From assembly GCA_049472355.1 (NCBI GenBank), contig JBLIRP010000004.1, positions 1-64,000 on the forward strand: a DNA stretch of 64,000 bases, in the 5' to 3' direction. The DNA comes from a bacterium (lineage in GTDB: Bacteria; SZUA-182; DTGQ01; JAFGSM01). A model generated the notes under the pieces. It made no database searches. It worked only from the letters and a program-made list of their open reading frames with translations, and was not told where the DNA came from. Below are positions 1 to 64,000 of the stretch, piece after piece. Position 1 is the first letter of the stretch. The number at the start of each line of letters is the position of its first letter. The position numbers and the translations under genes were made by a program.

Positions 1-265
1 GGGTCTTCTCGCCCACCGGCACCCGGATGGGCTCGCCAGTATCCTCCACATCGATTCCCCGCGCAATCCCGTCCGTCGAGGAAAGGGCCACCGCCCTCAC
101 CTGCCCTGCCCCGATGTGCTGCTGCACCTCCGCAAGGATGGTGGATTTCCTTCCCTCAACCGTCAGGTCGATCTTGAGGGCGTTGAAGATGGCCGGCAGA
201 CTGCCGGGCGGGAATTCCGCATCCAGGGTGGAGCCGATAATCTGCACTACCTTTCCTTTTGCCAT
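1..265 (-). CDS. atpD: F0F1 ATP synthase subunit beta, N-terminal part (gene continues past the window start)
   Basis: Minus-strand translation from the ATG at 263-265 gives MAKGKVVQIIGSTLDAEFPPGSLPAIFNALKIDLTVEGRKSTILAEVQQHIGAGQVRAVALSSTDGIARG..., the conserved beta-subunit N-terminal barrel. It lies directly downstream of atpG as in the canonical operon. Confidence 0.85.
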   Translation of the reverse strand, partial: MAKGKVVQIIGSTLDAEFPPGSLPAIFNALKIDLTVEGRKSTILAEVQQHIGAGQVRAVALSSTDGIARGIDVEDTGEPIRVPVGEKT

Positions 266-282
266 TGGTCAATCTCCTCGTG

Positions 283-1182
283 TCATTCCCTCTGAAGCGC
301 CAAAACGGTGCCCATTATTTCGTTGAGTTCCCTGGTTATCTTGGATTTTCTGAGGGCATGGTAGTCATTGCGCATCTCGGTGATCATGTCCCTTGCCGAG
401 GTCGAGGCCTGCTGCATGGCCAGCCTGCGGCTGATATGCTCGGAAACGATGCTCTCCAGGAGGGCCTGGAAGAGCCTGTTTTTCACAAGCTCCGGCAGGA
501 GGCCGTCGATCATGTCGTGCACGTTCGGCTCGCATACGAACTGGACACGCCCATGATTGGTTGAGGAATGCAGATCCTGGAAGAATTCGTCGCAGGGAAG
601 GAGCGCCTCCACCACCGGGTGCCTGATGGCGGTGGATTCCATGTGGGTATAGATGATGAGCACCTCATCCATCTCCCCGTGTTCCAGGGAGGTGATCAGG
701 CTCTCCGCAAGGGGCAGGATGTCCTCGTAGGTAAACTTGTCCGAAAACTGCTCGCTGGAGAACTTGATCTGGATCCCCTGATTCCGGAAATGCTGGATCG
801 CCTTCTTACCCACCGCAAAGACCTGGGGGACCAGATTTCTCCGGGAGAAGTGCTCATAGGCCCTGTCCGCCTCCTGAAGCACGTGGTGGTTGTATCCGCC
901 GCACATGCCCTGATTGCTCGTGACCACGATCAAGGCAACGGAGGTGATGTTCTCCCTGCCGTGGAGGAGACACAGGTCCCTGAGGCTGTTTTCCTCCTTG
1001 ATGGCGGTGTAGAAAAGATCAGCGGCCATCGCCTTGAGCGCCTTGGAATACTCCCTCGTCTTCTCCAGCCTCCGATTGGTCCGAATGACTCTGACCGCGG
1101 ATATCTTCTCCATGGTCTGGGTGATCTTCTGGATGTTGGCCGCCGCCTCGATCCTCTTGCGTATGTCCCTGAGATTGGCCAT
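283..1182 (-). CDS. atpG: F0F1 ATP synthase subunit gamma
   Basis: The 299-aa ORF begins MANLRDIRKRIEAAANIQKITQTMEKISAVR and ends ...LNEIMGTVLALQRE, the typical gamma-subunit N- and C-terminal helices. It sits between atpA and atpD. Confidence 0.95.
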   Translation of the reverse strand: MANLRDIRKRIEAAANIQKITQTMEKISAVRVIRTNRRLEKTREYSKALKAMAADLFYTAIKEENSLRDLCLLHGRENITSVALIVVTSNQGMCGGYNHHVLQEADRAYEHFSRRNLVPQVFAVGKKAIQHFRNQGIQIKFSSEQFSDKFTYEDILPLAESLITSLEHGEMDEVLIIYTHMESTAIRHPVVEALLPCDEFFQDLHSSTNHGRVQFVCEPNVHDMIDGLLPELVKNRLFQALLESIVSEHISRRLAMQQASTSARDMITEMRNDYHALRKSKITRELNEIMGTVLALQRE

Positions 1183-1200
1183 AGTTGCGTCCTTACCCGA

Positions 1201-2793
1201 TCATCGTCGGGCGCGGCCCTCCTTGACGAACGGCCCGGGGATATCGTCGTCATCAGGCTCTTCACCCGGCAGTTCAATGAGCTTGTGGTCCCTCAGGAAT
1301 TTCTGGCTGTATTCCTCCCCGATCTCGTTCAGGTGTTTCTTATTGGTAAGCTTGCCTGTCTCCCTGATACCCTTCAACACCTCGGGATACACCCCGTGCA
1401 CGTAATCGAGGAACTCCCGCTCGAACTCCTTGATCTTGTCAAGCGGGATCTCGTCACAATACCCGTGGGTAGCCACATAGATGATGAGGACCTGGTCCTC
1501 CACCGCCATGGTCCTGAACTGGAGCTGTTTCAGGACCTCCACCAGGCACATCCCCCGCTTCAATTGTCGCTGCGTTGCAGGGTCGAGGTTGGTGCCGAGT
1601 TGGGAGAATGCCTGGAGCTCACGGAACTGGGCCATCTCCAGTCTCAAGGTGCCCGCCACCTCCTTCATGGCCGGGATCTGGGCGTTCCCTCCCACACGGG
1701 AGACGGATATGCCCGCATCCACCGCTGGACGTATGCCTGCTGCGAAGAGGTTGGGCAGAAGGTAGATCTGGCCGTCGGTGATGGAGATGATATTGGTGGG
1801 GATATAGGCGGAGACCTCACCCTCCTGTGTCTCGATGATGGGGAGGGCGGTCATGGAACCACCGCCGCACTCGTCGGAGAGCTTTGCCGCCCGTTCCAAA
1901 AGGCGCGAGTGCAGGTAGAACACATCGCCGGGGTATGCCTCCCTGCCGGGAGGACGATTCAAAAGCAGGGAGAGCTGCCGGTAGGCATCGGCGTGTTTCG
2001 ACAGGTCGTCGTACACCACCAGGGTATCCTGCCCCTTTTCATACATGAAGTATTCGGCAATGGCGCACCCCGCATAGGGGGCGATGTACTGGAGGGGAAA
2101 GTTGCTGCTGGCGCCCGCCGAGACCACCACCGTGTAGTCCATTGAACCGCACTGCTTCATTTTTTCCACAACCGCGGCGATGGTGGAGGTCTTCTGGCCG
2201 ATTGCCACATATACGCAAATCACCCCGGTGTCCTTCTGGTTCAGGATCGTATCGATGGCGATGGCGGTCTTGCCGGTCTTGCGGTCCCCTATGATAAGCT
2301 CGCGCTGTCCCCTGCCGATGGGGACCATGGCGTCGATCGCCTTGAGCCCGCTCTGCAGCGGGACCTTGATCGGTTTGCGGGAGGCGATGCCCGGTGCGTT
2401 TGACTCCACCAGGCGATACTTCTTGCACCGCACCGGTCCCATGTCGTCCATGGGCACGCCGAGGGGGTCGATAACCCTGCCGAGAACGGCCTCTCCCACC
2501 GGAACGGAGAGGAGCTTTCCCAGCCTCTTCACCTGAAAACCCTCCTTTATCTTCAGATAATCGCCGAGGATCACCACGCCCACCGTTTCGTGCTCCAGGT
2601 TGAACACGATCCCCTGGATCCCGTTCTCGAATTCCACCATCTCCGACGACATGGCATTGTGCAGACCGCTCACCCGGGCGATCCCGTCCCCCAACTCGAG
2701 GACGGTGCCGATCTCGTCCACCTCGAGCTGGGATTCGTAGGTTTCCAACTCCTTTTGTATAATTTGTGACAGCTCAGCCAGATTCACCTTCAT
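1201..2793 (-). CDS. atpA: F0F1 ATP synthase subunit alpha, with a short acidic C-terminal extension
   Basis: The 530-aa ORF carries the Walker A motif [19 protein letters not shown] and other conserved alpha-subunit blocks. The C-terminus ends in an unusual [20 protein letters not shown] tail. Confidence 0.95.
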
Positions 2794-3431
2794 CGCTTTC
2801 CGTCCCCCTCACACGGCTTCAATAGAATGTGTGATTTCAGTTTCTCAAGCTCCCTTTTCAACGACATGTCGATCTTGATCGAATCCGCATAACATACAAA
2901 TCCCCCCAGTATGTCCGGATCAACCTCGTTACGGAGAATGACCTCCCTTTTCAAGGATTGCTCGAGCCCTTGTTGAAGTCTCTTCTTCTGGATATCGTTC
3001 AAGGGAAAGGGCGATATGACCCGGACCCTGCGCCGCTCCTGAACGTCGTCCGCCATGTTGCTGAGCGCTGCATAGATCGCCGGAAGAAGATCGACATGAT
3101 TGTTGTCCATAACCTTTTCGATAAAATAGAGGACGCTCGCATGGACAAATGTGCCGAAGAAATGGCGAAGCCGTGCCTTCCTCATTGTGCGATTGATGGC
3201 GTGACATTCCAGAAACTGCTTCAATGCAGGCACCTCGCGCCATACCCTGATGAAATCCCCGAACCCCGTGCAGACCTGTTCCAGAAGGCCCGTATCCCGC
3301 GCAAATACGAAAAGTGCGCGTGCATACGCCATGGAGGCCTTATACCGCTTATGGCCCAGGCTTAAAAGAACATCCTGCTCCGAATCCGGGCCGGCTGTTT
3401 CAGGTGTGCACGACTTAACCCCTTTTGACAT
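2790..3431 (-). CDS. atpH: F0F1 ATP synthase subunit delta (OSCP). The true start is probably the internal Met near 3332.
   Basis: It lies between atpF and atpA, and the C-terminal region [62 protein letters not shown] is delta-like. The 213-aa ORF is about 30 aa longer than typical delta. MAYARALF at about 3332 gives a standard length. Confidence 0.8.
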
Positions 3432-3936
3432 GTTTCAGGTACTCCTCGAGGTATTTATCCATGAGACGTTCACCCTCGCCGGGATCGATCTGCTTGAGGA
3501 GAAACTTCCTGCTCATCTCGAAGGTGATGTTCACCAATTCCCCCTTGAATTCCTCCAATGCCTTGTCCCGGAGCTGCTCTATATCCCTCTGTGCCTTCTG
3601 GAGGAGTTTCTCCGCCTCCTTCTTTGCCTCGGTCAGGATATTGTTCTTGATCTCGACCGTGGACGCCTTGGTCCTGCTCACGATGGAAAGGGACTCCTCC
3701 TTCGCCTTGAGGAGCATCTTCTTTCGCTGCTCCAGGAGACCGTCCGCGACCTCCTTCTCCTGCCTGATATGCTCCAGGTCATTGGCGATCCTCGCGGAGC
3801 GGGCATCCAGGGCATGCAGGATGGCCCTCCACACGTACTTCCACAGGACAAATACCATGAGACCGAAGGTGATGAGCGTCCAGATCACCATCCCGGGCTG
3901 GATCTCTAAGAGCCCCTCTCTGATGATATCGAGCAT
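3415..3936 (-). CDS. atpF: F0F1 ATP synthase F0 subunit b
   Basis: 173 aa with a single N-terminal TM segment (MVIWTLITFGLMVFVLWKYVW) followed by a long charged coiled coil, the typical b-subunit architecture. Operon position supports the call. Confidence 0.9.
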   Translation of the reverse strand: MLDIIREGLLEIQPGMVIWTLITFGLMVFVLWKYVWRAILHALDARSARIANDLEHIRQEKEVADGLLEQRKKMLLKAKEESLSIVSRTKASTVEIKNNILTEAKKEAEKLLQKAQRDIEQLRDKALEEFKGELVNITFEMSRKFLLKQIDPGEGERLMDKYLEEYLKHVKRG

Positions 3937-3957
3937 CGGACCGTCCCCCTCCTGTGA

Positions 3958-4188
3958 CTACTTCGTGGCCACGATGATACAGATCACCAGGGCGAAGAGG
4001 GCGATCCCTTCGACAAGGGCTGCGCCGATGAGCATGGTGGCCCTGAGGGGATTCAGGGTATCCGGCTGCCTGGCTATCCCCTGAAGGGAGGCCCCGCCGA
4101 TCAGACCAATCCCGATGCCTGCGCCCACAGCCGTCAATCCTGCGCCGAGTGCGGCTCCTAATGCTGCGATGTTTGGTACCATTTCCAT
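3958..4188 (-). CDS. atpE: F0F1 ATP synthase F0 subunit c (proteolipid)
   Basis: MEMVPNIAALGAALGAGLTAVGAGIGIGLIGGASLQGIARQPDTLNPLRATMLIGAALVEGIALFALVICIIVATK is a two-helix hairpin with the conserved ARQP loop and carboxylate E. A strong SD (AAGGAGG) precedes ATGGAAATG. The upstream in-frame Met at 4260 is unlikely to be the start. Confidence 0.9.
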   Translation of the reverse strand: MEMVPNIAALGAALGAGLTAVGAGIGIGLIGGASLQGIARQPDTLNPLRATMLIGAALVEGIALFALVICIIVATK

Positions 4189-4231
4189 ACCCTCCTTTGC
4201 GTGCTGCACGTTACCTATCAAACGGCGCCTG

Positions 4232-5065
4232 TCAATGCGCCTCTCCCGCCATGCCCACAAAGATGGCGGAGAGAAAGGTGAATATATATGCCTGCAGCAG
4301 GCATATGAAGATCTCCAGGAGACTCACCGCCACTGCGGTGGGGACCGTGAAGATCCCGATGAACACGTTTTTGAACATGATGACCAGGTAGAGGATCACA
4401 AAGATGACGATATGCCCTGCCAGCATGTTGGCAAACAGCCGTATCATGAGGGCGAAGGGCTTGCTGAACATGCTGATGAATTCGTTCAGCCCTATGATCG
4501 GGGCCAGGAACCACGGCACCCCCTCGGGCACCAGGTGCTTCCAGTATGTCAGCGGCCCGTTCAGGACCATGCCGTACACCTGCGTAAAGACAAAGGTGAC
4601 CAGGGCCAATCCCATGGTAACCGCCAGGTTCGAGGTCACGGTCACCGAATGGGGGAGCAAACCCATCAGGTTGCACGCCAGGATGAACAGGAACTGGGTG
4701 CAGAAAAAGTGCAGGTATGCCCGCTCCCTGTCAGGTCCTATGAAGGGACGGACAATGTCATCCCTGACGAACTCGATGAACAGCTCGAGCATGACCATGG
4801 AGCGGTCCGGGGCGCCGGTCCCCCGCTTCCTGTACCTTCGAGCGATCATGTACAGGGCGGAAAAGAGCAATGCGGAGGTGATCCACATGAAGATCACGTA
4901 CTTCGTGATGCTCATATCCAGGCCGAAGAACCTCATCCGCACCACAACGCTGTCCGAAAGGTGATGAGTAAGAAGCTCGAATATGTTGTCCGAAGGATGT
5001 GTCATACCCTTCCCGTACCCCCATACTTCATGACAAGGTGCCACTATCGTCGATTGAAGTCGCAT
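4232..5065 (-). CDS. atpB: F0F1 ATP synthase F0 subunit a. The start may be the internal Met at about 5005 (MTHPSDN).
   Basis: Polytopic membrane protein with the conserved LMIRLFANMLAGH motif carrying the essential Arg of subunit a. It is the first gene of the operon on the minus strand. Confidence 0.9.
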   Translation of the reverse strand: MRLQSTIVAPCHEVWGYGKGMTHPSDNIFELLTHHLSDSVVVRMRFFGLDMSITKYVIFMWITSALLFSALYMIARRYRKRGTGAPDRSMVMLELFIEFVRDDIVRPFIGPDRERAYLHFFCTQFLFILACNLMGLLPHSVTVTSNLAVTMGLALVTFVFTQVYGMVLNGPLTYWKHLVPEGVPWFLAPIIGLNEFISMFSKPFALMIRLFANMLAGHIVIFVILYLVIMFKNVFIGIFTVPTAVAVSLLEIFICLLQAYIFTFLSAIFVGMAGEAH

Positions 5066-5416
5066 GGTGATGGATGGTGATAGACATCGGCACCGACACC
5101 TCTGTGTCTAATTCCTTTATCGGCCGCGTATGGCAAAAACTTTGCGCAAATCGCGCATGTAACAACGTAAGTGCTCTTAAAAATGCCCGTCAATTTGGTA
5201 TAAGAAACCTCCTCGGGAGGGTTGCCCGGTTCCAGAGAGTGGTCGTTGTATGGGATAAGGCCCGAAAAACCCGCATCACTCCTTGCCTCAGGGGTAGTAA
5301 AGGTCATCGGGTCGCGGGAGCGCGATTGTTGTTGCACCACGCCCCGCGCTTTAGTAAGCTATGAGAAACCACGATTCACTGGATGAACACCAAAGGACTC
5401 CGGAGGAGCGAGCAGT

Positions 5417-6385
5417 TTGGAAACCCATAATCCTCACAGAGCGATTACCGGCAACCCTCCCGACCCTATCACCCTGTCCGGGAAGGAATCCTATCACCTG
5501 CAGTTTCGTTTCGAATACGGCTTTCTGGACGATGGGACCCTCTGGATAAGGACCCCCGCAAAGGGCCTCTATCATGTGGATTGGCTCACGCTTCGCCTGC
5601 TCCTGGAACTGAACGCGGGTGTACCGCTGGACACGCTCTGCAAAAAGTACAAGGTTGATCCACAGGAACTCGGAAAGCTCCTGATCAACCTGCAGCAGGA
5701 GGGGGCCGTCGTTTCTCCCAGGGAGGGCAAGATCACCCAGGCACACCAGACGGATGACATCCCTATCGCCCCCTTCGTGTTTCTCTTCATCCTGCTCGCC
5801 GCGATTCAGATCGAGTACTTCCAGGGTATGGCCCACACCTTTCGCCTCAGGCATTGGTACGAGGCCCTGCTCCTGGGCCTGGTCTCCATGCTTCCCATCG
5901 TGCTGCACGAACTGGGACACTATCTCACCTCGCGCCCCTACTTCCCTTCGCGCCTCGGTTTCACCTTCCTGTGGGTCTTCCCCGCTGTTTACATCGACAC
6001 CCATCCATCCTGGTGCCTGCCGCGCAACATTCGACTGCTCATCAACTCAGCGGGGCTCCTCGCGGACCTCGTGTTCAACACCCTCCTGATCTTCCTGGTG
6101 TTCTATAACCCTTCTTTGGAATACTATGTAACCCCGCTGCTCATACTGCAGTACACCCGCTGGAGCATCATTCTCAACCCCCTGGTAAACGGCGACGGAT
6201 ACTGGCTCCTCTCCGACTTCACCCGCACCGTCAACATGCGCCAGAAGGCATGGAAGTACCTTCGCACCCGGCGTTTCCACTGGCTTTCACTCTACGGGTT
6301 CCTCGCACTCCTCTTCTCGATCTTCTCGGTGCTGGGACTCATCTGGTTTGCCGTGAACCTGTTTCGCATAGGTATATCACTATGA
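5417..6385 (+). CDS. PqqD-like RiPP recognition element (RRE) fused to an M50-family (site-2 protease-like) integral membrane zinc metalloprotease. It has a TTG start with a GGAGGAG SD 8 nt upstream.
   Basis: The N-terminal ~100 aa (YHVDWLTLRLLLELNAGVPLDTLCKKYKVDPQELGKLLINLQQEGAVV) fit the PqqD/RRE pattern. The membrane domain has HELGH (HExxH) within a TM helix and a downstream NPLVNGDGYWLL (LDG-type) motif, as in M50 peptidases. It is divergent from atpB and directly upstream of the rSAM genes. Confidence 0.7.
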   Translation: METHNPHRAITGNPPDPITLSGKESYHLQFRFEYGFLDDGTLWIRTPAKGLYHVDWLTLRLLLELNAGVPLDTLCKKYKVDPQELGKLLINLQQEGAVVSPREGKITQAHQTDDIPIAPFVFLFILLAAIQIEYFQGMAHTFRLRHWYEALLLGLVSMLPIVLHELGHYLTSRPYFPSRLGFTFLWVFPAVYIDTHPSWCLPRNIRLLINSAGLLADLVFNTLLIFLVFYNPSLEYYVTPLLILQYTRWSIILNPLVNGDGYWLLSDFTRTVNMRQKAWKYLRTRRFHWLSLYGFLALLFSIFSVLGLIWFAVNLFRIGISL

Positions 6386-6406
6386 GGGTCTAACCCTTCG
6401 AGGGAG

Positions 6407-8461
6407 ATGACAATGAACTATGCCTTTCTGAAGATACTGTTGATCATACTGGGCGGCATTGCCCTGGTAGGCTCTTCGATGAAGATCATGAAGGAATATG
6501 AACGGGCCGTGGTCTTCCGCCTGGGAAAACTCCTTGGCACCAAGGGTCCCGGCCTGATATTCCTTATACCCCTCTTTGACCGGATCAAGACGGTGGACCT
6601 TCGGCTGGTGTCCATCGACGTGCCGCGGCAGGACATCATGACCAGAGACAATGTGCCGGTCACCGTGGACGCGGTGGTCTATTTTCAGATCACCGACCCC
6701 TCGTGCGCGGTCATCACCATCCAGGACATCTATCAGTCCACCTTCCTCATCGCCCAGGCGACGCTGCGCAACGTGCTCGGGCAGGTGGAACTGGATGATC
6801 TGCTCAGCCAGCAGACCAAGATAAACGAACAACTGGAGAAGATCATCTCCGTACATACCAAACAGTGGGGGATCCGGATTTCCATCGTGGAGATCAAGGA
6901 GGTCACCCTGCCGGAGCAGATGAAACGGGCCATGGCCAAACAGGCGGAGACGGAGCGGGAGCGGAGGGCCAGGCTCATCGATGCCCAGGCCGAGTATCAG
7001 GCCTCCCGGACCCTGGCGGATGCGGGAAGGATCCTGGCCCAGAATCCCCAGGGATTGCAGCTCCGCTATCTGCAAACCCTTAGGGATATCTCCTCGAACA
7101 AGGGCTCCACCATACTCTTTCCCATGCCGCTAAACCTCCTGAGCCCCTTCCTGGACAGGGTGGGCGAGGTGTTCAAGACCGCACGGGGTACACAGCCATC
7201 TGAGGCGGAATCCATCCCTGCCGGAAGGAGCGCATCCACACCTGCAGTCGAGCCCCTCACGGAAAAGCATAAGTCCGCAACCCCGGTTGCCGAACCATTT
7301 CCGGTGAATGAAAGGCCAGCAGCCACGCCCGCCGAGCCCCTCTTCGCGCAGACAAAAACCGCACCCCAGGCAGCCGTTCCGCAGGGCGACCTCACAGAGC
7401 AATCGCTCATCGAACGATATACCAAACGCACCGCGGAAGGGGGGGTGGTGCCGCGGTTCGTGCAGTGGGTGCTCACCGATCGATGCCAGTTTCAATGCCC
7501 CCACTGTGATACCGCCGCCGGGGGGCCACAGGAAGGCGAGCTTACCACTGAGCAGGCACACAAGGTGGTGGACGACCTTGCCGCGATGGGATGCGAGTTC
7601 CTCTCCCTCACCGGCGGAGAGCCGATGCTGCGCGAGGATTTCTTTGCCGTCGCCTGCTATGCCAAGGAGAAGGGATTGCCCCTCGGCCTGACCACCAACG
7701 CGCAGGCCGTCGAGGAGCACCTTGCAGCGCTTGCCGATCTCAAACTCGATTCGGTGGTGGTGACCCTGGACGGCTACGGCGACGTCCAGAACAGGATACG
7801 CAATGCGCATGATTCCTACGAGCGGGGGATCAGGGGGATCGAGTTCTTCCACGATATCGGCGTTCCCAGGATCTGCGTGTCCACGATCCTTGTCGAGGAG
7901 AGCCTCGCCGGGCTCCCCCGTTTGACGGAGGATGTGTTCCGGTCAGGCGCCAATCTGATGCAGGTACAGCCGCAGGTATACCTGAATGGCCGACCGGAGC
8001 GCAACACGCCCGAGGTGGTGAAGGGGGCCTTCAAATTCATCCTGGGGGCCCGAACACGCGGATTTCCCGTGGAGGCAGGGGAACAATTCGGCTTTCTTGG
8101 CCCCCTGGAGCAGATCCTGAGGCCATCCCCGTTTTTCTGCGGGTGCGGGTGGAACACCTTTTGCATTACCAACAATGGAACGATCCAGGGCTGTCAGGCC
8201 TTGTCCCGTACGGATATCCGCGAGGGAAACTGCACGCAGGATACATTAAGCATAATATGGCAGGAGGGTTTCACGTCTTTTCGTAAAGAAACACCCGAAT
8301 CCCTTCCGGAGGGATGTCGGCGATGCCCTCACCTTTCCGTGTGCAGGGGGGGATGCTGGATCCTCCGCGTGTACGGGTTGAATCCCTGCTTCCTGCTGGA
8401 GGCGGAACAGGTTCACCGGGAGATTACCGATGCAGCAGCGCTATATCCTCAAACTCCTTAA
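6407..8461 (+). CDS. Fusion protein: N-terminal TM anchor plus stomatin/SPFH (band 7) domain, a Pro/Ala/Thr-rich linker, then a radical SAM domain with a C-terminal SPASM domain
   Basis: Residues ~25-245 align almost residue-for-residue with stomatin (EYERAVVFRLGKLLGTKGPGLIFLIPLFDRIKTVDLR...IAQATLRNVLGQVELDDLLSQ...GLQLRYLQTLRDISSNKGSTILFPMPLNLL). Residues ~345-684 carry the CxxxCxxC motif (CQFQCPHC), a GGEP motif (LTGGEPML) and a Cys-rich SPASM tail (FFCGCGWNTFCITNNGTIQGC...CRRCPHLSVCRGGC). The SD sits at 6400-6406; ATG 6407 and ATG 6413 are both possible starts. Confidence 0.8.
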   Translation: MTMNYAFLKILLIILGGIALVGSSMKIMKEYERAVVFRLGKLLGTKGPGLIFLIPLFDRIKTVDLRLVSIDVPRQDIMTRDNVPVTVDAVVYFQITDPSCAVITIQDIYQSTFLIAQATLRNVLGQVELDDLLSQQTKINEQLEKIISVHTKQWGIRISIVEIKEVTLPEQMKRAMAKQAETERERRARLIDAQAEYQASRTLADAGRILAQNPQGLQLRYLQTLRDISSNKGSTILFPMPLNLLSPFLDRVGEVFKTARGTQPSEAESIPAGRSASTPAVEPLTEKHKSATPVAEPFPVNERPAATPAEPLFAQTKTAPQAAVPQGDLTEQSLIERYTKRTAEGGVVPRFVQWVLTDRCQFQCPHCDTAAGGPQEGELTTEQAHKVVDDLAAMGCEFLSLTGGEPMLREDFFAVACYAKEKGLPLGLTTNAQAVEEHLAALADLKLDSVVVTLDGYGDVQNRIRNAHDSYERGIRGIEFFHDIGVPRICVSTILVEESLAGLPRLTEDVFRSGANLMQVQPQVYLNGRPERNTPEVVKGAFKFILGARTRGFPVEAGEQFGFLGPLEQILRPSPFFCGCGWNTFCITNNGTIQGCQALSRTDIREGNCTQDTLSIIWQEGFTSFRKETPESLPEGCRRCPHLSVCRGGCWILRVYGLNPCFLLEAEQVHREITDAAALYPQTP

Positions 8462-9536
8462 GGAGCGACCCAGGTACTTCCTGGACCGGATCAGGTTCTA
8501 TCCCAAGAACGTGGTGTGGGAGCTCACCCTGCGGTGCAACATGAACTGCGCCCACTGCGGGTCCACCGCCGGGCATGCCAGGCAGGAGGAGCTGAATCAC
8601 GATGAGGCCCTGGATCTCTGCCGCCAGCTCGGGGAGATGGGGTGCGAGATCCTCACCCTGCTCGGGGGCGAGCCCTTCATGCGGGAGGACTGGGACGACC
8701 TCGCCCGGTGTCTCGGGTCGCACGGGGTGCGGGTGAATGCCATCACCAACGGCTATGCCATGGACCAGGCGCTGGCCGACCGGATCAAAAAGGCACGCCT
8801 CACCAACGTGGCCGTCAGTATCGACGGTCTCAAAAAAACACACGAGAAGATACGAAGAAAGCCCGACTGCTACCAGCGGGCCCTGAACGCCCTCGACATC
8901 CTTCAAAAAAACGGGATATCCACCGCGGTGGTCACCACCATCTGCCGTGACAACCTCCCGGAGCTGGACGGCCTCTACGAGGTGATACTCCGGCAACGGG
9001 TGGAGATCTGGCAGATCCAGATCGGGGTCCCCCGGGGGAGGCTGTGCGAACACAGCGACTACATCATCCAGCCGGAGAACCTCCCGGAGCTCGAGCGGTT
9101 CACCCTGAAGATTCGGGAGGAACGACGACTGCGCCTGGATATCGCAGACAATATCGGCTATTTCGGCAGAAGCGAGGAGGTCCTGAGGGCGGGCCCCACG
9201 GCGAGGCTGCCCTTCTGGACCGGCTGCTATGCGGGGATCCAGGCCATGGGCGTCGATGCAAACGGGGACATCAAGGGATGTCTCTCCATGCCGTCGTTGC
9301 CCGAATTCATCGAAGGAAACGTGCGCAAAGAGCCCCTCAAGACGATCTGGGAAAGGCCGGGGGCCTTTTCCTACAATCGCGATTTCCGTGCGGATATGCT
9401 CGAGGGGGATTGCGCGGATTGCGAATATGGTCATATCTGCCGTGCAGGATGTAAATCCACGGCCTATTGCTTTACCGGTTCCTTTTTCAACAACCCCTAT
9501 TGCTTTCACCGGATCGAAAGCAAAGGAAGGGAGTGA
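8430..9536 (+). CDS. Radical SAM/SPASM domain peptide-modifying enzyme (second of a tandem pair)
   Basis: The motifs are CNMNCAHC (CxxxCxxC), LLGGEPFMRED and a SPASM C-terminus (GCYAGIQAMGVDANGDIKGC...EGDCADCEYGHICRAGCKSTAYCF). It overlaps the upstream gene by 32 nt, which indicates translational coupling. Confidence 0.85.
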   Translation: MQQRYILKLLKERPRYFLDRIRFYPKNVVWELTLRCNMNCAHCGSTAGHARQEELNHDEALDLCRQLGEMGCEILTLLGGEPFMREDWDDLARCLGSHGVRVNAITNGYAMDQALADRIKKARLTNVAVSIDGLKKTHEKIRRKPDCYQRALNALDILQKNGISTAVVTTICRDNLPELDGLYEVILRQRVEIWQIQIGVPRGRLCEHSDYIIQPENLPELERFTLKIREERRLRLDIADNIGYFGRSEEVLRAGPTARLPFWTGCYAGIQAMGVDANGDIKGCLSMPSLPEFIEGNVRKEPLKTIWERPGAFSYNRDFRADMLEGDCADCEYGHICRAGCKSTAYCFTGSFFNNPYCFHRIESKGRE

Positions 9537-9543
9537 TACGACA

Positions 9544-10080
9544 ATGCCGCATATATTCTTTGAACCCCTGGAAAAAAGACGGAGCACGCAGACACTCTTT
9601 CCCACGTTCGGCGGCAATACCGCCATAGCCATCTACTCGGCACCGGTGCCCGAATACGGGGTCGGGATCGGATACACCCCGCCCTCAAACAACTACCTCC
9701 TGTACGGGATCAATCCGCCTTCGAGCGGCTATTCACCGTGGTCGGGAGGGGGGCTCTTCGGGTGGTCGAATCCCTTTAACAGCTACAATCCCTGGGGCTC
9801 ATGGGGTTCATCATGGAGCTCCCCCTGGGGCTGGGGCTCATCCTGGAGTTCCCCCTGGGGTTCCGGAAGCTGGTCCTCCCCCTTCGGGGGCTTCTTCGGC
9901 GGTTTCTTCGGGGGACTCTTCGGAGGCTCTTCTCCCTGGTCATGGGGAGGCAGCCCGAGCTTCCCGGACATCCGGCTTCTGTACGGGGTTTTCCCCAATC
10001 CCACCCCTCCCACTGAAATCATCGCCTTTTACGGGGTCGGGATACCGAGTGTGAGTTCATTCTCGGGAACCCTCTGGTAG
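9544..10080 (+). CDS. Gly/Ser/Trp/Pro-rich repetitive protein (178 aa). It is the candidate precursor or substrate of the adjacent radical SAM enzymes.
   Basis: ATG lies 8 nt after the rSAM stop, with a GGGAG SD. High GC3 throughout. The sequence reads MPHIFFEPLEKRRSTQTLFPTFGG...YSPWSGGGLFGWSNPFNSYNPWGSWGSSWSSPWGWGSSWSSPWGSGSWSSPFGGFFGGFFGGLFGGSSPWSWGGSPSF..., with degenerate tandem SSWSSPWG-like repeats at protein and DNA level. There is no obvious Sec signal. The antisense ORF in the same repeats is shorter and non-operonic. Confidence 0.55.
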   Translation: MPHIFFEPLEKRRSTQTLFPTFGGNTAIAIYSAPVPEYGVGIGYTPPSNNYLLYGINPPSSGYSPWSGGGLFGWSNPFNSYNPWGSWGSSWSSPWGWGSSWSSPWGSGSWSSPFGGFFGGFFGGLFGGSSPWSWGGSPSFPDIRLLYGVFPNPTPPTEIIAFYGVGIPSVSSFSGTLW

Positions 10081-10228
10081 AAGACAGATAGCGTGTTGAC
10101 CTGAAATCGTACGAGCGCGAGGGCTTGCATTACCCATAGGATGTTCTGCTGTATGCCGAATGCGGCGTGAGGATTGCTCCGGGCTTGCGCCCCCGCAATG
10201 ACATTTGCCCTGCGCCCGATCAGAACGT

Positions 10229-10264
10229 CAACAGGCCCGGGGACGATCGTCCCCGGGCCTGTTG
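10229..10264. terminator. Perfect 36-nt GC-rich palindrome (CAACAGGCCCGGGGACGATCGTCCCCGGGCCTGTTG) about 150 nt downstream of the GSW-rich ORF. It is likely an operon terminator or protein-binding site.
   Basis: Read directly. It has a 16-bp perfect stem around a GATC centre and no T-tract, so it could be a factor-dependent or bidirectional terminator or a regulatory hairpin. Confidence 0.45.
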
Positions 10265-10724
10265 CTCTGTCGTCCGGCACTACAGACCCGCTTGTTATGG
10301 CTGCATGTTCGTAATCACTACCCCTGCCTCCTTCCGGTTGCAAACGGCATCCACCGGCACGAGATCTCCCAATGGATCGACAAGTACAACCGATGGCTCT
10401 TTGCCTTCTACTTCAATTTCGCCGGAGATGATCTCGAAGGCGATCTATCCAACCCCCTGGTATCACATTTGCTACGAAATGCCATAAAGGGGACCTGCCT
10501 CTCCGGTCCCTTAATACGAATAATACGTAAGGAACCGCGGACAGCGATTCGTATGCTGGGCATGTAAGGGAGTGACAAGCAAACATGTCCGCCCATAATG
10601 ATACAACGCCACAATCGCACATCGATGGACCACATAGGTGAAGTTTGCACTGAACCAAGTCCTCGAGTACAATGAACATGAGGGAATTTTATCCATATCT
10701 TTTACGATATAAGGGCAACATTTT

Positions 10725-11630
10725 ATGAAGGTTGGATGGTTTTTCGTTTTCTTGAAGTATTACTTCAACACCCGGTTATTGGGCAGAAGGACCCCGCTTC
10801 TTGCCGGGTTCAAGATCACCCACAAGTGCAACCTCACCTGCCGCCACTGTCCCTTCTGGCACGAAAACCTCCCCCAGATGACCTTCCAGGAGGTTAAGGG
10901 GGTTTTAAAACGCCTGCATGCCATGGGGATCAGAATCCTTCTCATCGAGGGCGGGGAACCCTTCCTCTGGCGTGATGGAGCATTCGGGCTCCAGGATGTG
11001 GTGAATGAGGCGAAGCGTTATTTCTTGAGCGTGGGGGTGACCACAAACGGAACCATATCCCTGGACCTTGATTCCAACAGCCTCTGGGTGAGCCTGGACG
11101 GACTCAGGGACACGCACAACCACATCCGCGGCCAGGACATCTTCGATCGGGTGGTCGCAAACATCGAATCCTGCACCCATCCCAACCTCTATGTCAACAC
11201 CACCATCAACAGCCTCAACTGGAAGGAGATACCCGATCTGGTCAAGTTTCTGAAGGACAAGGTCAAGGGGGTGACCATTCAGTTCTACTACCCTTATGAA
11301 AAAACGGACCGGTTGATGCTCACCAACGGACAGAGGATAACCGTGCTCGATGAGCTCATCCGGCTCAAACGGGAGGGATGGCCGGTGATCAATTCATTCC
11401 GGGCACTTGAAAACCTGAAGACCAACAACTGGACCCGCCGATGCAAGGAATGGATGATCACGAGCGTCGAGCCTGACGGCACCATCACCCAGGGTTGCTA
11501 TGTGAAGAACCGTGATACCGTGCAGTGCGAGGTATGCGGATTTTCCACCAACACCGAGATCACCCTTGCCTACGAGCTTGTGTTCGAGTCCATCAATGTA
11601 GGAAGAAGGGTATTCAACTACAGCCGCTGA
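10725..11630 (+). CDS. Radical SAM protein (third in cluster) with a truncated C-terminal Cys-rich (twitch/SPASM-like) region
   Basis: Motifs are KCNLTCRHC (CxxxCxxC), LIEGGEPFL and C-terminal cysteines (CKEWMITSVEPDGTITQGCYVKNRDTVQCEVCGF). It is preceded by an AT-rich ~650-nt spacer. Confidence 0.8.
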   Translation: MKVGWFFVFLKYYFNTRLLGRRTPLLAGFKITHKCNLTCRHCPFWHENLPQMTFQEVKGVLKRLHAMGIRILLIEGGEPFLWRDGAFGLQDVVNEAKRYFLSVGVTTNGTISLDLDSNSLWVSLDGLRDTHNHIRGQDIFDRVVANIESCTHPNLYVNTTINSLNWKEIPDLVKFLKDKVKGVTIQFYYPYEKTDRLMLTNGQRITVLDELIRLKREGWPVINSFRALENLKTNNWTRRCKEWMITSVEPDGTITQGCYVKNRDTVQCEVCGFSTNTEITLAYELVFESINVGRRVFNYSR

Positions 11631-11862
11631 ACCGCCACCCCCTCGAAACCCCATGAAGGTATAACCTTAAATTCTCTGTCAATCAATCGTTTTTCTTACC
11701 ATACCCGTTCTCAGTGACAGTTCCCATTCAGTGACAGTTCCGATTTTGACGGTCTACAGTGGAGGGAGCTATGTGTACGCAGCGATAGGGGAGGCATTCT
11801 ATGGACTACCTGTGTCTGCCCCGCTCTCGGGTTGGAGGTAAAAAAGTGGCATTGCCGTGCTC

Positions 11863-12990
11863 TCACAGGGCGAGGTTCGGTATCTGATCGATCACCAGGA
11901 ACGCAAAGGAGACCCTGCTCACGGCGTTCTCCAGAAGCATCCTGGAGTAGGCGGGATTGTGGGCACCCCTGCTCCCGTCGGCCTTCACAAAGAGGTAAAC
12001 ATCCCGGGCAAGGGTATAAATCCCGTTGATCCGGCTTATGTCCTGCCCCATTTCCTCGGCCCTTCGAATGCCCTCGGCCAGCGCGGGAAGACGATCCTCC
12101 AGCGTCTTCAAGGTGCGGGCGATCACCGCCCTCTCCTGCTCCTCCTGCGACAAGGTTTGGGCATCGTGACACTCCAGGCATGTCTGGACAGGGCGGGGCA
12201 CGCACCCCTGAGTATGGCAGTCCACGCAGTCCAGACGGACACGCTGATGGGCGGAGGCCTCGCCTGCAGGGATGCCCCCCCCGATATTCCCCAGCAGCAT
12301 GGCCTCCTGATAGATGTGGCAGTATTCGCACTGACTCCGGGAGGCAATCTCGTCGTTGTGGCAGGGAAAACAGAAATCCTTCATGGTGGGGAGGTTTTTT
12401 CCTGCCGGATCGAAACCGTGGGCTATCCGGTCATGGCACACCACACAGGCATACCCTTTTGATATGTGGAGGGCGTGATTGACCCGGATCGAAGAGCCCC
12501 GGTCCATCGTCCACGGGTCGGTATGACATCCCCGGCGCACACAGTATACCGGTTTCTCCGCCTTTATATCATCATCGTAGTTGGCAGTCACATGGTTCCA
12601 CAGGAAAACGAGCCCCCCCAGCTTCGCCTTTATCTTCCCCCCAAAACCCGGGGCGGTGTGACATGCCAGGCAATCCTCCTTGCTCCCGGTGAGTGACCCG
12701 TGAAACGATCGCTCCCATGTCTCATGGGCGGGTTTCATTTCATGGCAGAGGATACAGGACTGCGGCCGGTAGGAATACTCGAGAATAAGCGACATGGCAG
12801 CAATTGCAACCACAAAGATTCCACCGGCCCAGAAGGCGAAACGGACCGGATCCTGGTGCCACAACCTCCTCAAGAAGAAGGAAAGCCCCCCGGTCGCCCC
12901 TGTTTTGTCATGCCCGGACTGGGCGTCGGTTCCCGGTTCAAATCCCATGGTACATCCCTGTTGTCTCGTGTGCTCAAAAGGGCACTCCAA
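11863..12990 (-). CDS. Membrane-anchored multiheme c-type cytochrome (seven CxxCH motifs; NapC/NirT/NrfH-like N-terminus)
   Basis: Heme motifs are CILCH, CLACH, CVVCH, CFPCH, CEYCH, CVDCH and CLECH. The N-terminal TM helix followed by CxxCH...W..S.H is typical of the NapC/NirT family. Confidence 0.8.
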   Translation of the reverse strand: MECPFEHTRQQGCTMGFEPGTDAQSGHDKTGATGGLSFFLRRLWHQDPVRFAFWAGGIFVVAIAAMSLILEYSYRPQSCILCHEMKPAHETWERSFHGSLTGSKEDCLACHTAPGFGGKIKAKLGGLVFLWNHVTANYDDDIKAEKPVYCVRRGCHTDPWTMDRGSSIRVNHALHISKGYACVVCHDRIAHGFDPAGKNLPTMKDFCFPCHNDEIASRSQCEYCHIYQEAMLLGNIGGGIPAGEASAHQRVRLDCVDCHTQGCVPRPVQTCLECHDAQTLSQEEQERAVIARTLKTLEDRLPALAEGIRRAEEMGQDISRINGIYTLARDVYLFVKADGSRGAHNPAYSRMLLENAVSRVSFAFLVIDQIPNLAL

Positions 12991-13158
12991 GGCCGGCCCT
13001 TTTTATGCGTGCTCATTGACGCTGCTACTATTACTATCGACACTTGCACGGGGGGAACTTGCCCAATGGCATGATCATGGTCAATGGCTCAGGGGCCAGG
13101 GCCTCATATGCCCCTGAACGAAGCCAACGCAGGAAAGGGAGCACGCTCTGGCCCAGTC

Positions 13159-14136
13159 TCATTTCCCTATGTACTGGATATTCAATTCCTTGGGAAGTTC
13201 CATCTTCAGCTTTTTCAGGACATGGGCGTTGGCGTAGAGTCTTGTTTCCGCCTCCGTAGGCCGCATCACAGGAAGATCGGCAGGAGACGTCCCACTGAGG
13301 ACCTTCGCGGCCAGCTTCCCGGCCATTTTACCCACCTCCGCATAGTCAACGCTGATGCAGAGGGTCCCTCCCCGCTCCAGAACGGAGGTACTGGTCATAC
13401 AGGTGGGGATCTGCCTTCGATTGACCGTGGAAAAGATGCGCTCGATGTATCCCACCACATCACGATCGGTCGGCAGGTATATGCAACTGACCCGGCCGGC
13501 GATCCTGTCGACGTAGGCGCCGAGTGACGTAAAGTTCTTCGTGAATTCAAAGGAGATCAGCTCCATACCCTTCTTCTCCAGGATGGCCTCCATCTCCTCC
13601 TTCAATTCCATCGATCCCTTGTCCGTGGGGCTGTAAATCAGGCCGATGTTCCCCGCCCCGAACACCTTGTGCATCAGCTCTATCTGAAGGGAGGTGGGAA
13701 TGGCGATGGACACCCCGGTCAGATTCGGCTGTTTGCTGTCCCAGGATTCGATGATCCTGTAGCCTATGGGATCCAAAACCTTGTTGAAGACGATGGGGGT
13801 CTTTGTATACGCCTTGGCGACCCGCGACGTTATGGTCGAACCGTAGGTATAGATCAATTGGTACTGCGTTTGATCCGTCTGATCGATCAGGTCCTTCAGC
13901 CGATTTACATCCTTGTAGACGTCGAGAACCGTATAGTTGATATTCTGGTCGACAAATTCCTGGGCCAGCGCCTCCTTGAATCCCTTTTCGGTCCCGGTCT
14001 CACCCTGCCACATGAACATCAGGATATTCAGCCTCTTGGCCCGGGCAGGGGCGGGGAAAAGGCATACCAGGAGCGCCATCACCACACCTGTCGCCATGTG
14101 TCTGAAATGGTGCAATCTCATTATTCCTCCTTTCAC
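13159..14136 (-). CDS. ABC transporter substrate-binding protein (COG2984/ABC_sub_bind-like periplasmic component)
   Basis: A signal peptide (ATGVVMALLVCLFPAPARA) is followed by a two-lobed SBP-like sequence (IYSPTDKGSMELKEEMEAILEKKGMEL...). It lies in the same orientation and directly upstream of the cytochrome gene. Confidence 0.6.
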   Translation of the reverse strand: MKGGIMRLHHFRHMATGVVMALLVCLFPAPARAKRLNILMFMWQGETGTEKGFKEALAQEFVDQNINYTVLDVYKDVNRLKDLIDQTDQTQYQLIYTYGSTITSRVAKAYTKTPIVFNKVLDPIGYRIIESWDSKQPNLTGVSIAIPTSLQIELMHKVFGAGNIGLIYSPTDKGSMELKEEMEAILEKKGMELISFEFTKNFTSLGAYVDRIAGRVSCIYLPTDRDVVGYIERIFSTVNRRQIPTCMTSTSVLERGGTLCISVDYAEVGKMAGKLAAKVLSGTSPADLPVMRPTEAETRLYANAHVLKKLKMELPKELNIQYIGK

Positions 14137-14314
14137 TCAAAAACCACCGGAATCGCCTCCCTCAAGGATGCGACGAGTGGATTTTTTCCGCATTGTGAAG
14201 ACATGAATCCTTCTTAGTATACATCATATGCAAATCCGGTGCATGGGTCCTGCACTCATTCCCGCATGACATATCCCTAAACATTACCATTGCAGGTGCA
14301 CAAGATCAAGACCT

Positions 14315-14348
14315 TTTGTCCTTCCTTTGTCCTTCGCTTTTGTCCTTC
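14315..14348. promoter_or_regulatory. Three direct repeats of TTTGTCCTTC spaced about one helical turn apart, in the divergent promoter region between the SBP-cytochrome operon and argC
   Basis: Read directly at 14315-14324, 14326-14335 and 14339-14348. Confidence 0.35.
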
Positions 14349-14502
14349 CGGGCAATTCAATTTGGACATTTCATCAGTGGCGGGCAGACATGTTTACGGA
14401 GCGATATAGCAGGACTTGCCCTCCTTGCGGGGAACATGCTACATTATTTCGTGAGAATGCTGCGGATGCACTGAAACCATTTCGCGAAGAAAGGAACCCT
14501 CC

Positions 14503-15561
14503 ATGCTCAAGGTCAAGATCTTCGGCGCGTGCGGATACGGCGGTGTCGGCATGATCGAGCTCCTGGTCAGACACCCGGAGGCAACGATTGCGGCGCTGAT
14601 CGATGTCGAGAATGCCGGCATGCCCGTCAGCGAGGTGTATCCTCACCTGAGGGGATTCTGTGATCTCCCCGTCATCCCCCCCGAGGATGACGATCCCGGG
14701 GATGGAGCGGCCAATGCCCTCTTCTTTGCGACCCCGGACGGCGTGGCCATGGATCAGGCGCCCCGCTACCTGGCCAAAGGCGTCAAGATCGTCGACTATA
14801 GCGGCGATTTTCGTTTTTCCACCCCTGAATCGTATGCCGCCTATGCAAAGAGGATCGGCAAGCCAACCGCCCATCGAACGCCCGAACTCCTGAAAGAGGC
14901 GGCGTACGGGCTGACGGAGATCAACCGCAGCGCCATAGCTTCGGCGCGCCTCGTAGGGAATCCGGGGTGCTTTGCAGTGGCCACCATCCTGGCCTTCACC
15001 CCGCTGGTAAAGGCACGAGCGGTGGATGTCGGGAGGCTCACCTGCGACGCAAAGACCGGGGTCTCGGGTGCAGGCAAGAAACCCTCTGCGGCGTTCCACT
15101 ATCCGGGCAGGTACGAAAACATGAATGCCTATAAGATCGGCATGCACCAGCATGTGGTGGAGATCGAACGTCAGCTCTCGCTCCAGGCAGGGGGAGCGTG
15201 CAAGGTCTTCCTGAATACGCAGGTGGTTCCCCTCACCCGTGGTATCATGGTATGCGCCTATGGAACGATTGAGGAGGGATGGGGATTTTCCCGCCTGTTC
15301 GATCTCTACAGCGAATTCTATCGCAACGAGCCGTTCGTGCGCGTACTTCCTCCGGATCAGGCGCCCGCATCAAAGGACGTGAGGGGTTCCAATTTCTGTC
15401 TTTTGTCGGTGTACGTGAACGAGGCAACGGGAACCTGCCTGGTTATCGGGCAAATCGACAACCTGGTCAAGGGACAGGCCGGCTCCGCCCTTCAGAATAT
15501 GAACCTGATGCATGGCTTGGACGAAACCATGGGGCTCCGTTTTCCCCCCATGGTCCCCTGA
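14503..15561 (+). CDS. argC: N-acetyl-gamma-glutamyl-phosphate reductase
   Basis: N-terminal Rossmann GACGYGG motif. The active-site region GNPGCFAVATILAFTPL has the catalytic Cys. Length is 352 aa. Confidence 0.9.
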   Translation: MLKVKIFGACGYGGVGMIELLVRHPEATIAALIDVENAGMPVSEVYPHLRGFCDLPVIPPEDDDPGDGAANALFFATPDGVAMDQAPRYLAKGVKIVDYSGDFRFSTPESYAAYAKRIGKPTAHRTPELLKEAAYGLTEINRSAIASARLVGNPGCFAVATILAFTPLVKARAVDVGRLTCDAKTGVSGAGKKPSAAFHYPGRYENMNAYKIGMHQHVVEIERQLSLQAGGACKVFLNTQVVPLTRGIMVCAYGTIEEGWGFSRLFDLYSEFYRNEPFVRVLPPDQAPASKDVRGSNFCLLSVYVNEATGTCLVIGQIDNLVKGQAGSALQNMNLMHGLDETMGLRFPPMVP

Positions 15562-15649
15562 ATACACCCGCGTTCCCTGTGCTCCGGAAATACTGCATGA
15601 ATCCCGGCGTGCAGGTCACCAGGTGAGGATATCGAGAAAGGAACAGGTT

Positions 15650-16216
15650 ATGACCGAATCGGAAAAGAGGCTTCTTACACTGCTCGCCAACATTTCTTAC
15701 CACTACAGCCCCACACCCAGCTTCCGCCTGGCCTCGGGCAGGATGAGTCAGTTCTATATCGATTGCAAGACCACCACCCTCACCCCCGAAGGTCTCGTTC
15801 TGACCGGTGAGGTGATCTACGAAAGGATCAAGGGGTGCAACCTGCAGGGTGTGGGCGGGCTCGAATTCGGCGCCATCCCCCTTGCCCTCGCCACTTCGAT
15901 GCACGCCTTCCGCCAGGGGGTATCCCTCCAGCCCTTCGTCGTTCGCAAACAGGCAAAGGAGAGAGGCCTCAAAAAGGCCATAGAGGGACAGATCGATGAA
16001 GGTGCACGGGTGGTGGTCCTCGAGGATGTGGTGACCACGGGGGGGTCCTCTCTCACCGCAGTGGAGCGGCTCAGGGAGGCCCGCATCGAGGTGGATCACA
16101 TCCTGGCGATGGTGGATCGGGACGAAGGGGGCAAGGAGGCCTTTCTTCGAGCCGGCCTGCGGATGGAATCCATCTTCACCCTGGACGACCTCATCCATGT
16201 CCTCCAGGAGCAATGA
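15650..16216 (+). CDS. pyrE: Orotate phosphoribosyltransferase
   Basis: PRPP-binding motif VVVLEDVVTTGGS. The 188-aa product starts MTESEKRLLTLL. The longer upstream ORF extension is unlikely to be real. Confidence 0.85.
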   Translation: MTESEKRLLTLLANISYHYSPTPSFRLASGRMSQFYIDCKTTTLTPEGLVLTGEVIYERIKGCNLQGVGGLEFGAIPLALATSMHAFRQGVSLQPFVVRKQAKERGLKKAIEGQIDEGARVVVLEDVVTTGGSSLTAVERLREARIEVDHILAMVDRDEGGKEAFLRAGLRMESIFTLDDLIHVLQEQ

Positions 16217-17507
16217 ACCCATCGTGTCCCCTGACGATCTCCCCTCCCTTGTTATTGCAGACATGGAGGGAAGGATTTTCGACCATCCCTCTATGGGCAT
16301 GGCGGGCATGTCCGGACGCACCCCGTGCCTGCCCCAGCCCGGCGAAATGGTGCCCCTCCCCTTCGGAAGCACCCTTTTTTACATGCCCGGCCGAGTGCCC
16401 CTGGGATGGGACAGGGAGAAAAACCGTATCGGACCCTGTACCGAGGCAACGACCAAGGGCCGCACAGGAATGTGCTTCGCGGTTGCCGCCTTTCTCCCCC
16501 CCGGATACGTCAGGACACTCCTCCCGGCAACCCGCCTCCTCAAAGGTGCGCCAACCCTCCCCCTCTGGGCTTACGCCGCCGTGGGATGGAAGGAGGGCAA
16601 ATTCTGGGCTACCGGCATCCATGTGGATCCGAATCCGCACTGGGACCCGGTCTTCTTTCAGGATGACGAGGGGCTCACTCGACTGGTTCGCGAGGCACTC
16701 TCCCGCATGCCCGGCAACAGGCTGCTCAGCCATCTGGCGCGCTGCGCCATGGAGTATCATTGCTTTGCCGCCAAGAACTGCTTCTATCGCCGATGGGAAC
16801 TGCCGTTGCCCACCTCCCCCGGATGCAACGCCCGATGCCTGGGATGCATCTCCCTCCAGCCCGCCGGATGCTGCCCCGCCCCCCATGGCAGGATCAGCTT
16901 CGTGCCCACCGTGGAAGAGATCTGCGACATCACCCTCCCCCACCTCCTGGAGGCGGAGGACCCGATCGCCAGTTTCGGGCAGGGATGTGAAGGCGAGCCC
17001 ATCCTCCAGGCAGGAGTGATCGAACGGGCAGTGGAACGGCTCAGAACACACACCACGCGGGGGATCATCAACCTCAATACGAACGGGAGCAAGCCGGATG
17101 TCATCGACCGGCTCTGCAAGGCAGGGACGGACAGCATCAGGGTCAGCCTGAATTCACCCCATCCGCCGTTCTTCACTACATACCATCGGCCAATGGGGTT
17201 CTCTTTGCAGGAGGTCAAAGCGTCGCTCATCCTGGCCCGTGAGGCGGGCGCCTCCTCCGCAATCAATCTCCTCGTATTTCCGGGTGTCACGGACAGGGAG
17301 GAAGAGCGTGACCGGCTGGTCCGGTTTATCCGGGAAACCGGCATCGACCAAATCCAGATGAGAAACCTGAACATCGATCCCGATCTCTACTGCGCCGCAG
17401 TAACGACCGAAGGTCCCCGGTATCCGCTGCCCCTCGTGATGGCAGACCTCCAGGAGGTGTCTCCGAACCTCACCTTCGGCTATTTCAACCGGGCAAAAAG
17501 GGAATGA
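16197..17507 (+). CDS. Radical SAM domain protein, uncharacterized family, Cys-rich N-terminal domain
   Basis: CNARCLGC (CxxxCxxC) at about residue 215. It overlaps the pyrE stop by 20 nt. Its function is not recognisable from sequence alone. Confidence 0.6.
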   Translation: MSSRSNEPIVSPDDLPSLVIADMEGRIFDHPSMGMAGMSGRTPCLPQPGEMVPLPFGSTLFYMPGRVPLGWDREKNRIGPCTEATTKGRTGMCFAVAAFLPPGYVRTLLPATRLLKGAPTLPLWAYAAVGWKEGKFWATGIHVDPNPHWDPVFFQDDEGLTRLVREALSRMPGNRLLSHLARCAMEYHCFAAKNCFYRRWELPLPTSPGCNARCLGCISLQPAGCCPAPHGRISFVPTVEEICDITLPHLLEAEDPIASFGQGCEGEPILQAGVIERAVERLRTHTTRGIINLNTNGSKPDVIDRLCKAGTDSIRVSLNSPHPPFFTTYHRPMGFSLQEVKASLILAREAGASSAINLLVFPGVTDREEERDRLVRFIRETGIDQIQMRNLNIDPDLYCAAVTTEGPRYPLPLVMADLQEVSPNLTFGYFNRAKRE

Positions 17508-17510
17508 TTA

Positions 17511-19271
17511 TCAGCGACCCCTGACCAGGACCTCCTGTCCGGGATAGATCACGCTATGTCTGCTGAGATTGTTGAGGGAGAGAAAATCGTTAAGGCGCAT
17601 ACCGTGCATCCGGGCGATATCATAGGCACAATCACCCTTCCTCACCGTGAAGGTCTTCAATCCGCCGCCACCGCCGGCGCTTGCCAGGACGGGGATGCTT
17701 CCCTTGCGAACGGGGATCTTGAGCCGCTGCCCGATCCTGAGCCTGTTATATCGTCGGATGTTATTGGCGCGGGCGATTGCGCGGACGTTGGTGCGATACC
17801 TTTGGGCGATATGGGAAAGGGTCTCGCCCTTTCTGACTCGGTGATACACATACTGCGGCTGAGGCGGTCTCCAGGAGGGAATTTCATCCAGCCCGGCAAG
17901 GGCGGTCTCCGTCATAGAAACCGGGACCTTCAAGGCATACTCGCTGTCCGGGGTGACCTTGTGCCGCAATTCCGGATTCATATCGATCAATTCCTTGGCC
18001 CCAACCCCTATCTTGGCAGCGAGGTCGGAAAGCTGGATCTGCCTGTCCACGGTGATCTCCTCGTAAAGAAGCGGACCGAGGGGTGGAGGCAACTCCAGCC
18101 CGTACTGCTCCGGATTCTCTATCAGGTGGAGGGCAGCCATGAACCGCGGCACATAGCGGGCCGTCTCCGAAGGAAGATGGGAGTATAAATCCCAGAAGTT
18201 GTCCAGGTAGTTGATATGCTGGCTCCGGATGACCCGCAGTACGGTCCCCTCACCGCAGTTATACGCAGCCAGTGCCGTGGTCCAATCACCAAAGATGTGA
18301 TGGAGCTGCGTAAGGTATTCGATGGCGGCCCTGGTGGCCTTTACGGGGTCCATGCGTTCGTCGATCCAACGGTCGCGTTCGAGACCGAATTTATAACCGG
18401 TTGACGGGATGAACTGCCACAGGCCGAGGGCACGGGCACGGGAAAGTGCCCGAATCAGAAACCCACTCTCGATAAGGGGCAGCCAGGAAAGGGTGTCCGG
18501 AAGGCCCGCCTTCCTCAATTCATCGAGAATCATGGGACGGAATCGTCCGGACCGCGCATAGCTGTCCAGAAAAAACGTCCTCTCAGGCCCGAGGAATCCC
18601 TTGATTTCCCGCTCCACGATGTCGTTCATGACAAGCGGGATCTCCGTGTGCTTCCCGTTTACCACCCGTTGCCGTGAGGCGTAGATCTCGACGATCCTCC
18701 TGGAAATGAGGAACCGGATGTCTTCCTTCTGCTGAAAGATCTCCGCATCCCCATTGGTCTCCACGTTGATAAGCAATTCGTAGGCCCTGTCAAGGAGTTC
18801 CAGTGACAGCTCGCTATTTCCAGCCTGCCACTCATCCTGTGCCTCCTGGCAGAGTCCCAGGGCCTCGTCCAGCTTGTCCTGCTTCTCCTGGACATTATGA
18901 ATCTCCTCGATAGGCGCAGCGGACATAAGGGAGCCGTTCGGGCCGTAAAAAGAGGCGAGGCTGCTCTCCGAACCATACCCGCTCGCTTTGCTCTCTCCGG
19001 CATCAGTGGATTCGACGGGCCCGAAGCCGGCCTCCGTGCCGTCCTGAAATAAGGATTGCTCCCCTTCCGTTTCCTCTAAGGACCTTCTGCCGGATTCCGG
19101 GGAGAACCCCTCCTCCCCGTTCTCTGCAAAGATGCCCTGGTAGTCCTCGTGAAGAAAATTTGCATATTTTGGGCCTTGTTTTCCATAATTGTGCACATTC
19201 GCGTCATGAACACATCCGGTGACAAGAACGGGCAGGATCAGAAATAAAAATAAATAGTTCCTTGATTTCAT
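17511..19271 (-). CDS. mltD: Membrane-bound lytic murein transglycosylase D-like protein (SLT domain plus two C-terminal LysM domains)
   Basis: It has a lipoprotein-like signal (LVTGC) and an SLT catalytic region (LWQFIPSTGYKFGL...AAYNCGEGTV). The two LysM repeats are YHRVRKGETLSHIAQRY and TFTVRKGDCAYDIARMHG. Confidence 0.8.
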   Translation of the reverse strand: MKSRNYLFLFLILPVLVTGCVHDANVHNYGKQGPKYANFLHEDYQGIFAENGEEGFSPESGRRSLEETEGEQSLFQDGTEAGFGPVESTDAGESKASGYGSESSLASFYGPNGSLMSAAPIEEIHNVQEKQDKLDEALGLCQEAQDEWQAGNSELSLELLDRAYELLINVETNGDAEIFQQKEDIRFLISRRIVEIYASRQRVVNGKHTEIPLVMNDIVEREIKGFLGPERTFFLDSYARSGRFRPMILDELRKAGLPDTLSWLPLIESGFLIRALSRARALGLWQFIPSTGYKFGLERDRWIDERMDPVKATRAAIEYLTQLHHIFGDWTTALAAYNCGEGTVLRVIRSQHINYLDNFWDLYSHLPSETARYVPRFMAALHLIENPEQYGLELPPPLGPLLYEEITVDRQIQLSDLAAKIGVGAKELIDMNPELRHKVTPDSEYALKVPVSMTETALAGLDEIPSWRPPQPQYVYHRVRKGETLSHIAQRYRTNVRAIARANNIRRYNRLRIGQRLKIPVRKGSIPVLASAGGGGGLKTFTVRKGDCAYDIARMHGMRLNDFLSLNNLSRHSVIYPGQEVLVRGR

Positions 19272-19385
19272 AAGGATAATACCTCCATGGTCACAGTAAC
19301 CTTATACCTGTTTATCGGAAAATATCCCAAAATCATTTTCTTAAACTGCAAAATACAGACCATGTTATTATGGACACCCAAGGAA

Positions 19386-20369
19386 TCATGCATCGGTTGC
19401 CTGGGCGATCACCCTGATGACCTCTCCGCACCCGCATGCCGCAGAAAAAATGGAGATGAAGAGCGCGGGAACCGCGGCGAAAAACGCCTGAAGAAAGAGG
19501 CCCCACCCCTGCCCGTGCCCTCGCCTCAGTGCCCCCATCCGGTGATTGGCAATGCTCATGTGCTCGAAAAGGGCGTTCCTTCTCACAAAGAGGTTTAAAA
19601 TGCTTTGGAGCGTGGTAAAGGGCCCGTATTCCCACGAGAGGAAATCCCATGAGATGGGTGAAAACCCAGCCTTGTGCAGGGCAAGGCGAACGGTGGAAGG
19701 GGTGTAATGGTGCATATGGTGAAGGGGGTCCCACCCCATCCAGGCGGTCTTGGTCATCCTCGCAGACCAGCTTGCCGCATTGGGGACCTCGATCAGCAGA
19801 TAGCCGCCGGGTCTTACCAGACCCCGGCAACAGCGCAGATAGAGAAGCGGATCAGGCAGATGTTCAAGTACATGCCACATGGTAACGATGTCGAACGAAT
19901 GCCGGCTGAACGACGCATGGGGCAGTTCGCCGATGAAACAATCGATCCCGAAGGTCTTGCGGATAAATGACCCTGCGGTAGCGGAAACCTGGGTCCCCGC
20001 CACCTGCCACCCCCGCTTGTGCAGCTCGTGGATCATGATTCCCCTTCCGCAGCCGACATCCAGGATCGACCCCTTTCTCCCGAGCACCCTCTCCACGTAT
20101 GATGCCCTTTTAATACGGAAAAATCGGCAGACCCGTTCCGCCGATTTGGAAAACCGCTCCCCCGCGGGGGAGTAAAACGAATCCTGATACCTGGCATGAA
20201 TCTGTTCTTTGTCAGGAAGGGGATGCGTGACCATCAGGCCACACCCCCGGCATACCAGGAGCGACGTCCCGAACTCGCGAAAGGTGAAGCGAGGAATGAG
20301 GGAAGACCCTCCGCATAGAGTGCATATCTGATCAGGCACCGCCGTCCTGTTCGTGTCACGGATAGCCAT
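19386..20369 (-). CDS. Class I SAM-dependent methyltransferase
   Basis: Motif I ILDVGCGRG and post-I region. Methyltransf_11/23-like. Has an N-terminal Cys cluster (CTLCGG...CRGCG). Confidence 0.7.
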   Translation of the reverse strand: MAIRDTNRTAVPDQICTLCGGSSLIPRFTFREFGTSLLVCRGCGLMVTHPLPDKEQIHARYQDSFYSPAGERFSKSAERVCRFFRIKRASYVERVLGRKGSILDVGCGRGIMIHELHKRGWQVAGTQVSATAGSFIRKTFGIDCFIGELPHASFSRHSFDIVTMWHVLEHLPDPLLYLRCCRGLVRPGGYLLIEVPNAASWSARMTKTAWMGWDPLHHMHHYTPSTVRLALHKAGFSPISWDFLSWEYGPFTTLQSILNLFVRRNALFEHMSIANHRMGALRRGHGQGWGLFLQAFFAAVPALFISIFSAACGCGEVIRVIAQATDA

Positions 20370-20782
20370 TCATACCAGCCACGGAAAAAACCGCTGTCGA
20401 TTCAGGGGTGAACTATACCATACGCCATTCATGTTGACAACCGCCCCGGACCACCGATCGGGAATTCCAATTGTGAACCTTCAGCCAGGGAGCACAAGCA
20501 GACATAGTTGCTCCGCTCGACACGAAGGGGGGATACGCCTTTAACCAAACATTGTTGGAGCGAAGCGAGGCTGCTCTTTTGTTACGAAAATATCCTGTAT
20601 TCATCTGAAAATATTATATTTTCATCCTTCGTGGCGCCACGAAGCGGCATGAGAGTTTGCTCCTTTCAACGACGGAAATGGCGACTGAAGGCATCCCTAT
20701 ATCGTTCCGTAGCCACGTATGCATGGCAAAAATCAACATTGACGGATCATCGTTGATATCATTGCCGGACCTTGCCAAGGGA

Positions 20783-21571
20783 TCAGGGCCTTGCCAGCTT
20801 CCTGCCGCCGGCGCTGAATATCGGGGTCTGGTAAAGTCCCATCTTCTGTCCGATCACCTGGAACGTGGTTTTTATCACCCCCAGGGCGTAGCGACAGCTC
20901 TTCCAGAAACCGATGGTTGACGCCTCTGCAAAGTAATGGGCCGGACAACTTACCTCCCCGATCCTGAACCCGAAAAAGATGACCTGGCAGAGCATCTGGT
21001 TATCAAAGAGATAATCATCACTGTTTTCAAGGATGGGCAGGGTCTCCAGCACCTCTCTGGTGAATCCCCGGTACCCGGTGTGGTATTCCGAAAGGCCCTG
21101 GGCGAGCACCAGGTTCTGGAAGGTAGTGAGGACACGGTTGGCCACGTACTTGTACCACGGCATTCCGCTCTTGATGGCCCCCCGTCCCAGCATCCGGGAG
21201 CCCTGCACATAGTCGTAGAACCCGGTGCCCAGGAGGTAGGCGATGGCAGGGATGATCCTGGGGGTGTACTGATAATCGGGGTGCACCATGATCACGATGT
21301 CGGCACCGATCTCGATCGCCTTCCTGTAACAGGTCTTCTGGTTCGCCCCGTACCCCATGTTCCGGTCGTGCTGCAACAGGACAAGCTCAAGATCGCGGGC
21401 TATATACAGGGTATCGTCGGAGCTGCAATCATCGGTAAGGATGATCTCGTCAACCAGGGTGCGATCGATCTCGTGGTAGGTCTTCTCAAGGGTCTTGGCC
21501 GCATTGTATGCCGGCATCACCACGATGAGCCGTTTCCCGAGAATCATCTCCCCTGCCCTCTCCCTCTGCAT
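20783..21571 (-). CDS. Family 2 glycosyltransferase (dolichyl-phosphate mannose synthase-like)
   Basis: GT-A fold motifs LIVVMPAYNAAKTL and DDCSSDDT, with a DxD-type acidic pair. Confidence 0.75.
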   Translation of the reverse strand: MQRERAGEMILGKRLIVVMPAYNAAKTLEKTYHEIDRTLVDEIILTDDCSSDDTLYIARDLELVLLQHDRNMGYGANQKTCYRKAIEIGADIVIMVHPDYQYTPRIIPAIAYLLGTGFYDYVQGSRMLGRGAIKSGMPWYKYVANRVLTTFQNLVLAQGLSEYHTGYRGFTREVLETLPILENSDDYLFDNQMLCQVIFFGFRIGEVSCPAHYFAEASTIGFWKSCRYALGVIKTTFQVIGQKMGLYQTPIFSAGGRKLARP

Positions 21572-21791
21572 GCATGGTTTCGATCCATTGCGGGCAAATC
21601 ATCCCCTACTATAGAATCCATGAGGAATCGTTGTCAAATGGCAAGTGATCAATAGGGTTGTTGCCCACAATGTGTTGAGCAGTTACCTCACATGACATCT
21701 TTTCAGGTTCCGCAGCAAGAAAAGCCGAACAATCCGATTCTATTCCGCCTTTAACGGATGCCTAATCGGCCTTGTCGAGCGCCGTTCCGTA

Positions 21792-23024
21792 TTGTCTTAT
21801 CCGGGCGGTAATGATAGATTGGTGCCAAAAGGAGCACGGATGGAGCAGAAAAAACAGGGCATGAAGAATGTGTTCCTGCTGGGTGTGGTGAGTTTTCTCA
21901 ACGACTTGAGCAGCGAAATGATCATGCCCATCCTGCCTTTGTTCATCGCCGCACTCGGCGGCAAGGGGATGGCGGTGGGACTGGTCGGAGGGGTGCGCGA
22001 GGGCGTATCGAGTGTTGTAAAGATAGTGAGCGGATATTTCTCCGACCGGACCGGCCACAGAAAACGGTTTGTAGTTCTCGGATACCTTAACTCGGCCCTG
22101 TTCAAGCTCCTTTTGGGGGCCTCGCGCATATGGCAGCACGTGCTGGTGGTCACGGGTCTGGAGAGGATCGGAAAGGGCCTTCGTACGGCTGCCCGGGATG
22201 CGATCATTGCGGAATCGACCCCCCTGCACAGGGGAAGGGGATTCGGCATCCACCGTGCCTTTGACACCGCCGGGGCCGTAGGGGGCGCCGGGGTAGCACT
22301 TCTTTTGTACTGGCTCTTCAGGCTTGATTTCAGGGCGATCATCGTCGTTGCTGCGATCCTCTCGTTCACCTCCCTCATCCCTCTGATATTCGTGGCCGAG
22401 ACAAGGGGCGTTCCCCAGCGGGTCTCCTTTTCTCTCAGCATTCGCAGCCTCTCCCCCCGGCTCAGGGTCTTTCTTCTCATCGCCGCCATATTCTACCTGG
22501 CAAATCTCAGCTACATGTTCTTCATCCTGCGGGCACAGGAATATTTTTCGGGAATCTATCCTGAAAAGACCGCAAATCTCCTCCCCATCATCCTTTATAT
22601 TGTCTCCAATGCCGTCTATGCAGCAGGGGCCGTTCCGTTCGGCGTTCTCTCCGATAGGGTGGGAAGAAGGCGGGTGCTCGTGTCAGGCTACCTCCTTTTT
22701 TCCATCACCTCACTCGGGTTCGCATTCCTTCAGTCCCTCCCGGCATTCCTCCTGCTCTTTTGCGCATACGGTGTTGTGAACGCCATTGTGGATGCAAACG
22801 AGCGGGCATATATCGCTGACCTGGCGCCGTCCCATCTCAAGGCCACCGCCCTGGGAACCTTCCACGCCACGATCGGGTTGATGAGCGTGATTGAAGGCGC
22901 CGTGGCGGGCGCCCTCTGGGAGTGGATCTCCCCGCAGGCTGCCTTCCTTTACGGTGCTGCGCTGACCGGATGCGCCGCATGGATGTTTCTTCTGTTCGGC
23001 GGATTCCTCGCACGGGCCGAGTAG
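21792..23024 (+). CDS. MFS transporter
   Basis: 12 predicted TM segments with the MFS signature FSDRTGHRKRF between TM2 and TM3. The start is possibly the Met at 21840. Confidence 0.75.
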   Translation: MSYPGGNDRLVPKGARMEQKKQGMKNVFLLGVVSFLNDLSSEMIMPILPLFIAALGGKGMAVGLVGGVREGVSSVVKIVSGYFSDRTGHRKRFVVLGYLNSALFKLLLGASRIWQHVLVVTGLERIGKGLRTAARDAIIAESTPLHRGRGFGIHRAFDTAGAVGGAGVALLLYWLFRLDFRAIIVVAAILSFTSLIPLIFVAETRGVPQRVSFSLSIRSLSPRLRVFLLIAAIFYLANLSYMFFILRAQEYFSGIYPEKTANLLPIILYIVSNAVYAAGAVPFGVLSDRVGRRRVLVSGYLLFSITSLGFAFLQSLPAFLLLFCAYGVVNAIVDANERAYIADLAPSHLKATALGTFHATIGLMSVIEGAVAGALWEWISPQAAFLYGAALTGCAAWMFLLFGGFLARAE

Positions 23025-23545
23025 CAAGCGTGGAAGGACCCAGGCATTATCTGCATCCCTGCAAACAAAGTACATAATGAAATGCAGAAGGTGGCTACCG
23101 AGAAATAGGGTTCGAAATCGTCAGGATCTACGTCACGGATAACGTCTCTTCCCATATGGAGAGGATGATGAACGAAACCTCCGTGTCAATGGACACCTTT
23201 CTTGCAAGTCCGGTCAAGAAAGGATATTCCCCACTGCCCCCCTGATTGCAGCCACCACAACGGCTCCTGTCCGCGCTCACCACATCCTTTTCAGGACATT
23301 CCATCATTTCTCTTGCCATACAATACCTATTGATACCCGCAACTTTCATTATATGGCTTTCTTATGCCATTGCTTTATGAGTCGACAAGACTTGCCGGGT
23401 GCATGTGCGATAACCTTGATCTCCCTTCCCAGGCCCTGGCATCTGCTATTGGTTTTTCGGTTTCCGAAATTTCACTTGAAAATCTCCTTTGGGGCATTTT
23501 CATGCTTCTTTGTGAGCCGAAGTCTCATGTGCGTTTCACTTCTGC

Positions 23546-23584
23546 ATTCTACATTCTACATTCTACATTCTACATTCTACATTC
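23546..23584. repeat. Heptanucleotide microsatellite (ACATTCT)x~5.5
   Basis: Read directly: attctacattctacattctacattctacattctacattc. Confidence 0.9.
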
Positions 23585-23637
23585 GCAGTTTCATCCGGCT
23601 CATGAGCGTTTCATCACATTCTCCATCAGCTTTTCTT

Positions 23638-23982
23638 TCAGGACTTCTCCTGCGCGAGCAATGGTTCCAGAAGAGCGACGAGCGCAGGGAGATCATCCTG
23701 CACGGTACGCCAGAGAATATCCAGGTTGATATCGAAATAGGCATGAACCAGCTTGTGGCGCATGCCGATGATGTCGTCCCAGGGGATATCCTGGAGTTGG
23801 TCCTGCGTGATTTCAGAGATTTGATAGGCAGCCTCGCCGATGATCTCGATATCCTTGACCAGCGACAAAACCAGCATGCGATCGCCGTCCAAGTCGCAAC
23901 GAACCCTGTTCCGTGCAAAACATATGGCCTCATGTGCGGCATCCAACATGTGTCGCAAGCGAACCGCATCATCCTTGTGCAT
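23638..23982 (-). CDS. hepT: HepT-like toxin (DUF86, nucleotidyltransferase substrate-binding family) of a HepT/MNT toxin-antitoxin pair
   Basis: Conserved R(x)4HxY-type motif (MRHKLVHAY) in a ~115-aa protein. Its start overlaps the end of the MNT gene by about 14 nt. Confidence 0.75.
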
Positions 23983-24271
23983 ACTGCAGCTCCGCTTCTT
24001 GCAGGACATCCTGGCGAAAATACCGGCTGAGGTCCTCCGCAGTCCTGAGGTCTACTTTTCGGCCACCGAAGATACCTGAAAGTTCGCGCTCCAATCGAGC
24101 AATGCCGAAAAGCCCTGGCGCATGTTCAGGCTCAAACTCGACCAGAACATCCACGTCGCTATCCGGTCCAAAATCCTCCCGCAGCACCGATCCAAAAAAC
24201 GCCAGACGCCGAATGTGATGCTGCTGACAGAAGGAGGCAAGTTGTTTTTGATCGAAAGATATGTTCACCAT
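23969..24271 (-). CDS. mntA: MNT-type minimal nucleotidyltransferase antitoxin (MntA)
   Basis: GSxxRGxxxxxSDxD motif ([20 protein letters not shown]) in a 100-aa protein. It lies upstream of and overlaps hepT. Confidence 0.8.
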
Positions 24272-24317
24272 CAGTGTGCCTCCATAATCTTGAAACTCTC
24301 TATACTCCAGTCTTCCA

Positions 24318-24539
24318 TGTTTAAAAGCTATCCTCTTGTAATTGAAGGCTTAAAAAGCGGCGAAACAGCTTTTCATGTGCACCCCCGTCATGGGCATGGA
24401 TTAAAGTCAAACATCTCCCTGTCGATGGACCATATGGTCATTTTTTTAGATGATATACAGACGACTATTGAAAGGCAAGGGCTAAGACAATGGAATTATG
24501 AATTCGAGTCCCTTGTGATTCATGATCTCCCTTGAATTC
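24318..24539 (+). CDS. Small hypothetical protein (73 aa)
   Basis: Open frame [29 protein letters not shown]... in the low-GC islet. No recognisable domain. Confidence 0.25.
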
Positions 24540-24548
24540 AACCATTAT

Positions 24549-24578
24549 ACGTTAGACGTTAGTTGCGTTAGGCGTTAG
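24549..24578. repeat. Short tandem repeat (ACGTTAG/GCGTTAG) x4
   Basis: Read directly: acgttagacgttagttgcgttaggcgttag. Confidence 0.8.
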
Positions 24579-24596
24579 GTGGCTCCAGACTTGCTG

Positions 24597-25330
24597 TCAA
24601 TTCTCAAGCCTCCTGATCAGGTTCAGGCAGTGCTCATTTCCTGGATGAAGCTGTATTCCTCTCATGGCAATGTCTCTCGCGCGATCCTCCCTGCTGATGT
24701 TTAGATACAGCCATAATAGGCGGGAGCATTCTGTCGCAGAAAGGTTGGGCAGGTGACGTTCCATTGCGCTCGCCACCTGTTCGATGAGCAGTCGGACTTC
24801 AGGTGACCAGGCATCCTCCAATCGCCGACCCTTAAGCTCACGAATCCTATTGTTTATTCGGTTTGCGAGGGTGCCAATCTCGCTGGCGGTGACGTATGGC
24901 AGGAGGGCAGCCTCGGATAGTGCATGGACCTCTCCAACTACGTCTTCTGTAGAATGGCACAAATCTGCCAGCTTCAACCATGCGCCCCTCCTATCATGCG
25001 CATCTGCGGTCTCGAGGAATCGCCGGAGGTATGTCCTGCAAAGTCTCGAAAGCGAGTGGTGATGAGAACCTTGTTGGGTGGACGGATGTGAGCGTCTATC
25101 CAGTTAAAGACATCGGCTGGATTATCAAGTGTTTCAAAATTATCGAGGACGAACAAGCTCGGTCCAGCCGCGCCATTCGCAAGGCAGCATTGAAAGTAGA
25201 CCTCGGGTTGAAAATTAGGGCTGTATACTTCCGATGGCTCAAGGAGCTTAACTGCTGCTTGTGCGATATCCTCTTCGCGGACGACCCGGGGACAAACAGG
25301 CTTTGGGCCAAATTATAGAAGATCAATGTC
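24597..25330 (-). pseudogene. Probable frameshifted or degraded remnant of a larger NTPase (STAND/NB-ARC-like) protein, split into two or more ORFs
   Basis: Two abutting minus-strand ORFs (24974-25156, then 24597-24977) are separated by a stop/start junction. The upstream fragment reads ...GPSLFVLDNFETLDNPADVFNWIDAHIRPPNKVLITTRFRDF, which resembles the hhhhDD / hhhTTR Walker B-to-sensor region of NB-ARC/NACHT ATPases. The region is low-GC. Confidence 0.3.
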
Positions 25331-25716
25331 TCGGGCATGATCCAAAGAATTACATCATAGGGTGTCGTTCAAGCTCGGCTATCGACTGGATCGCTGCGAT
25401 GGTTTTCATATGCATAGATTGACTATGACAAGATGCCCTTATGGAACCCTCACATCTGGACAGCAGTTATTGAATATGGTATAAATAATATAGAAATTTT
25501 TATGTCATTTTTGTTATCCATCGTTCTTTTTGACCGGTAGTGCGATATACCAGGGTATGTTCGGATAATAAGGGAGTCTTCCTTTTGAAGGATCCGGCAC
25601 ATAACCATTAATTCCGGAATTCATTCTCTTGACGGGGATTTTCATAAAGGGACGAGGCAACACGGGTGCATCGCTTCACCCATTTAGAAAAAGCGCATGG
25701 TAAGGAGGAGTGCATA

Positions 25717-26229
25717 ATGGAGGGTCCAAATCGTTCAATTGACAAATACCTGCGGCAGGCGGCGTGCATAGTGAGCATGCTGCTCATCGTTGCAGTGACA
25801 ACACCGACAATGGCTTCAGCCCAAATCTGGTATGGATACGGCGGTGGCTACCGGCCCACAGGGGGATGGACCCCCATGGGTATGGGTTATAACACCATGG
25901 CGGGTATGCCGAACTATTGGGGTATGGCAGCGCCCGTGTCTTATGGTGCAGGGGGCTGGGCCAGGCAGGGCAGCGGGTACTGGGGAGCGGCATCACCCAC
26001 CTGGGGAACGGGGATAGGTTACGCGGGATTCCAGTCAATGGCGCCCAGATATTATGGCTCCTCAGGACCATACGGCACTGGACCGCAGGCGCAATGGATG
26101 AATACGCCTACCTTCCCGCAGCAGGGGTGGCCCTCGTATGCCGGTTATTCTGCCGGTGGGTGGCAGCAGCCTATTGCCGACATTCCTTCCGGGTGGATAG
26201 GCCCGAACAGTTTCGTGTCAACCGGGTGA
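25717..26229 (+). CDS. Secreted Gly/Trp/Tyr-rich low-complexity protein (signal peptide plus about 140 aa of GW/GY-rich sequence)
   Basis: Strong SD AAGGAGG 8 nt before the ATG at 25717. The signal peptide is MEGPNRSIDKYLRQAACIVSMLLIVAVTTPTMASA|QIW. The mature part reads YGYGGGYRPTGGWTPMGMGY...GGWARQGSGYWGAASPTWGTGIGYAGF... An AT-rich promoter region lies at 25440-25660. Confidence 0.6.
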   Translation: MEGPNRSIDKYLRQAACIVSMLLIVAVTTPTMASAQIWYGYGGGYRPTGGWTPMGMGYNTMAGMPNYWGMAAPVSYGAGGWARQGSGYWGAASPTWGTGIGYAGFQSMAPRYYGSSGPYGTGPQAQWMNTPTFPQQGWPSYAGYSAGGWQQPIADIPSGWIGPNSFVSTG

Positions 26230-26506
26230 GGCTGCTAACAGTTCCGGCGGTCAGCCGGACAACGGTCAAGCGGCTTCAGGAAAATAAAGTCTTCCTTAAC
26301 GATGACGGGGAGAGACGGCGATGTAACGTATCGGGCGCACCGGGATCGGGTACGGCGGGAAGGTTGACAACCTCCGGGACCTATGTTTAAATGAAACGTT
26401 ACGATGGGAGCGCACTGGTGCCGTTTAGGGCACCTTTTTTTTAATTCATTTTTCAAACCCGCCTGCTCGCGCGGATGGATTCGGAGGACGTACTTACGGC
26501 GGCATC

Positions 26507-27721
26507 ATGGATGTGAAAAAACCACGATACGTAGTCATTGTCCCGGATGGCATGGGGGACTATCCGATCCCGGAACTCGGGTGGAAAACCATCCTCCAGA
26601 GTGCACGAACGCCCAATATGGATCTCATCGCCTCCAGGGGATTGATCGGGACCGTTCGCACGGTGCCGTCCGGGTTTCAGGCGGGAAGCGACGTGGCGAA
26701 CCTTTCCGCACTGGGATTCGATCCGGTGATATACTACACCGGACGCGCCCCGCTGGAGGCAGCCAATATCGGGGTTGCGCTTGCCGACGGTGACGTCGCC
26801 TACCGGTGCAACCTGGTGACCCTCGGGGATGGGAGGATGAAGGATTTCAGCGCCCAGCACATTCCCACACCCGAGGCCGCCGCGCTCATCCGGCACATCG
26901 ATGAACACCTGGGAGGCGACCGGGTGCGGTTCTATCCCGGCACCAGCTACCGGCACCTTATGGTATGGTCGGGAGGAGAGGCAGGCCCTGAGTGCACCCC
27001 GCCCCATGATATCTCAGGCAGGGAGTACGCCCCATACCTGCCGAAGGGACCGGGGGCCGATTTTCTGATTGCACTCATGAAGCAGTCGCAGGGGCTTCTT
27101 CAGGGACACGCGGTGAACAGGGAACGTCTGGAGGCGGGGAAATTACCTGCAACGAGCATCTGGCTCTGGGGCCAGGGGACGCGTCCCCACCTTCCGAAGT
27201 TTCATGATACGTACGGCCTGAAGGGCGGGATCATCTCGGCGGTGGACCTCCTGAAGGGGATCGGCATCTACCTGGGGCTCGAGGTGATCACGGTGCCGGG
27301 GGCAACCGGCTATTTTGACACCAACTACGAAGGGAAGGCGGAATACGCACTCAAGGGGCTGGAGCACCTCGATTTCGTGTTCATCCACGTCGAGGCGCCT
27401 GACGAGGCGGGTCATAACGGCGACACCAAGGGGAAGATACAGGCGGTGGAGGACGTGGACCGCCTCATCGTGGGAAGGATACTGGAGGGACTGAAGCGGT
27501 TTCCCCGCCACCACGTCATGGTCCTCCCCGACCACTACACCCCGATCAGCGTGCGGACCCATACCAGCGAGCCGGTGCCCTTCTGCATCTACACCTCGGA
27601 GGGAAGGCAGCAGGGGCAGGGGCAGGCTGCGCAGTTCGACGAGGAAACCGCAGGAAAAAGCGGCCGCTCCTTTTCAAACGGTCAGGAGCTTATGGCCTTC
27701 TTTCTCAAGAAGGATGGGTAG
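26507..27721 (+). CDS. apgM: 2,3-bisphosphoglycerate-independent phosphoglycerate mutase, archaeal type
   Basis: Metal-binding motifs VPDGMGD and HVEAPDEAGHNGD. About 400 aa, typical of the ApgM family. Confidence 0.85.
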   Translation: MDVKKPRYVVIVPDGMGDYPIPELGWKTILQSARTPNMDLIASRGLIGTVRTVPSGFQAGSDVANLSALGFDPVIYYTGRAPLEAANIGVALADGDVAYRCNLVTLGDGRMKDFSAQHIPTPEAAALIRHIDEHLGGDRVRFYPGTSYRHLMVWSGGEAGPECTPPHDISGREYAPYLPKGPGADFLIALMKQSQGLLQGHAVNRERLEAGKLPATSIWLWGQGTRPHLPKFHDTYGLKGGIISAVDLLKGIGIYLGLEVITVPGATGYFDTNYEGKAEYALKGLEHLDFVFIHVEAPDEAGHNGDTKGKIQAVEDVDRLIVGRILEGLKRFPRHHVMVLPDHYTPISVRTHTSEPVPFCIYTSEGRQQGQGQAAQFDEETAGKSGRSFSNGQELMAFFLKKDG

Positions 27722-27816
27722 GATTTCATTCGGTCGGAACATGAAACAGTGCCCCTCTTTTCCGGGGGTCTTTCCCTGAAGGCCTTCTGACCGGACATGG
27801 AGGAACGACATACGGT

Positions 27817-29088
27817 ATGAGCAGGATCATCGTTCAGAAATACGGCGGTACTTCGGTCGGCTCCATCGAGCGGATAAAGGCGGTTGCCCACCGGGCGGTG
27901 AAGACCCACAGCGAGGGGCATCGCGTCCTGGTGGTGGTGTCCGCAATGAGCGGACAGACCGATCACCTCGTCAACCTTGCCTATGAAATCACGCCCCAGC
28001 CGAACGACCGGGAACTGGACATGCTGCTTGCCACCGGCGAGCAGGTGACCATCGCCCTGCTTGCCATGGCCATCCAGCACATGGGCGCCCCGGCCATCTC
28101 CATGACCGGATTTCAGGCGAATATCCTGACCGACATGGCTCACACCAAGGCCCGGATCATGGATATCCCCACGGACCGGCTGCTCAGGGAGTTCGAAAAG
28201 GGAAGGATCGTGATCGTGGCCGGGTTCCAGGGGGTCACCGCAAACGGCGACATCACCACCCTGGGCCGCGGGGGTTCGGACACCTCCGCGGTGGCCCTGG
28301 CAGCCGCGCTCAAGGCGGAACTGTGCGAGATCTACACCGACGTGGACGGGGTCTTCACCACCGATCCCAACATCGTGCCCGAGGCGCGCAAGATAGATCG
28401 CATCTCCTACGAGGAGATGCTGGAGATGGCGAGCCTCGGGGCCAAGGTGCTCCAGATCAGGTCGGTGGAGTTCGCCATGAAGTACGGGGTGACCATTCAT
28501 GTGCGCTCCAGCTTCAATGACAATCCGGGGACGATTGTCACCAAGGAGGAACCAGTAATGGAACAGGTGCTCGTGCAAGGGGTAACATACAGCAAAAACG
28601 AGGCGAAGCTGACGGTGATGGGGGTTCCGGACAGGCCGGGGATAGCCGCCACCATCTTTAATCACCTCTCCGAGGCGAATATCATCGTGGACATGATCAT
28701 CCAGAACGTGAGCGAGCAGGGGCTCGCGGACATCTCCTTCACCGTGTTGAAAAACGAGTGTGAAAAGGCGCTGCAGGTGATCAAGAGGCTGATCAAGGAC
28801 CCCCTGGACGCACGGGAGGTGCAGTGCGATGACAAGATCGCCAAGGTTTCCATCGTGGGCGTGGGCATGAAGAACCACTCCGGGGTGGCTGCCACGATGT
28901 TCGACACCCTCGCCAGGGAGGGGATCAACATCCTGATGATCTCCACCTCCGAGATCGCGATCTCGTGTGTGATCGATTCAAAGTATACCGAGCTGGCGGT
29001 CAGGTCGCTCCACGAGGCATTCGAGCTGGACAAGCCGCGGCCAAGCCCAAGCCATGCAGGGAGCAAGGAATGTCCGACAAGGTCTTGA
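27817..29088 (+). CDS. lysC: Aspartate kinase (with two C-terminal ACT domains)
   Basis: N-terminal [10 protein letters not shown] motif and [11 protein letters not shown]. The C-terminal ACT repeats are [20 protein letters not shown] and [22 protein letters not shown]. Confidence 0.9.
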
Positions 29089-30692
29089 TCTATGACACCA
29101 CCCTCAGGGATGGCACCCAGGCGGAGGGGGTGTCCCTGTCCGTGGAGGACAAGCTGAGGATAACCCGGAAACTCGACGAGATGGGCATCGATTACATCGA
29201 GGGGGGGTGGCCCAGTTCCAATCCCAAGGACATGCTCTTTTTCAAAAAGGTTAAGGACTACTCCTTCGCCCATACCAGGATCGCCGCCTTCTCCAGCACC
29301 CGGAATCCCAGGCATGCCATCGACAAGGATACCAACATCCAGGGGCTGCTGGAGGCCGAAACCACGGTAGTGACCATATTCGGGAAGAGCTGGGACCTCC
29401 ACGTGACCGATGCGCTCGGCATCCCGCTCGAGCAGAACCTGGACATCATCAGGGAAAGCGTGGCATATCTCAAGGCACGGGTTGCGGAGGTGATCTACGA
29501 CGCGGAGCACTTCTTCGACGGGTACAAAAGAAATCCCGCGTATGCGATGAAAAGCCTTCTCGCCGCAGAGGAGGGGGGCGCCGACTGCCTGGTGCTGTGC
29601 GATACGAACGGCGGCACCATGCCCTTTGACCTCGAGCGCATCATCGCCGACATCCAAAAAAGGGTACGCGCACCCCTGGGGATACATACCCACAATGACT
29701 CTGAGACCGCGGTGGCGAACTCTATCCTGGCGGTCACCATGGGGATCAGGCACGTGCAGGGCACCATCAACGGGTACGGGGAGCGGTGCGGGAACGCCAA
29801 CCTCTGCTCCATCATCCCCAATATCCAGCTCAAGATGGGATTGACCTGCATCAGCCCCGAGCAGCTCCGGCAACTGCGGGAGACCTCACGGTTCGTGAGC
29901 GAGATCGCCAACCTCAAGCACTGGGGACACCAGCCCTTCGTGGGGGACAGCGCCTTCGCCCACAAGGGGGGCATCCACGTGAGCGCCATCCGGAAAAACA
30001 AGCTGACCTACGAGCACATCGACCCGGAGCTGGTGGGCAATCACCAGCGTATCCTGGTGTCGGAGCTCTCCGGCCGAAGCAACGTGCTCTCCAAGGCGGC
30101 GGAATACCAGATCAACCTCGCCGCTGACCGGCCCGAGGTGCAGCGGCTGGTGAGGGAGCTGAAGGAGCTGGAAAACCAGGGCTTCCAGTTCGAGGGTGCG
30201 GAGGCGTCCTTCGAGCTCCTGATGCGCAAGGTACTCGGGACCTACAGCCCGTACTTCGACCTGGTGGGGTTCAGGGTAATCGTGGAGCGCAGGGAGGGGG
30301 ACGAGCAGACCCGGTCCGAGGCAACCATCAAGGTCAAGGTAAAGGGGATCGAGGAGCATACGGCCGCGGATGGAAACGGCCCGGTGAACGCCCTCGACAA
30401 CGCCCTTCGCAAGGCGCTGGAGGAATTCTTTCCCGATCTGAGGGAGGTCAACCTGATCGATTACAAGGTCAGGATACTGGAGGGACGGGAAGGAACGGGT
30501 GCACGGACACGGGTGCTGATCGAATCCGCCGACCCGGACAACAAGTGGGGCACCGTGGGGGTCTCCGACAACATCATCGAGGCGAGCTGGCAGGCGCTCG
30601 TGGACAGCATCGAATACAAGCTGCTCAAGGACGAAGACCTGGCGAGCCGGGCAAATGACTGCGAGAGGACTGATCCGGATCAGTCCTCGTGA
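29070..30692 (+). CDS. cimA: (R)-citramalate synthase (LeuA/CimA family). The start is the Met at 29070 rather than the upstream ORF extension.
   Basis: [27 protein letters not shown], plus [13 protein letters not shown] and the C-terminal regulatory domain. The ~540-aa length matches CimA (TIGR00977-like). Confidence 0.8.
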
Positions 30693-30885
30693 CCACAGGC
30701 AATTATACATTCCATGGTCACTCATTCAGTTTTGTTTTTACCACAGAGGGCGCAGAGAGATTTAATAGCTCCGTGTTCTCGGTGTATTTGTGGTTAATTT
30801 AAAAGGGCAGTCTATGCCCGATGCGAGTGTAACGTTGCAGACGCCATCCACCGGCATGGTTTTGGCTTCAGCGGTTATGTGACAC

Positions 30886-31797
30886 ATGAAATACCAGGCA
30901 ACCGGGATCTCCCTATCCGAGTATCTGAGGGGCAGGCAGGAAACCATCAATGCATGGCTTATCCGGCTCTTACCCCCTGTGGATGCATTTCCCCCCACCA
31001 TCCACCGATCCATGCACTATTCGATTACTGCAGGGGGAAAGCGCCTGAGGCCGATCCTCGCCATCGCCGCCTCCGAAGCAATGGGAGGAGGGATGCAAAC
31101 GGTGCTTCCCTTTGCCTGTGCCGTGGAGATGGTCCATACCTATTCCCTCATCCACGACGACCTGCCCGCCATGGACAACGACGACCTGCGGCGCGGAAAG
31201 CCCACAAGCCACAAGGTATTCGGTGAAGGGATCGCCATCCTGGCGGGGGATGCACTCCTCACCCACGCATTCATCACCATGAGCAGGCCGGACCTGGGGG
31301 GAGACATCGATTCGGGAATCCGCCTGAGGATCATCCACGAGCTTGCCCATGCCTCGGGCACCGAGGGGATGATCGGCGGGCAGGTGCTGGACCTGGAGGC
31401 ACAGGGGAGGTCCCTCTCGATCGAGGAACTTGCCGTAATCCACCGGCTCAAAACCGGGCGTCTCATCAGGGCGTCGGTGCGGATCGGCGCCATGGCGGCA
31501 GGCGCCGGGGAGAAGGAGATTGAATCCATGTCCGCGTACGGCGAGCACCTCGGCCTCGCCTTCCAGATCATGGACGATCTTTTGGACATCGAGGGCTCGG
31601 AGGAGGTCATGGGAAAGACATCAAAGAGCGACCTGGCCAATCACAAGTCCACCTACCCCGCCCTCATGGGCATCGACGCATCGCGGGTGAAGGCACGGGA
31701 ATCCATCGAGCAGGCGCTCGACGTACTTGCCCCGTTCGGCCTGCGCGCGGATCCCTTGCGTGAGCTTGCCCGTTACACCATAACCAGAGAGAAATAG
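30886..31797 (+). CDS. ispA: Polyprenyl synthetase (farnesyl/geranyl diphosphate synthase)
   Basis: First and second Asp-rich motifs LIHDDLPAMDNDDLRRGKPT and FQIMDDLLD. Confidence 0.85.
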   Translation: MKYQATGISLSEYLRGRQETINAWLIRLLPPVDAFPPTIHRSMHYSITAGGKRLRPILAIAASEAMGGGMQTVLPFACAVEMVHTYSLIHDDLPAMDNDDLRRGKPTSHKVFGEGIAILAGDALLTHAFITMSRPDLGGDIDSGIRLRIIHELAHASGTEGMIGGQVLDLEAQGRSLSIEELAVIHRLKTGRLIRASVRIGAMAAGAGEKEIESMSAYGEHLGLAFQIMDDLLDIEGSEEVMGKTSKSDLANHKSTYPALMGIDASRVKARESIEQALDVLAPFGLRADPLRELARYTITREK

Positions 31798-31799
31798 GC

Positions 31800-33692
31800 A
31801 TGGACACACTCCTTTCCCGGATCGAGGGTCCCGAAGACCTCAAAGACATCCCCGTTGCGGATTTACCTTCGGTCGCCGAGGAGATACGGGACCTCATCAT
31901 CGCCACGGTGTCGAAACGGGGGGGACACCTCGCCTCCAGCCTAGGGGTGGTTGAACTGGCCATTGCCCTCCTCTACTGCTACGACACCCCGCAGGACAAG
32001 ATCATATGGGACGTGGGACACCAGTGCTATGCCCACAAGATCCTCACCGGCAGGAGGGATCGATTCTGCACCCTCAGGGACTACGCGGGCATCAGCGGAT
32101 TCCCCAAGTGCGAGGAGAGCCCCTATGACTGCTTCAACACCGGTCACAGCAGCACCTCCATCTCCGCAGGGCTGGGCATGGCGGTGGCCCGGGACCTCCA
32201 TGAACAAGACTACAAGATCGTCTGCGTCATCGGCGACGGCGCCATGACCGCCGGGATGGCATTCGAGGGCCTCAACCAGGCCGGTGCACTGAAGAAGGAC
32301 CTGTGCGTCATCCTGAACGACAACGCCATGTCCATATCGAAAAACGTGGGCGCCCTTGCCACCTATCTGAATCGCATCATCACCGGCCAGCTCTATAACC
32401 GCATCAAGGAGGACATGGAGACCGTACTCCGCTCCATCCCCCAGGTGGGTGCATCCATCTTCAAGTTCGCCGCCAAGATGGACGAGGCGGTCAAATCACT
32501 CTTCATCCCCGGCATCATGTTCGAGGAGCTGGGATTCAAATACGTGGGCCCCGTGGACGGGCACTCCCTGCCGAACCTCATCGACACCCTCAATGCGGTG
32601 AGGAAGCTGCGGCGTCCCATCCTGCTCCACGTGATCACCACCAAGGGGAAGGGATACAACCCGGCGGAGGAAAACGCCTCCTCCTTTCACAGCGCCCTTC
32701 CCTTCAGCATCGAATCGGGCAGATTCGAGCGGGGAGAGGGTTCGAGCATCACCTTTACCGAGGCATTCTCACAGGCCGTCTGCAGCCTGGCGGAACATGA
32801 CGAACGGATATGCGCCATCACCGCGGCAATGCCGGAGGGGACCGGCTTGGACCGTTTCGGGGAGCGGTTTCCACAGCGCTTCTTCGATGTGGGGATTGCG
32901 GAGCAGCATGCCCTGACCTTTGCCGCAGGCATGGCCACCCAGGGTATGAGACCGGTGGTGGCGATGTATTCCACCTTCCTGCAGCGGGGCTATGATCAGG
33001 TACTCCACGACATCTGTCTCCAGGGTCTTCCGGTATGCATCGCCCTGGACAGGGCAGGCATCGTGGGACGGGATGGTCCCACCCACAACGGCGTCTTCGA
33101 CCTCTCCTACCTGCGCCACCTGCCCAATATGATCCTCATGGCGCCGAAGGACGGGGATGAACTGGCGAGGATGCTCGCCACCGCCCTCGCGAGCAATCAG
33201 CCGGTCGCAATCCGGTACCCAAAGGAACGCACCAATGCTGATACGCTCCATGGGACCTTTGAGCCGCTTCCCATAGGCAAAGGAGAGGTCCTCAAGGAGG
33301 GGAAGGACTGCCTGCTGGTGGCCATCGGCTCCATGGCTTCCATGGCGCTCAAGGCGGCGGAAATCCTGGAGAGTGAAGGAATAGAGGCAACGGTGGTGAA
33401 CGCACGGTTCGTAAAGCCGCTGGACAGGGAGATCATCTGCGCCCTTGCTCAAAAGACGGGAAACGTCATCACCATAGAGGAAAACGTCCTGGCGGGGGGA
33501 TTCGGGAGCGCCGTCATGGAGATGCTCAATGAGGAGGGACTGGCCCAGGCTGTTCGGGTCTTTTGTATGGGTATTCCGGACACCTTTTCCCCGGCGGGCT
33601 CCCAGGAGAAGATACGCGGCCTGTACGGCCTCACCCCGAAGGGCATCGCCAAGTTCTGCCGCGGCGTGATCGCTCAAACCAAACTTTGTTAG
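31800..33692 (+). CDS. dxs: 1-deoxy-D-xylulose-5-phosphate synthase
   Basis: 630 aa with the TPP-binding motif GDGAMTAGMAFEGLNQAG and a transketolase-like C-terminal domain. It lies immediately downstream of ispA, a common arrangement. Confidence 0.95.
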   Translation: MDTLLSRIEGPEDLKDIPVADLPSVAEEIRDLIIATVSKRGGHLASSLGVVELAIALLYCYDTPQDKIIWDVGHQCYAHKILTGRRDRFCTLRDYAGISGFPKCEESPYDCFNTGHSSTSISAGLGMAVARDLHEQDYKIVCVIGDGAMTAGMAFEGLNQAGALKKDLCVILNDNAMSISKNVGALATYLNRIITGQLYNRIKEDMETVLRSIPQVGASIFKFAAKMDEAVKSLFIPGIMFEELGFKYVGPVDGHSLPNLIDTLNAVRKLRRPILLHVITTKGKGYNPAEENASSFHSALPFSIESGRFERGEGSSITFTEAFSQAVCSLAEHDERICAITAAMPEGTGLDRFGERFPQRFFDVGIAEQHALTFAAGMATQGMRPVVAMYSTFLQRGYDQVLHDICLQGLPVCIALDRAGIVGRDGPTHNGVFDLSYLRHLPNMILMAPKDGDELARMLATALASNQPVAIRYPKERTNADTLHGTFEPLPIGKGEVLKEGKDCLLVAIGSMASMALKAAEILESEGIEATVVNARFVKPLDREIICALAQKTGNVITIEENVLAGGFGSAVMEMLNEEGLAQAVRVFCMGIPDTFSPAGSQEKIRGLYGLTPKGIAKFCRGVIAQTKLC

Positions 33693-34076
33693 GGCGCAGC
33701 GTAAGCGAAGGCTCAAACCAAGCTTGCCAGGGCGGAGCGCAGCGGAGCCACTATGCTCCCCTTCCAATCCACCAAAAGGCCTTGCGACAACACCTTTAAA
33801 AAGCTTGCCAGGGCGGAGCGCAGCGGAGCCACTATGCTCCCCTTTCCATTCTCCCAAAAGGCCCGCAACTCCGCCTTTAAAAAGCTCCTCAGGCCTGGCG
33901 CAGCAAAGCTAATCGATCTCTTCCTATCACACAAAGGCAGCGTCTGGAATATCTACCTTTCCTTTGGGATCACAATCGCAATCACATCAGGCAGGCTGGC
34001 GAATATCTGCCCTGTCAACAGCGGGATTCGTAGAGCCATTGATAAATAATATGTAATTGATTATATTTGTAATATA
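33674..34076. repeat. Composite repeat element, copy 1. Partial unit overlaps the dxs stop, then two tandem ~82-bp units, a spacer, and a ~170-bp conserved module ending in a sigma70-like promoter.
   Basis: Units: aagcttgccagggcggagcgcagcggagccactatgctccccttccaatccaccaaaaggccttgcgacaacacctttaaaa, present twice. The module 33930-34076 is about 85-90% identical to 41090-41246. Confidence 0.85.
34040..34068 (+). promoter_or_regulatory. Near-consensus sigma70 promoter TTGATA-17nt-TATATT at the 3' end of the repeat module. It faces the hypothetical ORF and giant-protein gene.
   Basis: The -35 TTGATA is at 34040-34045 and the -10 TATATT at 34063-34068, with exactly 17-nt spacing. The identical promoter is found at 41207-41235. 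Confidence 0.5.
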
Positions 34077-34126
34077 CCTGAGATTGCTTCGGCTCTCGCC
34101 GTGCGCTTTGCTCGGGGCTTCTGCTA

Positions 34127-34236
34127 CACCGCCATGATCTTCTGATCACAACGAAGCATGAACGTTTTTAGAAACAAGTGATTATTTGAAAACCTTCACA
34201 TAAACCGCCATGATCTAGCGATCACAACGAAGGATG
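34127..34236. repeat. Two 34-bp direct repeats (ACCGCCATGATCTnnnGATCACAACGAAGnATGA) separated by 76 bp
   Basis: Copies are at 34127-34160 and 34203-34236. Each contains an internal TGATC...GATCA inverted repeat. Confidence 0.7.
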
Positions 34237-34359
34237 AAAATAAATAAAACAAAGGGCTGTTAAATTATTTTCTTATAAACGCAATGGCATCTTGGGGACC
34301 CCGTATCGAGTCGTCAAGGGCACCATTATAGAAAAAAATTACTGAATCGGAAAAGATAA

Positions 34360-34767
34360 ATGCCCTGGAGCAGGCGAAACGATTGCGAAATCCCTCTTTC
34401 TCGGACAGTTGCCGAAACCGAGGTTGAATGTTACGAAAAAGATGGATTACAGGAGAGGATAGATCTTTTAGGATATAGACACCGGAATCTCATTACGATT
34501 TTTGATGGTAAGATGTCGAATGTCATTGATTTCACAAACATAGTTGATCCGACCTGTTTTGATAGGCGTGACCCTGGTGGAACTGCATCACGTGCTTATT
34601 TACTGCGAAGTCAAAAAAACTGTTTATCCTCTTCCGGGGATTCCATTTTTTGCAGGGTGTTTGGGCGCTTATACCGTGGCGACCGAGGAATCTCTTCAGA
34701 AGAGACAATTTTTTCAATGACTCTCCATAGATCTGCCAGTAACAATTTTATTCCTTCCTTGCTTTAG
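34360..34767 (+). CDS. Hypothetical protein (135 aa)
   Basis: ORF between the promoter module and the giant gene. No recognisable domain and lower GC than neighbours. Confidence 0.25.
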   Translation: MPWSRRNDCEIPLSRTVAETEVECYEKDGLQERIDLLGYRHRNLITIFDGKMSNVIDFTNIVDPTCFDRRDPGGTASRAYLLRSQKNCLSSSGDSIFCRVFGRLYRGDRGISSEETIFSMTLHRSASNNFIPSLL

Positions 34768-34802
34768 CTTTTCCTTGTTTTAACAAAGTTAAGGGGGCAT
34801 AT

Positions 34803-37800
34803 ATGGCTTCAAAAAACCGTCATAAAAAAATCAGTTTCATAACCTTGGCAGGCTCGATTCTTCTTCTGTTTTTCTGGGTAAATACTTCCCGGGCGCAAAC
34901 GGCTGCCGAATACATTGCACAGGGGAGGGCGCATCTCTCACAGCATACGATGGAAGGTCTCATGAATGCCCATTCGAAATTTCAGGCAGCACTGGTGATT
35001 GAACCCAATAATCCAGAGGCCAATTTTTTCTTTTCGCTCACTCGCCTGCCTGCACTTTTGGATAATTCCGCATCATATACCGATGGTTTTCCCATTGAAA
35101 ATGCCAAGGAACTCTTGGATGGTCTTGATGTGGATGCGGAAGGGAGGGACCTCTTTGAATGGGAAGCCAAATTCACTGAAGACGGCAGCGGGGATGTCCT
35201 TTTGCCTTCTGATTCCCCCACAGGTGATGTAGTTCAGGATTTTTTAACATCTGTCATCATGTCCGAGATTGAAGGGGTACTTACCGATCTCACCAATTTG
35301 GATGCGACATTTACTACCGTGTTGACCGCTTCGGAGACCGGAGAGGAACAAGATATTGAGATCGATTATGGGGATATCCTTTTGTACCGATCCCTACTGA
35401 ATGTCGCCAAGATGGGGCTCTCTTTCATATCCGCCTACGACATGGATGTGGATATCGATACCTTAGTGAATATGAACAGCGAGCTTTTTGATGTGGACGA
35501 GGATCTTCTCGATGTTTATCCGAACCTGTTGACACTGCTCTTGGATGGCGACGATCTCATGGCTGATGCAGGGAATGCCCTGCTCTCGGCCATTGATGCC
35601 TTTGATGAGGCCTCTTTGTTCATTCAGGAGACAGAAACGGACAACCAGGAGGACGATCTTGTCACCCCTGATGAAATAGCCGGAGGTGGTGATTTCAAAT
35701 GCAAACCAATAGTGGAACAGATCAAAGGCTCCCTGGTGAACAAGGAGCCTGCAGACCTTTCGCGCATTGAGGAAACCTGGGAATTGACGGATGATCATGG
35801 AAATACCATCCTTATGAGAATAGAAAAAGACCATGCCGGCAATTTCCTGGGCGGGGACTTTCACGGCATCGATGGTTGCAGTTTTCTGGCCTGCCGCGGA
35901 TGGGTTGAAGACTTCTCAATGGTGGACTCAAATATAGTCATCACCACTGCATGCGGGGGCGGGTGTCCTTGCTCAGCCATACTCGAAGGTCGGATGAACG
36001 AAGATGGGACGCGAATCATTTCAGGGACGTATCTGTCGCAGGATTGTCTCGAAACTGTATCCGGGACCTTTACCGGACTAAGGACCGAATATGAAGAGAC
36101 TCCTATGAGGATTGATGTGAGCGAGTTCTTTGACGACCCCATCAGCATCCGGGATTATCTGCCTGGGCTTACCCATGATCCATACACACGTGAGATCATG
36201 CTGGCAAAAAGTCTTATGGAGTCTTTCCCGGACCGGACCCTGTCGGGCATCTTTCCTGACGGATTGCCGGTCGAAGGATTCGGGCTCGATCTGGTCACGA
36301 TCCGAGGGGGAAGCGCATCCGGGGGGTCTTCTTACGGCGTTGCTTCATGCCTTGTGTGGGGCCTTGCCCCCTGGGATATCGAGTCCCTCACCATTTATGG
36401 TCCTCTGGGTTTGCAGTATGAATTTGATCTGGAAAAGGACACCATGGTGTTTTACAAATACGGGATGATGTATAACGTTAGTGCTCCTTCCTATCCGCCT
36501 GAAGGGTGGTATGAATTTGTTTTGATCGACAAACAGGGTCGAAGCGTATCTGCAGGCAGATATTTCACCCCCAATCCCATCGATGTGGTGGATATAGCAA
36601 CAGGCGAATCTCCCGCAGACAAGGCCTATGTAAACACCCTGACGCCTGCCTTGAACTGGTCGCCTGTGACGGATGAACGGATTGATACGCTATATTACAG
36701 GGTGAATATCATGGACTGGAATGGGAAGGTCAATGTCTATTCATCCGACAGGGTTGCAGGCACGACAATAACGGTGCCGGCGGGTATCCTGATGCCCAAC
36801 GAGGTCTATCAATGGAATGTTCGGGTATTTGACAGCGCGAACGGCACCAGTGCGAATAATTTTTCTTCCAGTGATTGGAAGGTCTTTTGCACAGGCGGTG
36901 AAAACGATCCGCTGAATATCGAATTGGCCTTTGTTCATAGCAGGGTGGAGCCAGATGATATGCATGACATGACCCTTTTTGCCATCGATATAGACGGGCC
37001 TGCACCCTATGATATCGGCTCCCTGGCAGTGTCAGGCCCGGGAGGATTCTCGCATACCTTCGACCCCATCGATGATTACCATTCCGATATCTACCTGCAC
37101 CACGAAGACGGTATCCTTACGGACGGGACCTATACCTTTACTATTGTGGATGATCGAGACGGCAACACACTGTCTGTTGACCGGGATTTTACTTTCAATC
37201 GCCTGCCCGTCCCTGAAGAGCTGCATACCCCATCCTTTGAGTCATATGTCCGGACGACCACGCCAACCTTCAGCTGGAGCAGGGCACATGACGAGACGGT
37301 GGATCCCCTCTCCTATCGGGTGATGATCTATGATTATAATCATAACATTATTTACAAATCTCCTCGCTCCCCGGAGACATCCGCAACGGTTCCCCCGGAT
37401 TGCTTGAAAATCCATAACCCCTATTTCTGGCGCGTTCAGGTGTTTGATGGGACCTCCACGATTCAAAACAGCGCGGTTACGAATATGATGCCCTTTTATG
37501 TTGTAGCGGACAATCCACCTTCGATCATTTCAGGACAGATTGAGACAGGGATGAGCGGTTATACGGGCGGCGATATCTTCGTCTGCGTGTTCGATCAGGC
37601 CCTGCAACCTCTTGCATCTCCCCTCTTCTGTGTCACCCTTTCCGATATAGGTTCGTATACCCTGTATGACCCGCCTACCAATACGGATCTTTATATCTAT
37701 GCCCTCTGGGACAAGGACGGGAGTGATTGTTACACAGCCGGTGACTGGGCGGGGATATACGCTGAAAATCCGGTTGTGCTCGACGACGGCGGTATTTTTA

Positions 37801-40784
37801 CGAATGCCGATATCGCCTTAAATAACGAGATCCCATCGGCATCGGTGACCGGGCATGTCAGTTGTGATGATTTTGAGCCGGGTCTCGGTGACATCTCTAT
37901 TTTTGCATTTGACGGGGAAGATCCCTCAGATGCGCATCTGCTTGATTCCACGTCCATTGGGAGCCCATCCGAGGCATACACCCTGTCCAATCTTCCGGTC
38001 GATGTCTATGCCTACCTGTTTGCCCGTTGGGATAGGGATGGTAGCGGGACGAAGACACCACCGGACTGTCTGGGAAAATATTCAGAGAATCCGCTCCTTA
38101 TAGAAAGTGGGGGCCTTACGGGCATCGATATTGCGCTTATTCCAACGCTCATTGACCCATTTTCCGTAGATATTCACTGGATCTATTACAATGACAATTC
38201 CGGCAGAACGATTGATTATGATTATTTCGATGCGGATGACATCAATGAAGATGGAGATATCACCTTCCCCCCGGAGGCTCTCATATCCGTTCCTGATGAG
38301 GAATCAAATGCCATCTTCACCTGGGAATCCGTAATGGGAAATCAGGAAACATATATTTCCGGCGGGGTATATCAGGTGGCAGTACCCCAGGCCCAGGACG
38401 CGGTCAAGGCAATTCCCACTGCAGATATCAGCATATATAGTCCAATCGAGGAATGGGATGGGATCCCGTTATATATCGAGGATGCATTGCTCGATAATCC
38501 ATCGTGGATCCCCGAAGGTGCGGATGCGGATATGCACTATCTGAAATTGGCTTATAGCCCTGATCTTTCTAAACTCAATATCCTCATGAAATTGGAGGGT
38601 GAGGCGAATCCGAACGTCTGGTATCGTCTCTTCCTGGATAAGGATTTGGATGGAAGGACGGATGAACCGGGAGACTATCACATAGATTTTCAAAATCAAG
38701 CCGGTATTTGGGAGGTCGTAAGCCAGGGTTGGAATTCTGAAAATGGCTGGGACCGGTATCCGGTTGAGGAAAATGGCATGGTTGTCATATCCGGCGAATT
38801 CATACAAGCGACCGTAAACACCGCATCTTTCGGGCTTCCGGGTGAAGTCAATATCTACGGCCGTACAATGCAAAATGACTATCCTTACAGCAATTATGAC
38901 ACCTTTTCCACTAATTATTTAGAGGCGAACGGCCTATCCGTGATAGGCGGGCATAACATTACGGCATCATCTCCGACGGAATGGGAGTTTGCCCTGGGCA
39001 CTACGAACTTCCGAAATGTGTCGAAGGATCAGCATTATTACGATGTGTGTGTCGGGATCGGGGGTTCACGTTTTGCGAGAGGAAATGTAGAGGCCGATAT
39101 TGATGCGGCATGGTTTACCGGCACATACCAGGGCGTTTTTTATGAAGATGCCCTGATATTCACGGCACATGTTTACAATCAACTGGGTGGGGACGATCAC
39201 TATGCATGGGATTGGGACCTCGAAACCGGAGAGGGGCTCATCCTGACCGGGCTCGATCCGACAAGCACGACGTTGGACTTCAAGGTGACAACCACGGATG
39301 ATGGTCGGACCTTTTCCGGCTATTATCGCATAAACAGCAATGATGAATCGGACTGGCAGTTATTGGTCACGCATACCTTGCCCCCGGATACCGGAGTAAT
39401 ATGTGGCTTTCCTGAATGCTCCCCTTCGGTACATTTCGAGACGGGGATAATCCCGCTCGAATATCTTTGTGATGGTGATATCAATCACGATGATGAAATA
39501 ACCCCCATCGATGCCCTATGTGCCTTCCAAACCTATTTGGAGATATGTCCGACAAGATGCGGGCCATGTGAGGGCATATGCTGCGATGTGAATATGGATG
39601 ACGACTGCACGCCGGCCGATGCGCTGTGTATTTTCCGGAAATATCTCGGAATCCCCTGTTGTCTGGATAAAGAAAATCTCAACATAGGTAAGGCCTTTGC
39701 TCTTCTGAATACGGGGGAGCAAGGCACAACTCGGCTTATTGTGCTTGCGGATATCAGAGACGATACAGGGGCACAGGTGCCTTTTGCCGATGTATGGGTG
39801 GTTGATCCTCAAGGGAATACGATACAGCTAAGACGAAATAACGGGCACGGTCTTTATGAAGGAAGTCCTGCCGGTTCCGAGATCTTGCTCGGAGATTATA
39901 CGTTTTATGCCGAATACGCGATTCATGAAGCAGCGCCGGTAGTGAAAAATGTAAGTAGTTTAGAGATCCTTGAGCCTCCGGTGTTGTTAAATTTTCAGCT
40001 TCCTGAGGAAGGACAGCCCTGGGCTGTTTCCTGGGAGCAGGTTCCGGGAGCGCAAGGTTATCTTGTCATGCTCAGGTATGACAATAATGACGACCAACCG
40101 CTCTTTACAAATGTTGCTGATATTTTTTCAAGTACGTTGCCGACCGCTCATTCGGTGGAGATCCCTGCAGGATTGGTGCATCCTCATGCGGATTATGAGC
40201 TGGAAGTGATTGCGGCCAACGGCACGACTCTTGAAGGTACGACCGCGATTTCTTCGCTGCAAGAGGAATTCAGTACCAGGCCGCCATTTTCTGTTCCCTA
40301 TAAGACGATAGCTATTGATGGAAATTACAACGACTGGTCGGATCCAAACGACCTTGTGTATTGGGACACGGACGGCCCGGATTGTGCTGGGGGGCAGGAT
40401 ATCCAAAAGGTATATCTTGCGCAGGACGATACCTTCCTGTATGTGCGTTATGTGCTTGGCGGCCCGTTGGACCAGTCATTTGGATATAAGTTTGGTGACG
40501 GCCGGTTGCACACCTACGTTTCAAATACCAATGGTCAGAAGCGTTTATTCTGGGCCTGGGATCATACAGAGTATGACATAGATGATTTGGGTTATCCCTT
40601 GAGCAGCCAAGAGCAACCTGCTGATTTCGTTTCAATAGACGGGAATCAATTTGAAATAAAGTTCCTTAAATCAGACGCTCGGATTTGGCAAGGGAGGGAC
40701 ATTGATGCCTGGAGCGACCAAGGTCATGAAACTGTCTGCACGGACATGTGCCGGTTGCCGGAGATATTGGATTTGGATTTCTGA
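34803..40784 (+). CDS. Giant secreted repetitive protein (1993 aa). It has an N-terminal signal peptide and TPR-like region, multiple FN3/Ig-like beta modules, and a Cys-rich dockerin-type double calcium-binding repeat near residue 1560.
   Basis: Signal peptide MASKNRHKKISFITLAGSILLLFFWVNTSRAQT. Repeated modules include YVNTLTPALNWSPVTDERIDTLYYRVNIMDWNGKV...YQWNVRVFD and TPTFSWSRAHDETVDPLSYRVMIYDY...YFWRVQVFD. The dockerin-like segments are CDGDINHDDEITPIDALCAFQTYLE and CDVNMDDDCTPADALCIFRKYLG. Confidence 0.85.
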   Translation: MASKNRHKKISFITLAGSILLLFFWVNTSRAQTAAEYIAQGRAHLSQHTMEGLMNAHSKFQAALVIEPNNPEANFFFSLTRLPALLDNSASYTDGFPIENAKELLDGLDVDAEGRDLFEWEAKFTEDGSGDVLLPSDSPTGDVVQDFLTSVIMSEIEGVLTDLTNLDATFTTVLTASETGEEQDIEIDYGDILLYRSLLNVAKMGLSFISAYDMDVDIDTLVNMNSELFDVDEDLLDVYPNLLTLLLDGDDLMADAGNALLSAIDAFDEASLFIQETETDNQEDDLVTPDEIAGGGDFKCKPIVEQIKGSLVNKEPADLSRIEETWELTDDHGNTILMRIEKDHAGNFLGGDFHGIDGCSFLACRGWVEDFSMVDSNIVITTACGGGCPCSAILEGRMNEDGTRIISGTYLSQDCLETVSGTFTGLRTEYEETPMRIDVSEFFDDPISIRDYLPGLTHDPYTREIMLAKSLMESFPDRTLSGIFPDGLPVEGFGLDLVTIRGGSASGGSSYGVASCLVWGLAPWDIESLTIYGPLGLQYEFDLEKDTMVFYKYGMMYNVSAPSYPPEGWYEFVLIDKQGRSVSAGRYFTPNPIDVVDIATGESPADKAYVNTLTPALNWSPVTDERIDTLYYRVNIMDWNGKVNVYSSDRVAGTTITVPAGILMPNEVYQWNVRVFDSANGTSANNFSSSDWKVFCTGGENDPLNIELAFVHSRVEPDDMHDMTLFAIDIDGPAPYDIGSLAVSGPGGFSHTFDPIDDYHSDIYLHHEDGILTDGTYTFTIVDDRDGNTLSVDRDFTFNRLPVPEELHTPSFESYVRTTTPTFSWSRAHDETVDPLSYRVMIYDYNHNIIYKSPRSPETSATVPPDCLKIHNPYFWRVQVFDGTSTIQNSAVTNMMPFYVVADNPPSIISGQIETGMSGYTGGDIFVCVFDQALQPLASPLFCVTLSDIGSYTLYDPPTNTDLYIYALWDKDGSDCYTAGDWAGIYAENPVVLDDGGIFTNADIALNNEIPSASVTGHVSCDDFEPGLGDISIFAFDGEDPSDAHLLDSTSIGSPSEAYTLSNLPVDVYAYLFARWDRDGSGTKTPPDCLGKYSENPLLIESGGLTGIDIALIPTLIDPFSVDIHWIYYNDNSGRTIDYDYFDADDINEDGDITFPPEALISVPDEESNAIFTWESVMGNQETYISGGVYQVAVPQAQDAVKAIPTADISIYSPIEEWDGIPLYIEDALLDNPSWIPEGADADMHYLKLAYSPDLSKLNILMKLEGEANPNVWYRLFLDKDLDGRTDEPGDYHIDFQNQAGIWEVVSQGWNSENGWDRYPVEENGMVVISGEFIQATVNTASFGLPGEVNIYGRTMQNDYPYSNYDTFSTNYLEANGLSVIGGHNITASSPTEWEFALGTTNFRNVSKDQHYYDVCVGIGGSRFARGNVEADIDAAWFTGTYQGVFYEDALIFTAHVYNQLGGDDHYAWDWDLETGEGLILTGLDPTSTTLDFKVTTTDDGRTFSGYYRINSNDESDWQLLVTHTLPPDTGVICGFPECSPSVHFETGIIPLEYLCDGDINHDDEITPIDALCAFQTYLEICPTRCGPCEGICCDVNMDDDCTPADALCIFRKYLGIPCCLDKENLNIGKAFALLNTGEQGTTRLIVLADIRDDTGAQVPFADVWVVDPQGNTIQLRRNNGHGLYEGSPAGSEILLGDYTFYAEYAIHEAAPVVKNVSSLEILEPPVLLNFQLPEEGQPWAVSWEQVPGAQGYLVMLRYDNNDDQPLFTNVADIFSSTLPTAHSVEIPAGLVHPHADYELEVIAANGTTLEGTTAISSLQEEFSTRPPFSVPYKTIAIDGNYNDWSDPNDLVYWDTDGPDCAGGQDIQKVYLAQDDTFLYVRYVLGGPLDQSFGYKFGDGRLHTYVSNTNGQKRLFWAWDHTEYDIDDLGYPLSSQEQPADFVSIDGNQFEIKFLKSDARIWQGRDIDAWSDQGHETVCTDMCRLPEILDLDF

Positions 40785-40953
40785 TCTGATAAGAAATTTA
40801 ATTGTAGTCGGTGCCCAAATGGTGCCCATCGTTATGGAAAAATCGAAAACATGTAAAATCCCGAAAGGTTCATTAAGAGGGATTCTCGGCGAAAAATTAA
40901 TAAGTTCATGCCATTAAACAGATTATCCTCGACGAGTTAAGCGAACCAAAGCC

Positions 40954-41258
40954 TCAAACCAAACTTTGTTAGGGCGGAGCGTAAGCGGAGCCTCTATGCT
41001 CCCCTTCCAATCCACCAAAAGACCCTGCGATTACGCGTTTTAAAAAACTCTGTTAGGCCGAAGCGTAAGCGAAGCCACCAGACCTCTTCCTGACACACAA
41101 GGGCAGCGTTTGGCAGTACCTTCCTTCCCTTTGGGACCGACAATCGCAACCAAAACAGGCAGGCTGGTGAATGTCCGCTCTGTCAACAGCGGGATTCACT
41201 CAGCCATTGATAAATAATATGTAATTGATTATATTTGTAATATATATGCATAGGGTTT
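40954..41258. repeat. Composite repeat element, copy 2. It begins with a 24-nt duplicate of the dxs 3' end (ctcaaaccaaactttgttagggcg), then a degenerate unit and the conserved ~170-bp promoter module.
   Basis: 40954-40977 is identical to 33674-33697. 41090-41246 is about 85-90% identical to 33930-34076, including the TTGATA-17-TATATT promoter at 41207-41235. Confidence 0.85.
41207..41235 (+). promoter_or_regulatory. Second copy of the TTGATA-17nt-TATATT promoter, about 90 nt upstream of the 619-aa secreted protein gene
   Basis: Identical -35/-10/spacer to the copy at 34040-34068. Confidence 0.5.
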
Positions 41259-41323
41259 TCTCATGATTCTCCAAATTTGATGGGCCTCACTACATGATTT
41301 CGACAAGGTCATAATTGTGACAG

Positions 41324-43183
41324 GTGGACGCAATGATGCAAAGGGCAAGATGTCTATGCATCCTGACGGTCTTTATCGTGCTGCTTACCTTGATGACAGG
41401 TATGGCCGGGGCGAAGACGGGGACCGAGCACCCATTCCTTTTGGACGTTCCCGCCTCCTATAACCTGCCGTTGTGGATGTATTCCTGGAATCCCTCTTTG
41501 GCCTGGAAGGGCATGGCCGGGGCGAAGATAGAGATCCAATATCCAGTCCCTTTGGACATTCCCGGCTCTTATACATCATCGATAGGGATGCCTTTATGGA
41601 ATACACCCTTAGGCCGGATCGGGAATGGCCCTGCCGATCACCTCAGTCATGCCTATTATGCATGGTTGTATCCATCAACCCTCAATTATATTCCCCTGTG
41701 GTCCCATCCATGGTTCTATTCCTCTTCCCCATCCCAAAAAGCGGCAAAACCGTTCCACCCTGTTTTTGAGAACCTGAGTCTTTTCAAAATGGGCCCTCTC
41801 TATGCCCAAATCGATGAGCCCTACCGATATCTGTTCATCGCTGATTATACATATCATACATCCGAGAGCATAGAGTTGTACTTTATGGATGGTGATCAGC
41901 TCTCATGTACCAGTATTTTTGATCTCTTGCTTCATCCCGTAGAATTCCTCCTCTTTGTCAACGACCCCAATGATCCGAATGATCCGGTGGCGAAATACTG
42001 GATGGATCTCGGGGCGGACCCGGCCCTGTTTGGTGAAAACGATCCGCATATGGCTGCCCTTTTCGGCAGGGCATCGTTCAAGGTCGATCTCGACCTGCCC
42101 ATCTTTGCTGACCCGAATCTAAGGTTCGGTGGTCATTTGGCGGAGAGGATCATCGAACAGGGCCATATGGGGTGGAAGGTAACCGTGAATGGAGCTGTTC
42201 AGGGGCAGCCCCTGCAGATCAATCCGCTCCCGGTGGACCCCTATGATGGTATGCCCACCTATCTGCCGGCAAACTATACCGCGGTCAAGACGATAGATGC
42301 CTATGCCAAGCCATTCTATCGTATGGACGTTGTGTTCGTTCTGGAGGGCGCGCTGTGGAACTCCGGTGTGTCGGTCTGGCCGAATGTGGCTGCACTGGAT
42401 TACACGCCGCAGGATTTTGAAGACCTGATGGTGACCATCGAGGTGACCAACGGAATAGATTCGGAGGTCAGCATCTTTCCCATCACCGTACTTGATTACC
42501 CTGTGGAAAATTATGATCCTGTGCCGGCATCCGATGAGGTCGAACTGACAGTATATGTGGGAGAATCGTTTCGTTATGCTCTTTGGTGCATCGACCCGGA
42601 TTGTTTCATCTTCTCACAGGCTTACAATCTGTATGGAGAGGTCCCTGACACCACGCATGTGCCTTGGAATGCCCCGGGCATGGCATTCAGGACTGACATG
42701 TCCTCCCTGGAATGGGACATTCCGGGGGACTACTCCATCAGCAACTTCAATCCATCCTCGGGGCTCATCTCATGGGTCCCGGTGCGTGAAGGGATTCATA
42801 CTATGGTCGTGACCTGTTCGGACAACCATGGCGGTACCGCCGACATCGAATTGAAAATCTCCACTGAATGCCGCGGAGGCCCCTGCAATAATCCGCCCAT
42901 CATCACAGGCGCTCCCACACAAATCCTGACAATCATTGCCGGACAGGAGTTCGTCCTGGGTCCACCCGATTTCTCAGTGGAAGATCCGGATTACGATGAG
43001 ATCTACGCATCCTGCAATGTCGGTTCCTGCGAGAGGGATGGGGATGGCAACTTTGTGTGGAAATTTCAGAGCGACTTCCCAGGCTCTTATATGGTTGAGA
43101 TCATCTTCCACGATATCAGAGGGGGACATGCAATAATGGAATTCTTTGTGGACGTGCAACCATGGTGGGTGAATCCTTCATGA
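41324..43183 (+). CDS. Secreted hypothetical protein (619 aa) with an N-terminal signal peptide. The likely start is ATG 41333.
   Basis: MMQRARCLCILTVFIVLLTLMTGMAGA signal. There is an internal duplication (MAGAKTGTEHPFLLDVPASYNLPLWMYSWNPSLAW / MAGAKIEIQYPVPLDIPGSYTSSIGMPLWNTPLG). C-terminal beta-rich Ig-like regions. No catalytic motif recognised. Confidence 0.6.
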   Translation: MDAMMQRARCLCILTVFIVLLTLMTGMAGAKTGTEHPFLLDVPASYNLPLWMYSWNPSLAWKGMAGAKIEIQYPVPLDIPGSYTSSIGMPLWNTPLGRIGNGPADHLSHAYYAWLYPSTLNYIPLWSHPWFYSSSPSQKAAKPFHPVFENLSLFKMGPLYAQIDEPYRYLFIADYTYHTSESIELYFMDGDQLSCTSIFDLLLHPVEFLLFVNDPNDPNDPVAKYWMDLGADPALFGENDPHMAALFGRASFKVDLDLPIFADPNLRFGGHLAERIIEQGHMGWKVTVNGAVQGQPLQINPLPVDPYDGMPTYLPANYTAVKTIDAYAKPFYRMDVVFVLEGALWNSGVSVWPNVAALDYTPQDFEDLMVTIEVTNGIDSEVSIFPITVLDYPVENYDPVPASDEVELTVYVGESFRYALWCIDPDCFIFSQAYNLYGEVPDTTHVPWNAPGMAFRTDMSSLEWDIPGDYSISNFNPSSGLISWVPVREGIHTMVVTCSDNHGGTADIELKISTECRGGPCNNPPIITGAPTQILTIIAGQEFVLGPPDFSVEDPDYDEIYASCNVGSCERDGDGNFVWKFQSDFPGSYMVEIIFHDIRGGHAIMEFFVDVQPWWVNPS

Positions 43184-43439
43184 TACCCTTGCGGGAGAAT
43201 TCAGGCGCGCGGTCACGGAGATGCTCAATGAGGAAGCGCTCGCCCAGGCCACATCCAGGTCTTCCATATGGATATCCCGGACAACTCTTGCCCGGCGGGC
43301 TCACAGGAGAAGATCCGGGGCATCTGTAGTCTCAGCCCAAAGGGCATCACCCCCGGTTCTGCTGACGCGTGATTATTTTATCCTGACGCCCCCTCGAATC
43401 AAAAATTGAAATCCTGTCATTGCGGAGGAAGCAACCCGG

Positions 43440-43650
43440 AGCAACCAAGCTTGCCAGGGCGAAGCGCAGCGGAGCCACTATGCTCCCCTTCCAAACTACC
43501 AAAAGGCCTTGCGACAACACGTTTAAAAAGCTTGCCAGGGCGAAGCGCAGCGGAGCCACTATGCTCCCCTTCCAAACTACCAAAAGGCCTTGCGACAACA
43601 CCCTTAAAAAGCTTTGTTAGGGCAAGGTGCGGCGAAGCCTCTACGCCGAC
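43440..43650. repeat. Composite repeat element, copy 3 (two complete ~82-bp tandem units plus a partial unit, without the promoter module)
   Basis: The unit aagcttgccagggcgaagcgcagcggagccactatgctccccttccaaactaccaaaaggccttgcgacaacacgtttaaaa is present twice (43449-43530, 43531-43612). It lies downstream of the 619-aa gene. Confidence 0.85.
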
Positions 43651-43769
43651 TTCTCCAGCAACCTATACATTATTATATACGTTCTCAGGTACAGATTCCT
43701 TAATGAATCCATACCGATGAAGATGAACTGCCTCTCAATCAATAATCCCTCACAGCGCCTTCACCGGCA

Positions 43770-44435
43770 TCAGAACCGGTACACGATCCCCAGTGCATAC
43801 CCGACTTCCTGGACCATGTTGACCTCCATCCGCAGGTGCATGTTCTCCAGGATCGGTGCATACACCCCGGCTGCGATCAGCATTGAGGTCTGGTCGTGAT
43901 CCTGCCCGGGTGCCTCCAACTCGGAATAGAGGATGCCGAAGTTCAGGTAGGGCACACTGCGCACATACCGCCACTCCAGCCCGCCCGTGGCGATGATCCG
44001 CCGATGGGTGACATCCTCATCTTTATTCTCTCTTTCGTGCTTTGCCGTGCTGTACGAGAAGGAGATGGTGAAGTCCGCGGGCACCCCCATGGGAATGGCG
44101 CGCACTGCGTACGCCTTCCCCCCTATCCGGAAGGCAAGGGCGGGATCGAGGTCGTATGTCGTTCCGGCCAGCCGGACATCCATGTCCTGCCAGCTCAACC
44201 CGACGAAGATATCAAAGGTCTGGGGAAGGGAATAGCCGATCCTGGCGCCTCCCTGGGATACATCCAGCTCCTGGCCGTCCTTGGACTGCTCCTCGTAAAA
44301 CTCCCACTCCAGCCTCATGTCGAATCCCGGGGGGTACCCCTGGGCGTACATCCTCGGTGCAGAGACGAGGAGCAGGCACAGTGAGACTCCCACAGAGATC
44401 AAAAGCATACGGTACTTGTGGTGCATTCTGGGCAT
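43770..44435 (-). CDS. Outer-membrane beta-barrel protein (small OMP, 221 aa)
   Basis: Signal peptide, alternating amphipathic beta strands and a C-terminal aromatic terminus ...GIVYRF, the typical BAM recognition signal. Confidence 0.6.
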   Translation of the reverse strand: MPRMHHKYRMLLISVGVSLCLLLVSAPRMYAQGYPPGFDMRLEWEFYEEQSKDGQELDVSQGGARIGYSLPQTFDIFVGLSWQDMDVRLAGTTYDLDPALAFRIGGKAYAVRAIPMGVPADFTISFSYSTAKHERENKDEDVTHRRIIATGGLEWRYVRSVPYLNFGILYSELEAPGQDHDQTSMLIAAGVYAPILENMHLRMEVNMVQEVGYALGIVYRF

Positions 44436-44447
44436 CCTTTCTTTCTG

Positions 44448-45038
44448 TTACCAGCCGAAAACCGCCTTCTTGGCCTGCTTGCGGATCTCCTTTTCCTCGG
44501 ACCACTCGATCAATCCGGTGGTGAGGTCCGCGAGTTCGAGGTTGATCTTATAGTAGACATCCTTCTTTCGATTCGCCGTCTTGACGATGGAGATGATATC
44601 CCCGTAGAGCATCAGGTCGGCACCCACCTGCTTCCCGATCGCGGTGCGGGTCCTTGGGTCCACCATCCCGGACTCCGATTGATACCGAAGCTGGTCGATC
44701 ATCTCCTCGTTCACCTCGCTGACGGCGGTGAACCGCACCTTGCCCGACTTGAGCATCGCGGTCTTGATCTTGTCGGTGATCGCCTCGGTATCGATGTGCT
44801 CGGAGGTCTTGTTCCGGATCCTGCTCACGTATACCACCGGCCTTCCCTCGAGCACCGGGTGCACGAGGAGGGATTCAACCATCTTTTCCGCTATCGACTG
44901 AAGGTCGGTCGATCCATAGTCAACGCTTACGGTCTCCACAGCATCCGGGTCACCGTAGTTCACCCGCATCCCCCCGCAGCCTGCCACCAAAAAAAGGGCT
45001 GCGAAGAGCGCAGGCACGGCCATTCTCATGTTCATCAT
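44448..45038 (-). CDS. lpoB: LpoB-like lipoprotein (COG3417 family, penicillin-binding protein activator LpoB-like)
   Basis: Lipobox LVAGC. Conserved core ...VYVSRIRNKTSEHIDTEAITDKIKTAMLKSGKVRF...GKQVGADLMLYGDIISI matches the LpoB family pattern. It lies adjacent to a YcfL-like gene, as ycfL-lpoB in E. coli. Confidence 0.65.
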   Translation of the reverse strand: MMNMRMAVPALFAALFLVAGCGGMRVNYGDPDAVETVSVDYGSTDLQSIAEKMVESLLVHPVLEGRPVVYVSRIRNKTSEHIDTEAITDKIKTAMLKSGKVRFTAVSEVNEEMIDQLRYQSESGMVDPRTRTAIGKQVGADLMLYGDIISIVKTANRKKDVYYKINLELADLTTGLIEWSEEKEIRKQAKKAVFGW

Positions 45039-45048
45039 CGTCCCCCTC

Positions 45049-45513
45049 TCATCGAATGGGATGTGCCTCCCGTAGATTTACCCTGAACTTGACCGCCTCC
45101 GGGTTCGGAGCGGTGGCAACAATGGTTTTCACCTCCTGGCCATAGATCAGGACCGGGGTCCAATGCTCCTTTACGGACCCGATCTCGAAGCCGTTGTCGT
45201 CGAACCATTGGAATCGGTACTCGAAGTTGTAATTCCGGTCATTCTTGTTCATGACCTGCACCTGCGCCTGAAACAGGTCATTCAATCTCCGGCCGGTGAT
45301 GTCCACGATCTGCAGATTCCGCGCAAGCTCCTGGTTGTTGATCAGCACGTATTGACTGAAGGAATAGTTCCCCTCCGGTGTGTAGGCAAGCTCCCCGATA
45401 CCCACGTTGCTCGTGGTGGCGGAGCAGGCGCACAGGAGGGCCAAAAAAACAGCCGGCAGGAAAAAACGTTTCTTCATCGCTGCTTCCCCCTTATGTTTGG
45501 AAATGTCACCCAT
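45049..45513 (-). CDS. ycfL: YcfL-like periplasmic lipoprotein (DUF1425 family). Probable start at the Met near 45477 (MKKRFFLPAVFLALLCACS).
   Basis: Lipobox LCAC. It is the right size (about 140 aa) and in the ycfL-lpoB order. Conserved FEYRFQWFDDNGFEI-type block. Confidence 0.55.
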   Translation of the reverse strand: MGDISKHKGEAAMKKRFFLPAVFLALLCACSATTSNVGIGELAYTPEGNYSFSQYVLINNQELARNLQIVDITGRRLNDLFQAQVQVMNKNDRNYNFEYRFQWFDDNGFEIGSVKEHWTPVLIYGQEVKTIVATAPNPEAVKFRVNLREAHPIR

Positions 45514-45516
45514 CGT

Positions 45517-46905
45517 CTATGAAAGATGGGCGACCATCCTCGATCCAATGGTACGGACATCCAGGATATGGTATCCCCCCGGTTGTATCTCCACCTCGAC
45601 CTGCATGCTCCCCGCGCCTTCGACGAGATCCAGATGAACCACGTGCCTTCCCGGCGGCAACCGCAATCTGCCCGCCTGGATGGAAAGCGGGATGGTCAGC
45701 CAGGAACGGAGGTCTGCCCGTTCACTCACAATATTATATATAGTTGTCACCATGGAGGCAAGGCTCCCCCCCTTTCGTGATACCTCGCGGGAGGCGGTCG
45801 CCTTCACCAGCATCCTCGCCACCTGCCGGGTAACCATGCCGGGGATGCGCTCCCTGAGGGATTCCAGTGCCAGTGAATAGACGTCCACCAACTCCTGGGT
45901 TTCACACCTCTCCCCGCCGGCGGTGACCGCAAGATGCATGGGCGAAGGGGCGCCCTGGGCATAGACGGGAATCGCCATGATAACGACCTGCCCCTTGATC
46001 TCGACCGGCACCCTCAACTCCTGCAACTCGGGAATAAGCCCCTGATGATGGATAATGAAAAGCTCCCCGGTCTCCTTCCTCCTCTGCCCTCCCCCCGATC
46101 CCCATGAGGATTGCATCCGCTTCTCGAGCTGCGATACCAGGGGGCCAAGGTATTCCTGCCTCACCCCCAGGTCCCGGAGCCGCCGGTAATCGATGAGGGC
46201 CTCGTCAGGATACCCCTCCCTCTCATACAGCCATCCGGACAGATAGTAGACAAGGGGATTCAGGCTGAAGGAGGAGTAGTGTTCGGGCATACCGTACCGC
46301 GTTTTGTAGACATCCAGCACCTTATCCTCGGCCGCCTTGGCTTCGGGGGCATCCCTGAACTGGGCCGCCCTCTTCTCCTGCCACCGGTCAAATGCCTTCT
46401 TTTGCACCTGTTCGGCCTTCTTGATCTCGATCCTCGCCCCCTCCTGATCATTCTCCATGAGGTAGGCAAGCGCCAGGTAGAGGTGCACGAGGACCCGCTC
46501 GTAGGTCATACCCTGGTAGGTGATGAGATAATCGTTCACGGCAAGGGTGCCGATCTGTTCACTGACCTCCCTGACACTCACCGTTGGACGGTAGTCGAAC
46601 CGCTCCATCATTTTCTCGGCTTCGAGCCATTCCGGGATGCACTTCCCGAAGTCCCCTTCCAGGTAGTACACCATGCCCGTTTCCATGGAATGCAGCAGTT
46701 GATCCTGACCTGACCGGACCCGGGCCTCCAGTTCCTTTACCGCCAATTGATCCCGACCCTCGATGAGATACATCCTGGCGCGGGATACGCGCATGGGGTA
46801 GTGGACCCATACGCTGGTCGAGCAGCCGAACGTGAGCATGAGGCACCAGGCCCCTATACATGCTATACCGGCATGAAACGTGAGATCCCTTTTCATCGCA
46901 CCCAT
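45517..46905 (-). CDS. Lipoprotein with TPR-like helical repeats (COG3014-like), first gene of the envelope lipoprotein operon
   Basis: Lipobox LTFGCS. Helical-repeat-rich 462-aa protein, translationally coupled to the ycfL-like gene (4-nt gap). Confidence 0.5.
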   Translation of the reverse strand: MGAMKRDLTFHAGIACIGAWCLMLTFGCSTSVWVHYPMRVSRARMYLIEGRDQLAVKELEARVRSGQDQLLHSMETGMVYYLEGDFGKCIPEWLEAEKMMERFDYRPTVSVREVSEQIGTLAVNDYLITYQGMTYERVLVHLYLALAYLMENDQEGARIEIKKAEQVQKKAFDRWQEKRAAQFRDAPEAKAAEDKVLDVYKTRYGMPEHYSSFSLNPLVYYLSGWLYEREGYPDEALIDYRRLRDLGVRQEYLGPLVSQLEKRMQSSWGSGGGQRRKETGELFIIHHQGLIPELQELRVPVEIKGQVVIMAIPVYAQGAPSPMHLAVTAGGERCETQELVDVYSLALESLRERIPGMVTRQVARMLVKATASREVSRKGGSLASMVTTIYNIVSERADLRSWLTIPLSIQAGRLRLPPGRHVVHLDLVEGAGSMQVEVEIQPGGYHILDVRTIGSRMVAHLS

Positions 46906-46944
46906 TCCATCATCCCGAATTCATCCCCCAACCGACATGTCCCT

Positions 46945-47514
46945 TCAATCAAAAGGCCAGGGGCCGAACACCAGATCCCTCAACTCCTTCCGGTCCCTGT
47001 TCCCTTCCCCCCCGGCACCCTCCTTCGGGTACCCCACAGCCAAAACCGCCATCAATTCATATGATTTTGGAGCGTCGAGGAGTTCCTTCACCTCCCGCGC
47101 CCTGTTGAGGATCTCGCCCATCCAGCACGCCCCCAGTCCGATTGCCTGGATTTGAAGGAGCATGTTCTCTATGCATGCGCCAACGGCAAGGATATCCTTT
47201 TCCCGTGAGTAGCTCGCCTCCTGGTCGAGAAACACGGCAATGGCGGTGGGCGCCTGCAGGATGATGGAGGAATACTTGGTCATCGATGCGAGCTTGAGAA
47301 GCGCATGTTCCTCCTCCACCACCGCAAACCTCCACGGCTGGTTATTCAAGCCGGAAGGCGCCCAGCGACCCGCCTCCAGGATCGAGGCCAGGGCCCCACG
47401 CGTGACGTGGCGTGATTCGAATCCCCTGATACTCCTCCGGTTAAGGATTACCTCCAGCACCCCGGCCCCTTTCTCGTCCATGTCCCCCTCCCCTACAATT
47501 TCAACAATATCCAT
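46945..47514 (-). CDS. Nitroreductase family protein
   Basis: RRSIRGF...GLNNQPWRF motif typical of the NfsB/FRP nitroreductase superfamily. 189 aa. Confidence 0.8.
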   Translation of the reverse strand: MDIVEIVGEGDMDEKGAGVLEVILNRRSIRGFESRHVTRGALASILEAGRWAPSGLNNQPWRFAVVEEEHALLKLASMTKYSSIILQAPTAIAVFLDQEASYSREKDILAVGACIENMLLQIQAIGLGACWMGEILNRAREVKELLDAPKSYELMAVLAVGYPKEGAGGEGNRDRKELRDLVFGPWPFD

Positions 47515-48058
47515 CTCTCCTCAGCCACGATTAGTGACTATTTATTGTAATATACATGAAACGAAATTGAAATCATACCCCAAAGAATACCCCGGAATAA
47601 TACCTCAGGAAAAGGCATCCAAAAACCCTGAAGCGACACCCCCTGCCACGCACAATACCCCGCGCCTCCTGCGCAGAGAGCACCCAATCGGATTCCTTAA
47701 CCCATGAAACGCGAGTGCACCCATTCGTTCCCTGCAACGATATCCTTCACTCCCTGCCGAACAAAGACCACAGCAAAAAAATCAGTGAGTCACCTTCTTT
47801 CATGTACCATCGAATAAGCGGAGAGCAAATGCCGAATAAGAGGCATACTGTTAAGCCATAATTATATTATTAAAAAAATGATAATCGAAAATATTTTGTT
47901 TTACTTACCGATTAAAACCCTGCATATCATGGGTTCCATTGGGAAGGCATGAACTTTTTTAACAACAATTAAAGGCAGGTAAACCAGGTGGTTTCAGGGT
48001 TGGTGTAGAGGCCTCGCGTACATTGCGGATGTAAAGGTCATAGCAGAAGGGGGTTATT

Positions 48059-49744
48059 GTGGACCTCGATGACAAAAGGGAATTGATCAAGGATTTTGTC
48101 GATGAATCCTGTGAGTTCATTGACGGGTTTGAAGGCCTGCTCCTTGAGCTGGAGCAGGGGGTGGGAGGGACCCCGGACGCAAATCTGCTGAGCGAGATCC
48201 TGCGGCAGCTTCACACCTTTAAGGGCAATTCCGGGATGATGGGGTATTCCCACCTCCAAACCTACGCCCACCGGATGGAGGACCTCTTCAAGGCGCTCCA
48301 GGCTGGTGATGCAGAGTGCGATGCAGAGCTCGTCGAATTTGTCATGCAGTGCACGACCATCATCCGCACCGCTATTGATCAAATCTCTAAAGACACCAGC
48401 GTCGAGCCCTCCCTTGCCAAAGAAATTGAGGCACTGGAGGCATTTCTTGACCAAAGGCGGGAGAGGGAATCCGAAAATACGGTGATTCATCACGTCGCCT
48501 CGGCCAAGGAGCACTTCAATCCCTTTGCGCAGAAGACCAATCTGCTCAAGGTCGATTTCGAGCGTATGGATCACCTGCTGAACCTGATGGGAGAGATGGT
48601 CATTCAACGAACCCGCCTCGGGCAGATTGATGTCCAGTTCAAGGAGGCATTCGGGGAACGGGGAGTGGTGATGGACCTTTCCAACACCGCGGAGCAGATG
48701 GGCAAGGTCACCACCGAGCTTCATGAGGCCATCATGAAGGTGCGGATGCTCCCCATTAAGCAGGTGTTCATGCGGTTTCCCCGATACGTAAGGGACTTTT
48801 CCCGTGAAAGGGGAAAGGAGATCAACCTCCGGTTCGAGGGTGAGGAAACGGAGCTCGACAAGACCGTGATCGATGAGATCGGGGAGCCCCTCATGCACCT
48901 GATCCGCAACGCCATCGACCATGGTATCGAAAAACCCGAGGAGCGAAAGGCATTGGGGAAGCCTCCGGCAGGGTTGATCAAGCTCAAGGCATACCAGGAA
49001 TCAAGCCACATCATCATCACCGTCGAGGATGACGGCAAGGGCATTGATGAGGAAAAGCTGCGCACAAAGGCCGCACAATCCGGACTCCTTAAAAAGAATG
49101 AGACATCCTCACAGGATCTCATGAACCTGATCTTCATCTCCGGTTTCTCAACCGCAGAGCGCGTTACCGAGGTCTCAGGCCGCGGTGTGGGGATGGATGC
49201 AGTCAAAAAGAGCCTGGCAAAAATCAACGGTTCCATCGAGGTCGAAAGCATTATCAACATGGGGACCCGTTTCACCATCAAGCTTCCCCTTACATTGGCC
49301 ATTATCACTGCACTCATGGTTGACGTCTCCGGCGAGCAATACGCCATTCCCCTCACCTCGGTGGTGGAGAGCATTCGCATCGGGGATGAAGAGATCCATC
49401 TCGTCAACAACCGGGAGGTGACCCGGGTCCGGGACCGCATCCTTCCCCTTGTCCGGGTGTCCGACCTGTTCGGGCTTGCTCGGGCCGCACACAAAAAGGG
49501 GAACTATGTGGTGATCGTTCAGAGCGGCATCCGTGAAATGGGTATCGTCGTGGATGCCCTCCTCGGGCAACAGGAGATCGTGATCAAGGCCCTGGACGAC
49601 TATATCAGTGGCTCGGCAGGGATTGCAGGGGCCACCATCCTGGGAGACGGAAAGGTGGTCCTCATCCTGGATGTCCTCGAGATGATCAATGAAGTCAGGG
49701 AATTCCATGAACAGGAAAAGCCATTGGAGGTACAGAATGCTTAA
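48059..49744 (+). CDS. cheA: Chemotaxis histidine kinase CheA (Hpt-dimerisation-HATPase-CheW-like domains). GTG start.
   Basis: Hpt phosphorylation site LHTFKGNSGMMG. HATPase G1/G2 boxes HLIRNAIDHGIE and GRGVGMDAV. C-terminal CheW-like regulatory domain. Confidence 0.9.
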   Translation: MDLDDKRELIKDFVDESCEFIDGFEGLLLELEQGVGGTPDANLLSEILRQLHTFKGNSGMMGYSHLQTYAHRMEDLFKALQAGDAECDAELVEFVMQCTTIIRTAIDQISKDTSVEPSLAKEIEALEAFLDQRRERESENTVIHHVASAKEHFNPFAQKTNLLKVDFERMDHLLNLMGEMVIQRTRLGQIDVQFKEAFGERGVVMDLSNTAEQMGKVTTELHEAIMKVRMLPIKQVFMRFPRYVRDFSRERGKEINLRFEGEETELDKTVIDEIGEPLMHLIRNAIDHGIEKPEERKALGKPPAGLIKLKAYQESSHIIITVEDDGKGIDEEKLRTKAAQSGLLKKNETSSQDLMNLIFISGFSTAERVTEVSGRGVGMDAVKKSLAKINGSIEVESIINMGTRFTIKLPLTLAIITALMVDVSGEQYAIPLTSVVESIRIGDEEIHLVNNREVTRVRDRILPLVRVSDLFGLARAAHKKGNYVVIVQSGIREMGIVVDALLGQQEIVIKALDDYISGSAGIAGATILGDGKVVLILDVLEMINEVREFHEQEKPLEVQNA

Positions 49745-50111
49745 AAAGGTATTGATTGTGGAGGATTCGGCCCTCCAGGCCAAGATGTACCGGATGGTGT
49801 TCAGCTCATACCAGGGATGTGAGCTTCTCTTTGCCGAAAACGGCATCGAGGCCATGAACCAGCTTGCCCTGCAAGGGGATATCGATCTGATCATCTCGGA
49901 TATCAATATGCCCAAGATGGATGGCATCACCTTTCTGCAGGCCATGAGCAGGGAAGGCTACAGTCACATTCCGGTCATCGTCATCAGCACCGAGGACAAG
50001 GACGATGACATCCGGAGGGCCATCGATCTGGGGGCGAAGGCATATGTGAAAAAACCCTGGAAACAGGACGACGTGCGGGCAATCGTCAACCGGATAAAGA
50101 ACTGGAACTGA
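49737..50111 (+). CDS. cheY: CheY-like single-domain response regulator
   Basis: MLKKVLIVEDSALQ...DLIISDINMPKMDG...VIVISTEDK...AYVKKP: the receiver-domain acidic pocket, phospho-Asp and conserved Lys. Confidence 0.85.
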   Translation: MLKKVLIVEDSALQAKMYRMVFSSYQGCELLFAENGIEAMNQLALQGDIDLIISDINMPKMDGITFLQAMSREGYSHIPVIVISTEDKDDDIRRAIDLGAKAYVKKPWKQDDVRAIVNRIKNWN

Positions 50112-50124
50112 CAAGGAGGAAGCA

Positions 50125-50862
50125 ATGGGAGAAAAGGGAAGAAAAAAACGGGAGGCACACTCACAACCCCCACCCCTGCCCTCATGCGGGCTTGCAGAGG
50201 ATATCCTGAGGCCGGATCTCTCCTCTGAGACCAAGGCGTCCGAGGGGCCCGGCACAGGAAGAAACAGAGCACAAAAAAAGGGGGAGAAGGAGGCCATGGA
50301 GCAACCCCCACCCCTGCCCTCATGCGGCCTTGCCGAGGATATCCTGAAGCCGGACTTTTTTGCCGAAATGAAGACTGCGGAGAAGCAGGAGCAGAGAAAA
50401 TCAGGAAACAACAGCACCATCAGGAGGGAAGGATTGACAAAATTCGTCACCTTCTTCCTTGACGCAGAGGAATATGCCCTTCCCGTCTCACAGGTCAGGG
50501 AGATCAAGCGGGTGGGAGAGATCACCCGGGTTCCCAATGCACCTCAGCACATCAGGGGCGTGATGAACCTTCGGGGGCGGATCGTCCCGGTGCTCGAGCT
50601 CAAGAAACGCCTTCAACTCGGGGAGGCGGCCATCGACATGGACAGCAGGATCGTGGTGGTGGAGCAGGGAAACAGGGTGCTCGGGCTTATGGTGGATCGG
50701 GTCTCCCAGGTCATGAACATCGCAGCCGAGCAGATCGACAATGCCCCGGAGGAGGTGGTGCAGGTGAATGAAAACTACCTCAAAGGGGTGGGAAAACTTG
50801 ACGAGCGGATGATTATCCTGCTGGACCTCGAACAGATAACGGGGAAGGAGGTGGAGTCATAA
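50125..50862 (+). CDS. cheW: CheW-like coupling protein with an N-terminal low-complexity extension containing a tandem duplication (QPPPLPSCGLAEDIL[RK]PD x2). The alternative start is ATG 50297.
   Basis: The C-terminal ~150 aa form a CheW domain (TKFVTFFLDAEEYALPVSQVREI...VPVLELKKRL...VLGLMVDRVSQV). DNA 50163-50217 and 50301-50355 are about 90% identical direct repeats, each preceded by SD plus ATG. Confidence 0.75.
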   Translation: MGEKGRKKREAHSQPPPLPSCGLAEDILRPDLSSETKASEGPGTGRNRAQKKGEKEAMEQPPPLPSCGLAEDILKPDFFAEMKTAEKQEQRKSGNNSTIRREGLTKFVTFFLDAEEYALPVSQVREIKRVGEITRVPNAPQHIRGVMNLRGRIVPVLELKKRLQLGEAAIDMDSRIVVVEQGNRVLGLMVDRVSQVMNIAAEQIDNAPEEVVQVNENYLKGVGKLDERMIILLDLEQITGKEVES

Positions 50863-51122
50863 TTAAGGAATCAGGGGGCAAGTCTCTATGCCTTATGCCT
50901 TTTCGTATTGCTATCTACGATCATAATTAAATTTTTCCCCTATTTGTAAGAGCGAGGGAGGGACTGCACAAAGTGAATGTAATTGTTTGGTTTACCTTCC
51001 AATGTTGAGAAGACATACGGAGGTGTAAATCCGGGATCGGCTTTTCCCATTTCTTACCCAGGAACAAGCCGAAATGGTCAAGAATCGAGGTTGCCGACAC
51101 TGAGAAACAAACAGAGAGCACA

Positions 51123-53537
51123 ATGGAGGGAGGAAAGATGAAATTCACAATCGGAACAAAACTCATCGGGGGATTTATCATCGTATCACTTTTAGTCGCG
51201 ATTGCCGGAGGTTTGGGACTCTCTGCCATGAAGCGTATAAGCACTGCAGCAGATCAAGTAATCAACGAGGAAGTACCAATCGTCAAGGAAACCCTGAACC
51301 TGAAAGCCTATTCTGTTGTTGCCCGGGATGCCATGGCGGAGTATCTCCTGAAAGATACGGACAAGATCGAAGAACTCACCGACATTAATTCCGAATTCAG
51401 GAACACCATCCAGGCAATCGAAATGCGCACCCAGGCCATCATTTCAGGGAATGAAGACCTGCATATCAAGGCGGCATCGTCGGACTCAAAGATCATCCCA
51501 AGCTGTAGAGAGATCCTCAGCATCAATAATAAATTAAAAGACAACGCGAATGAGCTCATGAAGACTCACCGAGAGGCCCTCGAGTTGAAGACTCAGCCCG
51601 GAGCCAAGATGGAAGAAATGGATGCCATGGCAGATGAACTTCTCGATACTGCCAGGGAAGAAAATTTTTCCGTTGAAACAATTACCTCTCTCTGGGCACA
51701 GGTAATGGCGGTAAATGATTTCCTCATCACCGGGGAAGACGAAGAAATAAAGGCCTTCAAGGAATCGTTTGATATTGTTCGCTCCGATCCAAAATACTAT
51801 ACCATCAAATCGATGCACTCCAAGGTCACCCAACTGGGTGAAGAGACGATCAATCTCTTCAAAGAATACAAAAAAAAGGCGGATACCACGTTCGCCCTCA
51901 TGGAGATTGTTGATGAAACCAGTGAACAGCTTATGGATCTTTCCGATCATGTCTCCCAGGAGGCAATCAGAGGCATGAACGAATCCGTTCTCTCCGCCCA
52001 GGGGGTGAGAAAGGCCTCTCAAAATCTGCTTATATCAATTACGACAATTGCGCTTATATCAGCCATCTTGATTGGTTTCCTCCTCGCCAGAGGGATTACA
52101 AGGCCGATCTCCCTGTGCGTGGAATTCGCCAAGCAGGTGGCCCGCGGCGACCTCTCCAGGCAGGTGGAGATCAATACCCAGGACGAGACCCGCGACCTGG
52201 GCGACGCCCTGAACGGCATGTTCGGGTACCTGAAGGGTATGGCGGAGGTGGCCGACGGGATCGCCGGGGGCGACCTCACCATGCACGTGAAGCCCGCCTC
52301 CGAGCACGACGTGTTCGGCAACTCCTTTACCAGGATGGTGGGGAGTTTGCGGGACATGGTCGGCAAGGTGCGCACCTCCTCCGAGTCGGTGGCGAGCGCC
52401 GCCGACGAGATCTCCGCAGCCACGGACCAGATCACCAAGGGGGCCCAGAACCAGGCGAGCGCCTCGGAGGAGACCGGCTCCACCATGGAGGAGATGTCCG
52501 TACAGATCCAGAACGTGGCAAAGAACGCCGAGGGGCTTGCCCGGAACGTGGACGAGACCACCAGCTCCATCCAGCAGATGGGGAGCACCGCCGAGGGTGT
52601 TGCCAAGATGGCCGAGTCCATGGCGAGCAACGTGGCGGAGACCAGCTCCACCATCGAGCAGATGATCGTGACCCTGGAAAAGACCGCAGCCAATGTGAGT
52701 GAGGCGGACAAGCTCTCCAAGCAGGCGAGCGATGAGGCAGTCAACGGCGGTGACGCGGTCATGAAGATGGTGGAGGGGATGAAGATCATCGGCGAGATGA
52801 TGGGGAACATCACCGGCGTAATCCAGAGCCTGGGACAGCGCTCCGAGGCCATCGGCTCCATCGTGAAGGTGATCGAGGAGATCGCCGACCAGACCAACCT
52901 GCTCGCCCTGAACGCCGCCATCGAGGCCGCCCGGGCAGGCGAGGCGGGACAGGGATTTGCGGTGGTGGCGGACGAGGTGCGCAAGCTCGCCGAGCGGTCG
53001 GTCAAGGCCACCAAGGAGATCGGCGACGTGATCAAGCAGGTGCAGGCGGAGACCACCTCTGCGGTGAAGGCGACCGAAGAGGGTGCAAAGAGCTCCAGGG
53101 AGGGATTGGGCCTTGCCGATCAGGCAGCGAGCGCCATCGCCCGGATCATGGATTCGGTAAAGTCCACCTCCAACATCATGCAGGAGATCTCACGGGCCAC
53201 CACCGAGCAATCCACCGCGGCAAGGAACGTGGTGGCAGCGGTGGAGGAGATGAACAGGCTCACCCAGTCGGTCACCCAGTCCACCAGCGAGCAGGCTGCC
53301 GGCATCCAGCAGGTGGTAAAGGCAGCGGAGGCAATGAGCCAGCTCACCGAACAGGTGAAGAACGCCACCACGGAGCAGAAGAGAGGCGGCGACAACGTGC
53401 TCAAGGCGGTGGAGAACATCAGCGAGATCGCCAAGGGAAACCTTTCGGCGGTGGAGCAGCTCTCCCGTTCCGCCAAGGACATGGCCAGGCAATCAGAAGG
53501 GCTTCAGGAACTGGTCCAGACATTCAGGCTGAGCTAA
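51123..53537 (+). CDS. Methyl-accepting chemotaxis protein (MCP) with a large periplasmic/helical sensor region, HAMP and a 40H-class signalling domain
   Basis: Highly conserved signalling hairpin [38 protein letters not shown] motif after the second TM. Methylation-site heptads. Confidence 0.9.
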
Positions 53538-53559
53538 CAGGCGATCGTGAAGAAGTGTG

Positions 53560-53780
53560 ACGGGGGGGTTGATTCGGATGCACCTGGCAACCGGTTGTGA
53601 CGGGGATTCGATTCGAATTACCTATTAATCCGGTTGTGACAAGAAGTGTGAATCGGATGTACCTGATCGCAAGGTTATGACAGGGTGAAATTGTGACAGG
53701 GGTTTGATTCGAACATACCTGTTCGCAGCGTAGCGACGGAGATTGCGATTCGAACATACCTGTTATTGTTTAAAGTTGTG
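53560..53780. repeat. Intergenic array of five ~40-48-bp direct repeats (GATTCGRAYRTACCTG...GTGACRGGG) between the MCP and cheW genes
   Basis: Copies start at about 53568, 53606, 53650, 53702 and 53745. Read directly. Confidence 0.75.
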
Positions 53781-53793
53781 GGAGGGACACGCA

Positions 53794-54309
53794 ATGATCG
53801 GGCAGATGAGCAAGGCGAGCGACACAAACCAACTGGTCACCTTCCGCCTGGGCCAGGAGACTTACGGAATCGATATATTCAAGATCAGGGAGGTGATCCA
53901 CCTCAAAAGAATCAATGCAATTCCGAATGCCCCGAAGTTTGTGGAAGGGGTGATCGATGTCCGCAATCAGATCATACCGGTGGTAAACCTGAAAAGGCGC
54001 CTGGGAATCAAGGACGATAAAAACGAACGGCAGCGGATCGTTATACTGGACCTCGATGATCAATTCCTGGGCGTCATCGTCGACGACATCTCAAAGGTCC
54101 TCAAGCTGGAGACGGAGCGCTACGAGACCCTTCCCGACATGGTGATGGACTCGCGAGAGAAGGCATGCATCACCAGACTGGCGAAAACCGAGGATGGCCT
54201 GATCATCGTCATTTCCCCTGAGCGAATCCTGACCAGAATCGAAAAAAAGGCCCTCAAGGATTTCGAACAGGCACACGAGCAGGCCCTTACGGAGGCATCA
54301 GCCGCATAG
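53794..54309 (+). CDS. cheW: CheW coupling protein (canonical, single domain)
   Basis: LVTFRLGQETYGIDIFKIREVI...IPVVNLKRRLG...FLGVIVDDISKV, a canonical CheW fold. 171 aa starting at MIGQMSKAS. Confidence 0.85.
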   Translation: MIGQMSKASDTNQLVTFRLGQETYGIDIFKIREVIHLKRINAIPNAPKFVEGVIDVRNQIIPVVNLKRRLGIKDDKNERQRIVILDLDDQFLGVIVDDISKVLKLETERYETLPDMVMDSREKACITRLAKTEDGLIIVISPERILTRIEKKALKDFEQAHEQALTEASAA

Positions 54310-54394
54310 TCACGGCCGGAATAGCAACTGCACATGTCGTTGTTTGCACCGGCATGCCATTCCACCCGAATGAGGAGACAACGGGGACCCGTAC

Positions 54395-55324
54395 ATGGCA
54401 CATTGTTCATCCGATGTGTTCGAAGATCTTCAGAAGCTCATCTACGATCATTGCTCCTTGCGATTTTCGCCCTCCCGGCTGAACGGCCTGAAGACATACC
54501 TTTCGGAGAGGATGCACAGGCGGGAGCTTTCCTCGCTGGAGGACTATTACCGCCTCCTCCGGAGGGACAATGAGGAATTCGATGCACTCGTCAACGGCAT
54601 CACCACCAAGGAGACCTATTTCTTCCGCCTCCCCGATCAATTCAAGGCGATCACCAGCCTGGTCATCCCCCGGATCGAACAGCGGCTTTTGCAGGATGCC
54701 CAGCGGGTGATCACCAAACAAGGCTGGTCCGGCCCCCGCATCATTCCCTTCCGGATCTGGAGCACCGGGTGTGCGACCGGTGAAGAGCCTTATTCCATCG
54801 CCATGACCATCCTGGAAGGCCTCAGGTATCCGAAGGCATGGAAGGTGGATATCATGGCAAGCGACATCAGCAGGGAGGCGGTGACCACTGCATGCACCGG
54901 GCGTTATGAATCCGATGTGCTGAAACGCATCCCTGTACAGTATCAAAAACGGTATCTGAGACAGTCCAACGGCAGTGCAGTGATGGGTGATGATCTCAGG
55001 GAACGGATCGCGTTCCGTATCTTTAACCTGCGTAATCTCGCCCCGCGGCGAGGGTGCCCCTGCACCTTCACAAAGCTGGACGGGACCAGCGACATGATTG
55101 ACCTGCATGAGTATTTCGATATCGTCTTCTGCAGGAACGTCATGATATATTTCGATTTCGCTGCCCAGCAGCAGCTCATCGATCGACTCTATGCATGCCT
55201 GAAACCCGGGGGGTATCTTTTCACCGGGGATGCGGAACTCCTCCACATCTATCAGCACCGATTCCAGACCCTGGAATGCGAAGGCGCCTACTTTTACCAT
55301 AAACCGGAGGGGCAGCCATGTTAA
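54395..55324 (+). CDS. cheR: Chemotaxis protein methyltransferase CheR (copy 1)
   Basis: N-terminal CheR all-alpha domain (FEDLQKLIYDHCSLRF...ETYFFR) and the SAM-binding domain IWSTGCATGEEPYSIAM...FCRNVMIYF. Confidence 0.85.
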   Translation: MAHCSSDVFEDLQKLIYDHCSLRFSPSRLNGLKTYLSERMHRRELSSLEDYYRLLRRDNEEFDALVNGITTKETYFFRLPDQFKAITSLVIPRIEQRLLQDAQRVITKQGWSGPRIIPFRIWSTGCATGEEPYSIAMTILEGLRYPKAWKVDIMASDISREAVTTACTGRYESDVLKRIPVQYQKRYLRQSNGSAVMGDDLRERIAFRIFNLRNLAPRRGCPCTFTKLDGTSDMIDLHEYFDIVFCRNVMIYFDFAAQQQLIDRLYACLKPGGYLFTGDAELLHIYQHRFQTLECEGAYFYHKPEGQPC

Positions 55325-57708
55325 GGAAACCGCACACAACGAATCTTCTCGAAGGGGCACCCGCACGGCTGCGCTCCAGGGTCGAGGAGACACGCTATGC
55401 AGCGGTTAAGGAACTATCCCGGATCCAATCGGTCGATGTGCTCCCCCATCTCTTGAAAGCGGTCGGAGACACAAGCTTAAGGATCAGGGAGGAGGCCCTG
55501 CAGGGCATCTGCTCCTTCCCGCAGGAGGTGATCTTTCCAAGGCTCGAGGATTTATTAAGGGACCAGGAGCATGCGCATTTCCGTACCGCGGCCATGGAGG
55601 CATTTCCGCGCTACGGCAAGGAGGCAACTCCCTGGCTTCTCGGATTGCTCAAGGATGGCGATGAGGAGGTCCGCATGTTCAGCGCCGCCATCCTCGGGGA
55701 CATCAGGGACCCGGCAGCAGTGGAGGATCTCATTAATGCCCTCAACGACCCGGATGATAATGTAAGGCATGCATCCGCTGAAGGCCTCGGCAAGATCGGG
55801 GATGCACGGGCGGTGCGCCCCCTCATAGACTGCCTTCACCAGGACTTCTGGATTCAATACCCGGCAATCATCGCCCTCGGAAGGATCGGTGACCCCTGTG
55901 CCATCGAACACCTCCTCCCGCTTCTTGATGACGAGATGCTCCGGCAGGCGGTGGTCGAATCCCTCGGACAGATCGGTGATGTTGCGGCAATCCCCGCGCT
56001 GACGGGGGCGCTTTCCTGCAACGATCCTGCCCTACGGAACGATACGATCGCCTCTCTGGTCAATATCCAGCGAATGGCAAAACCGAAGGGAGGGTGTCTG
56101 CCGGGCATCAAACACGCCCTCAGGAATGGCGATCTGATCGAGCATTTGCTGCGCTCCCTCCAGGACGGCGATCTGGAGATACGGAGGAATGCCGTCATCG
56201 CACTGGGATGGCTCAAGGATAAACGGGCAGTGGCGCCCCTCGTGGCACTCATGACCAGCTATGACCTGGAGGAATATGTGGTCGGAGCCCTGGTTTCCAT
56301 CGGCGACGGCGCTGTTCCCTGCATCATCGAAGGGCTCCACAACCCAGATCCGAGAATCAGGGCATGTATCATCCGCTGCATCGACTGGATAGGAAACAGA
56401 CAGGGGGTAGAGGCCTGCATCCCCTGCCTCAAGGATGAGAACATTGAGGTACGCAATCAGGCGGCAATGGCCATGGCAGGGTGGCTGGATCTGGCGGCGA
56501 TAGAGGATGGTCTCTTCGAGTCCCTTTCCGACCCTGAGCCGGAAATGAGATCCCTTGTGGCGGAGATCCTGGGGAGGTCCTCATCGAAGCGCCTGGTCGA
56601 CAGGCTTTTGCCCGAACTCTTCGTGAAGGACCGCTCAAGGAGGCTCCTTGCAATCACTATCCTTGGTCGATTAAAAAATCCCCGCACCTGCAGTCCCCTC
56701 AAGGGTCTCCTTGAAGACCCGAGCGACGAGATACGGTCCGCGGCGTATATCGCACTGAGCAGCCTGACGGTTAAAGGGCTTTCCGAAGAGCTCCTCGCGA
56801 GGGGAATCACCGATGCAAGTCCCAGGGTGCGCAAGGCCGTTGCATCGAGCATCACCGCTGAAACGGGAACTCCGCTCGAAGGCACGCTCCTCGTGCTCCT
56901 CGGGGACCAGGACCAGGATGTCAGGCTTGCGGCAATCGAGGCGCTGGGGAGGATCGGCGATCCGTGCTGTGCCGAGGATCTTGTCCGGGCCTTTTCCGAT
57001 ACGCCTAAGCACCTGGGTCTTGCAATCCTGAGGGCCATGGGGAACCTCCGCACCGCGAGGAGTCTCCGCTTCCTCACCGGGTTCCTCAAGAGACACGACC
57101 GTGACCTGAAACGTGTGGCCATCGAATCACTGGGGATGCTCAAGGACAAAGGATCAATCCCCGACCTGATCGTGGCCATGGATGATTGCGACTGGAGTAT
57201 CCGCAGCGCCGCCGTCCAGGCCCTTGCACAAATAGGGGACCGGCGATGTTCGGGCGCGCTCCGCAAAAAATTGAAGGACCCGGACGATATTGTCAGAAAG
57301 GAGGCGGTCCGTGCCCTGGGTATGCTCGGAGACCAGGCAGCGGCAAATGCCCTGCTTCCGTTCCTGCACGACGAGCACGTTCAGGATGAGGTCCTGAATT
57401 CCCTGGAGACGCTTGGGATCCCTGATCTGGTGGCCTTTGCCGAGCACTTCAGACGGTCGAATGCCCGGCTCAAGTGCCGCCTTATTGCCCTGCTCGGACG
57501 GCTCAGGGAGCCGGGGATGGTCGAGTTTCTCACCGGGATACTGGACGAGGAGTTTTTCACGGTACGATGCTGGATAGCCAAGGCCCTCGGCAACCTGGGG
57601 GACCCGCGGGCGATCCCACCCTTACGCAGGCTCCGGAAGGAAGACCCAAGCGAAGAGGTGCGGAAGGAGGCCACGGCTGCCCTGAAAAAATTGGGGGACA
57701 GGCGATGA
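55318..57708 (+). CDS. HEAT/PBS-lyase repeat protein (about 20 tandem HEAT-like repeats) embedded in the chemotaxis operon
   Basis: The PBS-lyase HEAT-like unit (..R..A..ALG.IGD..A...L...L.D.D..VR..A...L) recurs across all 796 aa. The stop overlaps the cheR2 start (ATGATGA). Confidence 0.75.
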   Translation: MLRKPHTTNLLEGAPARLRSRVEETRYAAVKELSRIQSVDVLPHLLKAVGDTSLRIREEALQGICSFPQEVIFPRLEDLLRDQEHAHFRTAAMEAFPRYGKEATPWLLGLLKDGDEEVRMFSAAILGDIRDPAAVEDLINALNDPDDNVRHASAEGLGKIGDARAVRPLIDCLHQDFWIQYPAIIALGRIGDPCAIEHLLPLLDDEMLRQAVVESLGQIGDVAAIPALTGALSCNDPALRNDTIASLVNIQRMAKPKGGCLPGIKHALRNGDLIEHLLRSLQDGDLEIRRNAVIALGWLKDKRAVAPLVALMTSYDLEEYVVGALVSIGDGAVPCIIEGLHNPDPRIRACIIRCIDWIGNRQGVEACIPCLKDENIEVRNQAAMAMAGWLDLAAIEDGLFESLSDPEPEMRSLVAEILGRSSSKRLVDRLLPELFVKDRSRRLLAITILGRLKNPRTCSPLKGLLEDPSDEIRSAAYIALSSLTVKGLSEELLARGITDASPRVRKAVASSITAETGTPLEGTLLVLLGDQDQDVRLAAIEALGRIGDPCCAEDLVRAFSDTPKHLGLAILRAMGNLRTARSLRFLTGFLKRHDRDLKRVAIESLGMLKDKGSIPDLIVAMDDCDWSIRSAAVQALAQIGDRRCSGALRKKLKDPDDIVRKEAVRALGMLGDQAAANALLPFLHDEHVQDEVLNSLETLGIPDLVAFAEHFRRSNARLKCRLIALLGRLREPGMVEFLTGILDEEFFTVRCWIAKALGNLGDPRAIPPLRRLRKEDPSEEVRKEATAALKKLGDRR

Positions 57709-58544
57709 TGTACGAGTTCGAAATTACCGAAAAGGAATTCCGCCTGATACGGGATCTCATCCACGAACGATTCGGGATCTTCTTCAAGGACGAAAAACGC
57801 TCGTATATCCAAATGAGGCTCTATGCACGCCTGACGAGCCTTGGATTCGGTTCCTTCAGCGAATACATCAACTTCGTCAAATACGACCCTCATGCACACG
57901 AGGAACTCCTGCGGATGATCTCGCTGCTGAGCAACACCGAAACCTACCTCTTCCGCGAGCTGCCCCAATTGCTGATCTTTCGTGACCACCTCCTGCCGGA
58001 ATTCAAGGAAAAGGCCATCGCCAGGAATGAAAAGACGCTCAAGATCCTCTCGGCAGGGTGCTCTTCCGGAGAGGAGGCGTACACCCTTGCCATGCTGACC
58101 CATGATTCGGGCTCCTTCTTCTGGGGGTGGGACATCACCATAACCGGGATGGACATAAACGAAAGGGCACTTGAATCCGCCTGCCACGGAATATATTACG
58201 AACGGTCATTCCGGATGACCGACCCGGCGTACCAAAGGAGATACTTTACAGCGAACTCCGGCGATTTTTTGGTCAAGGAGAACATACGAAGGATGGTCTC
58301 GTTTATGTGCGGGAACATTGTCACCCCCCTCCCTATCAGGGATTTCGATATCATCCTGTGCAGGAATGTGCTCATCTATTTTTCCGAGGAAAAGACGAAA
58401 ACCGCCATAGGCAATCTCCATGACGCCCTGCGTCCCGGAGGCTGTCTTCTGCTCGGACATTCGGAGACCCTGACCGGGATATTCGACGAATTCGAAACAC
58501 GACGTTTTCCAGAAACCATCATCTACCAGAAGAAAGAACGTTAA
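57705..58544 (+). CDS. cheR: Chemotaxis protein methyltransferase CheR (copy 2). The start is the ATG overlapping the HEAT-protein stop.
   Basis: MMYEFEITEKEFRLIRDLIHERFGIFF...ETYLFRE then ILSAGCSSGEEAYTLAM...LCRNVLIYF: the CheR N-domain and methyltransferase domain. Confidence 0.8.
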   Translation: MMYEFEITEKEFRLIRDLIHERFGIFFKDEKRSYIQMRLYARLTSLGFGSFSEYINFVKYDPHAHEELLRMISLLSNTETYLFRELPQLLIFRDHLLPEFKEKAIARNEKTLKILSAGCSSGEEAYTLAMLTHDSGSFFWGWDITITGMDINERALESACHGIYYERSFRMTDPAYQRRYFTANSGDFLVKENIRRMVSFMCGNIVTPLPIRDFDIILCRNVLIYFSEEKTKTAIGNLHDALRPGGCLLLGHSETLTGIFDEFETRRFPETIIYQKKER

Positions 58545-58548
58545 GGAT

Positions 58549-59613
58549 ATGTCTTCGCGCAGAATAGGCGTATTGATCGTTGATGATTCGGCCTTCATCC
58601 GCAAGGCCATGAAACGGATGCTCGGCTCCGATCCGGCAATCAAGGTTGTCGGAGAGGCACGCGACGGGTACGAGGCAATCCAAATGGTCAAGGGGCTCAA
58701 CCCGGATGTGGTCACCCTGGATGTGAAGATGCCGGACATGGACGGCCTCCAGGCGCTTGAACGCATCATGCGCGAACATCCCGTCCCCGTTCTCATGGTC
58801 AGTTCCCTGACCAGCGAGGGAGGCGCCGTTACCCTCAAGGCGCTGGAGATGGGCGCCGTGGATTTTATCGACAAGTCCTCCTGTCATACCGCCATGGACA
58901 TTGCCGACATTGCCGCATCCCTCATCCAGAAGGTCAAGGTGATTGCAGGAGTGGACCTGAAAAAGGTTGTGGAGTCAATGCCGGAACACAGGCCGGTGTC
59001 GCCGGCCACCCCTTCCGCACTCAGCGCGACCCGGGATGAGAGCCCTGCCCTCCTGGTGGCCATAGGTACCTCCACGGGGGGGCCCATGTCCCTGGAGAAG
59101 GTTCTTACCCCGCTGCCTGCGAACTTTCCCGGCACCATCCTGGTGGTACAGCACATGCCCCTCGGATTCACCGGTTCCCTCGCCCAGCGCATGAACAACC
59201 AATGCCCCATGGAGGTGAAGGAGGCGGAGGAGGACGATCCGCTTTGTCCGGGAAGGATCTATATCGCGCCCAGCGGGTATCATCTCAAGCTCAGGCGGTC
59301 ATTGAACCGCTACCATGTGGTCTTGAGCAAGGAACCCCGGGATATGCCCCATTGCCCATCCGTGGATGTCATGATGGAATCGATCGCGCAGACGTGGCAT
59401 GGAAGGATGATGGGCGTGGTCATGACCGGGATGGGACATGACGGTTCAGAGGGGGTCAAGGCCATGAAGCAGCGGGGAGGAACCATCCTCGCCCAGAACG
59501 AAGAGACGTGTGTGGTCTACGGCATGCCAAGGGCCGCATACCTCACCGGGTGCGTCGACCGGATGCTCCCCCTCTATGAGATAGCCAACGCAATATGCCT
59601 GTTCGCACGTTAA
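58549..59613 (+). CDS. cheB: Chemotaxis response regulator protein-glutamate methylesterase CheB
   Basis: The receiver domain (VLIVDDSAFIRK...VVTLDVKMPDMDG) plus the methylesterase catalytic domain (IGTSTGGP...HMP.GFT..LAQR..., Ser-His-Asp triad context). Confidence 0.9.
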   Translation: MSSRRIGVLIVDDSAFIRKAMKRMLGSDPAIKVVGEARDGYEAIQMVKGLNPDVVTLDVKMPDMDGLQALERIMREHPVPVLMVSSLTSEGGAVTLKALEMGAVDFIDKSSCHTAMDIADIAASLIQKVKVIAGVDLKKVVESMPEHRPVSPATPSALSATRDESPALLVAIGTSTGGPMSLEKVLTPLPANFPGTILVVQHMPLGFTGSLAQRMNNQCPMEVKEAEEDDPLCPGRIYIAPSGYHLKLRRSLNRYHVVLSKEPRDMPHCPSVDVMMESIAQTWHGRMMGVVMTGMGHDGSEGVKAMKQRGGTILAQNEETCVVYGMPRAAYLTGCVDRMLPLYEIANAICLFAR

Positions 59614-59851
59614 AGAAAATATCCACGCCTCGACCTGTTGCATGGAGTCCTGACCTTCCCCGGATTGGATGCGACGGGTGTTCGGATCATGACCATTCCC
59701 TTTCCCAGCCGAATCCTGTAAATGGCCGATAACCGGAGCACGCCCAAAAGGATACCGAAAGGCTTTATTATAAGAGTGAACAAGGGGTGTGGTGTTGCAC
59801 TGTTTTAGTGTTGTGCCCTCCTTATTGCATCATCGCGCAATATTCGCCCGT

Positions 59852-59885
59852 TCCCCCGTGCGGGGACAAATCTTTTTTATCATTA
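59852..59885 (+). terminator. Rho-independent terminator-like hairpin (CCCCG-TG-CGGGG followed by ACAAATCTTTTTTA)
   Basis: Read directly, about 240 nt downstream of cheB. Confidence 0.45.
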
Positions 59886-60340
59886 ATATCAATTAGTTAT
59901 AATATTGCAGTGCTATGGGCATACGAAATGCAATTATACTATAACAAATCCCAACAATGACCAAAACTATACCTGAGGCAATTAATACATCGTTCTTAAC
60001 TGCTCTAAATCTCAAAAAACGGACTTTGTGAAAGGGGGTTTCCAAATGTTGTATCAATTGGTGTGGGTTCCGGTCCTTGGCAGCCTGAGCGTTCTGTGTG
60101 TCCTACTCTGCAACCGGGCGTAATGCTCTTTTAAAGGGAGGCATCCGGCAAGAGAACTCGTAAAAAATTAATCGTTCTTCATGACCTCTTCCCGGGCAGA
60201 CCCTGAAAGGAGCCCTTTTTCAAATCTAAATCCAACACAGTATATATCGATAACCTGTTACATTGAGATATTTGTTTAACAATGAGCGCTTTTTCCTAAA
60301 GGCTTCCCCTACGTATTTCTTTTAAGGCACTATCTCCTCC

Positions 60341-60380
60341 AAAAGGGGTACCGGATCCGGTACCCCTTTCTCTTTTTTCG
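60341..60380. terminator. Strong, possibly bidirectional intrinsic terminator. It is a perfect 22-nt palindrome GGGGTACCGGATCCGGTACCCC flanked by AAAA / TTTCTCTTTTTT.
   Basis: Read directly. The stem is >=11 bp with a following T-tract on the plus strand and an A-tract (T-tract on minus) upstream. Confidence 0.6.
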
Positions 60381-60823
60381 GCGACGAACGGGATACAAGA
60401 GCGAAACAGCATCACTTATCCGGCATCACAGGTGCTCGACTCATTGTATGAGGGAAGTGGGGCCGCTTAAAAAAATATGCTGCATCACATCCCCTTACGT
60501 AATTTTTATACGCAACCGATCATATTTTTTCCTTCCATCCCACAACAACTGCGTTCCCGCCTTCCGGGCCACATAACAGCATAACGATTTAACCTTTTGT
60601 TAAATATATAGTTCTTGAGAACAATCCCCATGGCATCTCCAAAAGTCGATCCCGCACTGCAATGGCATTGTATTTGCTCAACCTTACATTCGACAATATA
60701 TCACTCTAATACCGATGGTAATAGTAACAGGCGAAGTTCTATAAGGAGGTCGATGTCGTTTACCCACAAGCAGTTATTCGAGATTGGTTAACGTGCAAGG
60801 TTAGTTAACGCGGCAACGTAAGG

Positions 60824-63800
60824 ATGGAAATCATGATGAGACTCAACGTCAGAAGCATCGCCCACTTTTTGAGCCTTCTCCTTGTCATTCTTCTCCTTTG
60901 GGGCAGCAAAGGATTCCTGATTGCAAATCCCCTGGTGAGCGCACCGATTCTGCTTCTCTTTTCCATTCTCTATCTCGTCATCGGGCTGACGCTCGATTCC
61001 TCGTTCTTCGTCTATCCTGCGGTGGCCCTTTTCACCCTTGCTTACTATCTTGGCGCATATCACCTGCATCCCTATCCCATTCACGCACCGCTCCTCTCGG
61101 TCATCCTGGTCGGGATATTTCTGTGGGCCGCCTTCAAGTATCAGACGAAAAAAATCCTCTTTGCCCCTTTCAGACACGGCGCATACGGATTGGTAATATA
61201 CTTCACCATATTCCTGCTCGGCAAGGCGAATCATTATGTCCGGGCGGACCAGCTTATTCCGATGATCACCTTTGGCTCCTATGCGCTGGCGATCGGCATT
61301 CAAGGCCTCATTGACAAAAGGAGACGTTTTCGCTACTGGTCACTGATCAATGCATCCCTTGCATTTCTGTTTGCCCTGTATTCAATCAACCGGATCCCGC
61401 TGGGACACTATAGCATCTACCTCATGGCCTTCTTTGTCAGTATGATGCACATCGGCACCCTTGTTCACAGGAGGATGGGGTTCGGGGAGGCGCAACCGTT
61501 CTATTGGGTGGGGTTCTTCGGCCTTGCTTTCGGCCCGCTTTACTCCGTGCACAATCCGGGCATTCTCCTTTCACTTCAGGCGTTCTATGCACTTCATTTC
61601 TGGGAAATACACTATGAAATCAAAACAATAGAGCAAGGGGCCGTTACAAAGTGTAAAACATGCCGCGTATTCACTATGATGGTATATCCCTTGACCTTTG
61701 TCTGCCTTGCCCTGATCATCCAACAGCATTTTCCCATAACCTTTGCGGTCATCGGAGCCTGTCTCATCTTCGCATTCCTCTACTTCAAGATCGCCCACGA
61801 TCGTCGTGATTCCTGGAGGGGAAGGGACCTGTTCTTTGTCATTACCGGTACCATGTTTCTCACCATTGCATACCTCACCGGCCTGTTTCTCCTCCTGAAT
61901 CCGACCATCCATCCGTGGGCACTGCTTCTGTCCGTGCCGCTGGTGTGGCTCCTGCTCGCCATGGGGCGTATCTATACACACATAAAAAGCCAACAACTGG
62001 GAAGGGCTTTCTATTGGGTGCATTATGCAGTCATGGCAGTGTGTCTCGCTATGCCACTGTTTTTTAGAGCACAAAATATCACCGTTCTGCTGGTGCTCGA
62101 CAGCGCCTTCCTGGTCACCTGCCTCATGATGTACCTTATGGAACGTTGGTGGGGCTTTCTCTATGCCCTCCCCCTCACCCTGACCTATCTCTACTATCTG
62201 GCACTTCAGGAGGCCTTTGTCCCCCCACACTTCATCAGCCCGGCCTTCATCATTCCGGGGATCATTATCGTGTCCTTCGCCATCTGGCTGGTCAGAAAAT
62301 CATCCCGATGGCAGGGGATCTTTTTCCTCTGGTTTTATACCCTCAGTTTCTGTGCACTGATCACCCTTGATTGTTTTCATGTTACCATGGGGTACAGTCT
62401 GGCACTTTGGGGAGTCCTCTACCTCCTGGTGGGCACCTTCGCCAGGCTCCCTTCGGAACATCAGGGGTCATACTTTACCACCGCCGGACATACCCTGACC
62501 CATGCAGCCGCACTCGCCATCCTCCTGTTCTCCGCTCCGCAGGCAACGCTCCACGTATTCCTCATCATCGGCGTGCCGTATTTGATGATCTATCTCCATA
62601 CGAGGAGGGAAAGACACCTTTATACCGTTGCCGTTGCAGGCACAGTCAGTTACTTTCTCACCTTCCTGCACGGTCTTCCCTGGGACCTCGCCTGTCTGGG
62701 ATCGGTGCCCCTGGTCGCGCTCCTCTACGGCACCTGGGTCGCCATGGATCAGCGCCACCAAAAAGGCGCCGGCGTTCCACTCAAACGGGTCGGACATGCA
62801 ACGGCCATCGTTGTCACCCTCATGCTCATGTTCAATCTCTCCACGGCGACTGCCGGAGTGGCCATCACCGCATTCACGCTCTATGCAGTGATCTATTGCC
62901 TGCTCGCAATGCTTTACCGGACATACGATCTCATATTCCTGGGCATCGGCTTCGGCTCGCTGATATATTTCGAGATACTGGGTATCCCATCAACCATGCA
63001 GCCGGAAAGACACCTCCAGCTCTTCAGCCTCATCATGATCCCGCTGTCAGCCATCGGTTATTGGTTATGGAGGCGCACAAAGGAGGCATGGTCACTGCCC
63101 CTGCTCGATGCCGCGGTGATCGTCTCCCTTATCACCACACTCCTGTCCCTGTCCCAGGGCTTTGTGTGGACCACCCAGGTGATCCTGATCATCAGCGCCG
63201 TGCTGTTCATGCTCCTGTCCCTGGTCCTCAAAAAGGACCTCTACATCTTCCTCACCACGCTCTGTCTGGGGCTCTCCGCATACAATTCGCTCGTAGCCAC
63301 AAAGAATAAATTCGTCATCGATCTGGTGGTCTACTCGATCTATGCCCTGATCTTCATCGGGATCTTCTTCTTCCTTCCGGTATTCAAGCGTATCCTCAAT
63401 TTCCGGGGACCCCGTTACATGTTCAGGGCGATCAACTGGAAGGCGGTGCTCTTCTATGGATCATTCGGGGCGGTCATCGTGATCGTGTTCGTGTTCCTCT
63501 ACTCCCTCCAGCTTGCCAATTTCCCCGGATTCTGTACCAAATGCCACTTCATGAAACCCTATGCCGAGGCATGGGAGCATTCCACCCACAAGAATGTCAA
63601 TTGTGTTGACTGTCATTACGAACCGGGACTGAGACCGGTCGTTCAGGGAAAGATCAACGGACTGGTCTCGGTGGTCAAATATGTCACCAAGACCTATGCC
63701 ATCAAGCCAAATTCGGAAATAAGCGACGCAAGCTGCCTGCGAATCGGTTGCCACGACCGCATGGAGCTCCATAGCGAGATTACATTTAAAAACGACATCA

Positions 63801-64000
63801 AATTTAATCACTATCACCACCTCAAAAATCTCCGCAGGGGCAAACTACTTCGCTGCACCACCTGCCATTCGCAGATCGTGCAGGGTGAGCACATCACGGT
63901 CACCGAATCGATCTGCTTTACCTGTCATTTCAAGGGCAGGAACAGGCAGGGGGTGGGGATCGGACGGTGCATGATCTGTCATGATAATCCCTCCGAGCCG
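60824..64000 (+). CDS. Large polytopic integral membrane protein (about 30 predicted TM helices) fused to a C-terminal NapC/NirT/NrfH-type multiheme cytochrome c domain. The ORF is open to the window end.
   Basis: Hand translation from ATG 60824 (MEIMMRLNVRSIAHFLSLLLVILLLWG...) stays open for 1059 codons to position 64000. The C-terminal part has CTKCH...W..S.H...CVDCH, CLRIGCH, CTTCH, CFTCH and CMICH. The ORF is not in the supplied ORF track, presumably because no stop falls inside the window. Confidence 0.7.
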   Translation, partial: MEIMMRLNVRSIAHFLSLLLVILLLWGSKGFLIANPLVSAPILLLFSILYLVIGLTLDSSFFVYPAVALFTLAYYLGAYHLHPYPIHAPLLSVILVGIFLWAAFKYQTKKILFAPFRHGAYGLVIYFTIFLLGKANHYVRADQLIPMITFGSYALAIGIQGLIDKRRRFRYWSLINASLAFLFALYSINRIPLGHYSIYLMAFFVSMMHIGTLVHRRMGFGEAQPFYWVGFFGLAFGPLYSVHNPGILLSLQAFYALHFWEIHYEIKTIEQGAVTKCKTCRVFTMMVYPLTFVCLALIIQQHFPITFAVIGACLIFAFLYFKIAHDRRDSWRGRDLFFVITGTMFLTIAYLTGLFLLLNPTIHPWALLLSVPLVWLLLAMGRIYTHIKSQQLGRAFYWVHYAVMAVCLAMPLFFRAQNITVLLVLDSAFLVTCLMMYLMERWWGFLYALPLTLTYLYYLALQEAFVPPHFISPAFIIPGIIIVSFAIWLVRKSSRWQGIFFLWFYTLSFCALITLDCFHVTMGYSLALWGVLYLLVGTFARLPSEHQGSYFTTAGHTLTHAAALAILLFSAPQATLHVFLIIGVPYLMIYLHTRRERHLYTVAVAGTVSYFLTFLHGLPWDLACLGSVPLVALLYGTWVAMDQRHQKGAGVPLKRVGHATAIVVTLMLMFNLSTATAGVAITAFTLYAVIYCLLAMLYRTYDLIFLGIGFGSLIYFEILGIPSTMQPERHLQLFSLIMIPLSAIGYWLWRRTKEAWSLPLLDAAVIVSLITTLLSLSQGFVWTTQVILIISAVLFMLLSLVLKKDLYIFLTTLCLGLSAYNSLVATKNKFVIDLVVYSIYALIFIGIFFFLPVFKRILNFRGPRYMFRAINWKAVLFYGSFGAVIVIVFVFLYSLQLANFPGFCTKCHFMKPYAEAWEHSTHKNVNCVDCHYEPGLRPVVQGKINGLVSVVKYVTKTYAIKPNSEISDASCLRIGCHDRMELHSEITFKNDIKFNHYHHLKNLRRGKLLRCTTCHSQIVQGEHITVTESICFTCHFKGRNRQGVGIGRCMICHDNPSEP

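What the first reader, a model, noticed from the sequence alone, without database searches (positions are those of the whole stretch)
25717..26229. Second Gly/Trp/Tyr-rich low-complexity protein, this one with a Sec signal peptide and strong expression signals
This is a ~170-aa secreted protein made of GW/GY/GxG repeats: YGYGGGYRPTGGWTPMGMGY...GGWARQGSGYWGAASPTWGTGIGY. It lies 15 kb from the GSW-rich rSAM-associated protein. The composition resembles that protein (G, W, S, P, Y, F), but this one clearly has a signal peptide, a consensus SD and a long AT-rich upstream region. It could be a second substrate of the Trp-targeting enzymes, or an abundant matrix or cell-surface glycine-rich protein.
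Basis: partly seen in the sequence, partly recalled or inferred. Interest (0 to 1): 0.5.

Follow-up and report, generated by a model that had tools for sequence, protein, structure and literature searches.

The report
Orphan secreted glycine/tryptophan-rich disordered protein
This is a real, apparently unannotated gene for a small exported, almost uncharged glycine/tryptophan/tyrosine-rich protein with no detectable fold or relatives outside one narrow uncultured lineage; it is most likely a self-sticking envelope or matrix protein, and nothing links it to the radical-SAM cluster 15 kb away.

Summary
The ORF 25717..26229 (+) is real. It encodes 170 aa, has a 7-base Shine-Dalgarno 8 nt upstream and a Sec/SPase-I-type signal peptide. 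The mature part is 135 aa: G 23%, P 10%, Y 10%, W 7%, with only 4 charged residues. Four orthologs exist (66-81% identity). Only this frame is open in all of them, and dN/dS is 0.24-0.50. Nine of ten Trp are invariant, and aromatic residues are spaced more evenly than chance. It is compositionally biased, not a true repeat. AlphaFold2 predicts only the signal helix. The family is an orphan: no Pfam, NCBIfam or PDB hit, and one cluster among 1.84 billion representatives.

The rSAM link is not supported. The target lacks the leader conserved in the GSW family, has no sequence similarity to it, and is separated from it by housekeeping genes. Of the two genus-level sibling genomes that keep rSAM genes of that block, neither has the target at this position. 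One carries a non-homologous, nearly Trp-free Gly/Tyr/Met-rich secreted protein at the same position upstream of apgM. The other has nothing there.

My best reading is a strongly expressed, fast-evolving, self-associating periplasmic or surface structural protein. That function is inferred, not shown. Interest is modest.

The parts
25457..25485 (+). Inferred sigma-70-type promoter: TGGACA (25457-62), 17-nt spacer, extended -10 TGG-TATAAA (25477-85). The predicted transcription start is near 25492.
   Evidence: Read directly from the sequence. It is conserved in L001 and L068. Homology among orthologous loci begins just upstream, at about 25398. The consensus scanner missed it because it requires T at position 6 of the -10 hexamer. 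No transcription start has been mapped.
25492..25716 (+). Long conserved non-coding leader (about 225 nt). It contains an invariant block at 25625-25653 and an invariant small hairpin GGGTG/CACCC at 25664-25681.
   Evidence: The conserved upstream stretch that contains this leader (measured over 25398-25716 and 25498-25716) is 96% identical to L001, against 88% for the CDS, while dS is 0.29. Indels of 1, 4 and 7 nt among orthologs show it is non-coding on both strands. There is no Rfam hit, no excess folding energy (z 0.06) and no convincing covariation.
25702..25708 (+). Shine-Dalgarno AAGGAGG, 8 nt before the ATG.
   Evidence: It is invariant in all four orthologs.
25717..25821 (+). Signal peptide (codons 1-35), with predicted SPase I cleavage after A-S-A.
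   Evidence: The n/h/c architecture is visible in the sequence. Small residues at -3/-1 are kept in all orthologs. AF2 models a helix at 5-38 with pLDDT 60-82.
25822..26229 (+). Mature Gly/Pro/Tyr/Trp-rich, nearly uncharged low-complexity protein (135 aa, 14.2 kDa, pI about 8.9), plus the stop codon.
   Evidence: pLDDT is below 40 with no secondary structure. Nine of ten Trp are invariant, against 53% of all positions (Fisher P 0.019). The aromatic spacing CV is 0.52 against 0.84 in shuffles (P 0.0024).
26244..26258 (+). Stem-loop immediately after the stop codon (CCGGC-GGTCA-GCCGG), without a T-run. It is a probable 3' mRNA-stabilising or terminating hairpin.
   Evidence: It is present in all four orthologs. 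L068 and L002 carry a compensatory C:G to T:A change in the stem.

Best explanation
The gene encodes a Sec-exported protein that signal peptidase I probably cleaves. The mature part is an intrinsically disordered 14-kDa protein built from Gly, Pro, Ser, Ala, Gln and Thr 'spacers' and evenly distributed Trp and Tyr 'stickers', with almost no charge.

In this diderm organism the protein is delivered to the periplasm or cell surface. There it most likely self-associates through aromatic contacts, or coats or binds another envelope component, as a structural or matrix protein.

It appears to be transcribed as its own unit. That unit runs from a near-consensus extended -10 promoter, through a conserved leader of about 225 nt and an optimal SD, to a hairpin after the stop codon. 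This argues for high, possibly regulated, expression.

It belongs to a fast-turning-over class of secreted low-complexity proteins that occupy the slot just upstream of the apgM-lysC-cimA operon in this lineage. It is not part of the rSAM/GSW peptide system.

Shown: a real gene under purifying selection; the signal-peptide architecture; the composition and patterning; orphan status; the positional analogue; the lack of linkage to the rSAM cluster.

Inferred: cleavage, disorder, the promoter and transcription start, high expression, and the self-association or structural role.
For: Real gene. Four orthologs have only this frame open. dN/dS is 0.24-0.50, against 0.12 for apgM at a similar dS.

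Export. The signal-peptide features are conserved, and AF2 predicts a helix at 5-38. The window also holds an OMP beta-barrel-like gene and an SLT/LysM gene, and siblings hold LpoB, so the cell is diderm.

Disorder and low complexity. pLDDT is below 40 for residues 30-170. There are 4 charged residues in 135.

Functional constraint on aromatics. Nine of ten Trp and nine of thirteen Tyr of the mature part are invariant, against 53% overall. Aromatic spacing is more even than in shuffles (P 0.0024). Trp shows an 11-residue periodicity.

Expression signals. The SD ties for strongest in the window. The AT-rich region contains TGGACA-N17-TGGTATAAA, conserved in orthologs. The 5' region is 96% identical where synonymous sites have diverged by 0.29. 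The 3' hairpin shows a compensatory change.

Class behaviour. Sibling A has, at the same position, a 251-aa Sec-signal protein. Its mature part is G 28%, A 13%, Y 12%, M 11%, N 8%, with zero charged residues, and it has no detectable homology to the target.

Precedent. Small Sec-exported repetitive structural proteins form the periplasmic sulfur-globule envelope and are described as keratin-like or plant-cell-wall-like (PMC10386293).
Against: There is no experimental or expression data. The AF2 low confidence may simply reflect a 3-sequence alignment. No accessory genes for assembly or secretion lie beside it. The family is confined to four close sequences. It evolves 3-4 times faster than its neighbours (66% identity against 89-94% in L068). 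Together these fit a dispensable gene as well as a structural one. The promoter is only a consensus match. Low-complexity composition alone does not identify a function.
Confidence: 0.45

Rival explanations
1. It is a second substrate of the nearby rSAM/SPASM enzymes. These would modify its Trp residues in the cytoplasm before Sec export, as anaerobic sulfatase-maturing enzymes modify sulfatases before export.
For: It is Trp/Gly-rich like the GSW protein and lies in the same 64-kb window. Trp residues are almost invariant. From general knowledge, rSAM/SPASM enzymes acting on proteins that are later exported have precedent (anSME, QhpD).
Against: It lacks the conserved GSW-family leader and shows no similarity to that family. 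It lies 15.6 kb away, across housekeeping genes. The GSW genes always abut the 368-aa rSAM. Sibling A has rSAM plus two GSW genes on the same contig, but its counterpart at this position is nearly Trp-free and non-homologous. Sibling B, which keeps rSAM genes of the block, has no gene there. The GSW family is spread more widely than the target family.
Confidence: 0.04
2. It is a periplasmic metal-handling protein (for example for Cu(I)) that uses Met and aromatic side chains as ligands.
For: Residues 53-70 form a Met-rich stretch (PMGMGYNTMAGMPNYWGM) in which M61, M64 and M70 are invariant. The positional analogue in sibling A is 11% Met. From general knowledge, Met-rich periplasmic segments and Met/Trp Cu(I) sites are known in CopA/PcoA and CusF.
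Against: The mature part has no His or Cys and only one Asp. No cop, cus or other metal-resistance genes are nearby. It matches no metal-binding family. Met is only 5% of the target.
Confidence: 0.08
3. It is a Sec-dependent glycine-rich antagonistic protein, such as a bacteriocin-like toxin, or another strain-variable interaction factor.
For: It is small, secreted, Gly-rich and fast-evolving. It shows presence, absence or replacement among close relatives and sits at the edge of a variable island. Upstream flanks differ in the window, L001 and L068, and L068 has HepT/MNT toxin-antitoxin genes there.
Against: No immunity or export gene lies beside it. The 278-nt stretch between it and apgM contains no conserved ORF. 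It is uncharged rather than cationic or amphipathic and has no predicted structure. It matches no bacteriocin family.
Confidence: 0.08
4. It is a young, largely dispensable orphan gene with no important function, kept mainly by chance in one species group.
For: Only four close sequences are known. Its dN/dS is higher than that of its neighbours. It is absent or replaced in sibling genera. It is absent from the protein collection that holds the neighbouring protein of the same NCBI MAG, so apparently it was not annotated.
Against: dN/dS is clearly below 1 and the frame is intact in all four orthologs. Trp residues are preferentially conserved. The promoter, leader and SD are more conserved than synonymous sites.
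Confidence: 0.15

Closest known systems
Sulfur globule envelope proteins SgpA/SgpB/SgpC (Allochromatium vinosum and other sulfur oxidisers)
   Same: They are small (11-13 kDa precursors) and made with a cleavable Sec signal peptide. [quoted passage not shown] Their number and sequence vary between species.
   Different: I could not test sequence similarity because no Sgp sequence or model was available. No sulfur-oxidation genes are seen in the 64-kb window. The lineage is a different, unclassified bacterium whose nearest apgM matches are only 55% identical (Nitrospirota and Syntrophaceae MAGs). The target is Trp-rich, which the paper does not report for Sgp.
Aromatic-rich prion-like / low-complexity 'sticker-spacer' domains and glycine-rich structural proteins (FUS/hnRNPA1-type LC domains, plant GRPs); named from general knowledge
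   Same: The composition is Gly/Ser/Gln/Tyr-type with very low charge. Aromatic residues are spaced evenly, and the protein is predicted to be disordered.
   Different: Those proteins are eukaryotic and mostly intracellular, or sit in plant cell walls. The resemblance is in composition and patterning only. The target is exported by Sec, is rich in Trp and Pro, and no self-association has been shown.
GSW-rich rSAM/SPASM-associated peptides of the same window (9544..10080) and their family (P0003-P0017)
   Same: Both are Gly/Trp/Pro-rich low-complexity proteins of about 170-220 aa in the same genome region.
   Different: The GSW family has a conserved cytoplasmic-type leader and a conserved C-terminus. 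It always lies beside the rSAM/SPASM gene and is often present as a tandem pair. The target has a signal peptide, a different composition (A, Y, Q, M instead of S, F), no similarity and a different distribution.
Secreted functional amyloid subunits (curli CsgA, Fap)
   Same: They are Sec-exported, Gly/Gln/Asn/Ser/Tyr-rich self-assembling matrix proteins.
   Different: The target matches no Curlin or other Pfam repeat and has no imperfect sequence repeats. No nucleator or secretion genes lie beside it.

Membership tests
RiPP-type substrate of the local rSAM/SPASM system (GSW family) | Conserved N-terminal leader shared by family members (MSHIFFERLEKRQSTQ...) | tested here: not met
   The target N-terminus is a Sec signal peptide. 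BLASTP against the GSW protein gives E 0.1 over 15 aa. Family sequences are listed.
RiPP-type substrate of the local rSAM/SPASM system (GSW family) | Gene lies directly beside the maturase gene | tested here: not met
   GSW genes abut the 368-aa rSAM in the window, L058-L060 and L062-L063, and the partial locus L061 shows the same order. The target is 15.6 kb away, across about ten unrelated genes.
RiPP-type substrate of the local rSAM/SPASM system (GSW family) | Co-occurrence with the maturase across genomes | tested here: not met
   Sibling A has rSAM plus two GSW genes on the same contig, but a non-homologous protein at the target's position. Sibling B keeps the 301-aa and 436-aa rSAM genes but has no gene between SLT and apgM. 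Only syntenic positions could be checked, not whole genomes.
Sulfur globule proteins (Sgp) | Cleavable Sec signal peptide and small mature size | tested here: met
   The signal-peptide architecture is conserved. The mature part is 14.2 kDa.
Sulfur globule proteins (Sgp) | Sequence homology to SgpA/B/C/D | not testable with these tools
   No Sgp sequence or named model was available. No Pfam or NCBIfam family matched, even at E up to 10.
Sulfur globule proteins (Sgp) | Host forms periplasmic sulfur globules or carries sulfur-oxidation genes | not testable with these tools
   None are seen in the 64-kb window. The rest of the genome was not available.
Curli / functional amyloid subunits | Curlin-type imperfect repeats and neighbouring csg/fap assembly genes | tested here: not met
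   No Pfam hit at E up to 10. No tandem repeats. The neighbours are apgM, lysC and cimA on one side and pseudogene-like ORFs on the other.
Glycine-zipper / YMGG / WxxGxW-type small envelope proteins (Pfam families recalled from memory) | Match to the Pfam models | tested here: not met
   Zero Pfam families at E up to 10 for all four orthologs.

The most novel reading that the evidence does not exclude
An uncultured bacterial lineage keeps, at a fixed slot upstream of the apgM operon, a rapidly replaced class of Sec-exported, charge-free, aromatic/Gly-rich 'sticker-spacer' proteins. The window clade has a W/Y/P-rich version and a sibling genus has a Y/M/N-rich version. Selection in these proteins would act on composition and aromatic patterning rather than on sequence. 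They would form a periplasmic or extracellular condensate, film or amyloid-like coat, a bacterial extracytoplasmic counterpart of prion-like low-complexity domains.
Probability: 0.2. Interest if true: 0.55.

Novelty: new variant of a known kind. Interest (0 to 1): 0.3.

Why it matters
If the structural or self-associating reading is right, this would be a compact, highly expressed bacterial example of an exported aromatic 'sticker-spacer' protein. A natural pair of compositional analogues at one locus would then be useful for asking how low-complexity proteins evolve and assemble outside the cytoplasm. Practically, the result removes a tempting but unsupported link to the neighbouring rSAM peptide system. 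It also flags a gene that the public annotation of the source MAG apparently missed. As it stands it is an orphan with no demonstrated function in an uncultured organism, so its immediate impact is limited.

Tried and rejected
Family and structure searches all came back empty:
- Pfam and NCBIfam at E up to 10 on all orthologs.
- A PDB profile search at E up to 10.
- A full HMM search of 1.84 billion cluster representatives, which found only the protein's own cluster.
- Scans with patterns taken from the target (two peptide-pattern scans and one exact 25-mer from the 5' region): GTDB species representatives and JGI metagenomes. These missed the JGI ortholog later found through its neighbour apgM, so pattern scans are not exhaustive.

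No conserved RNA was found in the 5' region. There was no Rfam hit, no excess folding energy and no covariation.

Antisense small ORFs in the 5' region are not real genes. They are disrupted by 1-, 4- and 7-nt indels among orthologs.

The 55 apgM loci from GTDB representatives are 41-55% identical to the window's apgM and carry no Gly/aromatic-rich gene nearby.

Homology between the target and the sibling-A analogue was rejected. BLASTP gives E 8 and hhalign a probability of 0.8%. An uncorrected tblastn hit (E 4e-5) is a composition artefact.

I skipped a fold search because the AF2 model is uninformative.

Literature searches for the sample accessions and for secreted Gly/Trp-rich bacterial proteins found nothing relevant.

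A lipoprotein reading was rejected. The only Cys (C17) lies before the hydrophobic core and has no lipobox. A Tat signal was rejected because there is no twin arginine.

Full report
**1. Observation**

The + strand holds an ORF whose longest form starts at GTG 25666. A perfect AAGGAGG (25702-25708) sits 8 nt before ATG 25717, and that start gives 170 aa ending at the stop 26227-26229. Gene callers on three other assemblies chose the same ATG.

The N-terminus reads MEGPNRSIDKYLRQ-AACIVSMLLIVAVTT-PTMASA|Q. This is the n/h/c layout of a type I Sec signal peptide. All four orthologs keep small residues at -3/-1. AlphaFold2 models residues 5-38 as the only helix. There is no lipobox and no twin arginine.

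The mature 135 residues (14.2 kDa, pI about 8.9) are G 23%, P 10.4%, Y 9.6%, A 9.6%, S 8.1%, W 7.4%, Q and T 6.7% each, and M 5.2%. They contain three Arg and one Asp, and no Lys, Glu, His, Leu or Cys.

The SD ties for strongest among 33 genes in the window. GC falls to 0.30-0.33 at 25400-25550. So the description is correct, with one correction: the protein is not made of repeats. TRF finds nothing, and the direct repeats are short and weak. What exists is compositional bias and a cryptic periodicity. Trp 127, 138, 149 and 160 are exactly 11 residues apart (P about 0.012 by shuffling).

**2. It is a real gene**

Two homologs came from the word-indexed search: P0001 at 81% and P0002 at 74-75%. 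A fourth ortholog was found by walking from the neighbouring apgM gene: L068:1311-1823 in JGI metagenome 3300005832, 66% identical.

Only the annotated frame is open in all four. Pairwise dN/dS is 0.24-0.50. For comparison, apgM gives 0.12 at a similar dS (0.45-0.49). The gene is therefore constrained but evolves fast. In L068 the five flanking housekeeping proteins are 89-94% identical while this protein is 66-67% identical.

The constraint falls on the aromatics. Nine of ten Trp are invariant, against 53% of all mature positions (Fisher P 0.019). Aromatic residues are spaced more evenly than in shuffled sequences (CV 0.52 against 0.84, P 0.0024).

**3. Orphan status**

No Pfam, NCBIfam or PDB match appears, even at E up to 10. 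A full HMMER search of 1.84 billion cluster representatives returned only the family's own cluster.

Pattern scans of the GTDB species genomes and the JGI contigs found nothing. One JGI ortholog does exist, so those scans are not exhaustive.

The window's apgM is 100% identical, over the aligned region, to an NCBI MAG protein labelled only 'bacterium' (MGA1794458.1, 84,977-bp contig). The target protein itself is absent from the protein collection, so it was apparently never annotated. The nearest apgM among GTDB species representatives is only 55% identical (Nitrospirota and Syntrophaceae MAGs), so the host lineage is poorly sampled.

AlphaFold2 gives pLDDT below 40 and no secondary structure for residues 30-170. 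This is consistent with disorder, though the alignment had only three sequences.

**4. The transcription unit**

Homology among the orthologous loci starts abruptly near 25398. Upstream of that point the window, L001 and L068 carry unrelated sequence: pseudogene-like ORFs, AT-rich DNA, and HepT/MNT toxin-antitoxin genes respectively.

The conserved 5' region is 96% identical between the window and L001, while the CDS is 88% identical and dS is 0.29. It is therefore under strong constraint. Indels of 1, 4 and 7 nt show that it is non-coding on both strands.

It contains TGGACA (25457-62), a 17-nt spacer and TGG-TATAAA (25477-85). This is a near-consensus extended -10 promoter, conserved in L001 and L068. 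It implies a leader of about 225 nt. That is an inference; no transcription start is known.

I found no Rfam family, no excess folding energy and no convincing covariation in the leader. There are only an invariant block (25625-25653) and an invariant small hairpin (25664-25681).

Directly after the stop codon lies a hairpin (26244-26258). It is kept in all four orthologs, with a compensatory C:G to T:A change.

**5. Genomic context and the key comparison**

Downstream lies the housekeeping operon apgM (26507-27721), then aspartate kinase, a LeuA/CimA-type synthase, polyprenyl synthase and DXS.

Two genus-level siblings, with proteins 63-87% identical to the window's, keep the order SLT/LysM then apgM operon. 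Both also keep the 301-aa and 436-aa rSAM genes, the cytochrome gene and asd.

- **Sibling B** (GCA_049472335.1, L066) has only a 460-bp AT-rich spacer between SLT and apgM, and no gene there.
- **Sibling A** (ENA TANS21-1 scaffolds, L064/L065) has a 251-aa protein there. It has a Sec-type signal peptide, and its mature part is G 28%, A 13%, Y 12%, M 11%, N 8%, with no charged residue. Its only Trp are two at the extreme C-terminus. It is not detectably homologous to the target: BLASTP E 8 and hhalign probability 0.8%.

So this slot holds interchangeable secreted, uncharged Gly/aromatic-rich proteins. They either diverged beyond recognition or were replaced.

None of the 55 apgM loci from GTDB representatives carries such a gene. 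In the window itself, a 7.2-kb variable segment separates SLT from apgM. It holds a methyltransferase, GT2, MFS, pseudogene-like ORFs and then the target.

**6. The rSAM hypothesis**

The GSW-rich gene (9544..10080) belongs to a family of at least 15 clusters, down to 33% identity. Its members have a conserved leader (MSHIFFERLEKRQSTQ...) and a conserved C-terminus. They lie directly after a 368-aa rSAM/SPASM gene and often occur as tandem pairs.

The target shares none of these features. It has a signal peptide instead of the leader and no significant similarity. Its composition differs, and it lies 15.6 kb away, across unrelated genes.

The scaffold of sibling A that carries rSAM plus two GSW genes has the nearly Trp-free analogue at the target's position. 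Sibling B has nothing there.

The situation is the reverse: the cluster is more widespread than the target. This argues equally for independence. A cytoplasmic rSAM acting before Sec export has precedent (general knowledge: anSME, QhpD), so I leave about 4% for this reading.

**7. Most likely function**

The protein is exported, disordered and charge-free, with evenly spaced, selectively conserved Trp and Tyr. It has strong and conserved expression signals, and a compositional analogue sits at the same locus. This best fits a self-associating or coating structural protein of the periplasm or cell surface.

The nearest bacterial precedent in kind is the sulfur-globule envelope proteins. These are small, Sec-exported, repetitive and 'keratin/plant cell-wall-like' (PMC10386293). 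I could not test homology to them, and the window shows no sulfur-oxidation genes.

In composition and patterning the protein also resembles eukaryotic aromatic-rich low-complexity domains (general knowledge).

The rivals are a Met/aromatic metal-binding protein, a Sec-dependent antagonistic factor, a dispensable young orphan, and an rSAM substrate. They are listed with their evidence in the Rival explanations section.

**8. Verdict**

The rSAM interpretation is not supported, and the 'glycine-rich matrix or surface protein' alternative is plausible but unproven. This is a new, very narrow family within a known general kind of protein. Interest is modest (0.3).

Noticed in passing
window 26364-26442 (also L001, L068, and L064:9847-9926): A promoter-like TTGACA-N17-TTAAAT is followed about 25 nt later by a GC-rich hairpin (GGTGCCGTTTAGGGCACC) and a T8 run, just upstream of the apgM-lysC-cimA operon. 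It is conserved even in sibling A, where the preceding gene is different. It could be a very short leader or attenuator, or a tiny RNA for this amino-acid-biosynthesis operon. Rfam gives no hit.
   Followed up: partly
L064:8762-9517 = L065:500-1255 (ENA TANS21-1 scaffolds): This is a 251-aa Sec-signal protein. Its mature part is G 28%, A 13%, Y 12%, M 11%, N 8%, with zero charged residues, a run of ten Gly and GNAYMYQG-type Q/N-rich repeats. It occupies the same slot upstream of apgM as the target. One gene caller truncated it to 217 aa without the signal peptide.
   Followed up: partly
window 9544-10080 and L058-L063: The GSW-rich protein family has a strongly conserved N-terminal leader (MSHIFFERLEKRQSTQSLLP...) and C-terminus (YYGVAVPEYAVGIPY). 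It always follows a 368-aa rSAM/SPASM gene. It is duplicated in tandem in sibling genomes and in NCBI MAG GCA_016934595.1, but is single in the window.
   Followed up: partly
window ~34000-43400: A lower-GC segment (0.42-0.52) encodes a 1993-aa signal-peptide protein (only an Ig-like Rha78A_N hit) and a 619-aa signal-peptide protein with no Pfam match. It lies between dxs and the OMP/DUF1425/TPR genes. The segment is absent from the otherwise syntenic L068 and L064/L065, so it looks like a strain-specific insertion.
   Followed up: partly
window 19300-25400: A variable island lies between the SLT/LysM gene and the target's promoter. It holds a methyltransferase, a GT2 glycosyltransferase, an MFS transporter, and then about 2 kb of lower-GC sequence with only short ORFs that match no family. 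Two of these on the minus strand (24597-25156) look like fragments of a degraded NTPase gene. Sibling genomes lack the island.
   Followed up: partly
window 25717-26229: The protein collection holds the neighbouring apgM protein of the same NCBI MAG (MGA1794458.1). It holds neither the exact 170-aa product nor any near-identical sequence, so the public annotation of that MAG apparently did not call this gene.
   Followed up: partly
L068:77-664: A HepT/MNT (HEPN/nucleotidyltransferase) toxin-antitoxin pair lies immediately upstream of the target ortholog in the JGI contig. The window has different sequence at that place.
   Followed up: no

What the first reader, a model, noticed from the sequence alone, without database searches (positions are those of the whole stretch)
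33674..43650. Novel composite repeat family in three copies, starting with a duplicate of the dxs 3' end and bracketing two large secreted-protein genes
Tandem ~82-bp units (aagcttgccagggcgRagcgcagcggagccactatgctccccttccaa...aaaaggccttgcgacaacacNtttaaaa, each with a GGAGC-cactat-GCTCC hairpin) occur at 33.7 kb (2.5 units), 40.96 kb (1 degenerate unit) and 43.45 kb (2.5 units). Copies 1 and 2 continue into a ~170-bp module that is about 85-90% identical (33930-34076 / 41090-41246). The first 24 nt of copy 2 (40954-40977) exactly duplicate the last 24 nt of dxs including its stop codon (33674-33697). That pattern resembles an att-site-like target duplication, but the 6.9-kb intervening segment carries no integrase or transposase. 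The units are not CRISPR-like, because they abut directly without spacers, and they are too long for REP elements.
Basis: seen in the sequence. Interest (0 to 1): 0.65.

Follow-up and report, generated by a model that had tools for sequence, protein, structure and literature searches.

The report
Gene islet and repeats after dxs
About 9.7 kb carrying two large secreted-protein genes was inserted long ago into the tail of the essential gene dxs, leaving a decayed spare copy of that tail, and the 81-bp repeats around it belong to a lineage-specific family of scattered intergenic repeats, so the locus is an instructive but fairly ordinary hot spot of genome rearrangement.

Summary
The 81-bp tandem units, the shared ~150-bp module and a 24-nt exact match are all present and are far beyond chance.

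A frameshifted remnant of the last ~200 nt of dxs lies at 43184-43386, just before copy 3. Two syntenic relatives (L001, L003) have dxs directly beside the downstream outer-membrane gene, so window ~33.7-43.2 kb is an insertion. A sister MAG (JBLIRN) has the same junction of 619-aa gene stop codon and dxs remnant. The event is therefore old and is not an assembly artefact.

- **The 24-nt "dxs duplicate"** is really the head of the repeat plus its flank. In this genome dxs has lost ~67 nt and now terminates inside the repeat.
- **The units** are generic dispersed intergenic repeats. At least four loci beside housekeeping genes in JBLIRN carry them, and the ancestral dxs spacer already held one solo head.
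- **No structured RNA, attC or CRISPR** features were found.
- **The module** carries the best sigma-70-like promoter of the region, and it recurs upstream of a paralogue in another MAG.
- **No recombinase** was found in or near the islet. Repeated duplicative, homology-driven insertion is the likeliest mechanism, and an integrase-borne islet that lost its integrase is the main rival.

Interest is modest.

The parts
31800..33692 (+). dxs (1-deoxy-D-xylulose-5-phosphate synthase, 630 aa). Its last six codons and TAG stop come from the repeat head and flank.
   Evidence: Pfam DXP_synthase_N, Transket_pyr and Transketolase_C. The C-terminus departs from L001 and JBLIRN (VVAPS*) after 'gtgatcgct'.
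33673..33927 (+). Repeat block 1: truncated head (33679-33716), unit 1 (33717-33797), unit 2 (33798-33878), degenerate head (33879-~33927).
   Evidence: TRF, the repeat finder D1/D2/D5, nhmmer, alignment A1.
33928..34076 (+). Promoter module 1, with sigma-70-like TTGATA-17-TATATT at 34039-34067.
   Evidence: 87.8% identical to module 2. It is the best promoter match of the 10.6-kb region.
34118..34238 (+). Two 45-nt direct repeats in the leader of the giant gene (34118-34162 and 34194-34238).
   Evidence: the repeat finder D8, 82%. A related leader motif lies upstream of paralogues in L009 (compared by eye).
34803..40784 (+). Cargo gene 1: 1993-aa protein with an N-terminal signal-like segment and an Ig-like domain.
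   Evidence: Translation. Pfam Ig_Rha78A_N only. No close orthologue; the best is 49% identity over 49% of the query.
40953..41091 (+). Repeat block 2: 24-nt exact match to 33673-33696, one unit (40959-41042), degenerate head (41043-41091).
41092..41246 (+). Promoter module 2, with TTGATA-17-TATATT at 41207-41235.
   Evidence: The same element lies upstream of a paralogue in JBLIRM (L009 1064-1114, E = 5e-7).
41324..43183 (+). Cargo gene 2: 619-aa (616 from ATG 41333) signal-bearing protein of a large lineage-specific multigene family. It is full length.
   Evidence: 117 homologues. End-to-end alignment to paralogue P0124. No Pfam match.
43184..43386 (+). Decayed remnant of the native dxs 3' end (frameshifted), running through the original TGA stop at 43384-43386.
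   Evidence: the repeat finder D4/D6, translations, alignments. The same junction is present in JBLIRN L008 1834-2033.
43387..43443 (+). Native dxs-downstream spacer, colinear with L001 and JBLIRN.
43444..43665 (+). Repeat block 3: unit 6 (43444-43524), unit 7 (43525-43605), and the ancestral solo head (43606-~43665), which is orthologous to the single head of L001 and JBLIRN.
43770..44435 (-). First gene of the conserved downstream block (OMP beta-barrel, then LpoB-like, DUF1425-like, TPR). It marks the right edge of the ancestral locus.
   Evidence: Pfam. Synteny with L001, L003 and L008.
20503..20575 (.). Weak, degenerate relic of the repeat head, with an inverted partial copy beside it, in another intergenic region.
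   Evidence: nhmmer E = 0.12 and 0.4. Sequence read.

Best explanation
Two separate things are superimposed here.

**(1) The repeat family.** The 81-bp units belong to a lineage-specific, dispersed intergenic repeat family.
- Each unit has a ~45-nt conserved head: CCAARCTTKYYAGG, then three overlapping GCG(N)NAGC motifs, then CCACTATGCT.
- The head is followed by a ~36-nt more variable tail.
- Units form short head-to-tail arrays that end in a partial head.
- A single head already lay in the ancestral spacer between dxs and the convergent outer-membrane gene.

**(2) The insertions.** That spacer and the dxs 3' end became a landing pad for accessory genes.
- In the common ancestor of this MAG and the JBLIRN MAG, a segment carrying a promoter module and the 619-aa gene was inserted by a duplicative event. 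This was a single-crossover (Campbell-type) or template-switch event that used local homology.
- The event duplicated the last ~200 nt of dxs, the spacer and the head. The upstream copy keeps dxs intact. The downstream copy has decayed.
- A second event of the same kind placed the 1993-aa gene behind another copy of heads plus promoter, giving copy 2. The giant gene was seen only in this MAG, so the event probably happened in the window lineage, but JBLIRN's contig ends at the 619 gene and its absence there is not shown.
- A ~67-nt deletion at microhomology then fused dxs to the head, so dxs now terminates inside the repeat.
- Full units were added at copy 3 and kept alike by unequal crossing-over or gene conversion.

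**Shown:** the anatomy, the empty sites, the shared junction, the dispersal of the repeat, and the conserved promoter-like element.

**Inferred:** the recombination mechanism, the order of events, and any role of the heads in provoking rearrangement.
For: **Empty site.** In L001 (dxs protein 89% identical) and L003 (78%), dxs is followed after 213 and 133 bp by the same minus-strand gene block.

**dxs remnant.** Window 43184-43386 aligns to the dxs 3' end, with frameshifts.

**Shared junction.** JBLIRN L008 has the orthologous 619-aa gene (79%) with its stop codon abutting a dxs remnant at the same position. Identity across the downstream gene block gives ((window, JBLIRN), L001): 92.0 / 89.4 / 89.8%.

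**Age.** The two remnants are only 78% identical to each other, so the event is old.

**Functional 3' end looks native.** dS between the window and L001 is uniform along dxs: 0.357 in the 5' part, 0.385 in the 3' part and 0.373 in the duplicated 207 nt.

**Composition.** The insert has 41-56% G+C (mean about 49%) against 54-62% in most flanking windows.

**Repeat dispersal.** The head pattern hits three other contigs of JBLIRN. They lie beside a response regulator, an acetyl-CoA synthetase and a DeoC aldolase / PAS kinase. Solo heads lie in the dxs spacer of L001 and L008.

**Recent homogenisation.** Units in copies 1 and 3 are 93-95% alike, while the adjacent dxs duplicates are 76% alike.

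**Module as promoter.** The two 10/12 sigma-70 matches lie at the same module position, and the element recurs upstream of a paralogue in JBLIRM.

**No recombinase.** No recombinase domain was found in the islet ORFs, and none in the 20 large flanking ORFs that were scanned, at 11.8-26.2 kb and 48-63.3 kb.
Against: - Three separate insertions at or near the dxs stop each left a direct repeat of target sequence: the ~200-nt remnant, the window's copy 2, and JBLIRN's 38-nt repeats around a 1.9-kb AT-rich cassette. This looks systematic, as a site-specific recombinase would produce.
- JBLIRN's extra cassette was inserted into the non-functional remnant and still made a duplication.
- The functional dxs tail is slightly more diverged from the remnant consensus than L001 is (11 versus 6 sites, not significant).
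- The source of the circular or donor DNA is unknown.
- The rest of the source genome could not be searched, so copy number there is unknown. Within 64 kb there is only this locus and one weak relic.
Confidence: 0.55

Rival explanations
1. A degenerate integrative islet (or tandem accretion of islets) inserted by a site-specific recombinase whose attB lies in the 3' end of dxs. The element brought its own dxs tail, as prophage e14 does for icd. The native tail was displaced to the far end, and the integrase gene was later lost or acts in trans.
For: - The target-gene tail is duplicated at the far end of the insert, while the gene stays intact.
- Relatives show empty sites.
- The insert has lower G+C.
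- A further cassette in JBLIRN is flanked by 38-nt imperfect direct repeats spanning the dxs stop codon.
- The breakpoint of the window's dxs tail falls inside the same 38-nt region.
Against: - No recombinase domain in the islet ORFs or in the 20 large flanking ORFs scanned, and none among the genes called on L008.
- The duplicated stretches differ in extent and position (~200 nt, 38 nt, and head plus promoter), not one fixed core.
- dS of the functional tail against L001 equals that of the rest of dxs, so the tail is not detectably foreign.
Confidence: 0.25
2. The heads are recombination sites of an integron-like or other cassette system (attC-like, containing GTTAGGG ~ GTTRRRY), and the two cargo genes are cassettes captured at such sites.
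For: - The layout is head-X-head-Y-head, where X or Y is either a 36-nt tail or a multi-kb gene.
- GTTAGGG or GTTAGGC is present in four window heads and in the L001, L006 and L008 heads.
Against: - Most full units have GCCAGGG instead of GTTAGGG.
- There is no inverse core and no extended imperfect palindrome. DNA folds of units and cassette ends give z from -0.74 to +1.58.
- Units abut without ORFs between them.
- Heads sit in ordinary intergenic regions with no cassettes.
- The right boundary of the 619-aa 'cassette' is the dxs remnant, not a head.
- Paralogues of the cargo at other loci have no heads.
- No IntI-like gene was found.
Confidence: 0.05
3. The units encode or form a structured RNA (an sRNA array, 3'-UTR element or terminator/insulator) selected for its fold, with the GGAGC-cactat-GCTCC hairpin as its core.
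For: - The units lie directly after the dxs stop and upstream of promoters.
- One unit hairpin scores as terminator-like (33825-33840).
Against: - No Rfam match at gathering score or at E <= 1.
- MFE z-scores are 0.33 and -0.29 for the two strands.
- The alifold consensus has 9 pairs and no compensatory change.
- The GGAGC/GCTCC stem is broken in the relatives' copies (GAAGC...GCTGC) while the loop sequence is invariant.
Confidence: 0.07
4. Assembly artefact: a collapsed or chimeric MAG contig creates apparent duplications.
For: The source is a MAG. The sister MAG's contig breaks exactly at the start of the 619-aa gene, where the repeats would lie.
Against: - The copies are diverged (76-95%), not identical.
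- All large ORFs are intact.
- The junction of 619-gene stop and dxs remnant is reproduced in an independently assembled genome.
Confidence: 0.03

Closest known systems
Prophage e14 / phage 21 integration into icd of E. coli (icd plus the icdC pseudogene)
   Same: An essential or central metabolic gene stays intact. A C-terminal fragment pseudogene of the same gene lies at the far end of the inserted DNA. Recombination between the two copies would restore an empty site (PMC13626634).
   Different: There is no integrase or any phage gene here. The cargo is two secreted-protein genes. The duplicated stretch also includes the intergenic spacer and a repeat element. The functional tail is not detectably foreign.
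Interspersed intergenic mosaic repeats (E. coli BIME/REP, enterobacterial ERIC, pneumococcal BOX, neisserial NIME/dRS3). This comparison is from my own knowledge.
   Same: Short non-coding elements confined to intergenic regions, dispersed at several loci, modular (conserved head plus variable tail), arranged in short tandem arrays, lineage-specific, and occasionally altering the ends of ORFs.
   Different: There is no sequence similarity to any of them. The element has no palindromic REP-type stem and no inverted-repeat pairs. Copy number appears low (a handful of loci found). The head carries three overlapping GCG(N)NAGC motifs on one strand.
Integron cassette arrays / CALIN (attC sites)
   Same: Genes are separated by copies of a short conserved site, new genes appear to be added next to the anchoring gene, and there is a GTTAGGG-like motif.
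   Different: Three defining attC features tested here were not met, and no IntI was found in the ORFs scanned (see membership test).
Mini-hairpin DNA motif d(GCGNAGC)/d(GCGNNAGC) (Hirao and colleagues; review PMC13037366)
   Same: Every intact head holds three overlapping matches to this consensus on one strand only. The bases that vary between copies are the N positions. A 1-nt insertion variant (GCGTAAGC) fits the 8-mer consensus, and a 5-nt in-phase deletion in L008 keeps the pattern.
   Different: The known natural examples are single motifs at ssDNA priming sites and phage N4 promoters, not a chromosomal dispersed repeat. Nothing here shows the hairpin forms or matters. The copies found by pattern search were selected for the motif.

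Membership tests
Integron attC site / cassette array | Inverse core R'' (RYYYAAC) and core R' (GTTRRRY) at the two ends of each site | tested here: not met
   GTTAGGG/GTTAGGC is present in only some heads. The five full window units and the L005b and L007 heads have GCCAGGG. No matching inverse core lies upstream.
Integron attC site / cassette array | Imperfect palindrome that folds as a long single-strand hairpin | tested here: not met
   DNA folds of the units and of the 127 nt ending at the GTTAGGG of copy 2, on both strands, give z from -0.74 to +1.58.
Integron attC site / cassette array | Sites separated by ORF-bearing cassettes, with an IntI integrase at one end (or a CALIN of several cassettes) | tested here: not met
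   Units abut directly. Heads occur alone in ordinary intergenic regions. No integrase domain was found in the islet ORFs or in the 20 large flanking ORFs scanned.
Integrase-mediated genomic island in the 3' end of a gene (e14/icd type) | Direct repeat of the target gene's 3' end at both ends of the insert, with an intact gene | tested here: met
   33486-33692 against 43184-43386, 76% identical, the latter frameshifted.
Integrase-mediated genomic island in the 3' end of a gene (e14/icd type) | Empty site in related genomes | tested here: met
   L001 and L003.
Integrase-mediated genomic island in the 3' end of a gene (e14/icd type) | Tyrosine or serine recombinase gene inside the element next to an att site | tested here: not met
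   No Pfam recombinase domain in the three ORFs of the insert, and none among the genes called on JBLIRN L008.
Integrase-mediated genomic island in the 3' end of a gene (e14/icd type) | The gene tail now in use is element-borne (foreign) | tested here: inconclusive
   dS is uniform along dxs. Three- and four-way site counts are star-like: 14/29/9 and 11 versus 6.
Dispersed intergenic repeat family (REP/BIME/ERIC/BOX-like class) | Several non-coding copies at unrelated intergenic loci of one genome | tested here: met
   JBLIRN contigs 4, 24, 64 and 78. In the source genome only this locus and a weak relic were found within 64 kb. The rest of the source genome was not available.
Dispersed intergenic repeat family (REP/BIME/ERIC/BOX-like class) | REP-type palindrome and an associated RAYT transposase | tested here: not met
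   No conserved palindrome. No transposase domain in the large ORFs scanned. The genome-wide presence of a RAYT is not testable here.
CRISPR array | Identical repeats separated by unrelated spacers of similar length | tested here: not met
   The 'spacer' halves are homologous to each other within and between arrays.
Structured RNA family (Rfam or new) | Match to a covariance model, or a stable fold with compensatory changes | tested here: not met
   no match; z about 0; 0 compensatory pairs.
Mini-hairpin DNA motif GCGNAGC / GCGNNAGC | Sequence consensus present | tested here: met
   Triple overlapping matches occur in 12 heads and nowhere else in the 205 kb held, on one strand only. The consensus is taken from PMC13037366.
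Mini-hairpin DNA motif GCGNAGC / GCGNNAGC | The hairpin forms on single-stranded DNA and has a biological effect | not testable with these tools
   Needs melting, nuclease and replication-pausing experiments.

The most novel reading that the evidence does not exclude
The repeat heads, each with three overlapping GCG(N)NAGC mini-hairpin motifs on one strand, are single-strand-active sites. They would act either as replication or priming pause sites, or as targets of an unknown trans-acting enzyme. In that reading they drive both array growth and the capture of promoter-plus-gene cassettes next to housekeeping genes, which would be a cassette-accretion system unrelated to integrons.
Probability: 0.07. 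Interest if true: 0.75.

Novelty: new member of a known kind. Interest (0 to 1): 0.3.

Why it matters
The locus gives a clean, dated example of how accessory surface-protein genes accumulate beside an essential gene in an uncultivated lineage without disrupting it. It shows an ancestral empty site, a shared old junction, a decaying spare gene tail and a later second insertion. It also shows an essential enzyme acquiring a new C-terminus and stop codon from a repeat element.

The repeat family itself has no match in Rfam, or in the plasmid and viral collections searched. Its triple mini-hairpin consensus is a testable lead on why some intergenic repeats expand and attract rearrangements.

None of this overturns current understanding.

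Tried and rejected
- **Public collections.** The exact core pattern found nothing in genome contigs or metagenome contigs. A degenerate pattern found nothing in metagenome contigs or viral contigs and hit only one MAG in genome contigs. The source genome itself is not in the searchable collections: look-ups of P0001 and P0177 failed. A genome-wide copy count was therefore impossible.
- **Other similarity searches.** Plasmid blastn gave no match. Rfam at gathering score and at E <= 1 gave none.
- **Paralogy of the two cargo proteins** was rejected. ORF135 is not related to the 619-aa protein.
- **A recombination breakpoint in dxs.** Nucleotide identity drops at 33085-33285, but the drop comes from dN, not dS. 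I rejected it as evidence for a foreign tail.
- **Association of heads or modules with paralogues of the 619-aa family.** None was found in 36 kb around three paralogues in JBLIRN. Only the promoter element recurs, once, in JBLIRM.
- **Sigma-54 promoter, type III toxin-antitoxin and DGR readings** were considered by eye and dropped. There is no -24/-12 match, no toxin gene and no reverse transcriptase.
- **A coding reading of the 81-nt (27-codon) unit** was dropped because sister arrays have an 82-nt period.
Full report
**1. Observation**

- Tandem Repeats Finder reports 81-bp arrays at 33720-33886 (2.1 copies) and 43447-43614 (2.1 copies).
- The repeat finder and an nhmmer profile add one unit at ~40959-41042 and partial heads at 33679-33716, 41043-41091 and 43606-43665.
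- The 23-nt core occurs five times in the window, against none in 100 shuffles.
- The module 33930-34076 / 41090-41246 is 87.8% identical.
It covers the last 20 nt of dxs (stop at 33690-33692) plus four further bases.
- The three ORFs inside the bracketed segment have no recombinase domain.

**2.

The repeat finder also pairs 33488-33650 with 43187-43351 at ~80% identity (D4 and D6). Translation shows that 43185-43373 is a frameshifted copy of the dxs C-terminus. Copy 3 is therefore preceded by a dead dxs tail that still runs into the original TGA stop (43384-43386) and the native downstream spacer.

**3. Comparison with relatives**

The closest dxs outside the source MAG (P0002, 89% protein identity) lies on JGI contig L001. 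A more distant one (78%) lies on L003. In both, dxs is followed after 213 or 133 bp by the same convergent block: an OMP-like gene, LpoB, DUF1425, TPR and nitroreductase. In the window that block starts at 43770. So ~33.7-43.2 kb of the window is an insertion relative to the ancestral arrangement.

The L001 spacer reads as follows:
- the dxs stop;
- ~70 nt of spacer;
- one solo head (ccaaactttgttagggcgaagcgcagcgaagccactatgctgcccc);
- unique sequence.

Window copy 3 is colinear with this, but has two full units inserted before the ancestral head.

The window's working dxs departs from the L001 and JBLIRN ending (…VVAPS*) after 'gtgatcgct'. It then continues into 'caaaccaaactttgttag', which is the flank and head of the repeat. 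This is consistent with a ~67-nt deletion at ATCGC microhomology, which I infer from reading the sequences. The '24 nt of dxs' duplicated at copy 2 are therefore repeat sequence that dxs has annexed, not dxs sequence captured by the repeat.

**4. Age and authenticity**

The 619-aa protein has a 79% orthologue in a sister MAG (JBLIRN010000078, L008). There its stop codon is followed at the same position by a dxs remnant, then the native spacer, a solo head and the same downstream block.

Nucleotide identity of the downstream block gives ((window, JBLIRN), L001): window-JBLIRN 92.0%, window-L001 89.4%, L001-JBLIRN 89.8%. The insertion therefore happened once, in the common ancestor of the window organism and JBLIRN, shortly after the split from L001.

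The two remnants are only 78% identical to each other, as expected for neutral decay since then. An independent assembly with the same junction, together with the divergence between copies, excludes an assembly artefact.

JBLIRN additionally has a 1.9-kb AT-rich cassette (30-42% G+C, PEP-CTERM protein) inside the remnant. It is flanked by 38-nt imperfect direct repeats that span the old dxs stop.

The giant 1993-aa gene has no close orthologue anywhere; the best match is 49% identity over half its length. It is probably a later addition in the window lineage, although JBLIRN's contig ends at the 619 gene, so this cannot be proven.

**5. Is the working dxs tail foreign?**

Nucleotide identity to L001 falls in the last 600 nt. 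Nei-Gojobori estimates show the fall comes from dN. dS is flat: 0.357 in the 5' part, 0.385 in the 3' part and 0.373 in the duplicated 207 nt.

Three-way site counts are star-like: working tail 14 unique sites, remnant 29, L001 9. The consensus of the two remnants agrees with L001 against the working tail at 11 sites, and with the working tail against L001 at 6. This difference is not significant. The data neither require nor exclude an element-borne tail.

**6. The repeat family**

A degenerate head pattern found three further contigs of JBLIRN and nothing else in 185,579 representative genomes. It found nothing in the metagenome or viral collections.
- The JBLIRN arrays have 1-3 units with a period of 81-82 bp, ending in a partial head.
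- They lie in ordinary intergenic regions: next to a response regulator, upstream of acetyl-CoA synthetase, and between a PAS kinase and a DeoC aldolase.
- In a further 36 kb of JBLIRN around paralogues of the cargo gene there are no heads.
- In the 64-kb window there is only the dxs locus and a weak relic at 20503-20575.

The family is thus dispersed, low in copy number, and not tied to the cargo genes.

Units in copies 1 and 3 are 93-95% alike, while the neighbouring dxs duplicates are 76% alike. JBLIRN has no full unit at its copy 3. The window's units were therefore added or homogenised recently, by unequal crossing-over or gene conversion (inference).

**7. Structure**

- No Rfam family matches.
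- Folding of the array gives z = 0.33 and -0.29 for the two strands.
- The alignment fold has nine pairs and no compensatory change.
- DNA folds of single units and of the cassette end give z from -0.74 to +1.58.

The constraint is therefore on sequence, not on that hairpin.

What is conserved is a run of three overlapping GCG(N)NAGC motifs on one strand. This is the published consensus for extraordinarily stable DNA mini-hairpins, GCGNAGC / GCGNNAGC (PMC13037366).
- Triple clusters occur in 12 heads and nowhere else in the 205 kb held.
- 21 of the 44 plus-strand single motifs in the window lie in the ~0.7 kb of repeat blocks, and none lie there on the minus strand.
- Differences between intact copies fall on the N positions.
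- A 1-nt insertion variant gives GCGTAAGC, which fits the 8-mer consensus.
- L008's head lacks exactly one 5-nt period.

One caveat applies. The JBLIRN copies found by pattern search were selected for this motif. The unbiased cases are the window copies, L001, L008, L005a and L006b. A protein that reads a pentameric direct repeat would explain the same pattern.

**8. The module**

The two best sigma-70-type matches in 33.4-44.0 kb (TTGATA-17-TATATT, 10 of 12) lie at equivalent positions of the two modules, 34039-34067 and 41207-41235. The same ~50-nt element lies upstream of a paralogue of the 619-aa gene on a JBLIRM contig (L009 1064-1114, E = 5e-7). The first ~50 nt of each 'module' is a degenerate head.

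I read the module as the promoter region of this secreted-protein gene family. That family has 117 detectable members, including at least five paralogues in the source MAG.

**9. Mechanism**

The layout is: working dxs tail - heads - promoter - giant gene - (flank, head, head) - promoter - 619 gene - dead dxs tail - spacer - heads.

This is what two successive single-crossover (Campbell-type) or template-switch insertions would leave. Each would use the sequence already present at the junction as homology: first the dxs tail, spacer and head, then the heads plus promoter.

No recombinase domain was found in the islet ORFs or in the 20 large flanking ORFs that were scanned, at 11.8-26.2 kb and 48-63.3 kb. 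The duplicated stretches also differ in extent at each event. I therefore favour homology-driven duplicative insertion (confidence 0.55).

The e14/icd-type model, in which a site-specific islet later lost its integrase, is the main rival (0.25). Three duplications clustered around the dxs stop look systematic, and e14 shows the same icd/icdC anatomy (PMC13626634).

The other readings fail their defining tests or have no support (see the membership table and the rival explanations):
- integron-like attC: 0.05;
- structured RNA: 0.07;
- assembly artefact: 0.03;
- CRISPR: not given a confidence.

**10. Verdict**

It is wrong in its key inference. The 24-nt match is repeat sequence, the true duplicate is the remnant at 43184-43386, and the units are a generic dispersed repeat.

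The finding is a new member of known kinds: a lineage-specific intergenic repeat family and an accessory-gene islet at a gene-tail hot spot. The triple mini-hairpin consensus is a curiosity worth a bench test.

Interest: 0.3.

Noticed in passing
L008 2013-3993 (JBLIRN010000078): A 1.9-kb AT-rich (30-42% G+C) cassette encoding a 249-aa PEP-CTERM protein is inserted into the dead dxs remnant. It is flanked by 38-nt imperfect direct repeats (79%) that span the old dxs stop codon. It carries no recombinase gene.
   Followed up: partly
window 34118-34162 and 34194-34238: Two 45-nt direct repeats (82%), each with a TGATC...GATCA palindrome, lie in the long leader of the giant gene. By eye, the nearby 34085-34150 resembles a 'CGCTTCGCTCGGGGCTT...CACCGAAATGA' leader motif upstream of both paralogues in L009 (1245-1330 and 3315-3435).
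   Followed up: partly
window 41324-43183; L009, L010, L011: The 619-aa protein belongs to a large family confined to this group of MAGs. It has 117 hits, no Pfam domain, and at least five paralogues in the source genome. In JBLIRN two paralogues sit inside the glycine-cleavage gene cluster, between gcvT and gcvH (L010 10001-15603).
   Followed up: partly
window 34803-40784: The 1993-aa protein has a signal-like N-terminus, Ig-like repeats and, near residues 1555-1625, two Cys/Asp-rich 'DxNxDxxITPxDAL' stretches that look like dockerin or EF-hand calcium-binding repeats. Pfam did not call these. It has no close orthologue in 5.8 billion proteins.
   Followed up: partly
window 20503-20575: A degenerate solo head (aaccaaacattgttggagcgaagcgaggctgctc), with an inverted partial copy 25 nt upstream, lies between a methyltransferase gene and a glycosyltransferase gene. 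The nhmmer E-values are only 0.12 and 0.4.
   Followed up: partly
window 23540-23584: A near-perfect heptamer tandem repeat, TTCTACA x 6.4 (97% matches), lies inside or at the edge of the unannotated ORF 23353-24030.
   Followed up: no
window 9802-9932: Two adjacent short tandem repeats are present: a 30-nt unit x 2 and a 12-nt unit CTTCGGGGGCTT x 4.3.
   Followed up: no
L001 15862-17106: The relative L001 has a DDE transposase (DDE_Tnp_1_4) and a CxxCxxCC gene between the nitroreductase and cheA genes. Neither is present at that position in JBLIRN L008. The corresponding window interval was not scanned.
   Followed up: no
L003 7170-7250: The dxs spacer of the more distant relative has no head. 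It does have a hairpin-like element (aaggccct-aaagcttgcttcgcttcgcta-agggcctt) whose loop contains GCGAAGCGAAGC on the other strand, together with AAGCTT and TAGGGCC. These are the same short words as the head, in a different order.
   Followed up: no

What the first reader, a model, noticed from the sequence alone, without database searches (positions are those of the whole stretch)
34040..41324. Duplicated promoter module predicts co-regulation of the giant dockerin protein and the 619-aa secreted protein
The conserved module ends in TTGATA-17nt-TATATT, at 34040-34068 and again at 41207-41235. It faces, respectively, a hypothetical ORF plus the 1993-aa dockerin-bearing protein, and the 619-aa secreted protein. 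The upstream ~140 bp of the module is also conserved, which suggests a shared operator. Two secreted proteins under the same regulatory cassette, one of them carrying a dockerin, suggest a partner pair (dockerin ligand or cohesin-like anchor, or a two-component surface structure).
Basis: inference. Interest (0 to 1): 0.55.

Follow-up and report, generated by a model that had tools for sequence, protein, structure and literature searches.

The report
Duplicated promoter inside a dxs-linked island
Two neighbouring secreted-protein genes in an uncultured bacterium carry the same 43-base promoter-like sequence because a roughly 300-400-base stretch was duplicated when a foreign giant gene entered a genomic island; shared control is plausible, but nothing indicates the two proteins bind each other.

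Summary
TTGATA-17-TATATT occurs at 34039-34067 and 41207-41235, inside a 43-nt block that is 100% identical in both copies. About 250 nt upstream of it is shared at only about 76-82%.

The core is the native promoter-like element of the 619-aa gene family. It is also found, with both hexamers invariant, upstream of 619-type genes in two other assemblies at a different locus.

The copy in front of the 1993-aa gene is one arm of a roughly 300-400-bp direct repeat. This repeat flanks a 6.9-kb, low-GC segment that I found only in this genome; it holds a decayed gene relic and the giant gene. The whole region 33693-43770 is a roughly 10-kb island. Two relatives have dxs directly next to the OMP gene, and a frameshifted dxs 3' copy marks the island's right end.

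Co-regulation is plausible but untested. The "shared operator" in the upstream 140 bp could not be tested across genomes; it is absent from the other assemblies' copies and is explained by the duplication.

The partner-pair idea is not supported. The 619-aa model shows cadherin/Ig-like domains and no cohesin match. The dockerin match is below threshold. The giant gene has no full-length homologue anywhere in the database.

This is ordinary island biology.

The parts
31800..33692 (+). dxs (1-deoxy-D-xylulose-5-phosphate synthase), the island's left anchor. Its last codons run into the repeat unit.
   Evidence: Pfam DXP_synthase_N, Transket_pyr and Transketolase_C. 88.6% nt identity to L014 7250-9125.
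33673..34076 (+). Left arm of the direct repeat (copy 1): repeat units, about 150 nt of unique upstream DNA, and the 43-nt core.
   Evidence: blastn and pairwise alignment against 40953-41244. The first 24 nt (33673-33696) are 100% identical to 40953-40976.
33720..33886 (+). 81-nt tandem repeat, 2.1 copies.
   Evidence: TRF. A single unit is present in the empty-site relative, L014 9197-9257.
34034..34076 (+). Promoter-like core, copy 1: -35 TTGATA at 34039-34044, -10 TATATT at 34062-34067. Predicted transcription start near 34073-34077, which is also where the homology ends.
34077..40952 (+). 6.9-kb segment found only in this genome, lying between the two repeat arms. GC 41-52%, against about 60% in the flanks.
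   Evidence: Composition. No counterpart in related loci.
34360..34767 (+). Decayed relic of an uncharacterised family of ~178-aa proteins. It lacks the first ~23 and last ~40 residues, and a stop codon lies directly upstream in frame.
   Evidence: 58 homologues at E<=1e-3; alignment A5; upstream frames. No Pfam, NCBIfam or PDB match.
34803..40784 (+). 1993-aa secreted mosaic protein (ACMUIL_01280): signal-like N-terminus, Ig_Rha78A_N domains, and a Cys-rich dockerin-like pair at about residues 1558-1610.
   Evidence: A ribosome-binding site, AAGGGGG, lies just upstream of the ATG.
40953..41244 (+). Right arm of the direct repeat (copy 2).
41202..41244 (+). Promoter-like core, copy 2: -35 at 41207-41212, -10 at 41230-41235. 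This is the native copy, because the leader after it is homologous to the leaders of 619-type genes elsewhere.
41245..41332 (+). Roughly 90-nt 5' leader of the 619-type gene, conserved in L011 and L003. An AGGTGG ribosome-binding site lies before ATG 41333.
   Evidence: No significant structure.
41333..43183 (+). 616-aa secreted protein (619 aa if started at GTG 41324; ACMUIL_01285), a member of a large lineage-specific paralogous family. The C-terminal part folds as cadherin/Ig-like domains.
43187..43371 (+). Displaced, frameshifted copy of the dxs 3' end, marking the right end of the island.
   Evidence: 74% identical to 33488-33675, with indels and a frame change. Colinear with L014 8938-9257.
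43447..43614 (+). 81-nt tandem repeat, 2.1 copies, with no promoter core attached.
43770..44435 (-). OMP beta-barrel gene, the island's right anchor. In relatives it lies directly next to dxs.
   Evidence: Pfam. Synteny in L014 and L016.

Best explanation
The 43-nt AT-rich core is a sigma-70-type promoter that belongs to the 619-aa gene family. It may overlap a regulator site, because more than the two hexamers is invariant. In the window it occurs twice because it lies at the 3' edge of a roughly 300-400-bp direct repeat (33673-34076 and 40953-41244). That repeat brackets a 6.9-kb low-GC segment (34077-40952) that I found only in this genome, carrying a decayed gene relic and the 1993-aa mosaic surface protein. 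The whole arrangement sits in a roughly 10-kb composite island inserted at the 3' end of dxs. This appears to be a recurrent insertion site in this lineage, and each insertion left a duplicated piece of the dxs end. As a result the giant gene has a copy of the 619-type promoter about 726 nt upstream of its start codon, and the 619-type gene keeps its own promoter and its ~90-nt leader. Shown: the duplication, the island, the empty sites, and conservation of the core across genomes. Inferred: that the core fires, that transcription from copy 1 reaches the giant gene, and that both genes therefore respond to the same signals. Sharing a promoter reflects how the DNA was assembled. It is not evidence of a physical partnership between the proteins.
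For: Core identity and hexamers. The 43-nt perfect run stands against 76% identity upstream, P about 5e-4. The core is present in the same orientation upstream of 619-type genes in the ACMUIM MAG (L003, same contig as L002) and in a JGI contig (L011), both downstream of an S8 peptidase gene. There the upstream DNA is unrelated but the leader is homologous to the leader of window copy 2. Both hexamers are invariant in all four copies; variation is limited to 4 spacer positions and 2 positions after the -10. Other subfamilies of the same protein family carry their own conserved TTGCNT-17-TATAAT upstream regions, so promoter and gene appear to be conserved together in this family. Island: dxs is directly followed by OMP/LpoB/DUF1425/TPR in L014 and L016. 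GC is 41-52% and GC3 0.53-0.61, against about 60% and 0.7-0.8 in the flanks. A frameshifted dxs 3' copy lies at 43187-43371. A second, different insertion at the dxs stop region in L001 is flanked by a ~45-bp direct repeat. The giant gene has no full-length homologue.
Against: There are no transcription data. The leader in front of the giant gene is 726 nt long. It contains a gene relic and one weak terminator-like hairpin at 34626-34651, so transcripts from copy 1 may not reach the gene. The organism belongs to an unclassified lineage whose promoter consensus has not been studied. Only three independent lineages support conservation of the core. The rest of the source genome could not be retrieved, so the total number of core copies is unknown. 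The mechanism that produced the direct repeats was not determined.
Confidence: 0.6

Rival explanations
1. One reading: the shared cassette marks a functional pair, in which the dockerin of the giant protein binds a cohesin-like module of the 619-aa protein, or the two build one surface structure.
For: Both proteins have signal-like N-termini (helix 2-27). They share an identical core promoter. There is a dockerin-like duplicated motif with a near full-length but sub-threshold Dockerin_1 match. One relative of the giant protein has a precomputed PF00404 hit. The 619-aa protein has beta-sandwich domains.
Confidence: 0.07
2. Copy 1 is a relic promoter. It came along with the duplicated arm and does not drive the giant gene, which is expressed from an unrecognised promoter closer to its start. 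In that case co-regulation does not follow.
For: 726-nt distance, a decayed ORF in between, and a terminator-like hairpin at 34626-34651. A second, weaker promoter-like site lies at 34186-34214.
Against: The core of copy 1 is perfectly preserved, while the DNA just upstream of it is only ~76% identical to copy 2. That argues for continuing selection. No promoter-like site was found between 34215 and 34802 on the + strand.
Confidence: 0.17
3. The core is primarily a recombination site, either an att-like crossover point or the end of a mobile element. Its perfect identity and the sharp end of homology would then reflect the insertion mechanism and not promoter function.
For: Homology stops exactly at 34076/41244. 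The core is AT-rich, with internal direct repeats ATTGAT[A/T]A[A/T]AT 18 nt apart. The locus is an insertion hot spot with duplicated target sequences.
Against: No recombinase or transposase gene lies between dxs and the OMP gene. In L003 and L011 the core sits at a different locus, in the same orientation upstream of 619-type genes and followed by a homologous leader (about 90 nt to the start codon in L011, as in window copy 2), not at an island edge. The variation pattern spares both hexamers. nhmmer finds no further copies in 19 loci or the window.
Confidence: 0.1

Closest known systems
Sigma-70-type bacterial promoter with conserved flanks (possible overlapping operator)
   Same: -35 TTGATA (5 of 6) and -10 TATATT (5 of 6) with a 17-nt spacer, correct orientation, about 90 nt upstream of the native gene. 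The hexamers are invariant across genomes while part of the spacer varies.
   Different: No transcription start has been mapped. The organism is an unclassified uncultured lineage. About 30 of 43 positions outside the hexamers are also invariant, which is more than a bare promoter needs.
Genomic islands or prophage-like elements that insert into the 3' end of a protein-coding gene and carry a replacement 3' end (for example e14 and phage 21 in E. coli icd; from my own knowledge)
   Same: The target gene (dxs) is intact, and a displaced, decaying copy of its 3' end lies at the far side of the insert. Close relatives have an empty site. Composition is atypical. A different insertion is found at the same site in a sister genome.
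   Different: No integrase or other mobility gene lies inside the island. The duplicated segments are long (190-400 bp) and diverged (74-82%), with no short identical att core. The cargo is surface proteins. The structure is nested, with one insertion inside another.
Cellulosome-type cohesin-dockerin pairs
   Same: A duplicated Ca-binding-loop motif resembling a type I dockerin in a secreted multidomain protein, next to another secreted protein.
   Different: The dockerin match is below Pfam's threshold. No cohesin module was detected by sequence or by fold. The two genes do not co-occur in other genomes, and no scaffoldin-like repeats are present.

Membership tests
Sigma-70-type promoter | -35 and -10 hexamers close to TTGACA/TATAAT with a 16-18-nt spacer, oriented towards a downstream gene | tested here: met
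   10 of 12 matches with a 17-nt spacer at both copies, on the + strand upstream of + strand genes.
Sigma-70-type promoter | Conservation of the hexamers in upstream regions of homologous (619-type) genes in other genomes | tested here: met
   Invariant in window copies 1 and 2, L003 and L011; variation only in the spacer and after the -10.
Sigma-70-type promoter | Mapped transcription start 5-9 nt downstream of the -10 | not testable with these tools
   No RNA data. Predicted starts are near 34073-34077 and 41241-41245.
Cohesin-dockerin pair | Dockerin module (two Ca-binding repeats) above the family threshold | tested here: inconclusive
   Dockerin_1 scores 19.3 bits against a cut-off of 22.9, E=0.0013, covering profile positions 2-52 of 57. 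No PDB sequence hit. The single-sequence model has pLDDT 43.6 and is unusable.
Cohesin-dockerin pair | Cohesin module in the proposed partner | tested here: not met
   No Cohesin Pfam hit at E<=1. The model (pLDDT 80.5) matches cadherin/Ig-like folds, with no cohesin among the top 50 or 60 hits.
Cohesin-dockerin pair | Co-occurrence of the two partners across genomes | tested here: not met
   619-type genes are present in MAGs ACMUIS, ACMUIM, ACMUHX and ACMUIU, while the giant gene has no full-length homologue. L017 has no 619-type gene within its 9-kb contig.
Genomic island at a gene 3' end | Empty site in close relatives | tested here: met
   L014 and L016 have dxs followed after ~210 and ~130 bp by OMP(-), LpoB, DUF1425 and TPR.
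Genomic island at a gene 3' end | Atypical composition and flanking direct repeats that include a duplicated target 3' end | tested here: met
   GC 41-52% against ~60%. GC3 0.53-0.61 against 0.7-0.8. dxs 3' copy at 43187-43371.
Genomic island at a gene 3' end | Integrase or recombinase encoded in the element | tested here: not met
   Only three ORFs with protein-level support lie between dxs and the OMP gene (relic, giant protein, 619-type), and none has a recombinase domain.

The most novel reading that the evidence does not exclude
The dxs 3' end in this uncultured lineage could be a dedicated capture-and-expression site. Incoming surface-protein genes would be recombined in behind a portable, strongly conserved promoter/operator cassette (the 43-nt core plus its upstream arm). 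Newly acquired adhesin-like proteins would then immediately fall under the same regulator as the resident 619-type family. A weaker variant is that the Cys-rich dockerin-like module of the giant protein binds the cadherin-like domains of 619-type proteins, which would be a non-cohesin dockerin receptor.
Probability: 0.08. Interest if true: 0.55.

Novelty: new member of a known kind. Interest (0 to 1): 0.25.

Why it matters
If the core fires as predicted, the locus is a tidy natural example of a horizontally acquired giant surface-protein gene sitting behind a copy of a resident gene family's promoter. It also gives a 43-nt handle for finding the regulator and regulon of a large, wholly uncharacterised family of cadherin-like secreted proteins in an uncultured lineage. 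Its wider significance is modest. Promoter duplication by segmental duplication and insertion hot spots at gene 3' ends are both well known, and the more exciting reading (a new dockerin receptor pair) has no support.

Tried and rejected
1. My first collection scan used a pattern with one N too many and found nothing. After correction, the only true hits were L003 and L011. The other nine loci score at most 16 bits with the core profile and are chance AT-rich matches.
2. I tried to fetch paralogues from the source genome (ACMUIL) to count core copies. That genome is not in the gene-position collection.
3. RNA-element ideas for the leaders and the 81-nt repeat were rejected. Rfam gives nothing at the gathering threshold or at E<=1. 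Folding z-scores are unremarkable (-0.35, +0.45, +0.05, +1.06) apart from one repeat unit at z=-2.4.
4. I considered an integron-like cassette array because of GTTAGGC/GTTAGGG motifs in the repeat units. I dropped it: there is no recombinase gene between dxs and the OMP gene, each cassette would carry its own promoter, one would be 6.9 kb, and the breakpoints are not at the GTT motifs. I ran no formal attC search.
5. ORF135 as a random ORF was rejected. It has 58 homologues but is truncated at both ends. The family looks PIN-like from its LLLDANVVI start, but Pfam, NCBIfam and a PDB profile search gave no hit, so that remains an impression.
6. The single-sequence structure prediction of the dockerin-like segment had pLDDT 43.6 and was uninformative.
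7. The afdb50 fold library was unavailable.
8. Literature searches for the MAG accessions found nothing.
Full report
OBSERVATION. Reading the sequence and running the consensus scan confirm TTGATA-17 nt-TATATT at 34039-34067 and 41207-41235. Each site matches 10 of 12 consensus positions, and they are the two best sigma-70-like sites between 33000 and 45000. They lie in a 43-nt block (34034-34076 = 41202-41244) that is identical in the two copies. A 30-nt pattern from this block, allowing up to 3 mismatches, occurs exactly twice in the window, against 0.00 expected from shuffles. Upstream, the two copies remain alignable for about 250 nt, but only at 76-82% identity and with several indels. 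Against that background a perfect 43-nt run has a probability of about 5e-4. The similarity ends abruptly at 34076/41244, a few bases after the -10 hexamer, which is about where a transcript would start.

WHAT SURROUNDS IT. The upstream similarity is not a free-standing module.
- It begins at 33673 and 40953 with 24 identical bases.
- It includes units of an 81-nt tandem repeat, at 33720-33886 and again at 43447-43614.
- It is therefore one arm of a direct repeat, 33673-34076 and 40953-41244, that brackets 34077-40952.

A third partial copy lies at 43187-43694. It has a copy of the last ~190 nt of dxs and the 81-nt repeats, but no promoter core. That dxs copy is 74% identical to the real gene end and is frameshifted.

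The genes, in order, are as follows:
- housekeeping genes ending in ispA and dxs (31800-33692);
- ORF135 (34360-34767);
- the 1993-aa protein (34803-40784);
- the 619-aa protein (41324/41333-43183);
- on the minus strand, an OMP beta-barrel gene, LpoB, DUF1425, a TPR protein and a nitroreductase, followed by a chemotaxis cluster.

GC content is 41-52% across 34000-43200, against about 60% in the flanks. GC3 is 0.53 for the giant gene and 0.61 for the 619-aa gene, against 0.70-0.82 for the neighbours.

THE REGION IS AN ISLAND. I fetched the contexts of the closest dxs homologues. In L014 (dxs 88.6% nt identity) and in L016, dxs is followed after ~210 and ~130 bp by the same OMP/LpoB/DUF1425/TPR genes. 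Window 33693-43770 is therefore a roughly 10-kb insertion relative to these relatives. Its right end (43187-43500) is colinear with the dxs 3' end plus intergenic region of L014 (78.6%). So the original dxs end was displaced and is decaying, while the functional gene carries a replacement end.

A sister genome (the ACMUIS MAG, L001) has the 79%-identical orthologue of the 619-aa protein, followed by the same dxs remnant. It then has a further AT-rich 1.9-kb insert with a PEP-CTERM gene, flanked by a ~45-bp direct repeat of the dxs stop region. The dxs 3' end thus appears to be a recurrent insertion site in this lineage. No recombinase gene lies inside the window's island.

WHOSE PROMOTER IS IT? 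The 619-aa protein (ACMUIL_01285) belongs to a large family confined to a group of unclassified MAGs and metagenome contigs. The search returned 117 homologues, with several paralogues per genome. Exact-pattern scans of the genome and metagenome collections found the core in two other places: L003 (the same contig as L002, ACMUIM MAG) and L011 (a JGI contig).
- In both, the core lies downstream of an S8 peptidase gene and upstream of a 619-type gene, in the same orientation.
- In L011 it lies about 90 nt before the start codon.
- In L003 a repeat element of about 190 nt has been inserted in the leader.
- In L003, and in L011 plus L019, two 619-type paralogues follow in tandem with no second core between them.

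In the four-way alignment, both hexamers and most of the core are invariant. Variation is confined to a 4-nt block in the spacer and two positions after the -10. DNA upstream of the core is unrelated between the window and L003/L011. The leader downstream of the core is homologous among window copy 2, L003 and L011, but not window copy 1. Copy 2 is therefore the native promoter-leader-gene unit. Copy 1 is the same promoter cut off at about +1 and joined to unrelated DNA.

More distant paralogues (L018) have a different conserved upstream region with its own TTGCNT-17-TATAAT. So the core is specific to the 619 subfamily, and promoter and gene appear to be conserved together in this family.

THE INSERTED SEGMENT. 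The giant protein (ACMUIL_01280) has no full-length homologue. Only its first ~1130 residues have relatives, in Desulfobacterales and unclassified bacteria. The last ~860 residues, including the dockerin-like motif, are unique.

ORF135 is not random. It has 58 homologues of about 178 aa. The window copy lacks the first ~23 and last ~40 residues, a stop codon lies directly upstream in frame, and conserved acidic positions are changed. It is a decayed relic of an uncharacterised family, with no Pfam, NCBIfam or PDB match.

The distance from the predicted start to the giant gene's ATG is 726 nt. It includes one weak terminator-like hairpin at 34626-34651 and no better promoter-like site after 34215. 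No Rfam family or significant structure is present in either leader.

THE PARTNER-PAIR IDEA.
- Dockerin. Pfam Dockerin_1 matches residues ~1558-1610 nearly end to end, but below threshold: 19.3 bits against 22.9, E=0.0013 on a 110-aa fragment, and no hit at E<=0.01 on the whole protein. There is no PDB sequence match. A single-sequence model was too poor to use.
- Structure of the 619-aa protein. I modelled it with a 64-sequence alignment; mean pLDDT is 80.5. It shows a signal helix, a ~110-residue disordered region, an alpha/beta core (145-345) and then beta-sandwich domains.
- Co-occurrence. The two genes do not co-occur elsewhere.

The pair hypothesis therefore has no positive support beyond adjacency.

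MECHANISM AND CONFIDENCE. The best reading (confidence about 0.6) is that the core is a sigma-70-type promoter of the 619-type genes, possibly overlapping a regulator site. It was duplicated as the edge of a direct repeat when a foreign 6.9-kb segment entered an existing island at dxs. Both genes are then preceded by identical promoters, so similar control is likely.

Rivals:
- Copy 1 is a relic that does not reach the giant gene (0.17).
- The core is mainly a recombination site (0.10).
- The two proteins are a true dockerin-based pair (0.07).

How the long, diverged direct repeats arose was not resolved. One possibility is single-crossover integration of circular DNA from a diverged relative, which would explain both nested duplications.

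VERDICT. The promoter and co-regulation inference is reasonable but untested. The operator and partner-pair inferences are unsupported. This is a new instance of familiar phenomena: promoter duplication, and a genomic island at a gene's 3' end. Interest is 0.25.

Noticed in passing
window 34360-34767: ORF135 is a truncated, decayed relic of an uncharacterised family of ~178-aa proteins. Members start MPxLKLLLLDANVVI, which looks PIN-like but is untested. The family has 58 homologues in metagenomes and no Pfam, NCBIfam or PDB match.
   Followed up: partly
window 33720-33886 and 43447-43614; L014 9197-9257: An 81-nt unit from the dxs-OMP intergenic region is present once in the empty-site relative. 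In the window it is amplified to 2.1 tandem copies at both ends of the island, with a further unit at 40953-41045. One unit folds better than shuffles (z=-2.4). Its function is unknown.
   Followed up: partly
window 43187-43371: A frameshifted pseudo-copy of the last ~190 nt of dxs starts 4 nt after the stop codon of the 619-aa gene. The same arrangement is conserved in the sister MAG (L001 1837-2032).
   Followed up: yes
L001 2007-2050 and 3953-3998: In the sister MAG, a 1.9-kb AT-rich insert carrying a PEP-CTERM protein gene is flanked by a ~45-bp direct repeat of the dxs stop-codon region. This suggests site-specific insertion at the dxs 3' end, although no integrase was seen.
   Followed up: partly
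L018 7700-8000 and 10900-11260: Two 777/780-aa paralogues of the 619-type family are inserted among the glycine-cleavage genes (gcvT, gcvH, gcvP). They share their own conserved upstream region with TTGCNT-17-TATAAT.
   Followed up: partly
L002 1200-1390 and 3290-3500; window 34080-34140: A short GC-rich element (...CGCTTCGCTCGGGGCTTTGGCTCACCG...) recurs in the leaders of 619-type genes, and by eye in the leader after window copy 1. It may be a dispersed intergenic repeat of this lineage.
   Followed up: no
window 34803-40784 (protein residues ~1130-1993): The C-terminal ~860 residues of the giant protein have no homologue among the database hits. The dockerin-like pair is unusually Cys-rich (CDGDINHDDEITPIDALC...CCDVNMDDDCTPADALC).
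   Followed up: partly
window 41400-41620: The N-terminal disordered region of the 619-aa protein contains an internal repeat (...GMAGAK...YP.PLD.P.SY...PLW...). The repeat is also seen in the orthologues.
   Followed up: no
window 48059-59613: A complete chemotaxis cluster (CheA, CheY, 2-3 CheW, MCP, CheR, a HEAT-repeat protein, CheB) lies downstream of the island and is syntenic in relatives.
   Followed up: no

What the first reader, a model, noticed from the sequence alone, without database searches (positions are those of the whole stretch)
34803..40784. 1993-aa secreted modular protein with Cys-rich dockerin-type repeats in a non-cellulolytic-looking genome context
The protein has a signal peptide, TPR-like N-terminus and many FN3/Ig-like repeats (recurring ...Y[RW]V.[VI].D motifs). 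It has two 22-residue calcium-binding dockerin-like segments (DINHDDEITPIDALCAFQTYLE / DVNMDDDCTPADALCIFRKYLG) that are unusually cysteine-rich, possibly disulfide- or metal-stabilised. About 430 further residues follow the dockerin. The gene has slightly atypical composition and is flanked by the repeat elements, which fits recently acquired or mobile surface-adhesin cargo.
Basis: partly seen in the sequence, partly recalled or inferred. Interest (0 to 1): 0.6.

Follow-up and report, generated by a model that had tools for sequence, protein, structure and literature searches.

The report
Giant surface protein with cysteine-rich dockerin
This is a real 1993-residue secreted, non-enzymatic surface or matrix protein, stitched together from three units that elsewhere are separate proteins. 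It carries a genuine but unusually cysteine-rich "dockerin" plug and sits on a 9.7-kb piece of foreign DNA inserted at the end of the dxs gene; it is a new variant of a known kind of system, not a new one.

Summary
The ORF 34803-40784 (+) is real and intact, and a second assembly holds the identical protein. It has a Sec signal peptide and a predicted TPR-like helical domain with an inserted 8-stranded avidin-like barrel. After these come two FN3/Ig-like modules, two further beta modules, and a 440-aa unit with CBM9/DOMON-like and lectin-like folds. A 67-aa dockerin (aa 1556-1622) and a 371-aa tail complete it.

The dockerin is genuine. Both calcium loops are intact, a family profile finds only dockerins in the PDB, and the confident model superposes on a type I dockerin at 1.8 A. 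It belongs to a conserved cysteine-rich subfamily, named only from Desulfobacterales MAGs. In that subfamily the module normally ends [protease or beta-helix]-[cohesin]-[dockerin] proteins.

The 440-aa unit plus dockerin, and the tail, each exist elsewhere as stand-alone secreted proteins, so the gene is a three-way fusion. No catalytic domain was found, and there is no cohesin in the 64-kb window. Some homologues lie beside type II secretion or cohesin genes.

GC3 is 0.53 against 0.64-0.85 for 21 other window genes. The gene and an orphan secreted neighbour lie in a 9.7-kb insert bounded by imperfect direct repeats of the dxs 3' end plus 81-nt units.

Verdict: a probable cohesin-docked adhesin on an acquired island, of moderate interest.

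The parts
34803..40784 (+). Gene for the 1993-aa secreted modular protein (identical to NCBI MAG protein ACMUIL_01280).
   Evidence: The identical ORF is on an independent Logan contig, DRR851379_443825.
34803..34895 (+). Sec signal peptide, aa 1-31, with predicted cleavage after SRA.
   Evidence: Sequence inspection. The AF2 model shows an N-terminal helix at aa 4-28.
34896..35747 (+). All-alpha, TPR-like helical domain (aa 32-315). It is the family-defining N-terminal domain shared with P0002-P0014.
35763..36101 (+). Eight-stranded up-and-down beta-barrel insert (aa 321-433) with 6 Cys. It is absent from homologues P0003, P0004 and P0005.
36618..36896 (+). FN3/Ig-like module 1 (aa 606-698), of Ig_Rha78A_N type.
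   Evidence: Pfam PF25788, E 5.3e-8. Motifs YRVNIMD at aa 632 and WNVRVFD at aa 671.
37236..37517 (+). FN3/Ig-like module 2 (about aa 812-905). The boundaries are inferred.
   Evidence: Pfam reports a second Ig_Rha78A_N stretch. Motifs YRVMIYD at aa 838 and WRVQVFD at aa 876.
37521..38147 (+). Two beta modules of about 105 aa each (aa 907-1115). They are related to repeats in CarboxypepD_reg-rich proteins, but the family assignment is not verified.
   Evidence: BLAST gives 33-40% identity to P0011 and P0012. P0012 has 5 CarboxypepD_reg stretches. The query segment itself has no Pfam hit.
38148..39467 (+). Module B (aa 1116-1555). It is homologous to stand-alone secreted proteins of about 500 aa, and is predicted to have CBM9/DOMON-like and jelly-roll lectin-like folds.
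39468..39668 (+). Cys-rich dockerin (aa 1556-1622). It has two EF-hand-like Ca loops with helices, at aa 1559-1580 and 1595-1616, and 11 Cys.
39669..40283 (+). Tail part 1 (aa 1623-1827). It is beta-rich with an FN3-like WAVSWEQVPGAQGY motif. Together with the next part it is homologous to the stand-alone 385-aa protein P0037.
   Evidence: Exhaustive HMMER. P0058 carries this part after three SLH domains. The AF2 model here is poor.
40284..40781 (+). Conserved 160-aa domain of unknown function (aa 1828-1993). It is about 50% identical to a domain in many secreted proteins, usually at their C-terminus.
   Evidence: No Pfam family covers it and a PDB profile search found nothing. Weak profile similarity to the start of module B, hhalign E 0.0014.
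33488..33886 (+). Left direct repeat of the island. It consists of the last 205 nt of the intact dxs gene plus two 81-nt repeat units.
43187..43694 (+). Right direct repeat of the island. It is a frameshifted dxs 3' remnant (43187-43351, 79-83% identical to the left copy) plus two to three 81-nt units (up to 88% identical).
40953..41078 (+). Internal junction between the two island genes. It holds a copy of the last 20 nt of dxs with 22 nt downstream (93% identical) and about 1.5 repeat units.
33972..34076 (+). Leader repeat D3, copy 1. It contains the best sigma-70-like promoter match of the region (TTGATA-17-TATATT, 34039-34067), 735 nt upstream of the gene.
41140..41244 (+). Leader repeat D3, copy 2 (90% identical to copy 1). 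It holds the same promoter match (41207-41235), upstream of the 619-aa gene.
41324..43186 (+). Second island gene. It encodes an orphan 619-aa protein with an N-terminal signal peptide. GC3 is 0.61.
   Evidence: No homologue was found among any fetched locus or protein.

Best explanation
The gene encodes a large, very acidic, non-catalytic surface or matrix protein of an anaerobic bacterium from an unclassified lineage. It is probably an adhesin.

Proposed mechanism:
- It is exported by Sec, as shown by its signal peptide.
- By inference from homologues it is passed across the outer membrane by a type II secretion system.
- It is then held in the extracellular layer because its dockerin (aa 1556-1622) binds two Ca2+ ions and plugs into a cohesin module on another protein.
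- The remaining modules would supply ligand or polysaccharide binding and reach. These are the TPR-like domain, the avidin-like barrel, the FN3/Ig modules, the CBM9/DOMON-like and lectin-like domains, and the conserved C-terminal domain.

The dockerin belongs to a cysteine-rich subfamily. Its co-varying cysteines most likely form disulfide staples.

The polypeptide is a fusion of three units that occur elsewhere as separate secreted proteins: the N-terminal family, module B plus dockerin, and the tail.

The gene arrived by horizontal transfer. It is part of a 9.7-kb insert at the dxs 3' end that duplicated the end of dxs. The insert carries a second orphan secreted protein, and each of the two genes sits behind its own copy of the same promoter-bearing leader.
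For: Shown:
- The ORF is intact and is reproduced in a second assembly.
- It has a signal peptide.
- Modules 66-76% identical to it end proteins of architecture [Peptidase C13, C1 or S8, or beta-helix]-[Cohesin, E 2e-5 to 8e-10]-[dockerin].
- In a Desulfococcaceae MAG such a protein sits among five cohesin and/or dockerin genes.
- Fusion: module B is 44-52% identical to stand-alone proteins P0015-P0020, and four of these end in ordinary dockerins. The tail is 44% identical to the stand-alone 385-aa protein P0037. GC3 is uniform across modules at 0.49-0.56.
- No catalytic family was found by Pfam, NCBIfam or PDB searches.
- The predicted folds are binding-type.
- Foreign origin: GC3 is 0.53 against 0.64-0.85. 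Direct repeats of the dxs 3' end plus 81-nt units bound a 9.7-kb segment. The 81-nt units occur nowhere else in the 64 kb.
- The nearest relative has Phage_integrase fragments directly after dxs.

Inferred:
- T2SS export. P0004 and P0006 (N-terminal family) and P0016 (module B family) lie beside T2SS genes.
- Cohesin partners. Cohesin genes lie within 10 kb of P0004 and P0013.
- Disulfides. Column 55 and column 66 Cys are gained and lost together, are replaced by columns 4 and 67 in a subclade, and a block of seven extra Cys co-occurs.
Against: - No cohesin was detected in any of the 492 six-frame ORFs of the window, and none in the protein itself. The best E-value was 0.98. The rest of the genome could not be searched.
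- The query's own Pfam Dockerin_1 score is below the gathering threshold (14.5 against 22.9 bits).
- The dockerin is internal, whereas it is C-terminal in most relatives.
- The window holds no T2SS genes. T2SS adjacency was seen in only 2 of 6 contexts examined for the N-terminal family.
- Half of the C-terminal model has low confidence (mean pLDDT 53). The CBM9-like and lectin-like assignments are therefore tentative, and a cryptic enzyme cannot be excluded.
- The query has an odd number of Cys (11) in the module, so at least one is unpaired within it.
- No integrase lies in the window.
- Both dxs 3' copies have host-like GC of 0.61, so the insertion mechanism remains open.
Confidence: 0.6

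Rival explanations
1. The Cys-rich segment is only a structural calcium-binding or metal-binding staple of EF-hand or TSP3 type. It would stabilise a long extracellular protein and have no cohesin partner.
For: The Pfam score is sub-threshold. There is no cohesin in the window. The module is internal. An unrelated single EF-hand-like loop, DINEDGDITFPPE, also occurs at aa 1146-1158.
Against: A family profile retrieves only dockerins from the PDB. The model superposes on dockerins at 1.8 A. 14 of the 16 close full-length relatives of the module carry a cohesin in the same protein. TSP3_bac did not hit the query.
Confidence: 0.15
2. The cysteines coordinate a metal or cluster (Zn or Fe-S), or act as a redox switch. 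Docking would then depend on redox state or metal supply in sulfidic sediment, making this a regulated variant of the cohesin-dockerin interaction.
For: The module has 11 Cys in 70 residues, an odd number. It contains the run CPTxCGPCExxCC. The named hosts are anaerobic Desulfobacterales.
Against: The core of the family has only 3 Cys. The extra Cys are gained in co-varying sets, as expected for disulfide pairs. No metal-binding family was hit. There is no direct evidence either way.
Confidence: 0.12
3. The protein is a secreted enzyme, for example a polysaccharide lyase or hydrolase. Its catalytic domain would be too divergent to be recognised, and the dockerin would recruit it to a multi-enzyme complex as in cellulosomes.
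Against: No catalytic family was found by Pfam, NCBIfam or the PDB sequence search. The same fold matches lectins and galectins equally well. The model confidence is modest. No GH16-type ExDxxE motif was seen in aa 1400-1550, by inspection.
Confidence: 0.1
4. The 1993-aa ORF is an assembly or annotation chimera of three adjacent genes.
For: The three parts exist as separate proteins elsewhere.
Against: The ORF is uninterrupted. The identical protein lies on a contig from a different assembler. GC3 is uniform across modules. Homologues P0004 and P0005 also combine the N-terminal family with a C-terminal dockerin.
Confidence: 0.03

Closest known systems
Type I dockerin modules of cellulosomal enzymes, such as the Clostridium thermocellum Xyn10B ('xylanase Y') dockerin, PDB 2ccl_B (Pfam PF00404)
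   Same: It has a duplicated 22-residue segment with a 12-residue Ca loop plus helix. The predicted fold superposes at 1.8 A over 58 residues with 24% identity. The profile matches solved dockerins only. From my own knowledge, Xyn10B also has an internal dockerin followed by another domain.
   Different: It has 11 Cys where classical dockerins have essentially none. It has a TPxDAL helix start and a Cys-rich linker, CPTxCGPCExxCC. It falls below the Pfam threshold. The host is not cellulolytic. No scaffoldin or glycoside hydrolase lies nearby.
Non-cellulosomal cohesin/dockerin proteins of sulfate-reducing bacteria and ANME archaea (Peer et al. 2009, cited in PMC9012536; Chadwick 2022, PMC9012536; Murali 2023, PMC10553843)
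   Same: These are dockerin- and cohesin-bearing putative adhesins in anaerobic sediment organisms. They are variable in domain content and were proposed to be horizontally exchanged. One homologue of the N-terminal half comes from Desulfobacteraceae Eth-SRB1.
   Different: Those papers list domains and do not describe a Cys-rich dockerin subfamily, the cohesin-dockerin C-terminal tandem, or this N-terminal family. The present host is an unclassified lineage whose dxs is at most 57% identical to all but one genome. No syntrophy link is shown.
Fungal (Neocallimastigomycota) cysteine-rich dockerins
   Same: They are small, Cys-rich docking modules on secreted proteins (my own knowledge).
   Different: They have an unrelated fold, disulfide-knotted and of about 40 aa, without EF-hand loops (my own knowledge). 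The module here has bacterial type I architecture. The resemblance is in name only.
Genomic islands integrated at the 3' end of a gene by tyrosine recombinases
   Same: The target gene is kept intact. A displaced, decaying copy of its 3' end lies at the far side as an imperfect direct repeat. The cargo is low in GC. The nearest relative has integrase fragments at the same site.
   Different: No integrase or excisionase lies in the island or the window. The repeats are long (about 400-500 nt) and only 64-88% identical. There is an internal third junction, and each gene has its own copy of a leader and promoter.

Membership tests
Dockerin type I (PF00404) | Two tandem segments of about 22 residues, each a 12-residue EF-hand-like Ca loop (D/N at positions 1, 3, 5 and D at 12) followed by a helix. 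| tested here: met
   DINHDDEITPIDAL... (aa 1559-1580) and DVNMDDDCTPADAL... (aa 1595-1616). The loop residues are conserved across 14-51 family members.
Dockerin type I (PF00404) | A score at or above Pfam's gathering threshold. | tested here: not met
   The query scores 14.5 bits against a cut-off of 22.9 (E 0.041). Modules 66-76% identical to it pass: P0023 at 29.8 bits and P0032 at 26.4 bits.
Dockerin type I (PF00404) | Sequence-profile relationship to experimentally solved dockerins. | tested here: met
   The profile of 14 modules hits 9 PDB sequences at E<1, and all are dockerins. The best is the ScaH dockerin 8ajy_B at E 0.0022.
Dockerin type I (PF00404) | The dockerin fold, a pair of F-hand helices. 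| tested here: met
Dockerin type I (PF00404) | A cognate cohesin encoded in the same genome. | tested here: inconclusive
   No cohesin was found in the 492 six-frame ORFs of the 64-kb window (best E 0.98). The rest of the MAG is not available. In 14 of 16 close relatives a cohesin precedes the module in the same protein.
Dockerin type I (PF00404) | Ca2+-dependent high-affinity binding to a cohesin. | not testable with these tools
   This needs biochemistry.
Cellulosome (scaffoldin plus dockerin-bearing glycoside hydrolases) | A multi-cohesin scaffoldin and dockerin-bearing carbohydrate-active enzymes. | tested here: not met
   No cohesin, glycoside hydrolase or second dockerin lies in the window. 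The dockerin partners in relatives are proteases, LRR and beta-helix proteins.
Integron gene cassette | An intI integrase nearby, and attC sites that fold as imperfect hairpins. | tested here: not met
   No recombinase was found among the window genes scanned. Single-stranded DNA folds of the junction repeats are no better than shuffles (z from -1.0 to +1.5). Each gene has its own promoter-like leader.
Integrase-mediated genomic island at a gene 3' end | Direct repeats made of the target's 3' end, flanking compositionally foreign cargo. | tested here: met
   33488-33886 matches 43187-43694. Cargo GC3 is 0.53-0.61 against 0.64-0.85.
Integrase-mediated genomic island at a gene 3' end | A tyrosine or serine recombinase gene within the island. 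| tested here: not met
   There is none between 33.5 and 43.7 kb. Only the relative L001 has Phage_integrase fragments after dxs (E 2.9e-7).
Type II secretion substrate | A Sec or Tat signal plus dependence on a T2SS for release. | not testable with these tools
   A signal peptide is present. T2SS genes adjoin homologues P0004, P0006 and P0016, but none are in this window.

The most novel reading that the evidence does not exclude
The cysteine-rich dockerin, together with the cohesin that usually precedes it, could be an undescribed surface-display system of Desulfobacterales-like anaerobes. Secreted proteases, beta-helix proteins and giant adhesins would chain head-to-tail through cohesin-dockerin tandems. 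The cysteine cluster would make docking sensitive to redox state or metal. Under this reading, the present protein is a chain terminator or anchor (dockerin only, no cohesin) that has been carried into a distant lineage on a small dxs-targeting cassette element with its own promoter.
Probability: 0.12. Interest if true: 0.7.

Novelty: new variant of a known kind. Interest (0 to 1): 0.38.

Why it matters
Cohesin-dockerin pairs outside cellulosomes are widely listed, but their function is largely unknown. In sulfate reducers and methane-oxidising consortia they have been proposed to mediate cell-cell attachment (PMC10553843, PMC9012536).

This locus defines a compact, easily recognised dockerin subfamily with up to 11 cysteines. 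It also defines a recurrent [enzyme]-[cohesin]-[dockerin] C-terminal tandem. Both give concrete modules to express and test for binding partners, calcium dependence and redox dependence.

The locus also documents a three-gene fusion that produced a giant adhesin-like protein. In addition, it shows a small insertion site at the dxs 3' end that appears to be used repeatedly in this deep, unclassified lineage.

None of this overturns current understanding. The value is as a well-delimited test case.

Tried and rejected
2. The afdb50 fold library was unavailable.
3. A whole-protein phmmer search against PDB sequences gave nothing meaningful.
4. A profile of the conserved C-terminal domain against PDB sequences gave no hits.
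5. Self-BLAST did not detect internal repeats. Only motif counting and Pfam did.
7. I tested the integron-cassette idea for the 81-nt repeats. There is no intI and no hairpin signal. Rejected.
8. I searched public collections for the 81-nt repeat core and for the shared leader/promoter core. There were no exact matches in metagenome contigs or viral contigs.
9. tRNA and Rfam scans of the window found nothing.
10. The synteny test in relatives was not decisive. Only one genome has dxs more than 57% identical, and its contig ends 0.8 kb after dxs.
11. The small ORF 34360-34767 has no family hit and lies inside the long 5' leader. I do not treat it as a gene, although one pipeline called it.
12. 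The 619-aa neighbour has no Pfam hit and no homologue among the fetched data.
Full report
**Observation**

The ORF at 34803-40784 (+) is present as described: 1993 codons, an ATG start and a good Shine-Dalgarno-like motif. The exact protein exists in NCBI as a hypothetical protein of an unclassified bacterial MAG (ACMUIL_01280, on an 85-kb contig). It is also on an independently assembled 6.8-kb Logan contig, so it is not an assembly chimera.

- The N-terminus is a typical Sec signal (KNRHKK, a hydrophobic core, SRA|Q).
- The two quoted 22-residue segments lie at aa 1559-1580 and 1595-1616.
- 377 residues follow the second segment, not about 430.
- Eleven of the protein's 32 cysteines sit in the 70 residues around these segments.
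- The protein is very acidic: D+E is 14-21% and K+R 4-6% in every module.

**Module map**

| Residues | Feature | Evidence |
|---|---|---|
| 1-31 | Signal peptide | |
| About 520-905 | Two copies of a beta domain plus an Ig_Rha78A_N/FN3-like module (Pfam E 5e-8, two stretches).
| 907-1115 | Two beta modules related to repeats in CarboxypepD_reg-rich proteins. The assignment is not verified. | |
| 1116-1555 | 'Module B' | See below |
| 1556-1622 | Dockerin | See below |
| 1623-1993 | Tail | See below |

Residues 1-1130 define a family of large secreted proteins (P0002-P0014, 28-54% identity). Their C-terminal halves vary (CARDB, PKD, BNR, prenyltransferase-like). P0004, from Desulfobacteraceae Eth-SRB1, and P0005 end in ordinary dockerins.

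**The dockerin is real and belongs to a subfamily**

The query alone scores below Pfam's threshold: 14.5 against 22.9 bits. However, the 67-residue module is 66-76% identical to the extreme C-terminus of many proteins (P0021-P0034). Two of these pass the Dockerin_1 threshold.

- An alignment of 14 modules keeps both Ca loops and the helices.
- Its profile finds nine PDB sequences at E<1, and every one is a dockerin.
- In the AlphaFold model this is the best-predicted stretch (pLDDT 79-93).
- TSP3_bac did not hit the query.

**What is unusual**

The subfamily consensus is GDVNGDGEITPxDALCAFQxYLxICPTxCGxPCExxCCDVNxDxxCTPADALCIFxKYLGxPSCLD.

Across 51 members the cysteine count runs from 3 to 11.

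- The helix-2 Cys (column 55) and the C-terminal Cys (column 66) are always present together.
- In one subclade they are jointly replaced by columns 4 and 67.
- A block of seven further Cys (columns 2, 19, 28, 32, 39, 40, 48) is gained together.

This is the pattern expected of disulfide staples. Relatedness inflates such statistics, though, and metal binding is not excluded. The query has an odd number of Cys, 11.

All source names are Desulfobacterales, Desulfobacteraceae, Desulfococcaceae or Desulfatibacillum MAGs. I found no paper in the held library that describes a bacterial Cys-rich dockerin. Fungal Cys-rich dockerins are unrelated (my own knowledge).

**Cohesin**

In 14 of the 16 close full-length relatives, a Pfam Cohesin domain (E 2e-5 to 8e-10) immediately precedes the Cys-rich dockerin. 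This gives the architecture [Peptidase C13, C1 or S8, beta-helix, or Ig]-[cohesin]-[dockerin]. In a Desulfococcaceae MAG such a gene sits among five cohesin and/or dockerin genes.

The present protein has no cohesin.

- A family cohesin HMM finds nothing in it or in any of the window's 492 six-frame ORFs.

Whether the genome encodes a cohesin elsewhere could not be tested.

**A three-way fusion**

- Module B (aa 1116-1555) is 44-52% identical to stand-alone proteins of about 500 aa, each with its own signal peptide. Four of these end in ordinary, non-Cys dockerins.
- An exhaustive HMMER search shows that the whole tail is equivalent to a stand-alone 385-aa protein, P0037 (44% identity).
- The last 160 residues of the tail form a conserved domain without any Pfam or PDB relative. 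It is about 50% identical to a domain, usually C-terminal, in dozens of secreted proteins with CARDB, PKD, MopE or CarboxypepD_reg modules.
- All modules share the same GC3 of 0.49-0.56, so the fusion predates arrival in this genome.
- No catalytic family was detected anywhere in the protein.

**Genomic context and acquisition**

Upstream lie pgm, aspartokinase, a leuA-like gene, ispA and dxs. Downstream lie an OMP beta-barrel gene, a TPR protein and a chemotaxis cluster. There is no T2SS, no recombinase and no glycoside hydrolase.

The big gene has GC3 0.53 and the next gene, an orphan 619-aa secreted protein, has 0.61. The 21 other window genes range from 0.64 to 0.85.

The insert is bounded and subdivided by repeats.

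- The segment 33488-43186 is bounded by imperfect direct repeats.
- The left repeat is the last 205 nt of the intact dxs plus two 81-nt units (33488-33886).
- This recurs at 43187-43694. There the dxs part is 79-83% identical and frameshifted.
- Between the two genes lies a third, shorter copy: the last 20 nt of dxs, 22 nt downstream and about 1.5 units (40953-41078).
- The 81-nt units occur nowhere else in the window.

Each gene is preceded by its own copy (90% identical) of a 105-nt leader. These two copies carry the two best sigma-70-like promoter matches of the region, TTGATA-17-TATATT.

The layout looks like two related cassettes inserted in tandem at the dxs end. The mechanism could be site-specific or Campbell-type recombination.

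- Both dxs 3' copies have host-like GC.
- No integrase remains in the window.
- The repeats do not fold like attC sites.

The one close relative (dxs 77% identical; all other genomes are at 57% or less) carries a Phage_integrase C-terminal fragment (E 2.9e-7). A second, weaker recombinase N-terminus also lies directly after dxs. Its contig ends there.

**Mechanism proposed**

Shown:
- It is a Sec-exported, acidic, non-catalytic multi-module protein with a bona fide dockerin.

Inferred:
- Export across the outer membrane by a T2SS. Homologues P0004, P0006 and P0016 adjoin T2SS operons. This holds for only 2 of 6 contexts in the N-terminal family.
- Ca-dependent docking onto cohesin-bearing proteins. 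Cohesin genes lie within 10 kb of P0004 and P0013.
- Ligand or polysaccharide binding by the barrel, the CBM9-like and lectin-like modules and the C-terminal domain.

This agrees with published proposals that cohesin/dockerin proteins of sulfate reducers act as adhesins and are exchanged between clades (PMC10553843, PMC9012536).

**Verdict**

The protein is a new member of the non-cellulosomal dockerin-bearing surface proteins.

Its dockerin represents a cysteine-rich variant that appears undescribed in the literature I could search. The fusion architecture and the dxs-end insertion are tidy but not surprising. Interest is moderate (0.38).

Noticed in passing
window 33488-33886, 40953-41078, 43187-43694: A 9.7-kb low-GC insert at the dxs 3' end is bounded by imperfect direct repeats (dxs 3' end plus 81-nt units), with a third partial copy between its two genes. 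The 81-nt unit occurs only at these three junctions in the 64 kb. Its core has no exact match in the metagenome or viral collections.
   Followed up: yes
window 33972-34076 and 41140-41244: A duplicated 105-nt leader (90% identical) carries a near-consensus sigma-70 promoter (TTGATA-17-TATATT) in front of both island genes. For the big gene this implies a 5' leader of about 735 nt. A 26-nt core of the leader has no exact match in metagenome contigs.
   Followed up: partly
window 34118-34162 and 34194-34238: Two 45-nt direct repeats (82% identical) lie inside the long 5' leader of the big gene. Each contains a short palindrome (ATGATC...GATCAC) and one overlaps a terminator-like hairpin on the minus strand. 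This could be a regulatory element. Rfam found nothing.
   Followed up: no
window 41324-43186: The second island gene encodes an orphan 619-aa protein with a signal peptide and a Cys-containing Ig/cadherin-like C-terminal part. It has no Pfam hit and no homologue among the 89 fetched loci and 188 fetched proteins.
   Followed up: partly
L001 12040-12201 (-) and 12406-12717 (+): In the only close relative (dxs 77% identical), a Phage_integrase C-terminal fragment lies directly downstream of dxs. The start of a second recombinase-like gene (a weak SAM-like domain hit, E 0.037) follows. The dxs 3' end may be a recurrent integration site in this lineage.
   Followed up: partly
L083 (Desulfococcaceae MAG JBFXEJ010000015.1) 2730-15708: This is a cluster of five genes with cohesin and/or dockerin domains, with partners including LRR, beta-helix and cadherin domains. 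A FadL/TodX-type outer-membrane channel gene sits among them and a PEP-CTERM protein gene is nearby. It is a non-cellulolytic 'cellulosome-like' locus.
   Followed up: no
L087 9149-9868 and L089 306-1076: A 240-256-aa gene with a weak LptC-like hit lies immediately upstream of two homologues of the N-terminal family (P0012, P0003). It could be a conserved partner gene. It is absent from the present window.
   Followed up: no
window 38238-38276 (aa 1146-1158): A single EF-hand/dockerin-like loop, DINEDGDITFPPE, lies at the start of module B. It is not conserved in the stand-alone homologues P0015-P0020.
   Followed up: no
window 23000-26500 and 59000-62000: Two further stretches have GC of about 0.48-0.50 against a background of 0.54-0.61. 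They contain few long ORFs and could be other foreign or non-coding regions.
   Followed up: no
window 50164-50216 and 50302-50354: A 53-nt direct repeat (94% identical, 138 nt apart) lies inside the 5' part of the cheW-like gene (50125-50862). It implies a duplicated 46-residue N-terminal segment.
   Followed up: no
window 54395-58544: A 796-aa protein composed almost entirely of HEAT repeats is encoded between two cheR genes within the chemotaxis cluster. The second cheR ORF (from a GTG at 57474) overlaps its end, so the true start of that cheR is probably further downstream.
   Followed up: no
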